64,000 nt of DNA from Squalus acanthias. Taxonomy: Eukaryota. The notes below the pieces were generated by a model. That model searched no databases. It was not told the origin of the DNA and saw only the letters and a list, made by a program, of their open reading frames with translations. Location: NCBI GenBank assembly GCA_030390025.1, contig CM059432.1:28894001-28958000 (forward strand), in the 5' to 3' direction. The translations under genes and the position numbers were made by a program. Shown one piece after another: positions 1 to 64,000 of the stretch; position 1 is the first letter of the stretch; each line of letters opens with the position of its first letter.

Positions 1-289
1 TAAAGCCTGATTTGAGAGATACATGATTGCTGTAAGTTGCATGGTAGATGAAAGTGTTCTGAGCTCTTGTACCTGAGCAAGTTGAATGAAATTAGGCACT
101 TTTTGTTCTTTTACTTTCTACAGCTTTCTTGCACATTAATAGAATCACCTGCTATAATCTTCTGCAACAAAACCAGAGACTGGATAGTCCATAGTACCAA
201 AACACAAAATCTGTTTAAACCTCAGGGGGAGAAACAAAAGTCCAAATACAAGGGCTGTAGGACCAATATGGAAAAAGTGGATTCTGGAG

Positions 290-1700
290 AGAAGACCATT
301 CATATAGGATTGCTCCCAGCCAGTATATGCAAGTCATCAAGGAACTTGATCTCTGTGATAAAAAGGTCCATTCATTGGATAATTCAGTTTCTTGAGGGAG
401 ACCATTCACAAAGTTATTAATCATTGTTATCCAGAAACTGAGGTGCCTGCTATTGTCCTGTACTTGTGTTATGTGGCAGCCTTAGAATTACTTCTTTTTG
501 CAACAGTACTCAATCTCTAAAGCATTACTGGAAGGGTCAATAACTTCTTACTTCACTGCTCGTTAATAATCTTGATCAGTGTAATGTTGACAAAACAAAG
601 AACCAACATGAAATGGTAGGTGATCACAATATTCCATTTCAAAATGCATTCAGAACTCCTATTTCAACTTGATCCTATGGATAACCATACTATAAAAGTA
701 TCCATATTTACCTGCAATACCCAATAAACCGATAGGCTGCACGATAATAGGGGGTTTCAGTGTTGAGCTTTGCTAATGTTAGAAGCACCGTAATAATTTT
801 TTTCAGGAACAAACCTGAATAAAATCTTGCCAGTACAGGTAGGCATCTGTTTTTTTTTAAATTCAGGGCCTCTTCAAAGTTGGAAAAAGCAGGGACCCTC
901 ATTTGTTGAAAAATCAGAGACACCCTCCCCCACCCCACTGAAGTACATTTTCAACTGCTCCCATTGAGGGATCTTTCCTACTCCCCACCCCCTTCATCGC
1001 AAAGGTAATTCATCCCACCAAGGAACTATTCATACCCCCTCCCTCAGTAGTTTTCCCCCAAGCCCCACAAGGTAGTTCCACCCACCAGTGAGGTAGTTTT
1101 CCCCCACCCCGACTCACTCCACTCCCCTGCCTCTCTCCCTAGCCCACTTCTTCCTGCCCCTCCCCCATCTTGACCCTCTAACCTGGTTTGACTTGAACTA
1201 GATCGTGACTACCCATGCGCAATGCCACAGGAAAGAGAGAAATGTCAGATTGTTTTTAGGCCTGTGTAACCCTTGCACATGCCCGAGTACCCATTTGTTC
1301 TCCATCTTGCTAGAGAAGAGCTTGTAGCAAGTTTCAAGTAACATTCTGGTTGTTATGGTCTCAATTCGAAAAGACTGGATCCCATCCTTCTATTATTGAA
1401 AGACTTCTACAGGTACAGTATCCATCCACACGAGTGGATAGAAATGTTTAAGACTACTATTCTGGCAATAGGTACAGTAATAGGGATTGCAAAAATCTGA
1501 TTTGTTATTGCTCCTGATGAGATCAGCCCCAGATGCTGAAGTAGAGTTTGCAGACAATAAGGTAAACTGGGGAGGTTCTCAGTTACCACTGGGTGTTGTG
1601 TGTTCTATCAGGAATGGTCTAGAATCTTACTGTTGGACAACTGATGTTTTAAGGAGAATTCTGTTGCGCTTTTCTGTGTTTTTCAAATTAAACTGAAGAC
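290..1700 (-). pseudogene. Heavily decayed non-LTR retrotransposon reverse transcriptase fossil
   Basis: Manual minus-strand translation gives RT-like motifs in the expected order, with stops and frameshifts: SASGADLI (APGPDGI-like), YPLVWMDTVPVEVF, MLLETCYKLFSSKM (~1310-1345), DTFIVWLSI, QVQDNSRHLSFWITMINN, IKFLDDLHILAGS (~320-350). Interrupted by unrelated sequence at ~710-1190. Confidence 0.4.
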
Positions 1701-1931
1701 TATTAGCTTGCCCAGCTTTTTCTTTAGTGTGCCCTCACCAGTCATTCCTGGCATGGCTACAGTCACTCATTCAGATATGCTATTAGCATTGACTTTATAA
1801 AGATCTTGGGAGCCAAGTAAGCCAAAGATGCTGCTCCCTTGCAGCACCTAGACTGCAGATAATTTCTATGACTGTCCCAGATAGCTATTCATCCATTAGA
1901 TTTATGGTCAATATGGCTACAAGCTGGGCTC

Positions 1932-2035
1932 ATTAAAGAAAGACTTGCATTATGTAGCATCTTACAGGACCATAGGGCATCCCAAAGCGCTTTACAGCCA
2001 ATGAAGTACTTTCAAAGTGTAGTCCCTGTTGTTGC
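1932..2035 (-). mobile_element. 3' fragment of Deu-domain SINE
   Basis: AAAGACTTGCAT...CCCAAAGCGCTTTACAGCCAATGAAGTACTTT matches the tail of the copies at 44.3 kb and 46.6 kb. Confidence 0.6.
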
Positions 2036-2457
2036 AGAGATTTTTTTTTATATATAAAAGTGGGATTTTCTAAAGACGACATTTTAAATTCTATAAAAAT
2101 ACAACTTATTAATTCAAAAATTGCTATTTTCAAGTATTGGACAATTCCTTATATTTCTTTTGGTCCAGATTAATAAATTAACAGATTTTTATATTTTGTT
2201 GTATTTTACAAGGTGCGATTTATTTTGCGCAACCACAACAGGGTTCCCCAACATTCCAAAGTTTATTGCACGCCATTAAATATTCTATTAGTTTTTTTGA
2301 TTACGAGTCTTAAATATTTATTAAAAAATAAAATAAAGCAATAAAAACTGCAGGTGTATTGAAAAAACTGCAGGTTCCAGTACATACATTAGGACGTGAA
2401 ATTTTTGTAAAACTATATTACAAACATTTTTCCAATACATGTTTAGCAAAATATAGT

Positions 2458-5400
2458 GGGGGGGCAGGGGCACAGGGTGGGGTGGGAAGGGGTCGACACA
2501 GGGTGGGGTGGGTGGAGAAGATTCAGGGTGGGGTGGGTGGGTGTGGGGGAGATATAGGGTGGGGTGGGTGGGCGTGGGGGAGATATAGGGTGGGGTGGGT
2601 GGGCGTGGGGGAGATTCAGGGTGGGGTGGGTGGGCGTGGGGGAGATTCAGGGTGGGGTGGGTGGGCGTGGGGGATTCAGGGTGGGGTGGGTGGGCGGGTG
2701 AGATTCAGGGGGGGGTGGGTGGGCGGGTGAGATTCAGGGGGAGGTGGGTGGGCGGGTGAGATTCAGGGGGAGGTGGGTGGGCGGGTGAGATTCAGGGGGA
2801 GGTGGGTGGGCGGGTGAGATTCAGGGGGAGGTGGGTGGGCGGGTGAGATTCAGGGGGAGGTGGGTGGGCGGGTGAGATTCAGGGGGAGGTGGGTGGGCGG
2901 GAGAGATTCAGGGGGAGGTGGGTGGGCGGGAGAGATTCAGGGGGAGGTGGGTGGGCGGGAGAGATTCAGGGGGAGGTGGGTGGGCGGGTGAGATTCAGGG
3001 GGAGGTGGGTGGGCGGGTGAGATTCAGGGGGAGGTGGGTGGGTGAGATTCAGGGGGTGGGTGGGTGGGATTCAGGGGGTGGGTGGGTGGGATTCAGGGGG
3101 TGGGTGGGTGGGATTCAGGGGGGGGTGGGTGGGTGGGATTCAGGGGGGGTGGGTGGGTGGGATTCAGGGGGGGTGGGTGGGTGGGATTCGGGGGGTGGGT
3201 GGGTGGGATTCAGGGGGGGTGGGTGGGTGGGATTCAGGGGGGGTGGGTGGGTGGGATTCAGGGGGGGTGGGTGGGTGGGATTCAGGGGGGGTGGGTGGGT
3301 GGGATTCAGGGGGGGTGGGTGGGTGGGATTCAGGGGGGGTGGGTGGGTGGGATTCAGGGGGGGTGGGTGGGTGGGATTCAGGGGGGGTGGGTGGGTGGGA
3401 TTCAGGGGGGTGGGTGGGTGGGACTCAGGGGGGGTGGGTGGGTGGGACTCAGGGGGGGTGGGTGGGTGGGACTCAGGGGGGGTGGGTGGGTGGGACTCAG
3501 GGGGGTGGGTGGGTGGGACTCAGGGGGGGTGGGTGGGTGGGACTCAGGGGGGGTGGGTGGGTGGGACTCAGGGGGGGTGGGTGGGTGGGACTCAGGGGGG
3601 GTGGGTGGGTGGGACTCAGGGGGGGTGGGTGGGTGGGACTCAGGGGGGGTGGGTGGGTGGGACTCAGGGGGGTGGGTGGGTGGGACTCAGGGGGAGGTGG
3701 GTGGGTGAGATTCAGGGGGAGGTGGGTGGGTGGGTGAGATTCAGGGGGAGGTGGGTGGGTGGGTGGGTGAGATTCAGGGGGAGGTGGGTGGGTGGGTGAG
3801 ATTCAGGGGGAGGTGGGTGGGTGGGTGAGATTCAGGGGAGGTGGGTGGGTGGGTGGGTGAGATTCAGGGGGAGGTGGGTGGGTGGGTGAGATTCAGGGGG
3901 AGGTGGGTGGGTGGGTGAGATTCAGGGGGAGGTGGGTGGGTGGGAGAGATTCAGGGGGAGGTGGGTGGGTGGGAGAGATTCAGGGGGAGGTGGGTGGGTG
4001 GGTGAGATTCAGGGGGAGGTGGGTGGGTGGGTGAGATTCAGTGGGTGGGTGGGTGAGATTCAGGGGTGGGTGGGTGGGATTCAGGGGGGGTGGGTGGGAT
4101 TCAGGGGGGGGTGGGTGGGTGGGTTTCAGGGGGGGTGGGTGGGTGGGACTCAGGGGGAGGTGGGTGGGTGAGATTCAGGGGGAGGTGGGTGGGTGAGATT
4201 CAGGGGGAGGTGGGTGGGTGAGATTCAGGGGGAGGTGGGTGGGTGGGTGAGATTCAGGGGGAGGTGGGTGGGTGGGTGAGATTCAGGGGGAGGTGGGTGG
4301 GTTGGTGAGATTCAGGGGGAGGTGGGTGGGTGGGTGAGATTCAGGGGGAGGTGGGTGGGTGGGTGAGATTCAGGGGGGGTGGGTGGGTGGGATTCAGGGG
4401 GGGTGGGTGGGTGGGATTCAGGGGGAGGTAGGTGGGTGGGTGGGATTCAGGGGGAGGTAGGTGGGTGGGTGGGATTCAGGGGGAGGTAGGTGGGTGGGTG
4501 GGATTCAGGGGGAGGTAGGTGGGTGGGTGGGATTCAGGGGAGGTAGGTGGGTGGGTGGGATTCAGGGGGAGGTAGGTGGGTGGGTGGGATTCAGGGGGAG
4601 GTAGGTGGGTGGGTGGGATTCAGGGGGAGGTAGGTGGGTGGGTGGGATTCAGGGGGAGGTAGGTGGGTGGGTGGGATTCAGGGGGAGGTAGGTGGGTGGG
4701 TGGGATTCAGGGGGAGGTAGGTGGGTGGGTGGGATTCAGGGGGAGGTAGGTGGGTGGGTGGGATTCAGGGGGAGGTAGGTGGGTGGGTGGGATTCAGGGG
4801 GAGGTAGGTGGGTGGGTGGGATTCAGGGGGAGGTAGGTGGGTGGGTGGGATTCAGGGGGAGGTAGGTGGGTGGGTGGGATTCAGGGGAGGTAGGTGGGTG
4901 GGTGGGATTCAGGGGGAGGTAGGTGGGTGGGTGGGATTCAGGGGGAGGTAGGTGGGTGGGTGGGATTCAGGGGGAGGTAGGTGGTGGGTGGGATTCAGGG
5001 GGAGGTAGGTGGGTGGGTGGGATTCAGGGGAGGTAGGTGGGTGGGTGGGATTCAGGGGGAGGTAGGTGGGTGGGTGGGATTCAGGGGGAGGTAGGTGGGT
5101 GGGTGGGATTCAGGGGGAGGTAGGTGGGTGGGTGGGATTCAGGGGGGGGAGGTGGGTGGGTGGGATTCAGGGGGAGGTGGGTGGGTGGGATTCAGGGGGA
5201 GGTGGGTGGGTGGGATTCAGGGGGAGGTGGGTGGGTGGGATTCAGGGGGAGGTGGGTGGGTGGGATTCAGGGGGAGGTGGGTGGGTGGGATTCAGGGGGA
5301 GGTGGGTGGGTGGGTGGGATTCAGGGTGAGGTGGGTGGGTGGGTGGGATTCAGGGTGAGGTGGGTGGGTGAGATTCAGGGGGAGGTGGGTGGGTGGGTGA

Positions 5401-7290
5401 GATTCAGGGGGGGTGGGTGGGTGAGATTCAGGGGGAGGTGGGTGGGTGAGATTCAGGGAGAGGTGGGTGGGTGGGTGAGATTCAGGGGAGGTGGGTGGGT
5501 GGGTGAGATTCAGGGGAGGTGGGTGGGTGGGTGAGATTCAGGGGAGGTGGGTGGGTGGGTGAGATTCAGGGAGAGGTGGGTGGGTGGGTGAGATTCAGGG
5601 AGAGGTGGGTGGGTGGGTGAGATTCAGGGAGAGGTGGGTGGGTGGGTGGGTGAGATTCAGGGTGGGGTGGGTGGGTGGGTGAGATTCAGGGTGGGGTGGG
5701 TGGGTGGGTGGGTGAGATTCAGGGTGGGGTGGGTGGGTGGGTGGGTGAGATTCAGGGTGGGGTGGGTGGGTGGGTGGGTGAGATTCAGGGTGGGGTGGGG
5801 TGGGTGGGTGGGTGGGTGAGATTCAGGGTGGGGTGGGTGGGTGGGTGGGTGAGATTCAGGGTGGGGTGGGTGAGATTCAGGGTGGGGTGGGTGGGTGGGT
5901 GGGGGAGATGCAGGGTGAGGTGGGTGGGTGGGGGGAGATGCAGGGTGAGGTGGGTGGGTGGGGGGGAGATGCAGGGTGAGGTGGGTGGGTGGGGGGGAGA
6001 TGCAGGGTGAGGTGGGTGGGTGGGGGGGAGATGCAGGGTGAGGTGGGTGGGTGGGGGGGGAGATGCAGGGTGAGGTGAGGTGGGTGGGTGGGGGGGGAGA
6101 TGCAGGATGAGGTGGGTGGGTGGGGGGGGGAGATGCAGGATGAGGTGGGTGGGTGGGGGGGGGGAGATGCAGGATGAGGTGGGTGGGCGGGGGGGGGGGG
6201 GGAGATGCAGGATGAGGTGGGTGGGTGGGGGGGGAGATGCAGGATGAGGTGGGTGGGTTGGGGGGGGGGGGGAGATGCAGGATGAGGTGGGTGGGGGGGG
6301 GGAGATGCAGGATGAGGTGGGTGGGTGGGGGGGGGGGAGATGCAGGATGAGGTGGGTGGGTGGGGGGGGGGGGGAGATGCAGGATGAGGTGGGTGGGTGG
6401 GGGGGGGGGGAGATGCAGGATGAGGTGGGTGGGGGGGGGGGGGGGAGATGCAGGATGAGGTGGGTGGGTGGGGGGGGGGGGAGATGCAGGATGAGGTGGA
6501 TGGGTGGGGGGGAGATGCAGGATGAGGTGGATGGGGGGGGGGGGGGAGATGCAGGGTGAGGTGGGGGGGGGAGATGCAGGGTGAGGTGGGTGGGGGGGGG
6601 GAGATGCAGGGTGAGGTGGGTGGGGGGGGGGGAATGCAGGATGAGGTGGGTGGGCGGGGGGGGGAGATGCAGGGTGAGGTGGTTGGGTGGGGGGGGAGAT
6701 GCAGGGTGAGGTGGGTGGGGGGGGGGAGATGCAGGGTGAGGTGGGTGGGGGGGGAGATGCAGGGTGAGGTGGGTGGGGGGGGTGGGGAGATGCAGGGTGA
6801 GGTGGGTGGGGGGGGGTGGGGAGATGCAGGGTGAGGTGGGTGGGGGGGGGTGGGGAGATGCAGGGTGAGGTGGGTGGGGGGGGGGTGGGGAGATGCAGGG
6901 TGAGGTGGGTGGGGGGGGTGGGGAGATGCAGGGTGAGGTGGGTGGGGGGGGGGGGGGAGATGCAGGGTGAGGTGGTTGGGTGGGGGGGAGATGCAGGGTG
7001 AGGTGGGTTGGGGGGGGGGGGGGAGATGCAGGGTGAGGTGGGTGGGGGGGGTGGGGAGATGCAGGGTGAGGTGGGTGGGGGGGTGGGGAGATGCAGGGTG
7101 AGGTGGGTGGGTGGGGGGGGGGAGATGCAGGGTGAGGTGGGTGGGGGGGGTGGGGAGATGCAGGGTGAGGTGGGTGGGAGAGGTGTGGAGTAGGTGCAGG
7201 GTGGGGGGGGAGTGGAGAGGTGGAGGGAGTGGGAGAGATGCAGGGTGGGTGGTAGAATGGGAGAAGTGCAGGGTCGGGGTGAAGTAGAGG
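2458..7290. repeat. G-rich minisatellite array (~24-33 bp units), likely G-quadruplex forming
   Basis: Tandem units such as GAGATTCAGGGGGAGGT(GGGT)n, GGGACTCAG(G)7TGGGTGGGT and GAGATGCAGGGTGAGGTGGGT(G)n; the plus strand is almost free of C. Confidence 0.97.
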
Positions 7291-7910
7291 TAACTGAGCG
7301 CATCCGCGGGAGGGTGGCGAGTGTGCGCGTGCACAGATGGGGGGGGCGGGTGAACGCGCGCGCGCACGCGGGCGGTGACTGACACCAAGCCCACGGGCGC
7401 CGATTGACGGTTTTCCGAAAGGACCCCGGTGGGTGAGGGGGAAGGAGGCATCAGCCTGGGGCGGCCTCCCTCAAAATATCTGGCAGGCACCAAACGCCAG
7501 AGGGGAAAGCGCCATCCGTCACCCGGCGGGACTCGGAGAAAATTCCTACTCACCGCTTGAGGAGGAGCCTGAGTCCTGAGGTAAACTCTCCCCCTGCGAG
7601 ACAGACACAAACATCAAACTTTAACATCAAATAAATACTAAAATACAGAGGTGGTGGAATAATTCAATCACTCAGTGAGAACTTTTTTTCTTTCATTTAA
7701 ACCTCTCACCTCTGATAAAGTTAAAGGCACAGCTCCGTTCATTATATTTAATGATCACGAAGCCGTTAATTTGATTTTAAATTGAACACAAACTCAACGA
7801 CGCCACCGCTCCTTCTCTCCCCCCTCTTATAACCTGCACCAAGTGCCGAAATAAACGCACTGCGCATGTTCCCGACTCGCACAACCCGACTTGACCTCCC
7901 CCGCCCAGCA
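7290..7910 (-). promoter_or_regulatory. CpG-island-like promoter / 5' region of an unidentified minus-strand gene
   Basis: Local CpG enrichment (e.g. GAACGCGCGCGCGCACGCGGGCGG) in a CpG-poor context, NRF1-like TGCGCATG at 7861, GC box CCCCGCCC at ~7899, and an adjacent well-formed exon. Confidence 0.55.
7554..7593 (-). other. Candidate 40-nt exon (probably 5' UTR)
   Basis: Minus strand reads tttgtgtctgtctcgcAG|GGGGAG...TCAAGCG|GTGAGT: pyrimidine-rich acceptor and consensus donor inside the CpG-rich region; no ATG. Confidence 0.55.
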
Positions 7911-8849
7911 CTATGTCCAGAGTTAACAGTATTTTTTTTTAATTAAAAAATTGTTACCATTTACTTTTTTATCTTTAAAACAATTATTTGCAAATTCTTA
8001 TAACAGGATTTGTATAAGCTCATATACAACACGAAATATTTATACTAATACCGACTTGTTTTTTTTTTAAATGTAAATACAAATGTGCCTTAACATATGT
8101 TGTACTAGGCTTGCTTTATAAATTCATTTTAACTATAAATATACTGTATAAATTAATTCTGTGTATGTTTATATACATAAGTCCTACTCTATTTTTAACA
8201 TTTATTACCGATATATAAGTAAATAATGCAGAATATCAATAACAATATTAAAGTTGAAAAATTATAATTTTGAAATAATGTCTGACTGTGTGTCTGTCTC
8301 TATATATGATATGAGCAATGTTGAAATATAATCACAAGACCTACAATTAAAGGCATGCAGTTCATTATCGCTGAAGTCCCAAGTTATATAATTTGATTGT
8401 CACCACTGGCCATTTACTTCTGCTGGTTTAAAAACACGTACATATTTTTAAATATCTTTCTGAAAATGAAATAAAACTATCCAAACGGGTTCCACAAACA
8501 TATATAAACAACAGTGTATCTTGAGATTGAGCGGAGATTGATGAACTGTTCTTGCCACATAGGCAGAATGAAGATGTCACCATTATGTATCACTGTTTGT
8601 GACTGACACACAAGGTCATTGACCCAACATTAATACCTTTATTTACAGCTAATCAGCTGAGGTTCCCACTGCTACTTGCTGGTTAGTCCCCACCCTATTA
8701 AAAAATGGACATCAGTAGAGGACATGTTCAGTTTAGGCTCTGATGCCCTCAAGCCCCATAAGGGAATAGCCTGACAACACTTGCTGTCTAAACTCATATG
8801 CAAAGAATGGCCACTTGGATGAGGTATCAGAGAATTGCTGGAGCCATAC

Positions 8850-9190
8850 AGCAACAAATTGCATTTATATCGAGCCTTAAATGTAGCAAAACATCCCAAG
8901 ATGCTTCAACCAGACAAAAATTGACACCGAGCCAAAGAAGGAGACATTAATATGGTCTTGGTCAAAGAAATAGGTTTTAAGGAGCGTCTTAAAGGAGGAG
9001 AGAGAAGTGGAGAGGTTTAGGGAGGGAATTCCAGAGTTTAGGGCCTAGACGGCTGAAGGCACGGCCACCAACAGTGGGGCGAAGGAAGTGGGGGATGCAC
9101 AAAAGGCCAGAGTTGGAGGAACGCAGAGATCATGGAGGGTTGTAGGGCTGGAGGAGGTTACAGAGATAGGGAAAGGCAAGGCCATGTAAG
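8850..9190 (-). mobile_element. L2-type LINE 3' fragment
   Basis: Begins CAACAAATTGCATTTATATCGAGCCTTAAATGTAG and is collinear with the copy at 29203-29610. Confidence 0.7.
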
Positions 9191-9869
9191 GCAGGAGAAC
9201 AAAAATCTAGAAACAGTATCTTTTTGTTTCAGCTAGTAATCGTATAAAAACATAAATAAGATAGGTTATTCCTGGTTGGCACAGGAACACATTCATTTCT
9301 CTAAACAGTCTAAATGTTAATTGTGACATCTTTCTCCTTTTAAAAAAGGCATAAAAATTTATGACTGAGTGTATCTACATAACAATAAATTAATGTTAAT
9401 TCAATGTTTGATGCAACATGAGAGGTTTTGGTGATAAGGCATGTTATAAGTGGAAGCATTATACTATTATTGTTCTTATTCCTATCAGATAGAATCATAG
9501 AAATTTACGGCACTGAAGGAGGCCATTCAGCCCATCGTGTCTATGCCAGCTGGTGATACCTCATTTGCCAAACCTTGAGTTGTCACTCACCCCTAGACTC
9601 AGTGTCACTCACCCCTCCCCTGTGTGTACGCATACGCTTGCCTCCCCCGTGCGTGCACACTCTCACAATCTCCCCCCCACCCCGTGCAGATGAGCTCGGT
9701 TCCCCCCCTCTTTTCCCCAGATGCACACACGCTCCACTTAACACCCCTGTGCACACCCCCTGACTTATATTGGGATATGGTTTCAAAGGTGCCAGCTGTC
9801 CTTCAGTATCTCTTTAAACCAGCTATCCTGAATGCAAAACTTAAAGACAATGTTAGTAGGCAATTTAAG

Positions 9870-10052
9870 AATATATATTCAAGAATGAGTTAGATATACT
9901 TCTTAAAGCTAAAGGTATCAAGGGATATGGGGAGAAGGCAGGTACAGGGTACTGAGTTTGGATGATCAGCTATGATCTCATCGAATGGCGGAGCAGGCTC
10001 GAGGGGCCGAATGGCCTACTCCTGCTCCTATCTTCTATGTTTCTATGTTTCT
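9870..10052 (+). mobile_element. CR1 LINE 3' end
   Basis: GAATGGCGGAGCAGGCTCGAGGGGCCGAATGGCCTACTCCTGCTCCT followed by a (TTCTATGT)n tail; a short minus-strand CR1 tail also lies at ~9490-9552. Confidence 0.8.
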
Positions 10053-10224
10053 ATTTACAGTCAAACCTGATCCTATTCTTACCTAATATCTGCATGCCTA
10101 AATTTTATAGCTATGGTTGCTGGATAGGGATCAGGCATGTGACCTGGGCTGATTCTTTTTCTACTTCCTTAAATCAAAAGCTTTGAGGCCATTTGACATT
10201 CCCTCACCAGGACCGTGGCTGGTA

Positions 10225-10455
10225 ACCTTGGTATAGTAGTGTACTGGTACGAGCAACCCAGAGGTCATGAGTTCAAATCCCACCATGTCAAGCTGTAAAA
10301 TTGAATTCAATAAATCTGGTAATTTGTAGGCTAGCACTTGAAAAAACTGAACTGGTTCACTAACCACCTCTACCTGGTCTGGCCTACATGTGACTTCAGT
10401 CCACAATATATGGTTGACTCAAAATGCCATCAGGGCAACTAAGTTTGGTCAATAA
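10225..10455 (+). mobile_element. tRNA-headed SINE (possibly Meta-domain type), decayed
   Basis: B-box-like GAGTTCAAATCCC, core TACCTGGTCTGGCCTACATGTGACTTCAG, and tail CAGGGCAACTAAG resembling the 3' end of the second LINE family (AAGGGCAATTAGGG). Superfamily assignment is from memory. Confidence 0.5.
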
Positions 10456-10463
10456 TTAACTCA

Positions 10464-12949
10464 GGGCGCGAGTAGTGTGGGTGGGGGGCAGGGCAAGCGG
10501 GAAGCTCCCAGGCCTCGCTTCAATTTCATTGATGGCCCCACCCGATCACGTCTGAAATCGGGCAGTCTGCCACTTGATGTGCACAATTTCAGGAAGGCCT
10601 CCCGAGGCTTACTTAAGGTAGGAATGCACCTCTTAAAGCGAGGTTGTTTTGAATTTAGTTTCAGCAGTGCTAGAAATAATTATGGCACCAGAGATAAGTC
10701 AGAGGGCTGCCCCCAGGTTTTCTGATGCCTCCCTGGAGGTCCTTGAGGAGGAGGTCAGGGCAAGGTGGGAGGTACTCTTCCTTAGCACCCGCAGAAGCAT
10801 TTGCAGGTGCACACATGTACTGGCCTGAACAGAGGTGGCTGACCGGGTTCGTGCCATGACCTGGCTTCAGTGTCGAAAGACTTTCAATGACTTCATAAGA
10901 GCAGCAAGGGTGAGTACACTTTTCTCATAATATCTGACAACCAATATTCGAGGTCCCAGCAGGCCGTTCACCAGCTGCAGCCGCTGGAAGAGATACCACG
11001 CATGCATGGCCGCACAGCAAATGTAAAGGGCCCTTGCAGGGGAAAAAAAATTAGAGGGAACATTGCTGACAACACTCCTTTCATCCCCTCCCACACCACT
11101 CTTAACAATTCCCTCCTCTCCATCCTTTAGCATACAATCACAAGACCTCACTGCAGCACCTCTCTTTCTCATTCCAAACATACTTATCTTTCTTTCATCT
11201 CTTCACACCACACAGTAACATCATTCACTTCTCACATCCTAGCACTTACACAACCACCAACTCTTCCCAGCAGTCCTTTGTCACTTCACATTCCACACAC
11301 TTGGGTTTACGTTCATCCCCTCCACATTCTCATTGCATCCTCCTTCTTCTCCACCCCCCAACACATGCACAAACCCTACACATCACCACTTATCTTTTCA
11401 ATAGCCACTCAGTAACTCACCTTCTCTTTCTGTAGGACAAGACAACACCTAATGCCAAGATGAGGACCAAGACTGGTGGATGAATATCCAACATTATAGC
11501 CCTCAACCCCTGAAGATTATTTACATAGGCGGAGCCCTGAGCATTGGGGAAGGCGAGGCTAGCAGCTGCATATTACTGGTAGCCCTTCATTCATCTCAGC
11601 AAATATTTAGCAAGCTTCACAACTTCTAGCTGTATTTTCAAGACTATCACCTGATAATATTCAGCTTCTCCTAACTCTTACTGAAGAGGAAAGGGACAAG
11701 AGGCTCCTGAAGAAGCTATCTCAGACGAGGACAGTCCTGCTGAGGATGCACGCGCTTCATCCCTCCCAAGCACTAGTACAGACATTGGCACTCTGCATAG
11801 GCTAAATAGTGAGGCAGAGATCTGCATGTGGTGAAACACCCAGTATGTGAGCAGTGGTAAGTACTGGTGGCAGGGACAGGCCAGAAGAGAGCTTGCTGGA
11901 GAGTGAGGTCCTCTCCCAGCTCTGCTGAGCAGGACAGAAATTAAGACTTCAGAGGCCCACCTTGAAAAGAAAACTACTTTCCTCACATAGGCTCGAGCAC
12001 CCAGAAGTCACCGGCCACAAGCATCTCATGGGTCCCAACATGAGGAACAGCAGCCTTCCGCCAGCTTTGCTGAGACCACTAGGGGAGCATCTCATAGAAG
12101 TAGTAGAGTTAGAAAACTATGAGTTGACGTATGAGAAATTAATGGAAGTAATTATTATGTTTACCATTAAATTAATCACCTTTATCACTTTTGGCACTTT
12201 GGTCTACAGTGTGCTTTTGTAGCAACTTCTGAGTCTGCATTGTCAGCATGTCATTGACATATAAGTTGTCTCAACAGTTTAAATATGCTTTAATGCAGAA
12301 TTAAGAGAATGGTGAAGGATGTAATAAGGACTTTTAATGCAGAGGGGTTCTGTGTCAGTTTTGAGGGCAGGGGAATGAGAAGGTCACTTGAATTGCTGAG
12401 AAGCACAGCCTCCTGATGCACTATTTTTCAGAAAGATTCAAGAAAATGACTCTTGGCCTGTACACCCTGTGTGCTGGGTATGACCTCCTACGAGCAGTCC
12501 CCCCCCCCCCTCACCTGCTGTCTTCTAATAGGCCCAGCTGCTGCTAGTTGCTGAGGCAGCTGCTGTTCCACCTCTTCATCCACTGTTCCTCCATCCAAAT
12601 AAAACTAGCAGCAATACCACTAAGCAGATAAATCTTACTGAGGGTAATAAGGCAGAAAAAATGAGAAAGAAGTGATCTTGAAACTGAAAACTCTCCTAGC
12701 AATCTAAATAGCACAAAGTTCCAGTGATCCAATTAGTTGTAGGCGAATACCCATTTAAATACTGCTTCAATAACTGAAAGACCAATGTCCCAGGTTTTAC
12801 TGGCGGGTTGAGCACTGGGTAGGATTTCCGTGATTTAGAGTTAAAATGGCGTTGGGGTCTTAATTGCGTCATAGCACCCTGATTTACATGGGGGTCCCTA
12901 AACCTTGGCTCTTGTGCCCCACTGTAGGGCGGGCAATTAAAATTGGGGC
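10464..12949. mobile_element. Decayed, internally deleted PIF/Harbinger element (copy 3)
   Basis: Plus strand: Myb exon 10682-10909 (MAPEISQRAAPRFSDASLEVL...TWLQCRKTFNDFIRAAR|GTGAGT, one stop), with remnants of exons 2 (~11437-11578) and 3. Minus strand ~12380-12500: RRSYPAHRVYRPRVIFLNLSEK*CIRRLCFS, the transposase N-terminus. Left boundary approximate. Confidence 0.8.
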
Positions 12950-13748
12950 TAAAGAATAGCAGGAGCATTACTTTGGGAGTACTTTCAGTGGAGCAGTGGC
13001 ATTATTTAGACACTTTTTGTTATATTTTGTTGTCAAATCATAATCCTGTAGTCCAGGTGCAGTAATAGGTAGGATGACCCTGGTTGGACAAGCAGCATGA
13101 AACTTGCCCTCCCACACACACACTTGGGGGTCCCTAAACCTTGGCTCTTGTGGTCCTGTGCCTAAGTTCTCTGAATTTATGTATGTGAGCTATGTCTATA
13201 CAGAAAGACTGTGTGCATTCCATATTGGGCAAATTCAACTTCCCGATAGCTTACTTTGGAGACTGATGTGTCAGGCACCCAACTGATCAAAACAAATGCT
13301 TTGGTGGATGTGGTGTTTTCAGCTCTGCAACAGATTAGCAGATTTTCTTTGGGTGTATTTTTCTTTGTGCGGCTGTCGTTCATAAGAAAAAGAAAAGCTT
13401 GCACCTCATCATGACTCTCAGAAAGCTATCAAAGCCCTTCACATACAATTAATTACTTTCAAATAAAGTAGCTGCGATTATATAGGCAAACTTTGCAGCC
13501 ATTTTGCACACAGCAAAATCCTATAACTAGCAATGAGATGAATCACTAATGAATCTGTTAATTAAGCTTACCTTGAAAGAGCATGGCCAGCCTCTGGAGG
13601 TCCCAAATTTGTTGTGGACATCCTTTACTGCCACCCAAGTTCTTTGCTGGTACCATCTGCACCCATTGTTAAGTTAGCATAAGGAAGCCCAGATTCTTAT
13701 CCATACATCTATTTTGCACTCCAGCTCATTGTTGCTTACCCTGTGGTT

Positions 13749-13962
13749 ATGATGCAGAGATGCCGGTGTTGGACTGGGGTGGACAAAAATGAGAAGTCGC
13801 ACAATACCAGGTTATAGTCCAACAGTTTTATTTAAAATTACGAGCTTTCGGAGCGCTGCTCCTTCTTCAGGTACAAGTACGAAGAAGGAGCAGCGCTCCA
13901 AAAGCTCGTAATTTTAAATAAAACTGTTGGACTATAACCTGGTGTTGTGCGACTTCTCATTT
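13749..13962 (-). mobile_element. Penelope-derived fold-back mini-element (214 bp)
   Basis: ~85-bp inverted arms around AGGTACAAGTAC; 13-bp TSD TTACCCTGTGGTT (13736-13748 and 13963-13975); the arm matches the terminal region of the GIY-YIG element at 60522-60610. Confidence 0.88.
13838..13874 (-). ncRNA. Minimal type I hammerhead ribozyme motif
   Basis: Minus strand gtac-CTGAAGA-A-GGAGC-agc-GCTCC-GAAA-GCTC-gtaa: intact core, 5-bp stem II, 3-bp stem I, palindromic AGCT in place of stem III. Confidence 0.75.
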
Positions 13963-15092
13963 TTACCCTGTGGTTGGTTGGGAAACTCTCAGTGAGCAGG
14001 TAATTCCCCTACCATATGTAGTAAAGGCCTGGGGAATTGAAGCTATCATTGAAGGTTCCTGGGTCTGCTTACAATGAAATTGACCAACTTGATTTGGGGG
14101 ATTTTGTGTTGACTTCTGGTGTGGAATGCATTCAACCAGCATTCCATCAGCATTGAAAATCATTCATGATTTGGACCTGTACTCAAGTTTGGTGGCAACT
14201 AAGCTTTGATCTTCATGCAGCCTGGAGTGCAGTGTGATTTTGTTATCTAAAGTCTCCTCTCGGGTTGCTGTAAGGTTGTACGTTGAAAAAGTTTCTTGCA
14301 GATTAAACCTCTCACATTTATAATTTGGCATTAATTTCCATTAAATGAGCAATTTCACAGAGAATGGCTGGTGTGAGAAATTGAACATGCCACACTGGTG
14401 CAGTAAGAGGTGTTCTGAATTTAGGATTAAGGCAGCTTGTTGGGCCAGAGTAGTGAGAGCTTTAGGTTGCATCTGTTCTGTGCCATACAAAATCTGGGAG
14501 TGGCAAGTCCCTGTGTTTCACCTCTTTGGCACTAACATTGATAATCTTAATAGGCACAAAAATTCACTTGAAAGAAACTTACGTACAACATTGTAATTGT
14601 AGAACTTGATTTAATATCACAGCATGTATTTGGAAGATGCCAATAAAATGTAATAAAAATCAAAATATTGTGTGTAAGTGTGAGGAATTAAGTCATGAAT
14701 TGGTCTCCTTATTGTTTCTTTGGAGATTTCTTACTTGCATGGGTCTGTGCAACTAACAGAATTGTTGCCCTTCCCATTTCATGACCTGACCCATGAAGGA
14801 TTACGTTGTGTCCTGACCTGACTGAAATAGGTCGTGTATGGCTGAGAGCATATAGCACCTGTTTGAAAGGCAGGATATGCCTTACTAGTGCTGAGTGTGG
14901 GAACAGGGTTCACACTACTCGGGTACCTCACTATTCTTTCTGCGCAGTCTGTGAGATCAGCACATGCTGGGTTAAAAGTTAAAACAGCTTTCTGCTGAGC
15001 CTGGGTTGTAAATTGGCTATGAGGATTTTGGGGAAAGGATGTCTTCAGGGGAAAGATAATAGTAGGATGTGTAAGAGTCATTCAACCATATT

Positions 15093-17384
15093 TCATAGAA
15101 TCAGAGAAAATTACAGCACGGAAGGAGGCCATTTCGGCCCATCGTGTCCGCGCCGGCCAACAAAGAGCTATCCAGCCTAATCCCACTTCCCAGCTCTTGG
15201 CCCGTAGCCCTGCAGGTTAGAGCATCCCAAGTGCACATCCAAGTACTTTTTAAATGTGGTTAGGGTTCCTGCCTCTACCACCCTTTCAGGCAGTGAGTTC
15301 CAGACCCCCACAACCCTCTGGGTGAAGAAATTTCTCCTCAAATCTCCTCTAAACCTTCCACCAATTACTTTAAATCTGTGCCCCCTGGTTTTTGACCCCT
15401 CTGCTAAGGGAAACAGGTCCTTTCTATCCACTTTATCTATGCCCCTCATAATTTTATACACCTCAATAAGATCTCCCCTCAGCCTCCTCTGTTCCAAGGA
15501 AAACAGACCCAGCCTATCCAGTCTTTCCTCATAGCTAAGATTCTCTACTCCCAGCAACATCCTTGTAAATCTCCTCTGTACCCTCTCTAGTGCAATCACA
15601 TCTTTCCTGTAATGTGGTGACCAGAACTGCATGCAGTTCTCTCGCTGAGGCCCAACTAGTATTTTATACAGTTGAAGCATAACCCCCCTGCTCTTGTATT
15701 CTATGCCACGGCTAATAAAGGCAAGCATTCCGTATGCCTTCTTAACCACCTTATCTACCTGGCCTGCTACCTTCAGGGATCTGTGGACATGCACTCCAAG
15801 GTCCCTTTGTTCCTCTGCACTACTCAGTGTCCTACCATTTAATGTGTATTCCCTTTCCTTGTTAGCCCTCCCCAAATGCATTACCTCACACTTCTCCGGA
15901 TTGAATTCCATTTGCCACTGTTCTGCCCACCTGACCAATTTATTGATATCTTCCTGCAGTCTACAGCTTCCTTCTTCAGTATCAACCATACAGACAATTT
16001 TAGTATCATCTGCAAACTTCTTAACCATACCCCCTATATTCACGTCTAGATCATTGATATATACCACAAAAAGCAAGGGACCTAGTACTGAGCCCTGCGG
16101 AACCCCACTGGAAACAGCCTTCCAGTCACAAAAACTCCCATCAACCATTACCCTCTGCTTCCTGTCTCCGAGCCAGTTTTGAATCCAACTTGACACTTTG
16201 CCCTGGATCCCATGGGCTTTTAACTTTGTGACCACTCTGCCATGTGGAACCTTATCAAAAGCCTTGCTAAAGCCAATATAAACTACATCAAACGCACTAC
16301 CCTCATCTACCCTCCTTGTTACCTCCTCAAAAAATTCAATCAAGTTTGTCAGATACGACCTTCCCTTAACAAATCCGTGCTGACTATCCTTGATTAATCC
16401 GTGTCTTTCTAAATGAAGATTTATCCTGTCCTTCAGAATTCTTTCCAATAATTTTCCCAGCACCGAGGTTAGGCTGACTGGCCTGTAATTACTCGGTCTA
16501 TCCTTTTCTCCCTTTTTAAACAAGGGTACCACATTAGCAGTCCTCCAGTCCTCCGGCACCACACCTGAAGCCAGAGAGGATTGAAAAATGATGGTCAGGG
16601 CCTCTACTATTTCCTCTTTTGCTTCGCTTAACAACCTGGGATACATTTCATCCGGGCCTGGGGATTTATCCACTTTTAAAGCTGCTAAACCCCTTAATAC
16701 TTCCTCTCTCACTATATTTATTTCATCTAATATTTCACACTCCTCCCCCGATAGCAACGTCTGCTTCGCCCCTCTTCTTTGTGAAAACAGACGCAAAGTA
16801 TTCATTAAGAACCCTACTGACATCTCCCGCCTCCACACACAGTTTACCCTCATGATCTCTACCCTTTATTTAGTTATCCTCTTACTCTTAATATATTTAT
16901 AAAACATCTTTGGGTTTTCCTTGATTTTACTTGCCAAGAATTTTTCATGCTCTCTCTTTGCTTTCCTAATATCCTTTTTAATTGCACCCCTGTACTTTCT
17001 GTACTCCTCTAAAGATTCTGGAGTATTTAGCCCTCGGTATCTGTCATACGCCTCCCTTTTTTTCTTTCTCCTACCCTGTATGTTCCTAGACATCCAGGGA
17101 GCTCTAGATTTGTTAGTCCCACCTTTTTTCTTTAAGGGCACCTATTTGGTCTGAACCCCCCGGATCTCCTCCTTGAATGCCTCCCTACCTTCAAGAAGCT
17201 GTTTCCAGTCCACTATGGCTAAATCCCCTCTGAGCTTAGCAAAATTTGCTCTTCCCCAATTTAGAATTTTTATTCCTGGTCTATCCTTGTCCTTTTCCAT
17301 AACTACCTTAAATCAGAAATTTGTCTACATATTTGCTCTTCTATCTCCCTCTCACTGTTTGGGGGTCTGTAGTACACTCCCAGT
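15093..17384 (-). mobile_element. CR1 LINE, 5'-truncated with internal deletions
   Basis: Contains the RT ORF, the ORF2 linker fragment (16866-17141) and endonuclease remnants; 3' UTR ends in a (TGATTCTA)-type tail. Confidence 0.93.
15177..16853 (-). CDS. CR1 ORF2 reverse transcriptase (C-terminal part, uninterrupted)
   Basis: [43 protein letters not shown] and the CR1 C-terminal RRLRGDLIEVYK motifs. The first ~35 aa are probably out of frame; the element is not autonomous. Confidence 0.9.
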   Translation of the reverse strand: MRVNCVWRREMSVGFLMNTLRLFSQRRGAKQTLLSGEECEILDEINIVREEVLRGLAALKVDKSPGPDEMYPRLLSEAKEEIVEALTIIFQSSLASGVVPEDWRTANVVPLFKKGEKDRPSNYRPVSLTSVLGKLLERILKDRINLHLERHGLIKDSQHGFVKGRSYLTNLIEFFEEVTRRVDEGSAFDVVYIGFSKAFDKVPHGRVVTKLKAHGIQGKVSSWIQNWLGDRKQRVMVDGSFCDWKAVSSGVPQGSVLGPLLFVVYINDLDVNIGGMVKKFADDTKIVCMVDTEEGSCRLQEDINKLVRWAEQWQMEFNPEKCEVMHLGRANKEREYTLNGRTLSSAEEQRDLGVHVHRSLKVAGQVDKVVKKAYGMLAFISRGIEYKSRGVMLQLYKILVGPQRENCMQFWSPHYRKDVIALERVQRRFTRMLLGVENLSYEERLDRLGLFSLEQRRLRGDLIEVYKIMRGIDKVDRKDLFPLAEGSKTRGHRFKVIGGRFRGDLRRNFFTQRVVGVWNSLPERVVEAGTLTTFKKYLDVHLGCSNLQGYGPRAGKWD

Positions 17385-17588
17385 TGAATGTGTCAACTTG
17401 ATAACTTTGTTTAGGGAGGGGAAGGTTTTATTGCGGCAATAAAACAATTAGATGAGTTGAGAGCCTGGATGTTTAATTTATGTTATTCTGTGGCATTTGT
17501 ATGTACCTTTGATGTACCATGATTTTATTGGTAGTATGCATGGAATGTAGTGATCAAAAGCAAAATTTAGTGTAAGAAATGTAAGGAA

Positions 17589-17772
17589 ACACTGGAATCA
17601 TGGATAGTGTGATCTCTCAGCAGCTAGCTCACACTGGGTTGGATAGTGTGTGTCTCAAAAGCAGCTTGTGCTCACACTGGTTTGGTGAAGTGTGTGTCTC
17701 AGCAGCTCGCATACTGGTTTTGTGTAGTATAAAAAGACTTGTGCACTCATACTGGTTGTGGATAGTATGAGG
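17589..17772. repeat. Degenerate ~40-bp tandem repeat (4-5 units)
   Basis: TGGATAGTGTG...CAGCT...CACACTGGTT recurs at ~17601, 17640, 17682, 17721 and 17759. Confidence 0.65.
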
Positions 17773-19078
17773 TTTCAATGAAGACCTGATCCTGCATTAC
17801 TACAACTGAGTGTGTGTGCAGTCTGACGTTTAAAGCAACAAAACGAAAAAGAACAAGAACAAGAAAGCTGTCCAACACTGAGCTAGTTTCTTTTGATCGG
17901 GAAATGGAAAACACTTCATAGCGAAGGAGTGGGTTGTGGAAAATTAGCATTGTTAGTGGTGTCAATTAGCTCATAGTTATAAAATAAATGTAAAGCAGGT
18001 AATGAACACTCTCTCTTTCTCTCTCTCTCTCTCTCTCACACACACCCCACACCTACCCAGAGATTTGTTCCTTGATTGTCGTACCTGTTTATAGATGAAG
18101 AATTTCCAGGTGTCAGATATTAGCTAAAGTACAAACGTTCCAAATCCCTGTCCATTTAAGACAATGTGACAGAGGTTTGATCCTACTCAGGTAAATTGGC
18201 TGGTATGTTCTCCCTGGAATGTTTTTATTTGTACACAAGTATAACTGGAAGGGAGCATTTGACAGATGGTGCATGCCCAAAGGCATTCAAGTTAATAATG
18301 GAAATTTTTAGATATTTGAAAGTCCTCAAAGTTTGCTCATACAGCAATTCCCCAAAATATAGAATTGAAATTTTTACAATACAAATAAAATGCTTTGGGC
18401 TCGATTTTCCCAGGTCCGAGGTGGCGGGTTTGGAGGCGTGTGAGTTGTTAAAATTGCAAAAAATGGCGGGCGGATCCGATCCCGCCTCCAGCCCGCCTCT
18501 GAGCAATTTTCCCACAATCGTGGTTTCAGATCCCGTTTCCATCCCGCCTCCAAAAGGCGGGATAGGCCCTTAAGGCCCTTACAATCAGTTAAGTGCCTCT
18601 ATAATCCCATTTTGAGAGGCCTTTCTGAATTTAACACATTTCCCCCGTGCTGCACGTCTCCTCTGGAACACGCCAGTTAATCCTGGCGGCCTCACAAGTG
18701 GATTGCTTACTAACAGCTGCAGCTCCACCATTAAAGAGGAGTTTTCAGCAATGATCATTTGCAGGTGGCAGAACTTTGTTGTCTCAGGTCTGGGGGAACT
18801 TTTAGCAGGCCTACTCATTGTTGTGGAAGTTTGGAGCCTGACACCCATCTCCAGTGTGACCTCCTGGGAAACCCCTCTCCCCACCTTGACTGAGCGCTTC
18901 CTCAACTGAAGCATAGGAACCATTTATTTCTTTCCTCCTGGACATCAGATTCGGACGAAGACCAGCCACGGCAGCAGCAGAACCCTGAACAACAGCAGCA
19001 CCAACAGCAGGAGCAACAACAGGAGCGCCAAGCGGCAGTCACCCACCTGAAGTTGCACAGGCCAGAAGGCACCAGCGC

Positions 19079-21324
19079 ATGGAAGCACGTCGCCGCAGGA
19101 GATACCCCCAAAACAGGGTTTACAGACAGAGGATGAGCTACCTCAACATGACTGAGCAGCAGTGCCAAAGGAGGCTCAGACTTTCACGAGAGGTAGTGGG
19201 TGACATCTGCGCAATGCTGCAGCAAGACCTGGAGCCCAGAGGAGCGGGTGGACACCCCTTACCAGTGGGCGTCAAAGTCACCACTGCACTCAACTTTTTT
19301 GCTTCCGCCTCATTCCAGGGATCAGCAGCAGACATCAGCGGCGTCTCCCAGGCGGCCGCACACACTTGCATCACGCAGGTAACCGATGCCCTCTTTGCCA
19401 TCGTGCACAATTACATTAACTTCTCCAAGGATCAAGCAAGTGTAACCGCGCGTGCGGTTGGGTTTGCGAATCTGGCAGGCTTTCCAAGGGTGCAGGGCAT
19501 CGTTGACTGCACACATGTGGCCCTTAAGGCACCCCATCACAATCCAGGTATTTTTGTCAACCGCAAGGGCTTCCACTCCCTCAACGTGCAGCTGGTGTGT
19601 GACCACAAGAAGGAAATTTTGCATGTTTGTGCCAATTACCCTGGCAGTTGCCATGACTCCTTCATCCTGCGCCAGTCTAGTGTGTGTAGGGAGTGGTGGT
19701 TTTGTGTCAGCTTCACCTCTGACTTCTGAGCAGTTCGAATCGCTCCCACTCACTTGATTCTAGACCCTGGACTTATTTGGGGGTGCAGCAGACAACTGAG
19801 TTTGATGAAAGAACTTCAATCTTTATTAAAAGGTAAAACACGAATGACAACACTCTTAACACTCTAAAGGTGGGGAACACTTCGGTACAAGCGAGGGAAA
19901 TAACATTAGGAGAATACTTCACCCTCCCAATCCCACTTCACTAGCTAGGTTGGACTCTGGAGAACCAGGGATAATGCTCACCAAACGAATCCTTGACATT
20001 TGAGAGTTAGGGTTTAGAGTCTTTTGAGTAAAAGGTTTCGTAAGGCCCTTGTTGCCGCAAGGAATCTGATGGTCACTGGAACTGTTGCTCTGGTTTCTTC
20101 TTGCGTGTCGGCCTGCTTCTGGAGCTGTTGGCTTTCTTTGTTGAACTTCTTTCTGTTGAACTCTGCCTCTGTTTAAACTGTCTTCTTCTGAGCTGTGGAA
20201 CTGCCTTCTGTTGAACTTGAACTGTTGTTACTGCTGAACTGCTTGATGGGCCTTCAATTATACTAAATTGAAGTGGCCTTATCAAAACCAAATCAAATCC
20301 TGGTCATTGTAAGACCTCGTTAACAGTAATGACTTTACTAGCGTGTTAACTGGTTTTTGTAAATGTGTGAAGTGGTTTCAGGATAGCTCCATCCTGTCGA
20401 TCTGTTGTTTAATCAGAGTTTGAATTGTCCTCATGTTTTGGGTTTCTTGACTGGGTCTTGGACTTCTATAGAATATTTGCTTTATGCATGTCTTTAATGG
20501 GTTATGTAATCGGTTTGATGGGACCTGTTGTTTTGGGTGGGACTGTCTTCTCCTAGGGTCTATTGTCAAAATGTTAATGCTTGCTGGGGCTTTGAGTGAG
20601 GTCATCCCGGTTCCCCAGACATTGCAATTAACTGCAATAACCAAAACTGCTTTTGCAGAGGTTGAACCCACCTTCTTTTGCAGCCTTTTTCTCCCTTTAC
20701 AGGCCCAGACATGTTTTAAAATGCCAAAACTTGGTTTTTGGTCTTACAGTCTCTTAGGTTAGGCTGTAATGCAATATTATCACTCTGAGGTAGTTCCAAA
20801 GTCCTTTTTCCTTAGGTTTTGGGGATCTGCAAATTTTGGAAACCTTACATGTGCCTCCGCTCTTCAGTCCACCAGACCAACTTTCCGGATGTCTATTTGG
20901 AGACAAGGGCTATCCCCTGAAGACGTGGCTAATGATGCTGTTGAGGAGCCCATCCAACAAAGCTGAGGAGCGCTACAACTCCAGCCACATTTCCACCAGA
21001 TCCATAATCGAGCAAACCATCTGCTTGCTGAAGATGCGATTCGGATGCCTTGATAGATCAGGTGGAGCCCTGCAGTACTCAGCAGCCAGGGTCTCTAGAA
21101 TCGTCGTGGTCTGCTGTGCACTTCACAACATGGCACAGCATTGTGGCTTGCAGCTTGCTGAGGTACAAGTGGCTGATCGCATAACCTCCTCAAATGAGGA
21201 AGAGGAGGAGGAGGAGAGCGACAACGAACAGGTTACGGAGGCGCATCAACCAGAGGCAGCAGCATGCAAGCACATTGCTACCCGGGATGCAAGGGACGCA
21301 CTCATCTTGGCCAGATTTGCTTAG
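19079..21324 (+). pseudogene. Harbinger (HARBI1-like) DDE transposase, split by a solo LTR
   Basis: 19079-19684 joins in frame to 20854-21324 (..[12 protein letters not shown]..), giving 358 codons with IVDCTHV, HDSFIL, GDKGY and RSIIEQ motifs. The true start is probably upstream (~18915) and mutated. Confidence 0.92.
19685..20849 (-). mobile_element. Solo LTR (1165 bp)
   Basis: TGTAGGG...CCTTACA termini, 4-bp TSD TGTG, AATAAA on the minus strand at ~19822, no coding capacity. Confidence 0.88.
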
Positions 21325-21593
21325 CTTGCCCAATCAAACACTTTTGCCTCGCACCTTCTTACCAGAGCATTGACAATGGACAAGAACCTGTGGATTCCTA
21401 TCACTCTGACCACCATACTGACAATTGCAAGTCGCCCATAGCCCTCAATGTGGAAGTCCCATTTGCGAAATGACACAGGCCACAACTTCAACAGTTTGCC
21501 ATCAAATTTTTTTATCATCACAATTCACGGATGGCTTTTCAAAAATAAACACAACAGAACACCCAAGTGACTACCCTTGTGACTACTTGTGCT

Positions 21594-23609
21594 TTATCTT
21601 CCTTTACGCGTGCTCCTACATGGTGCTTCCCCTGTGGCTTTAGCAGATGTGGAGGCCCCTTGCTCACTTTCTTGCTGCTCCTGTCTCGACACCTTTGGCG
21701 AGCATTCTCTGGGGTTGCGAGCCTGTGAGGGATCGGCAACAGTCTGCTGCTCCTGTGGCTGTGCAGGGGCTGAGACGCACATCTCAGTTGGGTGAGGACT
21801 CTGGTGGGGCTCCGACCGAGGGCTCTGCAGTGGCATGGTCGTGTGAGTGCTTGGAGAGGAGCCCCCACTTCCTTGTTCTCTGCCACCAACATCCCTCTCA
21901 TGGGTCAGCCCCACTTCAGAGCTAGCAAGTGGCTTGACAGCACCTTGCTGCACTTCAGAGGGGCCATGAGGACCCGTTTCTGCACTGGAAGTTCTACTCC
22001 AGAGGACTTCCATGAAGGTCTGGTTTCTCTGCTCAATAGCTGACCATCGCTCCTCAAGAGATGTCAGTCTATTCTGAACAATGACCATGTTTTCAAGACC
22101 CTGGCGACTTAGCTCCTCCATGGCCGTAGCCATCCTCTCCTCTACGGTAGTCATCCTCTCCTTGACGGTAGCCAGCCTTACCACGGAGGTAGCCAGCCTT
22201 ACCACGGAGGTAGCCATCCTTTCCACGGAGGTTGCCATCCTTTCTGTGTGATGCGTTCATGCGCCAATGCCTCCACAAAGGCTCTGCTCATGTTCGCGAT
22301 GGACTCCTCCATTCGCTCCACACTCGCAGCGACCCTGGAGACAAAACCTGCCAGAGACTCCTGCACCTGTTCCTGGAGTTCCGGCACCGCTCTCCTTCTG
22401 GATGGACCCGGAGGCACAGGATCGACATGCAGCTGAGCTGAGCTGGGAGAGTCCTGTGGCCTCTGACGAGGACTCTCCACTGCTGTCCCTGTCTCCACCA
22501 TCTGCTGATGCTCACTTGTGATCTGTGATACACCAGGTGACAACACTACTCTATCTCGCGAAGGTCCCACCGAGGTGTGAGTTTCTGCGCTGGTGCTGGG
22601 TGCGCTCAATTCTGCTGACGCTGCACCCTCAGAAGTTACAGCTTCCTCTGAGGAGTCTTCTGGCTCAGGCTGTTCCTCCTGGACAGTGGGGAGGGGGGCT
22701 GTCGATGGTCCTGTGGGGGAGTAAAGGAAAGAGTTAGACATGTGAGATAAAGGTTGCATGCACATTGAATTGTGCAGATGATCATAAGTCAATGTGTTGG
22801 CGCATCAGAATCATTATCAGTCACTCATGCAATGTCAATGAGAGAGATGAAAAACTATTCTGTCACCAGCTTGCTGAGATGCACCCGTCTGTCCGTCCCC
22901 CACTTGCGCATCCTCCTCCACTCCCGCGATCTCCAGGGCCGCCTCCTCTGCAGTGGTGAGCTGGGCTATTGAGGGTGGCCCTCCTCCTGTCCTCGCCCTC
23001 TCCCTCTTATTGTGGGCTCTCTTTTCCTGCAATGAGGGACACAAGTGGAGTTTGAGTGAGAATGAAGGAGTGAGTGTAGAGAATCCATAGCATAGATGCT
23101 TAGAAGGACACAAAGATGGAGTGAGGTGCCAAGACCAAGGGCCCTCCCTGTGTGTTGTAAGTTGTTGTCATAGCATCACAGTGATAGGGAATGTGAGGGC
23201 TGCATAATTGAATAGTTAAGTGAATGTGAACATACAGAGAGAGGGCATGGGTAAGGGTACAGGGATGTAAGGCTGAAGTGGGATGTAGAGGAGGAGGTTG
23301 ACAAAGCAGAGTGCTGGTGATGAGAGGAGATGGGGATCAGATTGAAGGTCATGGGGATGGAATACTCACTTTTCCTGTGCGGAGAAGGTCATGAAACCTC
23401 TTTCTACACTGCAGCCAGGTTCTGCTGCACATTGAAATTGCATTCACCTCCTGTGCCACTTGCAGCCACACAGCTTTGGTCTGTTGTGGAGGCTTTTTCC
23501 TCCCTGAGGAAGGAAAGAGCACTTCCTTATTTGCTTTTGCTCCCTCCACCAGAGCTTGGAGGGAGGCCTCATCGAAGCTGGGTGCACACTTTGGTCTGGT
23601 GCTGGACAT
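21594..23609 (-). pseudogene. Harbinger Myb/SANT-like DNA-binding protein, 3 exons, one frameshift
   Basis: Exons 23609-23370, 23026-22867 and 22710-21594 with GT/AG and compatible phases (0, 1); W-x-x-V-A...TWLQCRKRFHDL and RTGGGP motifs; frameshift near 22240; basic C-terminus RSTRKGR. Confidence 0.88.
22126..22242 (-). repeat. 21-bp coding tandem repeat (heptad)
   Basis: Encodes MATSVER-MATSVVR-LATSVVR-LATVKER-MTTVEER-MATA. Confidence 0.85.
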
Positions 23610-24294
23610 ACTTGTAGTAGGAATCCCTCAGAAGAATGGTGATAAAGTTGTAAGGCTGCTTGCAGGCCTTAAATCCAGCTGCATAGATGACATCATCGGA
23701 GGCGAGTTTCTGAATCAAAAGACTCATTGGGCCAGGGGTTCCCACACGCTGGAAATCAAGTGCCCAATTAGGGAAAAATCGCACTTTTGTCCCGCCTCAC
23801 ATCGGAGGCGGGGTCCTGACACGCTGACCACCTGACACGCCCCCAGCCCACCCCCAATGACAAAATCCAGCCCTTTGAATTTAATCTTTGTTGGGCCATG
23901 AAGTTGATATATCAGACAGGCAGAGACTGGACTGTGCAATGATATGTCTTGTGATTTGGCACACAGAAGTTCTGGTGAGCAATCTGGAAGTCATATTATT
24001 GGCATTTGGATAAGGGAGATTCACCGAAGGCCCTGAGAGGGAACGTACACATAAGGACATGTCCATTCATGTCAAGTCCCACACTAAAGGGATAAATTTA
24101 ACCTAACCCACCCAACAGGAATGGGGCGTGTACAGGTAAGATGCCTGTTTAACACCTAGCCCGAAGTCAGTAGAGCATAACATTGAATGGGGTGTAAAAC
24201 GTGCATCTGACCCAAACCCACTGTGCTCCCATCAGGTGGGTTCAGTTAAAATGACCTCTTAAGTGTCATTTGTCCTCCACTCTATCCTCACTGG

Positions 24295-27030
24295 CATAGG
24301 AACAGGAATAGATCATTCAACCCCTCGAGCCTGTTCCGCCATTCAATTAGATCATGGCCGATCTGTATCTTAACTCCACCTACCTGCCTTGGTTCCGTAA
24401 CCCTTAATACCCTACCTAACAAAAATCTAACAATCTGTTTTGAAATTTTCAATTGACCTAGCCATAACAGCTTTTTGGGAATAGAGTTCCAGATTTCCAC
24501 TACGCTTTGTGTGAAGAAGTGCTTTCTGACATCACCCTGAACGGCCTAACTCTACTCTTAAGGTTATGCCCCTTGTTCTGGACTCTCCCACCAGAGGATA
24601 TCGTTTCTCTCTATCTAACCTATCAAATTCTTCAATCATCTTTAACACCTCAATTAGATCACTCTTTATAAGAACATAAGAAATAGGAGCAGGAGTAGGC
24701 CATTCGGCCTCTCGAGCCTGCCCCGCCATTCAATAAGATCATGACTGATCTGATCTTGGCCTTAACGCCACTTTTCCGCCCGCTCCCCATAACCCTTGAA
24801 TCTCCTGTAGCTCAAATATATGTCTATCTCCGCCTTGAATATATTCATGATGCGGAGATGCCGGTGTTGGACTGGGGTGGACAAAAATGAGAAGTCGCAC
24901 AACACCAGGTTATAGTCCAACAGTTTTATTTAAAATTCCGAGCATTCGGAGCCGATTTGTATTCCCTCACTGTACTTGTACCTGAAGCAGGAGCAGCGCT
25001 CCGAAATCTCGTAATTTTAAATAAAACTGTTGGACTATAACCTGGTGTTGTGCGACTTCTCATTTTTGAATATATTCAATGACTCCGCCTCTACAGCTCT
25101 CTGGGGTAGAGAATTCCAAAGATTCACGACCCTCTGAGAGAAGAAATTCCTCCTCATCTCTGTTTTAAATGGGTGACCCCTTATCCTAAAACTGTGCCCC
25201 CTAGTTTTAGATTACCCCAGAAAGGGAAACATCCTCCCTGCATCTACCCTGTCAAGCCCCCTCAGAATCTTATATGTTTCAATAAAATCACTTCTCATTC
25301 TTCTAAACTCCAATGAGTATAGGCCCAATCTGCTCAACCTTTCTTCATAAGACAAACCTTTCATCTCAGGAATTAACCTAGTGAACCTTCTCTGAACTGC
25401 CTCCAATGCAAGTATATTCTCCTTAAATAAGGAGACCAAAACTGCACACAGTACTCCAGGTGTGGTCTCACCAACGCCCTGTACAGTTGTAGCAAGACTT
25501 CCCTACTTTTATACTTCATCCGCCTTGCAATAAAGGCCAACATTCCATTTGCCCTCCTAATTACTTGCTGTACCTGCATGCTAACTTTTTGTGTTTCATG
25601 TACGAGGACCCCCAGATCCCTCTGTACCGCAGCATTATGTAGTCTCTCTCCACTTAAATAATAATTTGCTTTTTTATTCTTCCTACCAAAGTGTATAACC
25701 TCACATTTTCCCACATTATACTCCATCTGCCAAATTTTTGCCCACTCACTTAACCTATCTATATCACTTTGCAGACTCTTTGTGTGTCCTCTTCACAACT
25801 TGCTTTCCCACCTATCTTTGTATCATCAGCAAATTTGGCTATAGTGCACAAGGTCCCTTCATCCAAGTCATTAATATAGATTGTAAATAGTTGAGGCCCC
25901 AGCAATGATCCCTGTGGCACCCCACTAGTTAAAGTTTGCCAACCTGAAAATGACCCATTTATCCTGACTCTTTGTTTTCTGTTAGTTAGCCAATCCTCTA
26001 TCCATGCTAATATATTACCCCCAACCCCGTGAGCTCTTATCTTGTGCAGTAACCTTTTATGTGGCACCTTATTGAATGCCTTCTGGAAATCCAAATACAC
26101 TACATCTACTGGTTCCCCTTTATCCACCCTGCGCGTTACATCCTCAAAGAACTCTAGTAAATTTGTCAAACACGATTTCCCTTTCACGAAACCATGTTGA
26201 CTCTGCTTAATTGTATTATGATTTTATAAATGTCCTGCTATTACTTCCTTAATAATGGATTCCAGCATTTTCCCAATGACAGATGTTAGGCTAACTGACC
26301 TATAGTTTCCTGCTTTTTGCCTCCCTCCTTTCTTGAATAGAGGCGTTAGATTTGTGGTTTTCCAAATCTGCTGGGACCTCTCCAGAATCCAGGGAATTTT
26401 GGTAGATTACAACCAACGCATCCACTATCTCTGCAGCCACTTCTTTTAAGACCCTAGGATGTCGGCCATCAGCTCCAGGGGACTTGTCAGCCTTTAGTCC
26501 CATTAGTTTGCCTAATACTTTTTCTCTAGTGATAGTCATTGATTTAAGTTCCTCCCTCCCCATAGCCCCTTGATTAATCTTCTTATACTCAAGGGAATAC
26601 AAGCCTAGTCTATGCAACCTGTCCTCACAATTTTAGCCCCAGTGTCATTCTGGTGAATCTGCACTGCACCCCTTCCAAAGCCAATATATCCTTCCTGAGG
26701 TGCAGTGCCCAGAATTGAATGTACTACTCCAGATGGGGTCTAACCAGAGCTCTGTACAACCGTGCATAACTTCCAACCTTTTGTATTCCAGTCCTCTTGC
26801 GATAAAGGCCAACATTCATTAGCCTTTTTAGTTATTTTTTGTACACTAGCTTTTAGTGATTTCTGTACTTGGACCCCTTCGACCCTGTCGTCAGCAAACT
26901 TAGATATAGGGATCTCTATTCCTTCATCCAAGTTATTTATAAATATAGTGAAAAGCTGTGGTCCCAGTACAGATCCCTGTGGGGTGCCTGCCATTTTGAG
27001 TACATACCCATTACCCCTACTCTCTGTCTC
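24295..27030 (-). mobile_element. Cluster of nested/adjacent CR1 LINE fragments
   Basis: Fragments at ~24295-24665, 24667-26575 (frameshifted RT ORFs with FADD) and ~26578-27030. Confidence 0.88.
24848..25065 (-). mobile_element. Penelope-derived fold-back mini-element (218 bp) inserted in a CR1 3' UTR
   Basis: Same termini as 13749-13962; TSD TTGAATATATTCA (24835-24847 and 25066-25078); the plus-strand arm carries a mutated hammerhead, gtacCTGAAGCAGGAGCagcGCTCCGAAATCTCgtaa (24978-25014). Confidence 0.88.
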
Positions 27031-28268
27031 TTTTTTATTCGTTCACAGGATGCGGGCATTACTGGCAAGGCCAGCATTTATTGCCCATCCCTAATTGCCC
27101 TTGAGAAGGTAATGGTGAGCCGCCTTCTTGAACCGCTGCAGTACTTGTGGTGAAGGTACCCCCACAGTGCTGTTAGGGAGGGAGTTACAGGATTTTGACC
27201 CAGCGACAAGGAAGGAACGGCGATATATTTCCAAGTCTGGATGATGTGTAACTTGGAGGGGAACTTGCAGGTGATGGTGTTCCCATGCGCCTGCTGCCCT
27301 TGTCCTTCTAGGTGGTAGAGGTCGTGGGTTTAGAAGGTGCTGCCGAAGAAGCCTTGGCGAGTTACTGCAGTGCACCTTGTAGATGGTACACACTGCAGCC
27401 ACGGTGTGCCGGTGGAGCAGGGTGTGAATGTTTAAGGTGGTAGATGGGGTCCCAATCAAGCGGGCTGCTTTGTCCTGGATGGTGTCGAGCTTCTTTAGTG
27501 TTGTTGGAGCTGCACTCATCCAGGCAAGTGGAAAATATTCCATCACACTCCTGACATGTGTCTTGTAGATGCTGGAAAGACTTTGGGGAGTCAGGAGGTG
27601 AGAATACCTCGCCGCAGAATACCTAGCCTCTGACCTGCTCTTGTTGCCACAGTATTTATATGGCTGGTCCAGTTAAGTTTCTGGTCAATGGTGATCCCCA
27701 GGATGTTGATGGTGGGGGATTCAGTGATGGTAATGCCGTTGAATGTCAAGGGGCAGTGGTTAGACTCTTGCTTGTTGGAGATAGTCATTGCCTGGCACTT
27801 GTGTGGCGCGAATGTTACTTGCCACTTTTCAGCCCAAGCCTGAATGTCATCCAGGTCTTGCTGCATGTAGGCATGGACTGCTTCATTATCTGAGGAGTTG
27901 CGAATGGAACTGAACACTGTGCAATCATCATTGAACATCCCCACTTCTGACCTTATGATGGAGGGAAGGTCATTGATGAAGCAGCTGAAGATGGTGCCCT
28001 GAGGAACATCTGCAACGATGTCCTGGGACTGTGATGATTGACCTCCAACAACTACAACCATCTTCCTTTGTGCTAGGTATGACTCCAGCCAGTGGAGAGT
28101 TTTCCCCCGATTCCCATTGACTTCAATTTTACTAGGGCTCCTTGATGCCACACTCGTTCAAATGCTGCCTTGATGTCAAGAGCAGTCACTCTCACCTCTC
28201 CTCTGGAATTCAGCTGTTTTGTCCATGTTTGGACCAAGGCTGTAATGAGGTCTGGAGCCGAGTGGTCC
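27031..28268 (-). mobile_element. Second LINE family (CR1/L2 group, A-tailed), 3' part
   Basis: RT fragments ALDIKAAFERVWH, FSCFINDLP, MEYFPLAWMSAAPTTL; 3' stem GCTGGC/GCCAG followed by AATAAAAAA. Confidence 0.88.
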
Positions 28269-29202
28269 CACCTCCTAGCCAATTCCCTGGCCTTCACATA
28301 TTAAATTTAAAATCCTTGTCCTTGTCTTTAAATCTCTCCATGTTATGTTAAAGGCACTATACAAATTAAAGCTGTTGTTGGTATTGTTGTTCTCCAGCTA
28401 TTTTGTTCTACAACTAGTTTTGCACATCAGATGTCCAGTAATGGGCGAATCCTAATCTTCCTCAGCTTCAACATCTCTTTCTCCTCTTTGGATAGGATGG
28501 TCAGATTTTCTCTTAAGATCTCAGCTACAAAACGCAATGTGGCAAACAATGGTATAAGAGTGCAGATTCTATCAACATTCTAGTTGTCCCACATTTGATG
28601 GACAGTAATAAGATCATCCTACATCACAGAGTGCAAGTAAGCTGAGTGCAGTGAGACAAGAGCATATCAATCGGTTGATGTTTAAATTAGTGTACAGAAA
28701 TTTGTGACTTAGAACTCCTTTCAGGTCTGTTTATGGTCTTCTGTCTGGGGATTGAGGGACCCGTATCTGCCAACTTACTCAGAACCTGACTTGGTGAGTG
28801 GATCCTTCAAACAACTCTTTCTCTAAAAGTTCTAGTTCTGTTGATAGTTAACCTGTACATAAAAGCAACAGTGATTCTAACTACTTTTGATTTATCTTGT
28901 GTGTGAAGCAATAGATAATTTACTTGGCCTTGAAATTATGCCATGAGATAATGCCAGTGGAAGACACTAAATATTCTGCTCAGTAAAATAGCACATATCC
29001 TGTGCATTATCATGATTTCTCTCCCAGGACTCCGCTTTGATCCTGATCTGCCCATTGGAAATGTTCCCTGCTGCATTTAAGTGAAGCAGGGGGTGTGGCC
29101 ACTTGTCCCCTGAGATTTTCCTGCATTTCTGTCCACTTACTATCACTGAAAATCACCACCACTGTAAAGGTGGTATTGGTAAACATGTATGAAGGCCCAC
29201 AA

Positions 29203-29610
29203 TAACAACAACTTGCATTTATATAGCGCCTTTAACGTAGTAAAAGGTCCCAAGGCTCTTCACAGGAGAGTTATCAAACACGATTTGACACCGAACCACA
29301 TAGGAGATATTTGGACAGATGACCAAAAGCTTGGGCAAAGAGGTAGTTTTTAAGGAGTGTCTTAAAGAAGAAGAGAGAGATAGAGAGGCAGAGAGGTTTA
29401 GAGAGGGAATTCCAGAGCCTAGAGCCTAGGCAGCTGAAGGCACGGCCGCCAATGGTGGGGCAATTAAAATTGGGGATGTGCAAGAGGCCAGAATTGGAGG
29501 AGCGCAGAGGTCTCAGAGGGTTGTAGGGCTGGAGGAGGTTGCAGAGATAGGGAGGGGCGAGGCCATGGAGGGATTTGAAAACGAGGATGAGAATTTTAAA
29601 ATTGAGGCGC
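29203..29610 (-). mobile_element. L2-type LINE 3' fragment
   Basis: ACAACAACTTGCATTTATATAGCGCCTTTAACGTAG tail; minus-strand ORF with GGRAFS..LWNSL..FKTLLK. Confidence 0.8.
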
Positions 29611-29829
29611 AGGTGGGAAGAGATCAGGAAGCTGAAAGGTCACAGAGGAGTGCAGTTCTGCAATGTTGTGTTGGCTGGGAGCCACTTCCACTACTTTGAA
29701 GCTGCAGCTTCTGAGTGTTCAAAGATATTTTGTAAAACTTGCTGAGAATATAAAGGGTCCTCTGCATAGTGAAATAATGAATTTCCCTCTGGGGATTCCA
29801 TTCTTCCTGTGCTTTGAGAAAGATGATCT

Positions 29830-30075
29830 TGAGCATCCCCGATTTTAATTGCTCCACCATTGGTGGCCAAGCCTTCAGCTGCCAAGGCCCTAAGCTCTGG
29901 AATTCCTCTCCATCTCTCGACCTCTCTTTCCTCATTTAAGATGCTCCTTAAACCCTACCTCTTTGACCTAGCTTTTGGCCATCTGCACTAATATCTCCTT
30001 ATGTGGCTCGGTGTCGAATTTTGTTTTATAACGCTCTTGTGAAGCACCTTGGAATGTTTTACAAGTTGTTGTTGT
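29830..30075 (+). mobile_element. L2-type LINE 3' fragment (inverted relative to 29203-29610)
   Basis: Reverse complement of ~29203-29480, ending CAAGTTGTTGTTG. Confidence 0.75.
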
Positions 30076-30209
30076 ATAACATGGAGGAAAACAGGAAGGA
30101 AGCCAGGAGAGTGTGACATCATGCATGCAGGTAACACCTGACCCACAGGTATCCATGCAGGCTCGAGGGACCTTATGGCCTACTCCTGCTCCTATTTCTT
30201 ATGTTCTTC

Positions 30210-30543
30210 TGTAATGTAGGAAACACGGCAGCACAGCAAGATCTCACAAACAGTAATGAGATAATGATCTGTTGTTGGTTAAGGAATAAATATTGGCTGG
30301 GACACCGTAGAACGCCCTTGCTCTTCTTTGAATAGTGCCATAGGATCCTTTACATCCACCTGAGAGGGTAGGCAGCGCCTTGGTTTAACATCTCATTCAA
30401 AAGGTGACATCTCCAACAGTGCAGCACTCCCTCAGTACTGCACTGAAGTGTCAACCTAGATTATGTGCTTAAGTTTCTGGACTTCAACCAACGACCTTTT
30501 GACTCAGAGCCTAGAGTGCTACCACTGAGCCACAGCTGACACA
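30210..30543 (-). mobile_element. Deu-domain SINE (SacSINE1-like)
   Basis: Minus strand begins GTGTCAGCTGTGGCTCAGTGGTAGCAC (A-box); body homologous to 46632-47064. Confidence 0.7.
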
Positions 30544-30639
30544 GTGGGTACTGCAAAGAGGAAAATTGGCCCTATCATGCTTCGCACAGCATCATCTCCA
30601 CTCATATAGTGGAATATGCTTAGAGCGATCACCCCTTGT

Positions 30640-33600
30640 ATTGATTGTATGCACCTCAACAGGACTGGGACCAATCTCCTCGCGGGGAGGTTCACTAGTG
30701 TGGTTGGGGAGGGTTTAAGCTAAATTGGCAGGGGGGTGGGCACCAGCATATAGAAGTAGAAAAGAGGAATAAGGTGCATAAAGGAGGGAGAGTGCTAGAT
30801 AGTACTAGAGAAGGAAGTAGTACCATATTAGATAGGAGCAGACGAAGGAGGACTACGAGAAATACAAAGACAGGTTTGGAATGCATGTATGTAAACGCAC
30901 AAAGTGTAGTGAATAAGGTTGGTGAGTGACAAGCACAATTAGCCATGTGGGAATATGACTTAGTGGCAATAACGGAAACATGGCTTAAAAATGGTGAGGA
31001 CTGGGTGCTTAATATTCACGGATACAGTGGGCTGGATTTTACTTACCAAGACGAGTTGGGGGCGGGACTGCTGCCTTCTGGGTTCTAGTCCCGCCCCCAG
31101 TGACATCTGACGAACTGACGCTATTTTGCCCTGATTGGCCTTGTTAAGCTGGCCTTGTTAAGCCCGCCCTGCGGGCTTGCCGGCCAATTAAGGGAAAGCC
31201 GGTGTCAGATGACATCAGTTGATGACGCTTCATCTGCCGGTTTTATAAAGACATATGCACCACACTTGTTTGACAGATGATTTGACAGTGTTTGACAGCA
31301 TTGAGGTGCTGTCAAACACTGGCAATCACTGTCCAAAGGTGAGCCCTTGCATCCAGGCTCTCCAATTACTCTCTCCTTAGGATAAAACAGATGGCAGCTG
31401 CAGCTGAGATTGCAGAAGTCATCGGTCACTTCTCCCGATGAGATGAGACTACACAAACACTTCACAGCTTGTCACCTGCAGAAACATCTAAACACATTAA
31501 ACATTACTTTTATAACATTTCCTTACCTCTGATACTAACCATTGTCACTTTGCATCCTTCACACCAATTCTGCAGCTGTCATCCAAACACCAACATAACA
31601 ACAGACCCATAGCATGCCTCACTTACCCTGGCGGGGTTCCCCGACATCGGGAAGCTCACAGCAGAAGGTTCAAAATGGGAAAAAGCCTCTTAACTGCCTG
31701 TTAACTACCTGTTAACAGGCAGTTAAGTGGCTATAATCCTCTTCCCGCCACTAGGAGTCAGGTCCCTGCGCAAATTGGGTACCTGACTCCCGGGAAGATT
31801 GGTTGGAGGCGGGTTGGGAGCGGGTTTGGGACCCGCTCCCATTTTTTTTGAATTTCCCAGCAGTCCCATTCCAAACCTGCCTCCTCAGGGCTGGTAAATT
31901 CCGACCCAAGGTGTTCAGAAAAGATAGGGAAGGAAAAAAGGGAGGTGGGGTGGAAGTACTGATTAGGGAAGACATTGTAGTGTTGGAAAGAGAGGATGTC
32001 CTTGAGGGTGCAAGGACAGAATCCATTTGGTTAGAGTTGAGAAGCAAAAAGGGTATGATCACACTATTGGGGGTATTCTATAGGCCTCCAAATTATGAGA
32101 GAGAGATAGAGGAGCAATTCTGCAGGGAAATCACAGAGATGTACAACAACTATAAAGTGGTGATATTGGGAGACTTTAATTACCCAAATATCAATGGGGT
32201 AATGTTAGAGTAAAGGGAAAGGAGGGGGAGGAATTTCTGAAATGTGTTCAGGAGAACTTCCTTGACTAGTATGTCCTTGGTCCAAATAGGAAAGAGGCAT
32301 TGCTGGATCTGGTGCTGGGGAATGAGGTTGGCTAAGTGGGCCAAGTGTCTGTGGGAAAACACTTGGGTAAGAGTGATCATCGTATCATAAGGTTTAGATT
32401 AGTAATGGAGAAGAGCAAGGAACAATCTAAAGTAGAACTTCTAAATTGGAAGAGGGCTAACTTCAATTGAATGAGAGGGGATTTAGCCAGGGTAAAATGA
32501 AACCAAAGATTGACAGGAAAATCTCTAAACGGAACAATGGGTGATCTTGAAGGAGAAGATGTTTCAGGTACAGGCTAGGTACATTCCAACAAGAGGGAAA
32601 GGTAGGGGAACCAAAGCCAGGGCTCATTGGATGACGAGGGAGATAGAGAATATGATGAAACAAAAAAAGAGGGTGTATGATGAGGGTGAATTCTTCAAGT
32701 GAGAACCAGACCAAATACAATAAGTTGAGAGGGGATGTGAAGATGAAAATAAGATTGACAAAGAGAGAATATGAGAGTAGAATGGCGGTTACATAAAAGG
32801 TAACCCAAAAATCTTCTACCGGCATGTAAATAGTAAGCAGGTAGTAAGAGGCAGGGTGGAGCCTATTAGAGACAAAGAAGGTGATATATGCTTAGAGCCG
32901 CAGGGCAAGGCTAGAATACTTCATGAGTATTTTGTATCGGTGTTTACTAAGGAAGAGGATGCTGACAAAATATCGGTAGAAGCGGAGATGGTAGAGGTAT
33001 TGGATGGGGTGAAAATTGATAGGCAGGATGTACTGGAATGGCTGGATATGCTTAGAGTGGATAAGTCGCCTGGTCCGGATGGCTTGCATCCCAGGTTGCT
33101 AAGGGAAGTGGGGGTGGAGATAGCAGAAGGACTTGCCATAATCTTCCAATCTTCTCTAGCTATGGGGGAGGTGCCAGAGGATTGGAAAGTGGCAAATGTG
33201 ACACCCTTGTTCAAGAAAGGGTGTAAGGACAATCCTAGTAACTACACGTTGGTCAGTTTAACATCAGTGTTGGGTGAGGTTTTAGAAACAATAATCAGGG
33301 AAAAAATTAACAGGCACTTGGATAAATTAATTAAGGAGAGCCAGCACAGATTTGTAAAAGGCAGATCGTGTTTGACTAATCTAATTGAATTTTTTGATGA
33401 AGTAACAGAAAAGGTTGATGAAAGGAATGCAGTGGATGTTGTCTATATGGATTTTAAGATAGTGTTTGACAAAGTACCACATAAAAGGCTGGTTAACAAA
33501 ATTGAGGCTCATGGAATAGACGGGTCAGTGTCAGCTTGGGTAAGAAATTGGCTTAAGGAGAGAAAACAGCGAGTCATGGTAAATGGTTGTTTTTCAGACT

Positions 33601-34635
33601 GGAGGATGGTAGACAGTGGTGTTCGCCAAGGGTCAGTGCAAGGACCACTGTTTATTTTAATATATATAAATGACTTGAATATTGGAATACAGAGTCAAAT
33701 TTCAAAATTTGCCGATGACACCAAAATTGGAGGTGTGGCAAACAGTGAGGAGGATACCAATCAACTGCAACAGGACATAGATAGGCTAGCAGAATGGGCA
33801 GACAAGTGGCAGATGGAATTTAATACAGAGAAGTGTGAGGTGATGCATTTTGGCAGAAAGGATAGGGAGAGGCAATAAAGACTTAATGGCACAGTTTTAA
33901 AGAGTGTGCAGGGACAGAGGGACCTGGGCGTTCATGTGCATAGATCTTTGAAGGTGGCAGGACATACTGAGAGAGTAGTTAGCAAAGCATATGGGATCTT
34001 GGGCTTCATAAATAGAGGTATTGAGTACAAAAGCAGGGAAGTTATGCTGAACCTTTATAAAGCTCTGGTTGGGCCACAACTAGAGTATTGTATCCAGTTC
34101 TGGTCACCACACTTTAGGAAGGATGTGAAGGCACTTGAGAGGGTGCAGAGGAGATTTACCAGAATGGTTCCGGGTATGGGGGATCTTGGCTACAAGGACA
34201 GGTTGGAGAAGCTGGATTTGTTTTCATTAGAGCAAAGGAGGTTGCGGGGTGATTTGATAGAGGTGTGCAAGATTATGACGGGTTTGGATAGGCTAGATGG
34301 GGAAAGGCTATTCCCACTAGTTAATGGTACAAGGACTAGGGGACACAGATTTAAGGTTTTGGGCAAGAGATACAGGGGGGATGTGAGGAAAAACTTTTTT
34401 ATGCAGCGAGTGGTGAGGACCTGGAACTCGCTGCCGACGGAAGTGCTGGATGCGGACACACTCAATGTTTTCAAAGGGGAGACTGGATAGGCACTTGAGG
34501 GAAATAAACTTGCAGGGCTATGGGGATAGAGCAGGGGAATGGGACTGACTGGATTGCTCTACAGAGAGCCGGCATGGACTCGATGGGCCAAATGGCCTCC
34601 TCTGTGCCGTTATGACTATATGACCCTATGACTCT
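30640..34635 (+). mobile_element. CR1 LINE, near-complete decayed ORF2 with ORF1 3' end
   Basis: Endonuclease motifs (AITETWL, KGGGV, YRPP, GDFNYP, SDH), RT ORFs 32856-33878 and 33906-34490, (TATGACTC)-type tail; interrupted by a MITE. Confidence 0.92.
31029..31907 (-). mobile_element. Non-autonomous Harbinger derivative (copy-1-type ends)
   Basis: GGGCTGGATTTT...AAATTCCGACCC; interrupts the CR1 endonuclease region (GGATAC..|AAGGTGTTCAG); homologous to 43057-43720 in reverse. Confidence 0.8.
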
Positions 34636-34637
34636 AG

Positions 34638-34972
34638 GACCACACTTTAGGAAGGATGTGAAGGTCCTTGAGAGGGTGCAGTGGAGATTTACCAGAATGG
34701 TTCCAGGGATGAGGGATTTTAGCTACAAGGTTAGGTTGGAGAAACTGGGGTTGTTCTCCTTGGACCAAAGGAGGTTGAGGGGAGATTTGATAGAGGTATG
34801 GAAGACTATGATGGGTTTGGATAAGGTAGACAGAGAAAGGCTGTTCCCATTAGCTGATGGTACAAGGACTAGGGGACACAGATTTAAGGTTTTGGGCAAG
34901 ATGTACAGGGGGGATGTGAGGAATAACTTTTTTATGCTGCGAGTGGTAATCACCTGGAATTGGCTGCCGACG
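34638..34972 (+). mobile_element. CR1 3' fragment, left half (continues at 42891-43056)
   Basis: Breaks at CTGCCGACGAG and resumes at GTGGAAGCAGAGAC, collinear with 34430-34620. Confidence 0.85.
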
Positions 34973-35326
34973 AGAGTCATAGGGGTAGAAATTAGGTCGC
35001 GCCCCATTTGGGGCGCAAATATCGTCCGGACGCAAATATTAGCGCCTGGCGCTAATTATCGGCACTGACAGGAAACTTCACTTTTACCGCCCCGGGAGGT
35101 GAGTGGAGCGCTAAAGCAGGCACGGCACACCTGTCTTAAGGCGCAAAGGCCAAGGAGTGAGGCGCTAACTCAGCTGCTGCTGCTGCCAGTTAGCGAGGGA
35201 ACACAGACACACTGGCGCCGGCCACTTCTTAAAGCGGGGGGGGCCACTTGCTCCCCAGCCACACCCTGCTCATTGCAGCCTTGAATCTCAGCCTGGAGAG
35301 ACCTGTAATCCATTTTGCTGCCAAGC

Positions 35327-37258
35327 ATGGAGAGGGTGAGAGAACGCGCTCATCGCTTCACCGAGCGGGCCTTGGATGCTCTGGTTGACGCAGTGGAGCG
35401 CAGACGATGTATGCTGTTCCCTGAGAGTGGCAGGAGGCCTTTGCCACGCGAGTTCAGAAGAGTGTGGAGGGAGGTGGCTCAGAGCGTCTCCTCCAGGAGC
35501 ATGGTGCCCAGGACCCATGTTCAATGCCGCAAAAAGTTCAACGACCTCACTCGGGTCGTCAGGGTGAGTGGCTTTTTCTCAATACCTCTCCATCCCTCCA
35601 TCTCAACCTCACTCTATGGCCAGAGGGTCTTAAAACCCCAATGCACAACACTCATCCAACACCTATGGCCCTTTCATGAAACACACACACACATTCTACA
35701 CTTTGCATACAGTAAGGGCTATTTACCTATGGGAGGCACATCAGGCAAGACCATGGCTGTATATTGTAAGGGCTATTCACCTATGGGAGGCACATCAGGC
35801 AAGACCATGGCTGTATATTGTAAGGGCTATTCACCTATGGGAGGCACATCAGGCAAGACCATGGCTGTATATTGTAAGGGCTATTCACCTATGGGAGGCA
35901 CATCAGGCAAGACCATGGCTGTATATTTACTCAGATGCTGTCCTTTTTCTTGCAGGCTAAGCTGGCTCATAATCGGAGACAGCAGCAACGGACGGGTGGA
36001 GGGCGGCTTCAGCTGCAACCTCTCAGCGATCTGGAGGAGCGCGTCCACAGGATTGTGGCAAGCCGGGTGATCGGTCCCGTCGCCACTGGAGACGCCGACC
36101 CCGTTGTGGACAGCAATGGTAAGGTCATCACCTTTTTGTCCTCTGTCCTTCCACTTGTCCCTCACAATACCAGCCTTTGACACTTTCAATCCAACTTGCT
36201 AACTCGCTGCACTTATTCCTCCCTTACTGCCACCCTGTCCTCACGCTAAAGCCACTCTTGTACCTCCCTGCTTTCAGATGATGATTCACCAGCTGAGGAG
36301 ACGGGCCCTGAAGCTGCCACTGGGAGTGATGCTGCAGCCGAGGAGGAAGAGGAAGCCGGAGCATCAGTGCCACCCTCTCCCGAGGAAGCCCATGCCCACA
36401 CTGGGAACACGCCTTCCCCGGAGGGGAGCAGGGGGGAAGGGGCTGATGATGGTGAAGCTCCAGGACCCAGCGGGCTGCAGCAACGCCATGGGGGGGGGTA
36501 GGGAAGAACGGGGGCCTTCTCCCCAGAGGGAGAGTATGCCAGACACTCCTACTGCAATGGACGCAGAGGAGGAGCGGCTGATTGCAGAAATGAACACCCA
36601 GGCGGTGGTCATGCACACTGAGCTCATGGGTGCAGTGGGAAGGGTGCCCGAATGCATTGAGTCACTGGCAAGGAGTGTGGAGCACTTCGCTGTAGCACAG
36701 GCGGATGCCACACTAACGCTTAGTGCTGCAATTCAGTCACTGGCTGCCGTGATCCCACCTCTGACTGCTCTCATACAGACTCAGATGGAGGCCACGCGAG
36801 CACAGACTGCTGCCAACCTCGATGGTTCGTGCACATGTCCCCGGGGCTGTCACCGCGCCGCAGCAGGCCAGCAATCTGTTCTCCGGCAGATTGCTCCGGA
36901 TGCTGAAGTGCTGCCCCGTGGGAGTGCCAGTGTGTCGGGCGAGCAGGGAGTTGCTGTCCTCTCTCACGATGACAGCATTCCTGCTGCCAACACTGTCACT
37001 TCTCCACTGCACTTGCCACCGCCTGTAGGACAGACTGCTGCCGCCCATGCAGAGTTGGTGCAGTCTGCAGCCGGGCCCTCCAGGCCCAGAAGTGGTCGAG
37101 GCCGTCCTTCAGGGGCATCTGCAGTGTCAGGGTCTGACGAGCAGCAGCCTTCCACCAGCCTTGCTGCAGCCACTGAGGTCCCATTACGGAGGAGCAGTAG
37201 GGTTAGAAGGGGAGAAGTGCGCAAGGGAAGGAGATCACCCTCGAAGGGCAAAAAGTAG
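35327..37258 (+). CDS. Harbinger Myb/SANT-like protein, 3 exons, apparent +1 frameshift in a G9 run
   Basis: Exons 35327-35563, 35956-36118 and 36278-37258 (GT/AG, phases 0 and 1); VWREVAQ...QCRKKFNDL and RTGGG motifs; removing one G at 36490-36498 gives one continuous frame ending RRSPSKGKK. Confidence 0.82.
35711..35926 (+). repeat. 54-bp tandem repeat x4 in Myb intron 1
   Basis: TGTAAGGGCTATTCACCTATGGGAGGCACATCAGGCAAGACCATGGCTGTATAT, near-perfect copies. Confidence 0.95.
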
Positions 37259-37576
37259 GAGGTGTGCCAAAATGCTGGTCATTTTTTAATTAAAGGCCGA
37301 GGTTCATGGTCCAACTTTTGTTTAGTGTTTTGGACATTATCTCCAGGTTGTGAGAACCAGTTATGTTATTGACTGTTTTTTTGTGTTTATTTCTATGAGT
37401 TTGTCATGAGGAATTGACACACACAGAGTTTGTAAAATAAATAAATTTCTGTTTTCAAAATATACATGGCTGGTGCTTGGAATTATTGGTGCCTTGGCCG
37501 GCTTAGGGGTTGCGTGCTGGGTTGATTAGTGTTTGTAGCAATGGCAGGGGCCCTAGAAGCGGCTTGCTATTAGTCG

Positions 37577-38713
37577 TTAACGGACGGCCCTTGCAGTTTG
37601 ACCATTGTGGGCCGCCCTCCCGCCTTGGTGCTGCTGATGATCATCGTCCTCGTCCTCTTCCTCCTCTTCCTCCTCCTCCTCTGGTGGTGCTACAAGGCCT
37701 GGTGGCATTGGCTGGGTCCTGAGGATTGCCATGTTGTGCAACATGCAGCACACGACTACGAAGTTCGAAACTTGCTCAGGCGAGTACTGCAGGGCTCCTC
37801 CGGAATGGTCCAGACAGCGGAACCGTTGTTTCAGCACGCCGATTGTGCGCTCAATAATGTTCCTGGTTGCTTGATGGCTTTCATTGTACCGCAGCTCAGC
37901 AGGGGTGTTTGGCGTACGGAGCGGTGTCATCAGCCAGGTGCTCAATGCGTACCCCTTGTCCCCCAGAAGCCAACCAACTGGCTGATGCGGTGCCTCGAAA
38001 ACTTCTGCCACAGTAGTCTGGCGCAGGATGAAAGCATCGTGGCAGCTGCCCGGATAGTGAGCATTGACAGCGAGTATCACCTGTCTGTGGTCACAGACCA
38101 ACTGCACATTCAAGGAATGGAAACCCTTCCTGTTCCTGAATTCCTCTGCATTCTCTCGCGGAGCACGCAAAGCCACATGCGTGCAGTCAATGGCGCCCTG
38201 CACCATGGGGAAGCCCGCTACCCTCGCAAAGCCCAGAGCACGGTCACGCTGCTTGTCTGGGGTCATAGGGAAAGAGATGAAGTCTCGTCTCCTTCTGAAG
38301 AGGGCATTGGTGACCTGCCGGATGCAGCGATGCACCGCAAACTGGGAGATATTGGCGAGGTCCCCAGCAGCAGCTTGGAATGAGCCAGTGGCGTAGAAGT
38401 TCAAAGCCACTGTGACCTTCACTGCCACCGACAGAGACGTCCTGGACCTCAGCTGAGGCTGCAGATCTGGCTGCAGCAGGTGGCAGAGCTCAGTGACCAC
38501 CTCCTTGCTGAATCGCAGCCTCCGCAAACACAGCTCCTCGGACATATGGATGTAGGAGAGCTGTTCACGATATACCCTGGGAGGGTAAGCTCTCCTGTAC
38601 ATGCGCTTGATGGCCCTCCTCCGTCTGGCCATCATTGCCACTCTCTGTCTGCGTCTCTGTATCCTCCGATTCAGCTGGAGCAGGACGACGCCCCCAATCA
38701 TTGCAGCCCCCAT
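37577..38713 (-). CDS. Harbinger (HARBI1-like) DDE transposase, 378 aa from the first ATG
   Basis: Uninterrupted ORF with [61 protein letters not shown] and an acidic tail. Confidence 0.93.
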   Translation of the reverse strand: MGAAMIGGVVLLQLNRRIQRRRQRVAMMARRRRAIKRMYRRAYPPRVYREQLSYIHMSEELCLRRLRFSKEVVTELCHLLQPDLQPQLRSRTSLSVAVKVTVALNFYATGSFQAAAGDLANISQFAVHRCIRQVTNALFRRRRDFISFPMTPDKQRDRALGFARVAGFPMVQGAIDCTHVALRAPRENAEEFRNRKGFHSLNVQLVCDHRQVILAVNAHYPGSCHDAFILRQTTVAEVFEAPHQPVGWLLGDKGYALSTWLMTPLRTPNTPAELRYNESHQATRNIIERTIGVLKQRFRCLDHSGGALQYSPEQVSNFVVVCCMLHNMAILRTQPMPPGLVAPPEEEEEEEEEDEDDDHQQHQGGRAAHNGQTARAVR

Positions 38714-40438
38714 ATTCTCTTTGCCAGAAAAGTAATGAGGTACAGCAACTAAAGTAGCAACAAAGTTAGGATGAATCGGCAAAACTACCTCACAAAGCGT
38801 TGAGTCAATGTAGAAGTCTCTCTCTCTCTCTCCCCGAATCTCTCTCTCTCTCTCAGAACGAGTGGTGCATAAATGTCGACCACAGAAAAAGACAGGAAGA
38901 GGCCCCCTTTAAATAGCGCCCCCCCCAGCCCCACACCGATTGATAACGTTCCAGTCTTCCGGTCGTTGGAAGCGCCAGGCGGTAAGGTTATACAGCACAG
39001 AAAGAGGCCCTTCGGCCCATCGTGTCCACGCCAGATATCAAGCCCTGTCTATTCTAATCCCATGTTCCAGCACTTGGTCCGTAGCCTTGCATGCTATGGC
39101 GGTTCAAGTGCTCATCTAAATGCTTCTTGAATGTTGTGAGGGTTCCTGCCTCTACCACCCTTTCAGGCAGTGAGTTCCAGATTCCAACCACCCTCTGGGT
39201 GAAAAGGTTTTTCCTCAAATCCCCTCTAAACCTCCTGCCCCTTACCTTGAAACTATGCCCCCTGGTTATTGACCCCTCTACTAAGGGGAAAAGTTCCTTT
39301 CTATCTACCCTATCTATGCCCCTCATAATTTTGTACACCTCAATCAGGTCCCCCCTCAGCCTTCTTTGCTCTAAGGAAAACAACCCCAGCCTGTCCAGTC
39401 TCTCTTCATAGCTGAAGCACTCCAGCCCAGGTAACATCCTGGTGAATCTCCTCTGCACCCTCTCCAATGCAATCACATCCTTCCTATAGTGTGGCGACCA
39501 GAACTGCACACAGTATTCCAGCTGTGGCCTAACGAGCATTTGTACAGCTCCATCATAACCTCCCTGCTCTTATATTCTATGCCTCGGCTGATGAAGGCAA
39601 GTATCCCATATGCCTTTTTAACCACCTTATCTACCTGTCCTGCTGCCTTCAGGGATCTATGTACATGCACACCAAGGTCCCTCTGATCCTCTGTCCTTCC
39701 TAGGATCCTACCATTCATTGTGTATTCCCTTGCCTTGTTAGTCCTTCCAAAATGCATCACCTCACACTTTTCAGGATTAAGTTCCATTTGCCGCTGTTCT
39801 GCCCATCTAACCATCCCGTCTATATCATCCTGTAGCCTGAGGCTTCCCTCCTCGCTATTTACCACTCCACCAATTTTTGTGTCATCTGCGAACTTACTGA
39901 TCATACCTCCTATATTCATATCTAAATCATTAATGTACACTAGAAACAGCAAAGGACCCAGAACCGATCCCTGGGGTACACCACTGGACACAGGCTTCCA
40001 GTCACAAAAACAACCTTCGACCATCACCCTCTGCCTCCTGCCACTAAGCCAATTTTGGATCCAATGTGCCAAATTGCCCTGGATCCCATGGGCTCTTACC
40101 TTCTTGACCAGTCTCCCATGTGGGACTTTGTCAAAAGCCTTACTGAAGTCCATGTAGACTACATCAACTTCACTACCCTCATCCACACACCTAATCACCC
40201 CCTCGAAAAATTCAATCAAATTGGTCAGACATGATCTCCCCCTGACAAAGCCATGCTGACTATTCCTGATTAATCCCTGCCTCTCCAAGTGGAGACTAAT
40301 TCTGTCGCTCAGAATTTTTTCCAATAATTTCCCTACCACTGATGTTAGGCTCACTGGCCTGTAATTCCCTGGTTTATCCCTACTACCCTTCTTGAACAAT
40401 GGTACTACGTTAGCTGTTCTCCAGTCCTCTGGCACCTC

Positions 40439-40644
40439 TGGTCTGCAATTGTAAGGTACACATGCTTTGTTCTCTATCTATATATGCTTTGGCGATTCTG
40501 TATCTATTTACTTCACCTGAGGAAGGGGCAATCGATAGCTCCGAAAGCTTGTGATTTCAAATAAAACTGTTGGACTATAACCTGGTGTTGTGCGACCTCT
40601 CAATTTTGTCCACCCCAGTCCAACACCGGCATCTCCGCATCATG
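40439..40644 (+). mobile_element. Penelope-derived mini-insert (206 bp) in CR1 RT
   Basis: Ends ...CCAGTCCAACACCGGCATCTCCGCATCATG (same tail as the fold-back copies); flanking duplication ACCTC; splits the ATGEV|PEDWR coding sequence. Confidence 0.85.
40512..40554 (+). ncRNA. Minimal type I hammerhead ribozyme motif
   Basis: tcac-CTGAGGA-A-GGGGC-aatcgata-GCTCC-GAAA-GCTT-gtga: intact core, stem II with one G-U pair, 4-bp stem I. Confidence 0.75.
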
Positions 40645-42301
40645 ACCTCCCCTGTGGCCAGAGAGGTTCTGAAAATTTGTGTCAGAGCCCCTGCAATCTC
40701 CTCCCTTGCCTCACACAGCAGCCTGGGATACATCTCGTCAGGGCCTGGGGATTTATCCACTTTTAAGCCCGCTAAAACCGCTAGTACCTCCTCCCTCTCA
40801 ATACTAATTTGTTCAAGTATATCACAATCCCCCTGCCTGATTTCTATGCCTACATCACCCTTCTCCATCGTGAACACAGATGCAAAATATTCATTTAAAA
40901 CCTCACCTACATCTTCCGGCTCTACACACAGATTGCCACTTTGGTCCCGAATGGGCCCTACTCTTTCCCTGGTTATCCTCTTGCCCTTAATATACTTATT
41001 AAACACTTTGGGATTTTCCTTTATTTTGCCCACCAGTGTTATTTTATGCCCCCTCTTCGCTCTCCTAATTTATTTTTTAAGTACCCCCCTGCACTTTCTA
41101 TACTCCTCCAGGGCTTCCATTGTTTTTAGTCCTTTGTATCTGCCAAAAGCCTTCCTTTTTTTCCTAATCCATTCTTGTATATCCCTTGACATCCAGGGTT
41201 CCCTGGGCTTGTTGGTCCCACCCTTGACCTTTACGGGAACATGTTGACATTGTACTCTCTCTATTTCCTTTCTGAAAGACTCCCATTGCTCTGATGTGGA
41301 TTTTCCTACAAGTAGCTGATCCCAGTCCACTTTGGCCAGACCCTGCCTTATCATATTAAAATTGGCCTTCCCCCAATTTAGAACCTTTATTTCCGGTCCA
41401 TCTTTGTCCTTTTCCATGACTACCTTAAATCTCACCGAATTATGGTCACTGTCACCAAAATGCTCTCCTACTGACACATCTACCACTTGCCCGGCTACAT
41501 TCCCTAGAATTAGGTCCAGTACTGCCCCTCTCTTGTAGGACTTTCTACATGCTGGCTCAAAAAGCTCTCCTGGATGCACTTTAAGAATTCGCACCCTCTA
41601 AGCCTTTCACACTCTGACTATCCCAGTTAATATTGGGGAAGTTGAAATCCCCTACTATTATTACCCTATTATTTCTACACTTCTCTGAGATTTGCCTACA
41701 TATCTGTTCCTCTATCTCCCCCTGACTGTTTGGGGGCCGATAGTACACTCCCAGCAAAGTGCTTGCCCCCTTTTTGCATTTAAGTTCTACCCATATGGCC
41801 TCATCAGAGGAACCTGCTAAGATATCATCCCTCCTTACAACAGTAATTGACTCCTTGATTAATATTGCGACACTCCCTCCTCTTTTACACCCCCCTCTGT
41901 CTCGCCTGAAGATTCTATACCCCGGAATATTGAGCTGTCAGTCCTGCCCCTCCCTCAACCATGTCTCTGTGATAGCAACAATATCATACTCCCATGTGTT
42001 CATCAACACCTTCAATTCATCTGCCTTACTTGCAAGACTCCTTGCATTAAAATAAATGCCATCCAGCCTTGCCATACTCCCTTGTGCCGTTACATATTTG
42101 CTCTGCCTTCCAGGCTGACTTGTTTTTTCCTCTATATTTGGCTGTGCATCACCCCCTACTATAGCTCCACTCCGTATCCCATCCCCCTGCCAAGTTAGTT
42201 TAAACCCCCCCCCCAACAGTACTAGCAAACCTCCCCGCAAGGATGTTGGTCCCGTTCCGGTTCAGGTGCAACCCGTCCGACTTGTACAGGTCCCACCTTC
42301 C

Positions 42302-42890
42302 TCAGAAGCAGACCCAGTGATCCAGGAAACTAAAGCCCTCCCTCCTGCACCAACTCTTTAGCCACGCATTCATCTGCTCTATCCTCCTATTCCTATACTT
42401 ACTAGCACGTGGCACTGGAAGTAATCCAGAGATTACAACCTTTGAGGCCCTGCTTTTTAATCTGCTACCTAGCTCCCTAAATTCTTGTTGCAGGACCTCA
42501 TCCCTCTTTCTACCCATGTCGTTGGTACCAATGTGAACCACGACCTCTGACTGTTCGCCCTCCCCCTTCAGAATTTCATGCAGCCGTTCAGTGACATCCT
42601 TGACCCTGGCACCAGGGAGGCAACATACCATCCTGGAGTCACGTCTGCGGCCACAGAAACATCTATGTGTTCCCCTTACGATAGAATCCCCTATCACTAT
42701 TGCTCTCCGACTCTTTTTCCTCCCCTCCTGTGCAGCTGAGCCATTCGTAGTACCACGGACTTGGCTCTTGCTGCATTCCCCTGAGAAACCATCTCCCCCA
42801 GCAGTATCCAAAACGGAAAATCTGTTGGAGAGGGAGATGGACCCAGTTGACTCCTGCACTACCTTCCTAGTTCTTTTACTCTGTCTGGCG
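42302..42890 (-). pseudogene. CR1 ORF1 SGNH/GDSL esterase-like domain
   Basis: IVIGDSIVRG, CLPGARVKDV and VVHIGTND blocks, upstream of ORF2. Confidence 0.85.
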
Positions 42891-43056
42891 GTGGAAGCAG
42901 AGACAATTATTGATTTCAAAAGGAAATTGGATAGGTACTTGAGTGAAATAAACTTGCAGGGCTACGGGGATAGAACGGGGGAATGGGACTGACTGGATTG
43001 CTCTAGAGGCATGGACTCGATGGGCCGAATGGCCTCCTATGTCATAATGACTCTAT
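42891..43056 (+). mobile_element. CR1 3' fragment, right half
   Basis: Continuation of 34638-34972, ending in an ATGACTCT tail. Confidence 0.85.
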
Positions 43057-43720
43057 GGGGGGAATTTTCCCAGCCCTGGGGAGGCGGGTATGGAGGCGGG
43101 ACTTCCGGGAAAATGGCAGAATCTGGGAGCGGGTACCGACCCTGCTCCCAACCCGCCTCCATGCCATCTTCCCGGGAGGCGGATCCTCGAGTCTCGTAGG
43201 GACCCGTCTCCTCAAGGCGGGAAGGGGATTAGAGCCAATTAACTGCCTACTAACAGGTAATTAATAGGCAGTTTTGAGGCTTTTCCCCATTTTACGCCTG
43301 CAATTGCGGGCTTCCCGATGGCTGCGAACCTCACCAGGGTCAGCAAGGCGAGCAGTGGGTCTGCGGGGGTGAGAGGGGTCGAAATGTCAACTGTAGAGGT
43401 GAGTGATGGATGAAAGTGTTGACAGTATGAGAGGTGAGTGTAAAGTGCTGGAAAAAGTTTCCTTACCTTTGCTTCTTTCTGCAGGCTTCAACCTTTGAGG
43501 ATCCGGCAGTGCCTCATCTCAACGGCAGAGGTGACAGACTGGCATCATACGCAGACGTCATCCGTCACCGGCTTTCCCTTAATTGGCCGGTAAGGTTGGG
43601 CTTAACAAGGCCAATCAAGGGAAAATAGCGTGGGTTGGTCAGACGTTGCTGGGGGCCGGACTGAAACCCAGAAACCAGAAGTCCTGCCTCCAGCACGTCT
43701 CCATTGAGAAAATCCAGCCC
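43057..43720 (+). mobile_element. Non-autonomous Harbinger derivative
   Basis: GGGGGGAATTTTCCCAG...GAAAATCCAGCCC; both ends resemble copy 1; sits in the CR1 tail (GACTCTAT on both sides). Confidence 0.82.
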
Positions 43721-44314
43721 AAGACTCTATAAGGCCCAAATGCTGTTTGCAATGAATCAGTTTGAGCCTTATCTGCAGGTTTTCCTTTGATTGGACTGAT
43801 CACTGCATTGCATCCTCTGATCTCTATAGGGCAGTGACTGCTAACTGGCAAAGTGCCAATTTGCTCAGCCTCAAAGTTTAATTTCCTAGGAAGCTCTGAG
43901 CAACACCAACCAGCACTTGGAGCAGCTTTGGTGAATTGCTTTTAAAACTTAGTTTACCTCAGTGTATAAATATCTTTTAGGTTCCGAGTCCGCTGCTCTA
44001 TACTTACCTGATAGGTACTCTGGCAGCACAAGGCTGGCCCTCATTATACAAGATTTTACTGTATAATGCAACCCTGGTTCTACCGCATTTTCATCCAGCT
44101 GTTTGTTGTATAACCAATCTAAGCGATGTTCAAGTCCTGATGTTGTTGAGGAATACTGAAGTAAAGCAAAAGTAGCCAAAATAAAGCGCACAAGAAAACA
44201 ACATTATTTTTTCTACTCCTAGCACCCCTAGATTCAAAACAAGTGATGCATTATTTTTTAATATTTAGTGTGGTGCACAATTAAATATTTGGATTTTCCT
44301 AAATTTCCGAGTGC

Positions 44315-44790
44315 GGTGCCTCTCACTCTCACCTGATTCAGAATGATGTAGGCTCCAGCCTCAGTCCAAGCATAATTCAGGCTGACACTCCAGTGCTGTT
44401 CTGAGGGAGAGCTGTTTTGTCAGAAGTGCCATTCTTCAGATGAAATGTTAAATTCATGACTTTTTGTTATTGTTTATACACTGATTCCTTCACTACCAGT
44501 TTCTGATCGTTCAGATGGATGCGAAAGATCCCATGGCACAAATGGAAAAAGAGCAGGCAGTTTTCCAACTGCCCTAGCCAACGTTCTTCCCTCAACCAAC
44601 ACTAGCAAAAACAGATTAACTGGTCATTCATTTATTTGCTGTCCATGAGATCTTGCTGTGCACAAATTGGCTACAGTGTTTGCCTACATAACAACAATGA
44701 CTGCACTTCAGAAGTAATCTATTGGTTGTAAAGCGTTTTGGGTGGGCCCAAAGGCATAATAAGGTGCTATATAAATACAAGCTCTTTCTC
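44315..44790 (+). mobile_element. Deu-domain SINE (SacSINE1-like)
   Basis: GGCTGACACTCCAGTG..GAGGGAG..AAAGATCCCATGGCAC core and GGTGCTATATAAATACAAG tail. Confidence 0.72.
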
Positions 44791-46631
44791 TTTGTAATAC
44801 AATGATATCCCCTCCTCCTGGAAAGTGGGAGTGAGGGGAGGCCAGGATTGAGCTCAGCTGTGTCGCTGTCTTCCACTCTCCATGGCTGCCAACACATAAC
44901 TTGCATTTAGATAGGACCATTCATGTAACAACATGTTCCAAGGCACTTCATAAGGAAAATAGATGCGTAGCCAGGAAGAGAAAGATTAGGAGGGGTTCAA
45001 TGTCCAGCTTCACACATGAAGAATACCTCATTGGGCAAAGTACTGGGAGGTTGCTAGCATCCTTGGAAATGAACCCCAATGTTACTTCACACCTTCAGGA
45101 GAGGACAGGGAAAATTAAAAACAAAAAGATACCACTGAACCAAGGCTAACACCAGTGATTGAGGAAGAGACTGTCCCCACTGTCTACACATGAAATCTAT
45201 AGACCCGAATTTAAAGACGGGCACCTGAGATCTTGTTCCTTGGGCTCGTCAACCAAAGGCAACAGTTATTCCCCTTCTGGAGAGAGACGACTGTTTCCTC
45301 GTCATTCCCTCCCAGCTACTCCTGCTCACTGGTACTCTGTGTTTCACTCAGTGATGTCCTCTCTGTTTCACCCCAATATTATGTATCTGGGCTAGTGTTT
45401 GAGTAAGAAAGTTGTCATGACAGTGGGTGCATCAGATGGAGGAAGAGTCTATCTAGAAGTGCCAGGTTGCTTGTTAGATGTTTCTTTCTGTGAGCACCTC
45501 TGAGCGGCATCAGGGACATTCAGCTTAGCTGTCTGATTTGTGAATCGGCAGATGTAACGAGGCCCATCAAGTCATCAAATTTTCTGCAGACAATTGTAAG
45601 CATGCTATCCTATTACCAACCTGAAATTGGCAGCTCACCTCCAGCTTCTCCATCCCATAAGCACCCTGGTGTGTCTACCCAGGAGTTTCATAGCTTCCTC
45701 CCCATGCCTACTGAGGATCCTGATGCTAGCTATTTCTCTACCTATGACAGTCCTTTGCCTCTGGTTGCGTATATGTTTCTCCTTTGCACAGAACATGAAA
45801 ATTTAGACATGGTACAGACTAATTCATAATGTATTTTCACCCAGGTGTCTGCAGACAAATCCTTGTGAGCATGCTATCAGATGCAGACAATGCAGCAGTC
45901 TCTTCATTTCTCAGTCAAATAATGCAGGAGATGTGCTATTGGATAGTGGATTTATAGGAGAGAAAGTGTTCCATGATTGGGATGGTAAAGGTCGCATATA
46001 CTCACCTTGGTTGGCCTGGAGAGGCCATTAAAATGTTTCTGGCACTAAATGGCTGGAATGGGATGGTAGATTTGGCATAACTCCTAGGGTCCTTGTTAGA
46101 TACAGTCTACCATGTTTTCCTTCCCCTCGCCACCCTCCACCGCCCCCAGCCCCCACCCTCCAGCGGTGGAGAACCAGTCAGGAGCGAAATTCTGGCTGAA
46201 TTATTCCTTGCATACTCAATGAGATTCTTCCTAAAGAAAATGTGATCAGGTGCTGGGAAGATTATGTAGGCAGTGGAAGTCCTGCCCCACAATTTTGCCG
46301 ATGATGTCAGTAAAATCCCCCCTTGCCATAATACTGTATTCTATTGTTAACACATCTCAACTATGCCACTTGCTGTTGTAAATAAATCTATCTGTGAATA
46401 AAATCAGCTCGATAATTTAGCCTGTTAAGAAAAGTGTCTGATATTATTCATCTTCTGCAGTGACACGGTTAAATGCTATGTACTATCAATTAGCAAATTT
46501 ACAGTAAAAAGGAAGATGGTTTGCCTTACAGCATGGTATATCCCTTTATACTAAACACATAAGGTTAAGTTTGATAATAAGGAGTGCAGGCTTACCGAAA
46601 GATGCATGTGCATTGAGAGTGAGAGAAAAAA

Positions 46632-47064
46632 TGAAAGACTTGCATTTATATAGCACCTTTCACGACCACCGGACATCCCAAAGTGCTTTGCAGTCAATGA
46701 AATACTTTTTGAACTGTTGTAATGTAGGAAATGCAGCAGCCAATTTGCGCACAGCAAGCTCCCACAAACAACATTGTGATAATGACCAGATAATCTGTTT
46801 AGTGATGTTGGTTGAGGGATAAATATTGACCAGGACACCAGGGATAACTCCCCTGCTCTTCTTCGGAATAGTGGCATGGAATCTTTAACATCCACCTGAG
46901 AGGGCCTCAGTTTAACATCATCCGAAAAACAGCACCTTCTACAGTGCAACACTCCCTCAGTACTGCACTGGAGTGTCAGCCTAGATTTTTGTGTTACAAG
47001 TCTCTGGAGTGGGACTTGAACACGCAGCCTTCTGACTTAAAGGCAACTGAGCCACAGCTGACAC
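46632..47064 (-). mobile_element. Deu-domain SINE (SacSINE1-like), near full length
   Basis: tRNA-like head (GTGGCTCAGTTG, GTTCAAGTCCC), Deu-like core, and tail shared with the L2-type fragments (CTATATAAATGCAAG). Confidence 0.78.
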
Positions 47065-48329
47065 TCAAACAGCTGACACACAAAGAAGTATTAAGAATAA
47101 GGCCAAACCGGAGCAACCATCTGAAGAGATGGTGACCCTTCATTTACATCTTTACTAAGCCTTTGAGATGTTGACAAAGATGCTCTGTTTTTCCTGTATT
47201 TTCTGTATTTATTTCAGCTTAATTTTTATTTTTCTCTGTAGGGTTTGAACTGTAAATGCAGACCTGGCTTCCCAAAAACCCACACTTTCTCCCTGTCCTG
47301 AATTTCAATTCCTGCTGATTTTGACTTTGAAGAATCTGGTGGCCCCAGATTCCCAGTGAAGAAAAAAGAAGGGAATATACTGAGAACGAAGAATAATGCA
47401 CGCACTCGGGCTTATTTTCCAAGCGCTTAAGGCACCCACAGCAAGTTATTGTGGCAAGATGTTTTAAGGTAGTCACTAACTTGTTTCTTTGGTGCATGCC
47501 CCAAAAGTGTTTTCACCAAAAGATTGCGGATCAACAAAATACCCCATTTGTGTGTTTAATTTTTTAATCCGATCTCCACAAAACTTTCATATCTTCCTTT
47601 CTAATTTGTACCCAGCTCTAAATAGCCCCGAGTAAATCTTATAAACATAATCCAGGTAATTTTTTTTTCATAAATAGCCTCTACACCGCCCCCCCCCCCC
47701 CCCCCCCCTGGCAAAAAAAAATATGAGCACCCCTGGGTGCCACCAAGCTCAGGGACAGGTGCTGTTGCCGAAAGTACATGTATTCCAATTTGCCTATAGG
47801 TGGCAGTGCAAGACTTACACTGGGATTATCTGGCTCACATGCAACAGTATTACTGGGACATTCTGCTATTCTGCTACTGATGGAAAATAGTTCGACATAA
47901 GTTGTAAACAATTTTTTTATTCTGCCTGTATTTTTAAAAATAATTTTTTTCGCATTAACAACTACACAGTGCAACAGTACTGCCACTTAAAGCAGTCATG
48001 TCACTGACCAAGGGAAGGTTTTCCCACTTTTTGCATTTAGTGTTAGAGTTGTGAATTTTCCAGTCAAGTATAGCGCAGCCTAAGTGTAGAGGAAAGCTCC
48101 CTCTACACCAAGAGTGTTCAACCTGTGGCACCAGGCTTGGGCCTGGTCTCCAGCCCAGGCAATTTAGCCCTTGATGCCTGGGCAAGTTCAGTCCTATCTA
48201 TATTTATATTTTTAAAATGCTGTTTTGGCCTGTTTGAATTTTGTGTGCCTGGACGTTTGGAAAGAGCTTTTCTTTTTAGCTCTGTTGCATCATTGGTGGA
48301 TAAATCCTAAATCAGAAAACAAGATCTGT

Positions 48330-50749
48330 TGAGCAGATCCTCAATGATGGCGGAGCCCAGCACGCGAGTGCAAAAGATAAGGCTGAAGCATTTGCAACCA
48401 TCTTCAGCCAGAAGTGCCGAGTGGATGATCCATCCCAGCCTCCTCCTGAGGTCCCCACCATCACAGAAGTCAGTCTTCAGCCAATTCGATTCACTCCACG
48501 TGATATCAAGAAACGGCTGAGCACACTGGATACAGCAAAGGCTATGGGCCTCGACAATATCCCAGCTGTTGTGCTGAAGACTTGCGCTCCAGAACTAACC
48601 GCGCCTCTAGCCAAGCTGTTCCACTGGCATCTACCCGACAATGTGGAAAACTGCCCAGGTATGTCCTGCCCACAAAAAGCAGGACAAATCCAATCCGCCA
48701 ATTACCGCCCCATCATTCTACTCTCAATCATCAGCTATCAAGCAGCACTTAATCACCAATAACCTGCTCACTGATGCACAGTTTGGGTTCCGCCAGGACC
48801 ACTCAGCTCTAGCCCTCATTACAGCCTTGGTCCAAACATGGGCAAAAGAGCTGAATTCCATAGGTGAGGTGAGAGTGACTGCCCTTGACATCAAGGCAGC
48901 ATTTGACTGAGTGTGGCATCAAGGAGTCCTAGTAAAATTGAAGTCAATGGGAATCAGGGGAAAAACTCTTCACTGGCTGGAGTCATATCTAGCACAAAGG
49001 AAGATGGTTGTGGTTGTTGGAGACCAATCATCTCAGCCCCAGGACATCGCTGTAGCAGTTCCTCAGGGCAATGTCCTAGGCCCAACAATCTTCAGCTGCT
49101 TCATCAATGACCTTCTCTCCATCATAAGGTCAGATGGGGATGGTCGCTGATGATTGCACAGTGTTCAGTTCCATTCGTAACTCCTCAGATAATGAAGCAG
49201 TCTATGCCCACATGCAGCAAGACCTGGATGACATTCAGGCTTGGGCTGATAAGTACACACTGTAAGAACACACTATTTGCTGTAAATTTTGCGATAACTT
49301 GAAACGTTGACCAAATATTATGTACCATCATGCTTCGCGAGGCCAAGAGACTGGTTGCTGAGATGCTACGGTTGTAAGCTGTGAAAGCTGCCAATTGTCT
49401 TTCAACAGATATGGAAAACAAACTATTAAAGTTCTGTGAGAACAGACTATTGAGCTGTGGCATCAGTGCAAAGACAAAAACATCTTCAAACTATGAAATG
49501 TAACTAGCCTTGAAACCCATGGAGGCTCAACGAACTATTGATAAGAAGAACTGAAAAACAACTGATGACCATTATGCCATATAGTTAGGGACACGTATAC
49601 AGTGGGAGGGTTGCCAAGTTTTAAGGTATAAAAGATGTTGTAAAAAAACATTCGGGGCTGCAGTCGGGGGCGACCTGGTCAGTTGCCAGAAATCATATGT
49701 CTAGTCACAGTCGAATTGACCACTCGCTGGTGTAAGTGATTTTGTTTTGCTCGAGCTGAAAGTAAAGGGATAGCTCTGTGTGTGTTTAGGTATAATTGGG
49801 AATTATTATATGTTACAAGACTATCGGATTGTAATCTCTTGCTGATGTTTAAGTAAAAGAGGCTTTCACAGATTCATTGGGTTTTGTGTTGTCTGTTCGA
49901 CGGGTCTGAACTTTGGAAACTGACGGGGCGAGAGGCGATTTCCGCACGTCTTACAGTGGCAAGTAGCATTTGCGCCACACAAGTGCCAGGCAATGACTAT
50001 CTCCAACAAGAGAGCATCTAACCACCGCCCCTTGTCATTCAATGGCATTATCATCGCCGAATCCCCCAACATCAACATCCAAGGGGTCACCATTGATCAG
50101 AAACTAAACTGGACCAGCCACATAAATACTGTGGCTACAAGAGCAGGACAGAGGCTGGGTATTCTGCGGCGAGTGTCTCACCTCCTGACTCCCCAAAGCC
50201 TTTCCACCATCTACAAGCACAAGTAAGGAGTGTGGTGGAATACTCTCCACTTGCCTGGATGAGTGCAGCTCCAACAACACTTAAGAAGCTCGACACCATT
50301 CAGGACAAAGCAACCCGCTTGATTGGCACCCCATCCACCACCTTAAACATTCACTCCCTCCACCACCGGCGCATTGTGGCTGCAGTATGCACCATCTACA
50401 AGATGCATTGCAGCAACTCGTCAAGGCTTCTTCGACAGCACCTCCCAAACCCACGACCTCTACCATCTAGAAGGACAAAGGCAGCAGGCGCACGGGAACA
50501 CCATCACCTCCAAGTTCCCCTCCAAGTCTTACACCATCCTGACTTGGAAATATATTGCCGTTCCTTCATAATCGCTGCATCAAAATCCTGGAACTCCCTC
50601 CCTAACAGCACTGTGGGAGTACCTTCACCACACGGACTGCAGCGGTTCAAGAAGGCGGCTCACCACCACCTTCTCAAGGGCAATTAAGGATGGGCAATAA
50701 ATGCTGGCATTGCCAGTGATGCGCACATCCCAGAAATGAATAAAAAAAA
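48330..50749 (+). mobile_element. Second LINE family copy, interrupted by an LTR-like insert
   Basis: RT fragments (AMGLDNIP, NYRPI, ALDIKAAFD, VPQG); same 3' end as 27031-28268; A tail. Confidence 0.9.
49261..49955 (+). mobile_element. Solo-LTR-like insertion (695 bp)
   Basis: TGTAAGA...TCTTACA termini, TATAAAA at ~49627, AGTAAA variants; interrupts LINE sequence GATAAGT|GGCAAGT; no clean TSD. Confidence 0.75.
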
Positions 50750-51253
50750 CTTGAGATTGTTTCAAATTGAAGGGAACATAGAATTAAACTTTATATGTGA
50801 TTCCCGAGGCTCCATAATACACACATTTGTAGTCCACAAAGACAAAAAAACTTGGCACCCCACCCCAGCGATTAGGGTAGGAATTCCTTTGGTTGCTGTG
50901 TGTAACAACAGTGTAAGGAATTTGTGGATATTTTCTTTGTTCAATACATCTAAGGAAATCATAATCAGGTTCTTTCAGAATAGAGGAGATCTTCATGAAC
51001 ACAGTTGTGAACAGAAGGATTCTAATCTCAATGTATCTTAAATAGCTTACTTTTACTTCTGCAACATTACCCACAGTTCCCTAACTTCACCCCTATTGCT
51101 TTTGAAACCCTTCCCCACACTTTTGTTACTTACAGATTCAACACCTCCAATACTGGTCTCCCAAACTCTATACAAACTCCCAACTCCAAAACTCCACCCC
51201 TGCATCTTGGCCCACACTAAGTCCTCTTTGTCCTTATGCCTGTCCTTACCAAC

Positions 51254-52592
51254 TGAAAGAGTTAATTTGGAATGGTCAAATTCAATTTCTACACAATTTG
51301 CAATAAAACCATGAGCAGTGAAGGTTTTGATAAGCTTACAGCTGCCAGGAAGTGAAGGTTTTGCAAATTGAGACAAGGAATAGATATAATTACAGCTGCC
51401 AGACAGATTTTTGAGGGAGGGTTCAGTGTTTAATAAACGGTATTGAAAGAGGCCTTTTACAAAGTTAGCTAGAGACCGTAGGCACGGTGCCAATCACAGA
51501 TAACATACAGTAGTAAACTGTGGGATTAGACTATGCTCAAAAAGGTGTAACAAGATGTAACTGCTTTTATGATTATTGCCAAATAAATATAGATAAAGGC
51601 AAAATATAATCAGGTGATTAATGTAATACCATATAATTGGACGAAAATCGATGTATGATGGCATGTAGCCAGAAAAATTGAATATAAGCTGTACTGAACA
51701 AAGGTTAAACGAGAAGAGGGTACACAAGGTCAAGGGACCTTTGTTTCTTCTCCCAGAGTACTTTGCCTAATAAACTGTGTGTTTTTGAACTTCATCTAGG
51801 CTCTGAGGGGTAAAAATTGAGTCGCGCCCCATTTGGGGCGCTAACCTCGCCGGGGCGCGACTTTTAGCGCCCCGAAAAAATTAGCGGCCCCGCGCCGGAA
51901 CTTCAGTGGTTGCGCCCCAAGAGGGAAGCGGGGCGCCACTGGAAGCACCCCGCATCCCTCTTGGGGCGCTGCAAGTGAATATCCTGGCGCTACGTGGCGC
52001 TGCGGCACGTCGCGCCGTGGTATTGCAGGCCTTCCTCCCCTTCTTAAAGGGGAGGGACCCTGCGCAGCGCGAACCGGGGCCCAGCTGGGCCCCCAGGGAT
52101 CGGGAGTGCCGGCAAAAGAGCCCGGCACTCAAGAGAAGTGCCGGGCTCTTGGAGCGCAGCCGGCACTTCACGGTGGGGGGGCTTCACGGGGGCCGGGGAC
52201 AGCAACGGGGGCAGGTGCTGGCAGGCGGCCAGCAACAAAAATGGCCGCCTGCCACCTCCCCTTTAAATATCGCCGCCCCGGCCGCACGTACGCCTCCCTG
52301 AACCCGTCGGACATAGCGTCTGGCGGTAAATCAGGGGGCGCGACTGAAGATCACGGCCGGGGCGCGAGCGGGGTGCTGCGCACGGCGATGACGTCATCGC
52401 CGGCGGCGCAGCGCCACAGGGCGCTACCGGCTGCCGCCGCCGCTAACCTCCCACTAAATTTTTTGGGAGGCGTGGGCGGCGCTGCGCCCGGGCGTTAGCT
52501 GCTTTACGCCCCATTAGCGCCCTCTTAAGGCGCTAACGGGAGGCGCAAGCAGCTGAATTTTTCCCCCTGAGAATCTTATTTTCTCCCCAACA
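51254..52592 (+). mobile_element. Solo LTR (~575 bp net) containing a MITE
   Basis: TGAAAGAG...CCCCAACA, 5-bp TSD CCAAC (51249-51253 and 52593-52597), TATAA at ~51684, AATAAA at ~51769. Confidence 0.8.
51807..52567 (+). mobile_element. CpG-rich non-autonomous Harbinger (copy-2-type ends, 761 bp)
   Basis: TIRs GGGGTAAAAATT / AATTTTTCCCCC, TSD TGA; left end matches 34982 and right end matches 61940-62012. Confidence 0.9.
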
Positions 52593-53569
52593 CCAACCTC
52601 CATTAATTCTGTTCATTCTTTAAATTTTACTTGATAACACTGAGCAGGAATATACTAATAATCAGTTTTACAGGCTTGATACGAAAGAAACAAAGGCCTG
52701 AAAGTTCCTTAAATGGCTAAATGGGAAGTTACACCACAAATTATGCCAAAATTTACACCAATCTTGCCATCTGCAATTTAGGCCAAAATTACCTGAGAAT
52801 CTCATTAGCATACGCTGGAACATAAAAACCAGCATAAAACAAGCAGAGATCAGTGCAAGCAATCAGGGCCCCAGTAAATCATGGAATTTACGCCATATTC
52901 TTTTTATGTACGAAAATTGCAGTTTGAAACCACTAAACAATTCTTTATGAACATTTTTAAACATGTTTTTAAAAAAATGCAATTGTGGAAGCTTTTTAAA
53001 TTTTAATATAACTTATTCTGATGCTATAAAAATGGATTCAAAGATACAGCAAATACAGTGAGAAGAAATTTTAAAAACAGCTTCAAAAAAATTGCTATAA
53101 AAATCAGAAATATAATTTTGGGTCCTGCCGCTCCTAAAATTTTAGGTGTAAGCTTATGTCCATTCTGAAATGCAGGAAACTCGCATTCTTTGGTCTTTTG
53201 CATGGGGGTGGGGGAGGGGGGGGTGGAGAGTTGGAGCCGTGTTAATGAACAGCAGAGGGTTCGGTGGAGGTTTCACTGAATTGAGGAAAAGAGTGAGGAA
53301 ATTTGAGCTTTAAAACGGGCGTAAGTGATTTACGCACAAATTTCCGCAATGAAAGTTAGCATTACACGATAGTGTTTCGGCACAAGTTTCAGAAAATTTC
53401 TTGGCCAAAGTAATTACTTTGAAAACTGACAAGATCCTGCGGTATTCAGAGGGTTAAAGAATTGACCAAGAATGGTCCTGGTTTCATTATTTTACTGCAG
53501 TTTGGGTGCTAATGGCTAGAGGGCAGCAACGTTCCATGTTGATCTCCGTTATAGTATATCCCACAAAAG

Positions 53570-54470
53570 TTCAGGAGAGAGAAATTGAGATTGAACGACA
53601 TAGATAGGGATAAGAGACGAGAGAGAAAATAGTTAAAGACACAGATAGAGTGACAGACTGAAAGACAAAGAGACCTGAGAGATAGCTAGAGAGAAAAATA
53701 GGAAGAGACATAGAGAGACAGAGAGAAATTGAAAGACAGCGTTATAGAGAGAGAGAGCCAGACTGAGAGACTGAGACTGAGAAGTAAGGAGTGACAGAGA
53801 TAGACAGACAAAAATACAGAGCGATAGGGAAAAACAGAGATAATGGGAGAGACAGAGAGAAACACACAGAAAGTAAGAGTTAGAGATATAGAGAGAGACT
53901 GTGAGACAGAGACACGGAAAGACAGAGAGACAGTACGACTGTCAGAGATGGAGAGAAACAGACAGACAGATAGGTAAATAGCTAGCCATATAGAGATGCA
54001 AGAGAGACGGAATTAGAGAGAGAGATAGACAGACTGTTGGAGGGACAGAGTCAGAGCCATGGGAAAGAAAAAGAGAGGGAGGTATAGAGTAAAACAGAGT
54101 GAGTGAGATGGATGGAGAAACAAAGGAAGATAATCAGAGAGATAGATGGAGAAAGTAGGAAAGAGAGATAGAAAGATAGAGTGAAGTCAAGCAACAGACG
54201 GAACAGAGATAGCTAGGCAGATAAAAAGAGATACAGAAAGAGCAAGCTAGAGAGACAGATGGTGTCAGAGAGAGAGAGCCACAGAGTGAGAAACTAAGAG
54301 ACAGAGGAAGCAACAGGGAGAGCATGATAGAGTGGGAGAGACCGAGCCAAAGACAGAAGAATACAGAGGGACACACAAAGGGAGAGAGACAGAGGCAGAT
54401 AAAAAGTCAGACAGGCCAAGATAAAGAGAGTCAGAAAAAGAGAAAGACAGAGATGGCTCAGACAGAGAGT
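53570..54470. repeat. Degenerate (GA/GACA)-rich low-complexity tract
   Basis: Purine-rich plus strand with repeated GAGA/GACAGA. Confidence 0.9.
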
Positions 54471-54921
54471 TTTCCAATATAAGTAAATTCTGATTAAAGT
54501 ATTAACAGGACTATTTATTTCCAATTTGTTATTCCACATTTTATTTTTCTCTACTGTTTCCTGACAGTTTTCTCCTCTCATCTCTTGAAAGCATTGACTC
54601 ATTGTAGGGGTCTGGTTCCACAGGCTCCAGCTACCCTTCAGTACCACATCCAAGCGGCCACTTTTAATGCGTGGGCTTTTTACAGTGAATATCATGAGGT
54701 TATTTGGCCATTGGGCAGGTGGGAGGCATTAAAGCTGAGCCCATTACTGACCACACCTGACATCTACATACATGGTGATCAGAAGCAGGAAATCAGGCCA
54801 TATTTCTTTTCTCTAGACTACAAGTGTTGAGCCCAATTGTAACATTCAAGCCACTGCCCCAGCTGACATCGAGTAACTCAGGCCTTCAAAAAATAATTGT
54901 TTTCACAAGGTTCCTCCATAA

Positions 54922-55003
54922 CAGGCCGGCGCGGACATGATGGGCCGAAATGGCCTCCTTCCGTGCTGTAACTTTCGATGATCTCTATGATCTATGATCT
55001 ATG
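54922..55003 (+). mobile_element. CR1 extreme 3' end
   Basis: Near-identical to the reverse complement of 15110-15160, with a (TATGATC)n tail. Confidence 0.75.
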
Positions 55004-55749
55004 AACAGCCCTGTACACATCCATTTGCTGCACTCACAGACTGGAACAGAATCATTGGAGTGCTGTAGGGTGAGGGAATCCCCGGGGCAGTGCACTCTCG
55101 CCCCTCTCAGAACCATCAGTGCCCATGTGTCTTATTGGTTTAATTGTGGGAATGTTCCTTTAATCTTTTCCCCAGTCTCTGCTGAGTATTTGAATATATA
55201 CATAAAAAATAAAAAGTAGCAGAGAAATATCATATGAACATGTTAAACATTTGTACACCAATGTCACCAACAGTCAGTTTTAAACTTAGAAGAACAGCTT
55301 TTGGGATTCTTGGAGAGAATGTGGGAGGATTAAGTTGGAAGTTGAAACAAAATAACAAAACAGAAGAAAGCTGGAAATATTTTCACTATTTTAAGGGAAG
55401 CAAAAAGAAAGAATCTATATGAGAAACGGGTGAAACAAGGCAATATCTGGACAAAGGTGGCTGAATAAGGAGGCCAAAAATAACCTACAGGCCAAAAAGA
55501 ATTATTTCAAAAGAATAATGGTTCTCCTGTGGTTTGCTTATTGGTAGTCTGAGGTCAGAAGCACGGTTATGACATTTAGCTGCTAACCTGGCTTGTCCCT
55601 TTTTTAGGTGTCTACTAGTAATAGACAAATCCAGCTAACTATAGCCACTTATAAACTGTGTAGGTTAAACAAAGGCCAACTCTAACTTGTAAATTGTTGG
55701 CTCTAGGTCAATTAGCATTTTTTGCAGCTATAACAAAGTGTGACACTTT

Positions 55750-55893
55750 GGGGGTGATTTTGCCAATGGGGAGCTTTTGGAGGCGGGACTCCCACTTGTC
55801 GGGTTTCAGTTTGGCACCCGCCCCCAAATTCTGCCATTTTCCCGGCAGACCCGCCTCCATACCCGCCTCCCCAGGGCTGGCAAAATCGCCCCC
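55750..55893. mobile_element. 144-bp Harbinger-type MITE
   Basis: TIRs GGGGGTGATTTTGCCA / TGGCAAAATCGCCCCC (15 of 16 match); body matches both ends of 43057-43720; flanks TTT/TGT. Confidence 0.82.
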
Positions 55894-56732
55894 TGTGAAA
55901 TGATGGGTGCATGCTAAGCACAGTACTTTTATATAGAGTCAGAGATCTCCCATTACATTACTCAAGTTGAGTCCAATGATATACTGTTTAATAAGGATAG
56001 GGGTGCCATACCATGTAATGCAGAATTTATTATTCTGCTGAGGTGGATCTGTGTCCTTTTAAGGCCACAAAATCTAATCGTCATTAAACAAAAACTGAGT
56101 CAGGTCAATCGAATGTAATTGTTGTTTGGCTAAGGGACTTTCCAGTTAAGAATGTGCTTGTTAGTTTGCAGGCAACAATCAACCAGAATTTTAAGGTAAC
56201 AAAATGTGACATCTGTAATGTGATGTCTGCATATCCGATGCATATCATTTTTAATGAAGTAATTATTCAGATGAGTATAGATAGATATATACAAGGAAAC
56301 ATAACACAGGAGAAAAACAATAAACAGCACTATGAATCATACAATCGTTAGCTGAGGATAGTGAAAATGAGGACTGCAAGGGGTGGAAATGCAACAGAAA
56401 GACAGTCGTAGCACAAGAGAATTTTGTTTTACATTTTTCTCTCTCAGTGTTATCCTCCTCCCTCTTCTGACAGTTCAGACTTCAGACTTAAGGTTCCATA
56501 GCACCAGCTGCCTTTTAGTGTATCTCTTGGGTGGCTGTTGACAGTATGAACCTCGACAGTGAGTGTTGACAGTCTATTTGACTGCGAGCAGGAGAGAGCA
56601 TAACAGCTAAGCCCAATCTTCTCCTGGATCTAAGCCATACGTGCACACTTCCAGCAATGTTTACGGGATAGCAATCAGACCACTAATAGTGACCAATTTT
56701 CAACTCTATAATCCAAGGGCACCGAGATCAAT

Positions 56733-57610
56733 TCTGCAAGGGGATATAGACAGGCTAAGTGAATGGGCAAACATTTGGCAGATGGAGTATAATGTGGGAA
56801 AGTGCGAGGTTATACACTTTGGCAGGAAAAATAAAAAAGCAAATTATTATTTAAATGGAGAGAGATTACAAAATGCTACAGTTCAGAGGGACCTGGGTGT
56901 CCTTGTGTATGAAACACAAAAGTTAGCATGCAGGTACAGCAAGTAATCAAAAAGGCAAATGGAATGTTGGCCTTTATTTCAAAGGGGTTGGAGTATAAAA
57001 GCAGGGAAGTTCTGCTACAACTGTACAGGGTATTGGTGAGACCACACCTTGAGTACTGCATACAGTTTTGGTCTCCTTATTTAAGGAAGGATATACTTGC
57101 ATTGGAGGCAGTTCAGAGATGATTCACTAGGTTAAGTCCAGAGATGAGGGGGTTGACTTATGAGGAAAGGTTGAGCAGGCTGGGCCTATACTCTTTGGAA
57201 TTTAGAAGAATGAGAGGTGATCTTATTGAAACATATAAGATACTGAGGGGGCATGACAAGGTAGGTGCAGAGAGGATGTTTCCCCTCGTGGGAAATCTAG
57301 AACGCGGGGGCACAGTTTTAGAATAAAGGGTCGCCCTTTTAGAACTGAGATGAGGAGGAATTTCTTCTCTCAGAGGGTCGTAAATCTGTGGAATTCTCTG
57401 CCCCAGAGAGCCATGGAGGCTGGGTCATTAAATACATTTAAGGTGGAGATAGACAGATTTTTGCAAGATAAGGGAGTGAAGGGTTATGGGGAGTGGACGG
57501 GAAGTGGATTTGAGCCCAAGATCAGCCATGATCTTATTGAATGGCAGAGCAGGCTCGAGGGGCCAAGTGGCCTATTCCTGCTCCTATTTCTTATGTTCTT
57601 ATGTTCTTAT
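56733..57610 (+). mobile_element. CR1 LINE 3' fragment
   Basis: Frameshifted RT C-terminus and (TTCTTATG)n tail; same family as 24667-26575. Confidence 0.9.
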
Positions 57611-57851
57611 ATCAGCTAATTACAGACCTGGGACTTTCCTTATGATTCGCTACTCACTACTCTAAATAGCTGAGTGATTGAGTAGGTAGAATGTTAAAGA
57701 CCAGATAGTACATTGAAGGACACATGCTAGAGAACCAGGATGTGTTAAATTAACGCTTTCTGTGAGATTTCACAAATTAAGATTCTGAAGAAATTCCTGC
57801 TCCAATCAAACTGGCACAACAACGTATCCATTTGTAGCGATCAGTACATGA

Positions 57852-59668
57852 GGGGGAGAAATTGGCCTAAGGGCTTCCCGACCGTGCGCGGCGAAATTAC
57901 CGACGCCCGCGAACTTCCATGGCGGGTTAGCGCTGGTGCTAAAACTTACTGACCTTGATCTCCTGCGCCCCGGAGATCGTGACGTGATCTGGTGCGCAGC
58001 GCCCCATTATCGCCCTGGATGTAAAGTTCGCTTCCACCCCCTGCAGCATTGCCGGGCGTCAACAACGGCAGCTGCAGGAAGCATTGTCACCTCGGCTAGC
58101 CGCTTGGGGAGCGCTAATTAAACGCAGTGGTGGTCAGGAAGGCCAAAATTTAATAATGTCCCCAGTGTGCTGTATTTTGATTGTTTTCCAGCCCACGATT
58201 GATCAGCCCTGCACTCTCTTAGAGTGCTTGGGGTTTCTTTGCGTATATCCCAAGTGCCGTCGACAACCATTCCCAGCCTTAGCCTTCAATGTCCACCGCA
58301 TTGGCCCTTCCCTTTAAGGGAGGGAAGGAGCCTGTAAAACCGGCAGCGCTGCACGGATTATTGTGCAGCGCTCTGCCGCTACTGCCCCTCTTAGTCCCTT
58401 TAGCGCTCTAAGGGAAGTGGTAGTGCTTACTCACCAATAACCTGCTCACTGATGCCCACTCGGCTCCTGACCTTGGTCCAAACATGGACAATTAGCTGAA
58501 TTCCAGAGGTGAGGTGAGAGTGACTGCCCTTGACATCAAGGCAACATTTGACCGAGTGTGGCATCAAGGAGCCCTAGTAAAACTGAAGTCAATGGGATTC
58601 GGGGGAAAACTCTCCACTGGCTGGAGTCATACCTAGCACAAAGGAAGATGGTTGTGGTGGTTGGAGGTCAATCATCACAGTCCCAGGATATCGCTGCAGG
58701 AGTTCCTCAGGGCAGTGTCCTAGGCCCAACCATCTTCAGCTGCTTCATCAATGACCTTCCCTCCATCATAAGGTCAGAAGTAGGGATGTTCGCTGATGAT
58801 TGCACAATGCTCAGTACCATTCACAACTCCTCAGATAATGAAGCAGTCCATGCCCGCATGCAGCAAGACCTGGATGACGTTCAGGATTGGGCTGATGAGT
58901 GGCAGGTAACATTCGCGCCACACAAGTGCCAGGCAATGACTATCTCCAACAAGCGAGAGCCTAACCACCGCCCCATGACATTCAACAGCATTACCATCGC
59001 CGAATCCCCCACCATCAAGATCCTGGGGGTCAGCCATTGACCAGAAACTTAACTGGACCAGCCACATTAATACTGTGACAACAAGAGCAGGTCAGAGGCT
59101 ATGTATTCTGTGGCGAGTGTCTCACCTCCTGACTCCCCAAAGTCTTTCCACCATCTACAAGGCACAAGTAAAGGATATGATGGAATATTCTCTACTTGCC
59201 TGGATGAGTGCAGCTCCAACAACACTCAAGAAGCTCGACACCATCCAGGACAAAGCAGCCCATTTGATTGGCACCCCATCCACCACCTTAGACATTCACT
59301 CCCTCCACCACCGGCGTACCGTGTCTGCAATGTGGAACACCGCCACCTCCAAGTTCCCCTCCAAGTCACACACCATCCTGACTTAGAAGTTTATCGCCGA
59401 TCCTTCATCGTCGCTGTGTCAAAATCCTGGAACTCCCTCCCTAACAGCACTGTGGGAGTACCTTCACCACAAGGACTGCAGCGGTTCAAGAAGGCGGCTC
59501 ACCACCACCGTCTCAAGGGCAATTAGGGATGGGCAATAAATGCTGGCCTTGCCAGCGATGCCCACATCCCACGAACGAATAAAAAAAAAATGGAAGTTCC
59601 CGTCGGAATCAATTGTGTCGCGCCCGGCGTTTATCGCCCCAGACTGGGCGCTACTCACTTTCTAGCCC
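57852..59668 (-). mobile_element. Non-autonomous Harbinger derivative split by a LINE
   Basis: GGGGGAGAAATT at 57852 and CACTTTCTAGCCC at 59668; resembles 51807-52567 in reverse; flanking triplets do not match. Confidence 0.72.
58429..59590 (+). mobile_element. Second LINE family copy
   Basis: [10 protein letters not shown] and FADD motifs, same 3' stem-loop and A tail. Confidence 0.9.
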
Positions 59669-59779
59669 AAAAAACCAAACAGGTTCCAAGGAAATAAACA
59701 CTAATATTACAATAATAACACTACTCATAAGTAAAGGAATAATTTTATTATTGTAAGATTAACCATAAACTTTTAAAAT

Positions 59780-60025
59780 CAGTGGGGTCCATACTATAGT
59801 AAGGATGTTGAGGCAATCGAGTGGGTACCTGCAGCTTCACTAGGATGCTGTCTGGTATGAGGAAATACAAATATGAAGAAAGACTTGAAAAATTGGGGCT
59901 ACTGTCATTAGAACAGAGGAGATTATGGGGTGATTTGATCGAGGTGTTTAAAACTATGAAGGGATAGGACAGGAAATAGAAACAAATTGTTTCCAGTGAT
60001 TGAGGGGTCTAGAATGAGGGGACTT
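59780..60025 (+). mobile_element. Old CR1 fragment
   Basis: Decayed equivalent of WSPHYRKDV..EQRRLRGDLIEVFK. Confidence 0.65.
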
Positions 60026-60521
60026 TAATTCTATTTCCAGCAACAGAAGTGAAGTCCACAGGGGTGTTCCAAGCTAGTTTCATGTCCTGGGACACACATT
60101 AAAAGAATCTGTTGCAGAAGGTAAGTAGTCTCCCTGCAAAGGGAATGATTTCTTTTGCTTATGTTGGTCTTACACTGAACCTGCCGGCTATGCTGCAAAT
60201 AGCTGACCAACCGCTCATTTCCCTAACAACCCGCCAACTAGCGGGCACCCCAGCTAGGCCGATACTCGTGCAGGCACTCACCAACAATGTGTAAGCAGCC
60301 TGAGCTCAGAAAATCTGATGGGGTCAGACGCTTTATTCTGGGGTGCAACGGAATTCATGTACCACCATTGTTAGTGTCTCAGTGTTAAATCCTATACATT
60401 TACAGTAATATTAATAATCGCAATATTAACTCATTACATGCTGGGTGTCTCAGTGTTAATTGTGTTAGGTAAAGCGCCTTGGGACTTTTTACTACATTAA
60501 AGGTGCTATATAAATGCAAAT

Positions 60522-61454
60522 GTGAGAAGTCGCACAACACCAGGTTAAAGTCCAACAGCTTTATTTGAAATCACAAGCTTTTGGAGCGCTGCTCCTTCAT
60601 CAGGTGAAGTGAAGAGATGCATATAGGCACAGCATATATAGTCAGAGAACACTGCCAGATGATTACAGTTAATCTTTCTAACTGCCTTTATCACACCTCG
60701 GCAGAGAGATAATCACGGCAATCAAAGGTGTGGATGGTGTCGAAACAGGTCAGTCAGGAAAACATTACATCAAAGACAATGAGGTGGGGTCACAAGGGGT
60801 CAAATGTGGCAGATGCTGGGGTCTGTATGGAAAACAAAAAACTTTTTTTTTGCTGGAAATCACAGCAGGTCCGGCCGCAGCTGTGTAGAGAGAACAAGCC
60901 AACGACGACTCGAGTCTGGATGACTCTACGTCAGGTGGGGTTACATGTAGCGTGACATGAACCCAAGATCCCGGTTGAGGCCGTCCTCATGGGTGCGGAA
61001 CTTGGCTATCAGTTTCTGCTCGACGATTTTGCGTTGTGTGTCTCGAAGGCCGCTTTGGAGAACGCTTACCTGAAGATCGGAGGCTGAATGTCCTTGACTG
61101 CTGAAGTGTTCCCTGACTGGAAGGGAACACTCCTGCCTGGCGATTGTTGTTCATACGTTGTCGCAGTTTCTGCATGGTCTCGCCGATGTACCATGCTCCG
61201 GGGCATCCTTTCCTGCAACGTATGAGGTAGACAACGTTGGCCGAGTCACATGAGTATGTACCATGTACCTGGTGGGTGGTGTCCTCACGTGTGATGATGG
61301 TATCTGTGTTGATGATCTGGCATGTCTTGCCGAGGTTGCCGTGGCAGGGTTGTGTGGTCTCGTGGTCGCTGTTCTCCTGAAAGCTGGGTAATTTGCTGCG
61401 AACGATGGTCTGTTTGAGGTTAGGCGGCTGTTTGAAGGCGAGTAGTGGAGGCCT
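60522..61454 (-). mobile_element. Penelope-like element, 5'-truncated (GIY-YIG endonuclease + terminal repeat)
   Basis: ORF 60987-61472: PLLAFKQPPNLKQTIVRSKL, C-x-S-x-NVVYLIRC, YIGET..LRQRMN; terminal region has a hammerhead core with G12>A (cacCTGATGAAGGAGCagcGCTCCAAAAGCTTgtg, 60571-60608). Confidence 0.9.
60795..60932 (-). mobile_element. 138-bp insert, probably from a second Penelope-like family
   Basis: 13-bp TSD AGGTGGGGT(C/T)ACA; minus strand CTGACGT-A-GAGTC-atcca-GACTC-GAGT is a decayed hammerhead-like core. Confidence 0.6.
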
Positions 61455-62012
61455 CGCTAAGGCCATCCCCACGCCAACAATGGAGAGTACCAGGGAAAGA
61501 GCTCAGAGTGCAGCCCCCACAGTCTCTTCTAAATCGATACAAGGCAGGGCAAATCAAAATGAACCTGCAAAGTGCTGCTCAGTACCCAAAACTCCTTCAC
61601 ACAGCGTTGAATCTCTCCAGAAGTCTCTCTCTCTCTCTCCTCAGAATACGTGGTTCAAAAATGTCACCAACAGTAAAAGGCAGGAAGCAGTCGCCTTTAA
61701 ATATCGCTCCCCCAGTCCCTTCCTGACTGCAAAACGCTCCCCTCAACCTGTCGTTGCTAGCGGCAGGCGGTAAGGCAGGGGGCGCCACTCAATATCCGCT
61801 CCGGGGCGATACCGGGGCGTTGCGCACTCGACTGACGTCACGGTCTGCCGGCGCAGGAGATCGTGGTGGTAGTGTTTAACGCCACCGCAAAATGTCTAGT
61901 TAATTTCGCGAGCGGCGCAAACATCTCCGCGCCCGGGTGCTAGCTGCTTTGCGCCCCATTAGCGCCCTCTTAAGGCGCTAACGGGAGGCGCAACCAACTG
62001 AATTTTTCCCCC
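61455..62012. mobile_element. Right (transposase-side) end of a Harbinger (copy 4 fragment)
   Basis: Same layout as 38700-38985 ((TC)n, CCTTTAAATA, GGCGGTAAGG), continuing to the TIR AATTTTTCCCCC then TTA. Confidence 0.8.
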
Positions 62013-63243
62013 TTACTCTCATAAAAGCAGGCCTTATGCCTGCTTTTACCAGGCGTAAGAATTTCACGGGCACTCGCTGGGCAGAAGTTGGGCAAATAGC
62101 TCAACTCTCCGCCAGCGGATTCCCTTTTCCCGGGGATGTGGCTGATCTGTCAAGAAGATTCTTGACAGATCGCAAGTTCCGGGTTTTCATGCATGCGCTT
62201 CATACGCACCTCGTACGCACCCGTAGGGGCCACAAATGATGGCCCATTGTTGGTGTGGATAATGCATAAATCATTAACTGTGAAAGCATTTGTTCCTATT
62301 AAGAATTCAGAGTGCTGAACACTTCTGAATGCAATATTTTTATTATCATTTTTTATTAATTAACTTTAGTGAAAATCAAGAAACTTTAGGCTTCCTTCTC
62401 AATGACCCAAGCATGGTTCCAAATCTTTCGGTGTTACTTCCACAATACAAGGTAATTAATGAGAGCCTTCTAAACACCACCTCCTTCTGTGTGGAGAGCA
62501 CAGTGATCTTCAACTCGTCGCATTCCCAAGCTGTATGAATTTTAGATGTCAGCGGGTAATAAAGAGATGTTACTCTGCCTTGTGCATCATTAATTATTTA
62601 TGGGGTGTGTTCCGCCCGGCTTTGCTTCTCTCTTCTCAAATCTAAATTGCTAAGGGGACAGTGGGCAAACTGACGGTTAAGGTAGTGATTGTGCATTAGA
62701 GAGCAAAACCATTTGGAGTTTCATCTTCGGGGAGGCAGTTGATAAATGATGTGTAGTGTACAGAAATACTTGCTCACTCTTTCATCTGCTCTGTGTACGA
62801 GGAGAGTAATGGGACAAAGCCAGCCACTTCTCTGAAACCAGCATTTCTTCCCAAAACCATCTGGCCTCTGCCTTAATCTATAATCTTTTTGTTTTCAATT
62901 TTCCCTGCTCCTCTCCTGAAAGTGCAAAGTAATGTTGGGGTAAATTTCTAAGGATGCTAGCAGCCTCCCAGTACCTTGCCCAATGGGCTATTCTTCATGT
63001 GTGAACCTGGGTATTGAACCCCTCCTAATCTTTCCCTTCCAGGCTACGTATCCATTTTCCTTATGACTATTTATGAAGTGCCTTGCAACATGTTATTACA
63101 TTAATGGTCCTACCTAAATGCAAGTTATGTTTTGGCAGCCAGAGAGTGGAAAACAGCGACACAGCTGAGCTTAATCCTGGCCTCCCCTCACTTCCACTTT
63201 CCAGCGGGAGTGGGTGTCAGGGTATAAGAAAGAGAAAGAGCTT

Positions 63244-64000
63244 GGGCTAGAAATTCAGCTCCGTAGTGCCTGGTTTTTCGGTGCTACGGGTGCCATTTTA
63301 TGTCCAAAATGGCATCCGAGCAGCACGCACACACTCTGGGGCGGGCCGTGCCGGACGCCATATTGGTGAGTGCATTAGTGTCGGTGCTGGGAGTGTGCGC
63401 CGTTAGTATGCAGAGTAGGTAGATTGTGATGTCATTTTTGACCTCAACGCCCTCCCTTAACCTCGTACAGCTGAACATGCGTTCAGCAGCAGGAAGGACC
63501 CGACACCAGTGCTCTTTAAAGGGATCATCACCTACTTACAGGTTAGTTGCTGATTTATTTCTACTGGCTGTTGCTGAGTTTGTACAAGTGTTCGGTGCTT
63601 TCTAGACTTCTTTAAAGTTCCCTAAAGTCTACAAGGAGTGGTGTGGCACATGCTCAAGGACTTGATACTGACTTGCACTGGGTCTGACCTGACCAGACCA
63701 GTTGCTCCCAGACATGGGTGAGGTAGTTTGTATTCCCCTTGGCCTGCAGCATGACAGGGAGATTAAGCAGAGGTGACACAGAGCAGAACAAGTTGCTAAA
63801 AGAGGCAGGAGGAGGAGGGGGAGAAGGGCTCTCAGCAGGACGCTATATCCACCCAGAGTCTTCAGGGAGCAGTTCTCCTACGTCAACCTCAGCGACAAAA
63901 GGTGCATGCTATTTTTTCCATTTTACTGAGGAGGTGCTCACAGAAATTTGCCTCCTGCTGCAGGCAGACCTGCAGCCTCAGTCCAGCGTGAGGATGGCAT
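63244..64000 (+). mobile_element. Harbinger (copy 5), decayed transposase 5' part, runs off the window
   Basis: TIR GGGCTAGAAATT; from ~63714 RTLYPPRVFREQFSYVNLSDKRC..FTEEVLTEICLLLQADLQPQ, with a stop and frameshifts. Confidence 0.85.

Follow-up and report, generated by a model that had tools for sequence, protein, structure and literature searches.

What is the short fold-back at positions 13736-13975 of the DNA considered here: a miniature transposon, a ribozyme-bearing unit that spreads as such, or a product left behind by the integration of a larger retroelement? The window, i.e., the whole stretch analysed (64,000 nucleotides of Squalus acanthias, contig CM059432.1), is repeat-rich vertebrate DNA, and the fold-back contains no open reading frame (ORF). 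The original prediction treated it as a hammerhead-bearing mini-retroelement derived from a Penelope terminal repeat and mobilised in trans. The features described below point to a simpler object. The fold-back almost certainly consists of two 5'-truncated 3' ends of a Penelope-like element (PLE), placed head to head between the duplicated target site; it likely arose in this single insertion and was likely dead on arrival.

Anatomy of the fold-back and its parent element

The body of the fold-back (copy 1) comprises 214 bp and is flanked by an exact 13-nt direct repeat. Its inverted arms (13785-13868 and 13881-13964) are 84 nt each, 98% complementary and separated by a 12-nt spacer, and GTAC-NN-GTAC lies at the centre. 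The folding energy of the fold-back RNA is -160.5 kcal/mol (z = -20.5), and none of the 200 shuffled sequences was equally stable. Thus, the predicted anatomy of inverted arms with one intact and one truncated core is confirmed, with a tail of 36 nt (35-38 nt depending on the chosen end) rather than about 37 nt and a target-site duplication (TSD) of 11-13 bp rather than 13 bp, since the right repeat opens with two letters that extend the element as well. The features of copy 1 are as follows.

13736-13748, plus strand: TSD, left copy; 13 nt, or 11-13 nt after microhomology
13749-13784, minus strand: PLE tail of 36 nt, confined to one arm; 13749 is the inferred outer start of reverse transcription
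13785-13880, minus strand: forward segment with 10 nt of parent 3' UTR, a minimal type I hammerhead and the terminal-repeat (pLTR) arm
13839-13873, minus strand: minimal hammerhead with a 3-bp stem I, CUGAAGA core from 13870, 5-bp stem II, GAAA and palindromic AGCU; predicted cleavage after C at 13842
13881-13962, plus strand: inverted tail-less segment, which begins 2 nt into the core, carries AAAA in place of GAAA and ends at the internal (tail-less) 3' end
13963-13975, plus strand: TSD, right copy; its first two letters double as element continuation

BLAST of the element against the window reveals three further copies.

24835-25078 with repeats, no strand assigned: copy 2, a fold-back of 218 bp (24848-25065) with its own perfect 13-nt repeat (8-13 nt after microhomology) and a mutated core
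40437-40644, plus strand: copy 3, non-inverted and 5'-truncated, with 3' UTR, an intact core with a longer loop II, arm, tail and a 5-nt flanking repeat
60517-61455, minus strand: copy 4, a fragment of the parent PLE with a Cys-rich linker and the GIY-YIG ORF end (one frameshift), 3' UTR, hammerhead (GAAA replaced by AAAA) and an arm ending at the tail-less site

Copy 4 connects the pLTR arm and the hammerhead to the end of the ORF through the 3' UTR, which bears out the derivation from a Penelope terminal repeat. Its 155-aa ORF piece has 20 matches among 94 candidate proteins; the best 16 show 55-89% identity and come mostly from sharks, with Heptranchias, Mustelus, Scyliorhinus and Chiloscyllium among the named homologues. 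An RVT_1 domain was detected by Pfam in three of the four homologues scanned. The GIY-YIG-type motif (VVYLIRC..C..WYIGET) was identified by eye; Pfam gave no match on the copy 4 piece and no GIY-YIG match in the homologues scanned. The element is almost certainly a PLE.

The Cys-rich linker C-x4-C-x2-C...C occurs in the homologues P0002, P0008 and P0009, and its second Cys is Gly in copy 4. A zinc-finger-like linker of this kind between reverse transcriptase (RT) and endonuclease marks the Neptune and Nematis groups (PMC8557442; PMC3846280). The parent is probably a Neptune-type PLE, an assignment made by the linker, which Nematis also has. Three shark gene models (P0003, cytochrome P450; P0005, NOXP20-like; P0017, septin 5a) match the PLE nuclease piece, by exonisation or mis-annotation.

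Several other features of the window were observed. About 80 bp just past the stop codon of copy 4 (60855-60935, minus strand) contain a decayed hammerhead-like motif with a 5-bp stem and three core mismatches, which escaped the strict hammerhead scan. A second PLE family possibly ends there, and 13 nt are repeated in nearly identical direct form at 60782 and 60933. Opposed arms of about 175 nt at 29302-29999 (80-88% complementary, no hammerhead, no clear TSD) are probably two facing copies of another repeat. Harbinger/PIF-like elements occupy 35309-38908 and 18989-22800, with DDE_Tnp_4 ORFs (443 aa; a 246-aa piece) and a facing Myb/SANT ORF. Two abutting G-rich minisatellites with periods of 29 (130 copies) and 67 (20 copies) span 2506-7178, where GC skew reaches 0.89.

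Predicted state of the hammerhead

The motif at 13839-13873 has the composition of a minimal type I hammerhead (CUGANGA and GAAA cores, stems I and II, UH triplet), and its putative cleavage site, after GAAAGCUC, is the one first predicted. In a strict scan for CUGANGA...GAAA, intact cores were found at only two positions of the window, 13870 on the minus and 40517 on the plus strand, and ten shuffled windows contained no such core; an Rfam search of the whole window gave no match at gathering score. The motif shares the architecture of minimal PLE hammerheads, namely a short helix I, one nucleotide before stem II and a palindromic minimal helix III, as described in the available text of Cervera and De la Pena (2014, PMC4209133). 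For Schistosoma, that text also reports motifs that occur in pairs on opposite strands, at distances of 100-700 bp. Unlike those motifs, the opposed motif of copy 1 is truncated inside the core, with the first two core letters missing and GAAA changed to AAAA, and is predicted to mask the intact one.

Stem I pairs as UAC/GUA in copies 1 and 2 and as CAC/GUG in copies 3 and 4, probably through a single event. The letter at 13839 is the alternative one in 98-99% of contig depth in organisms C and E and in 58% in organism A, among the contigs listed. One compensatory swap between subfamilies suggests that the motif of the parent has been kept by selection.

In the fold-back itself the hammerhead is predicted to be silenced, because forcing its fold costs 47.2 kcal/mol within the full hairpin and only 0.7 kcal/mol in the forward arm alone. 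According to fold prediction, the core pairs with the inverted arm from its third letter onward with a probability of 0.99-1.0, and on a minus-strand transcript the inverted arm is made before the hammerhead arm. Read-through RNA would therefore hold the ribozyme sequestered by the inverted arm and would not be cleaved. Such RNA would also give 84-bp duplexes usable by ADAR or Dicer. The core is damaged or missing in three of the four arms of copies 1 and 2. All four arms extend beyond the predicted cleavage site, so the RNA template would have been uncleaved. For the same reason ribozyme cleavage, considered as the factor setting the junction position, was ruled out.

Outer ends, junctions and formation of the fold-back

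The six arms in the window have only two 3' end sites between them, with a spacing of 35-38 nt: three arms carry the tail and three lack it. The 36-nt tail is present in copies 1, 2 and 3 and is missing from the other arm of each fold-back and from copy 4. Both sites recur in the contigs of the sequencing runs. Among the contigs listed, loose ends before 13749 occur in 81 (run X5), 21 (X8) and 142 (X12), with flanks unlike one another (agreement 0.36-0.41), and loose ends before 13790 or 13792 occur in 42 (X5) and 324 (X12). In published work, a PLE protein was shown to start at two sites bounding the tail, with unprocessed RNA as the template (Frangieh et al. 2024, PMC11167929). The 35-38-nt spacing matches these two starts, hence each fold-back was likely built at insertion from two truncated cDNAs. 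The loose-end consensus at 13749 suggests that some copies are 4-5 letters longer; the tail may end at ATG, possibly an ORF start.

The centres, in turn, vary. In copy 1, the longer arm is the one with the tail, and it begins at core-10, i.e., 10 nt ahead of the core; the tail-less arm begins at core+2. Copy 2 has outer ends identical in position and a different junction: the tail-less arm is longer (from core-29), and the tail sits on the shorter arm (from core+16). A third fold-back, X5 record 14, a contig from another individual, consists of a forward segment beginning at 13862 and, joined to it, an inverted arm that lacks the tail (13790-13825). All three readable fold-back junctions differ, a count that excludes the X8 opposite-strand joint 13784/13855 (direction ambiguous), so no fixed interior of the kind expected of a MITE is present. 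Joints 13838/13792 and 13820/13765 of run X12 return near the tail-less start and possibly represent partial tandem pLTRs.

The UTR letters ahead of the core in copy 1 also precede the core in copy 2. Eleven X5 contigs match to 13880, and their consensus then follows copy 2 for 8 letters and diverges (agreement 0.51); 15 contigs of organism C and 54 of organism E leave at 13872 with UTR like that of copy 4 (all among the contigs listed). By this comparison of letters, the centre is ordinary 3' UTR of the parent and not a family-specific loop, and copies 1 and 2 belong to one subfamily and were assembled differently. The possibility that the two copies represent flip isomers of a single master whose loop is fixed was considered and rejected, since the loop is parent UTR. 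The four arms of copies 1 and 2 differ at five singleton columns among 69, none of which separates the two insertions; with singletons only, arm sequences do not tell shared from separate templates. A small subfamily with a fixed junction may still exist, being compatible with only three readable fold-backs, two in the window and one among the contigs listed.

That the fold-back formed at insertion rather than being copied as a fixed unit is very probable. Two-ended priming is a somewhat favoured route for this. As copy 4 shows, the sequence of both arms is the terminal repeat found downstream of the PLE ORF. Each outer end adjoins one TSD copy and is a 3' end of the element; one of them coincides with the end of the tail, and the other lies 35-38 nt further in. 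The PLE protein studied by Frangieh et al. (2024, PMC11167929), a predicted dimer, was shown to cut both strands and to extend them. Judging from that work, the RT-GIY-YIG protein would cut the two target strands about 11-13 nt apart, and each target 3'-OH would prime one cDNA, one per start site, probably on a single uncleaved RNA. Both cDNAs would terminate early, at about 132 and 82 nt, and would then be joined. In copy 1 the join could have occurred at the GTAC palindrome of the UTR with 2 nt lost, and fill-in would yield the TSD.

Poseidon of Anolis carolinensis (PAc; Frangieh et al. 2024, PMC11167929) provides a close parallel: it has two 3' ends bounding a tail, an uncleaved RNA template and a minimal hammerhead upstream of the starts. 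It belongs to a different clade, and the available text of that paper contains no head-to-head genomic products; linking its two-strand extension to them is a step made here. At the target, 2-3 letters are common to the flank and the element continuation at three of the four outer junctions in copies 1 and 2 (rough chance 0.014-0.034), which is only suggestive because the ends were set by the longest repeat. Several points count against the favoured route. Priming was reported to proceed without homology to the target, and for a Poseidon and not a Neptune element (PMC11167929). The opposite-strand joints of X5 and X8 share no letters among the contigs listed, so junction microhomology is not general. 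Finally, every observed junction falls no more than about 170 nt from the 3' end, for which a dedicated short template could be the reason.

Self-priming would have the same PLE origin and would also act at insertion: the cDNA, or an antisense template, folds at a palindrome and copies itself, after which the endonuclease trims one tail. Palindromes at inverted junctions have been proposed as self-primers (Arkhipova 2013, PMC3846280), the tail has been ascribed to endonuclease resolution (Craig 2021, PMC8557442), and the GTAC-NN-GTAC centre of copy 1 and the high identity of the arms (98% in copy 1, 96% in copy 2) agree with such a scheme. The tail, however, was mapped to two start sites and not to trimming (Frangieh 2024, PMC11167929), and the X5 and X8 joints without common letters speak against a palindromic primer as well. 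The loop of copy 2 runs without a break into the arm that lacks the tail, and the tail lies on the shorter arm. This tail cannot derive from copying of the tail-less longer arm, and plain snap-back of target-primed cDNA would need extra trimming. Self-priming is a possible but rather unlikely origin.

Transcription and movement in trans of a dedicated non-coding fold-back unit with a working ribozyme, the central claim of the original prediction, is improbable. Copies 1 and 2 (214 and 218 bp) are indeed alike in outer ends, subfamily letters and the 13-nt flanking repeat; among the contigs listed, organism A has their UTR variant, C and E have the alternative one, and non-autonomous PLE derivatives are known (Li et al. 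2026, bioRxiv 10.64898/2026.07.22.740005). Evidence against such a unit comes from the three differing junctions, from the tail lying on the longer arm in copy 1 and on the shorter in copy 2, from the origin of the centre from the parent UTR, and from a core predicted to be buried at a cost of 47 kcal/mol and mutated in three of the four arms. The summed X5 depth of 3,317 over 13880-13884 against 6.5 million over the arm points the same way, weakly, and is not a copy number. Mobilisation in trans is indistinguishable here from the simple case of a coding element truncated at its 5' end.

The small size and the long, near-perfect inverted arms could suggest a MITE derived from a DNA transposon, or else an artefact of assembly or of chance. 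Both are very improbable given ends that differ by 36 nt and so are not terminal inverted repeats, arms taken from a retroelement terminal repeat, the fold z-score of -20.5, and a second independent fold-back in the window and a third in contigs of another sample; the claim of a true insertion with a TSD, not a MITE, was correct.

Age, known architectures and meaning

The host repeat of copy 2 has an uninterrupted paralogue (57357-57507) in which the duplicated stretch is found once. Orthologues of the left flank of copy 1 in organisms C and E differ at 13 letters in 319 and at 20 in about 447, respectively, and the match ends exactly at 13748. Beyond this point the contigs continue off the element for 173 letters (C) and 132 letters (E; by reading of table orientation). 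As read from the left flank, these contigs would be empty sites, and the two related species appear to lack the insert. In X5, a second individual of organism A, the flank contig ends at 13744, 4 letters before the site. A young insertion would fit the perfect TSDs and the two differences between the arms. In X8, a putative RNA run, family contigs are present and none covers the single-copy flank bins beside the element. Another short and abundant repeat (13480-13560) lies about 200 bp to the left of the element and gives a depth peak in all four runs.

The architecture of 13736-13975 has already been published for PLEs. Pen2a_Av of Adineta has an inverted pLTR, a 31-bp one-sided tail and 8-10-bp TSDs (Arkhipova et al. 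2013, PMC3846280); the scheme of inverted pLTR plus tail is presented as typical of PLEs (Craig et al. 2021, PMC8557442, Fig. 2 legend; curation guide, PMC8969392), and in a canonical EN+ PLE insertion the tail of 30-40 bp is found at one end only (PMC8557442). The fold-back has the same composition: a repeat linked to an ORF through copy 4, a one-sided tail, a head-to-head inverted 5'-truncated copy and a TSD. A palindrome at the inverted junction and a pLTR hammerhead are likewise common to it and to the insertions described in the available text of these papers (PMC3846280, PMC8557442). Compared with Pen2a_Av (PMC3846280), the segments here are shorter than 170 nt and lack an ORF, the TSD reaches at most 13 nt versus 8-10 nt in Adineta, and the parent is probably Neptune-type and not Penelope/Poseidon-type. 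The fold-back is an ordinary stub of a known architecture. Simple inverted truncation, the outcome that the original prediction itself set against its own reading, is thus largely what the published PLE architecture indicates.

Non-LTR retrozymes (Li et al. 2026, bioRxiv 10.64898/2026.07.22.740005) are also non-coding, pLTR-derived and furnished with a type I hammerhead, and one is described in a chondrichthyan. According to the available text, they are head-to-tail tandems with at least two hammerheads, in contrast to the single head-to-head unit described here, and eight of the nine predicted Xenopus retrozyme dimers were without cleavage. None of the 28 TRF rows places a tandem array at any of the four copies. 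A search with 25 exact letters of the arm gave no matches in metagenome contigs and none in viral contigs. The literature, searched by title and beginning of abstract, yielded no description of this shark family; Repbase, Dfam and most subscription papers were outside this search, and the family may be catalogued there.

Two-ended priming admits a bolder extension, which is doubtful at present. Shark stubs could record a coupled two-ended PLE integration, in which a dimer uses a single RNA, its two active sites beginning synthesis some 36 nt from each other and priming from opposite nicks. The tail/no-tail asymmetry (three of three here) would then be obligatory, and a short non-coding pLTR RNA specific to the lineage would act as the template.

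The formation of PLE inverted repeats and tails has been called unresolved in the literature (Craig 2021, PMC8557442). The residual value of the fold-back is that it documents the geometry of PLE integration, and stubs of this kind, being short, young and bounded by TSDs, are convenient for weighing two-ended priming against self-priming. Insertions missing in relatives could act as phylogenetic markers. If the bolder extension is true, genome-wide end classes, TSD lengths and arm haplotypes would settle how PLE inverted repeats are formed.
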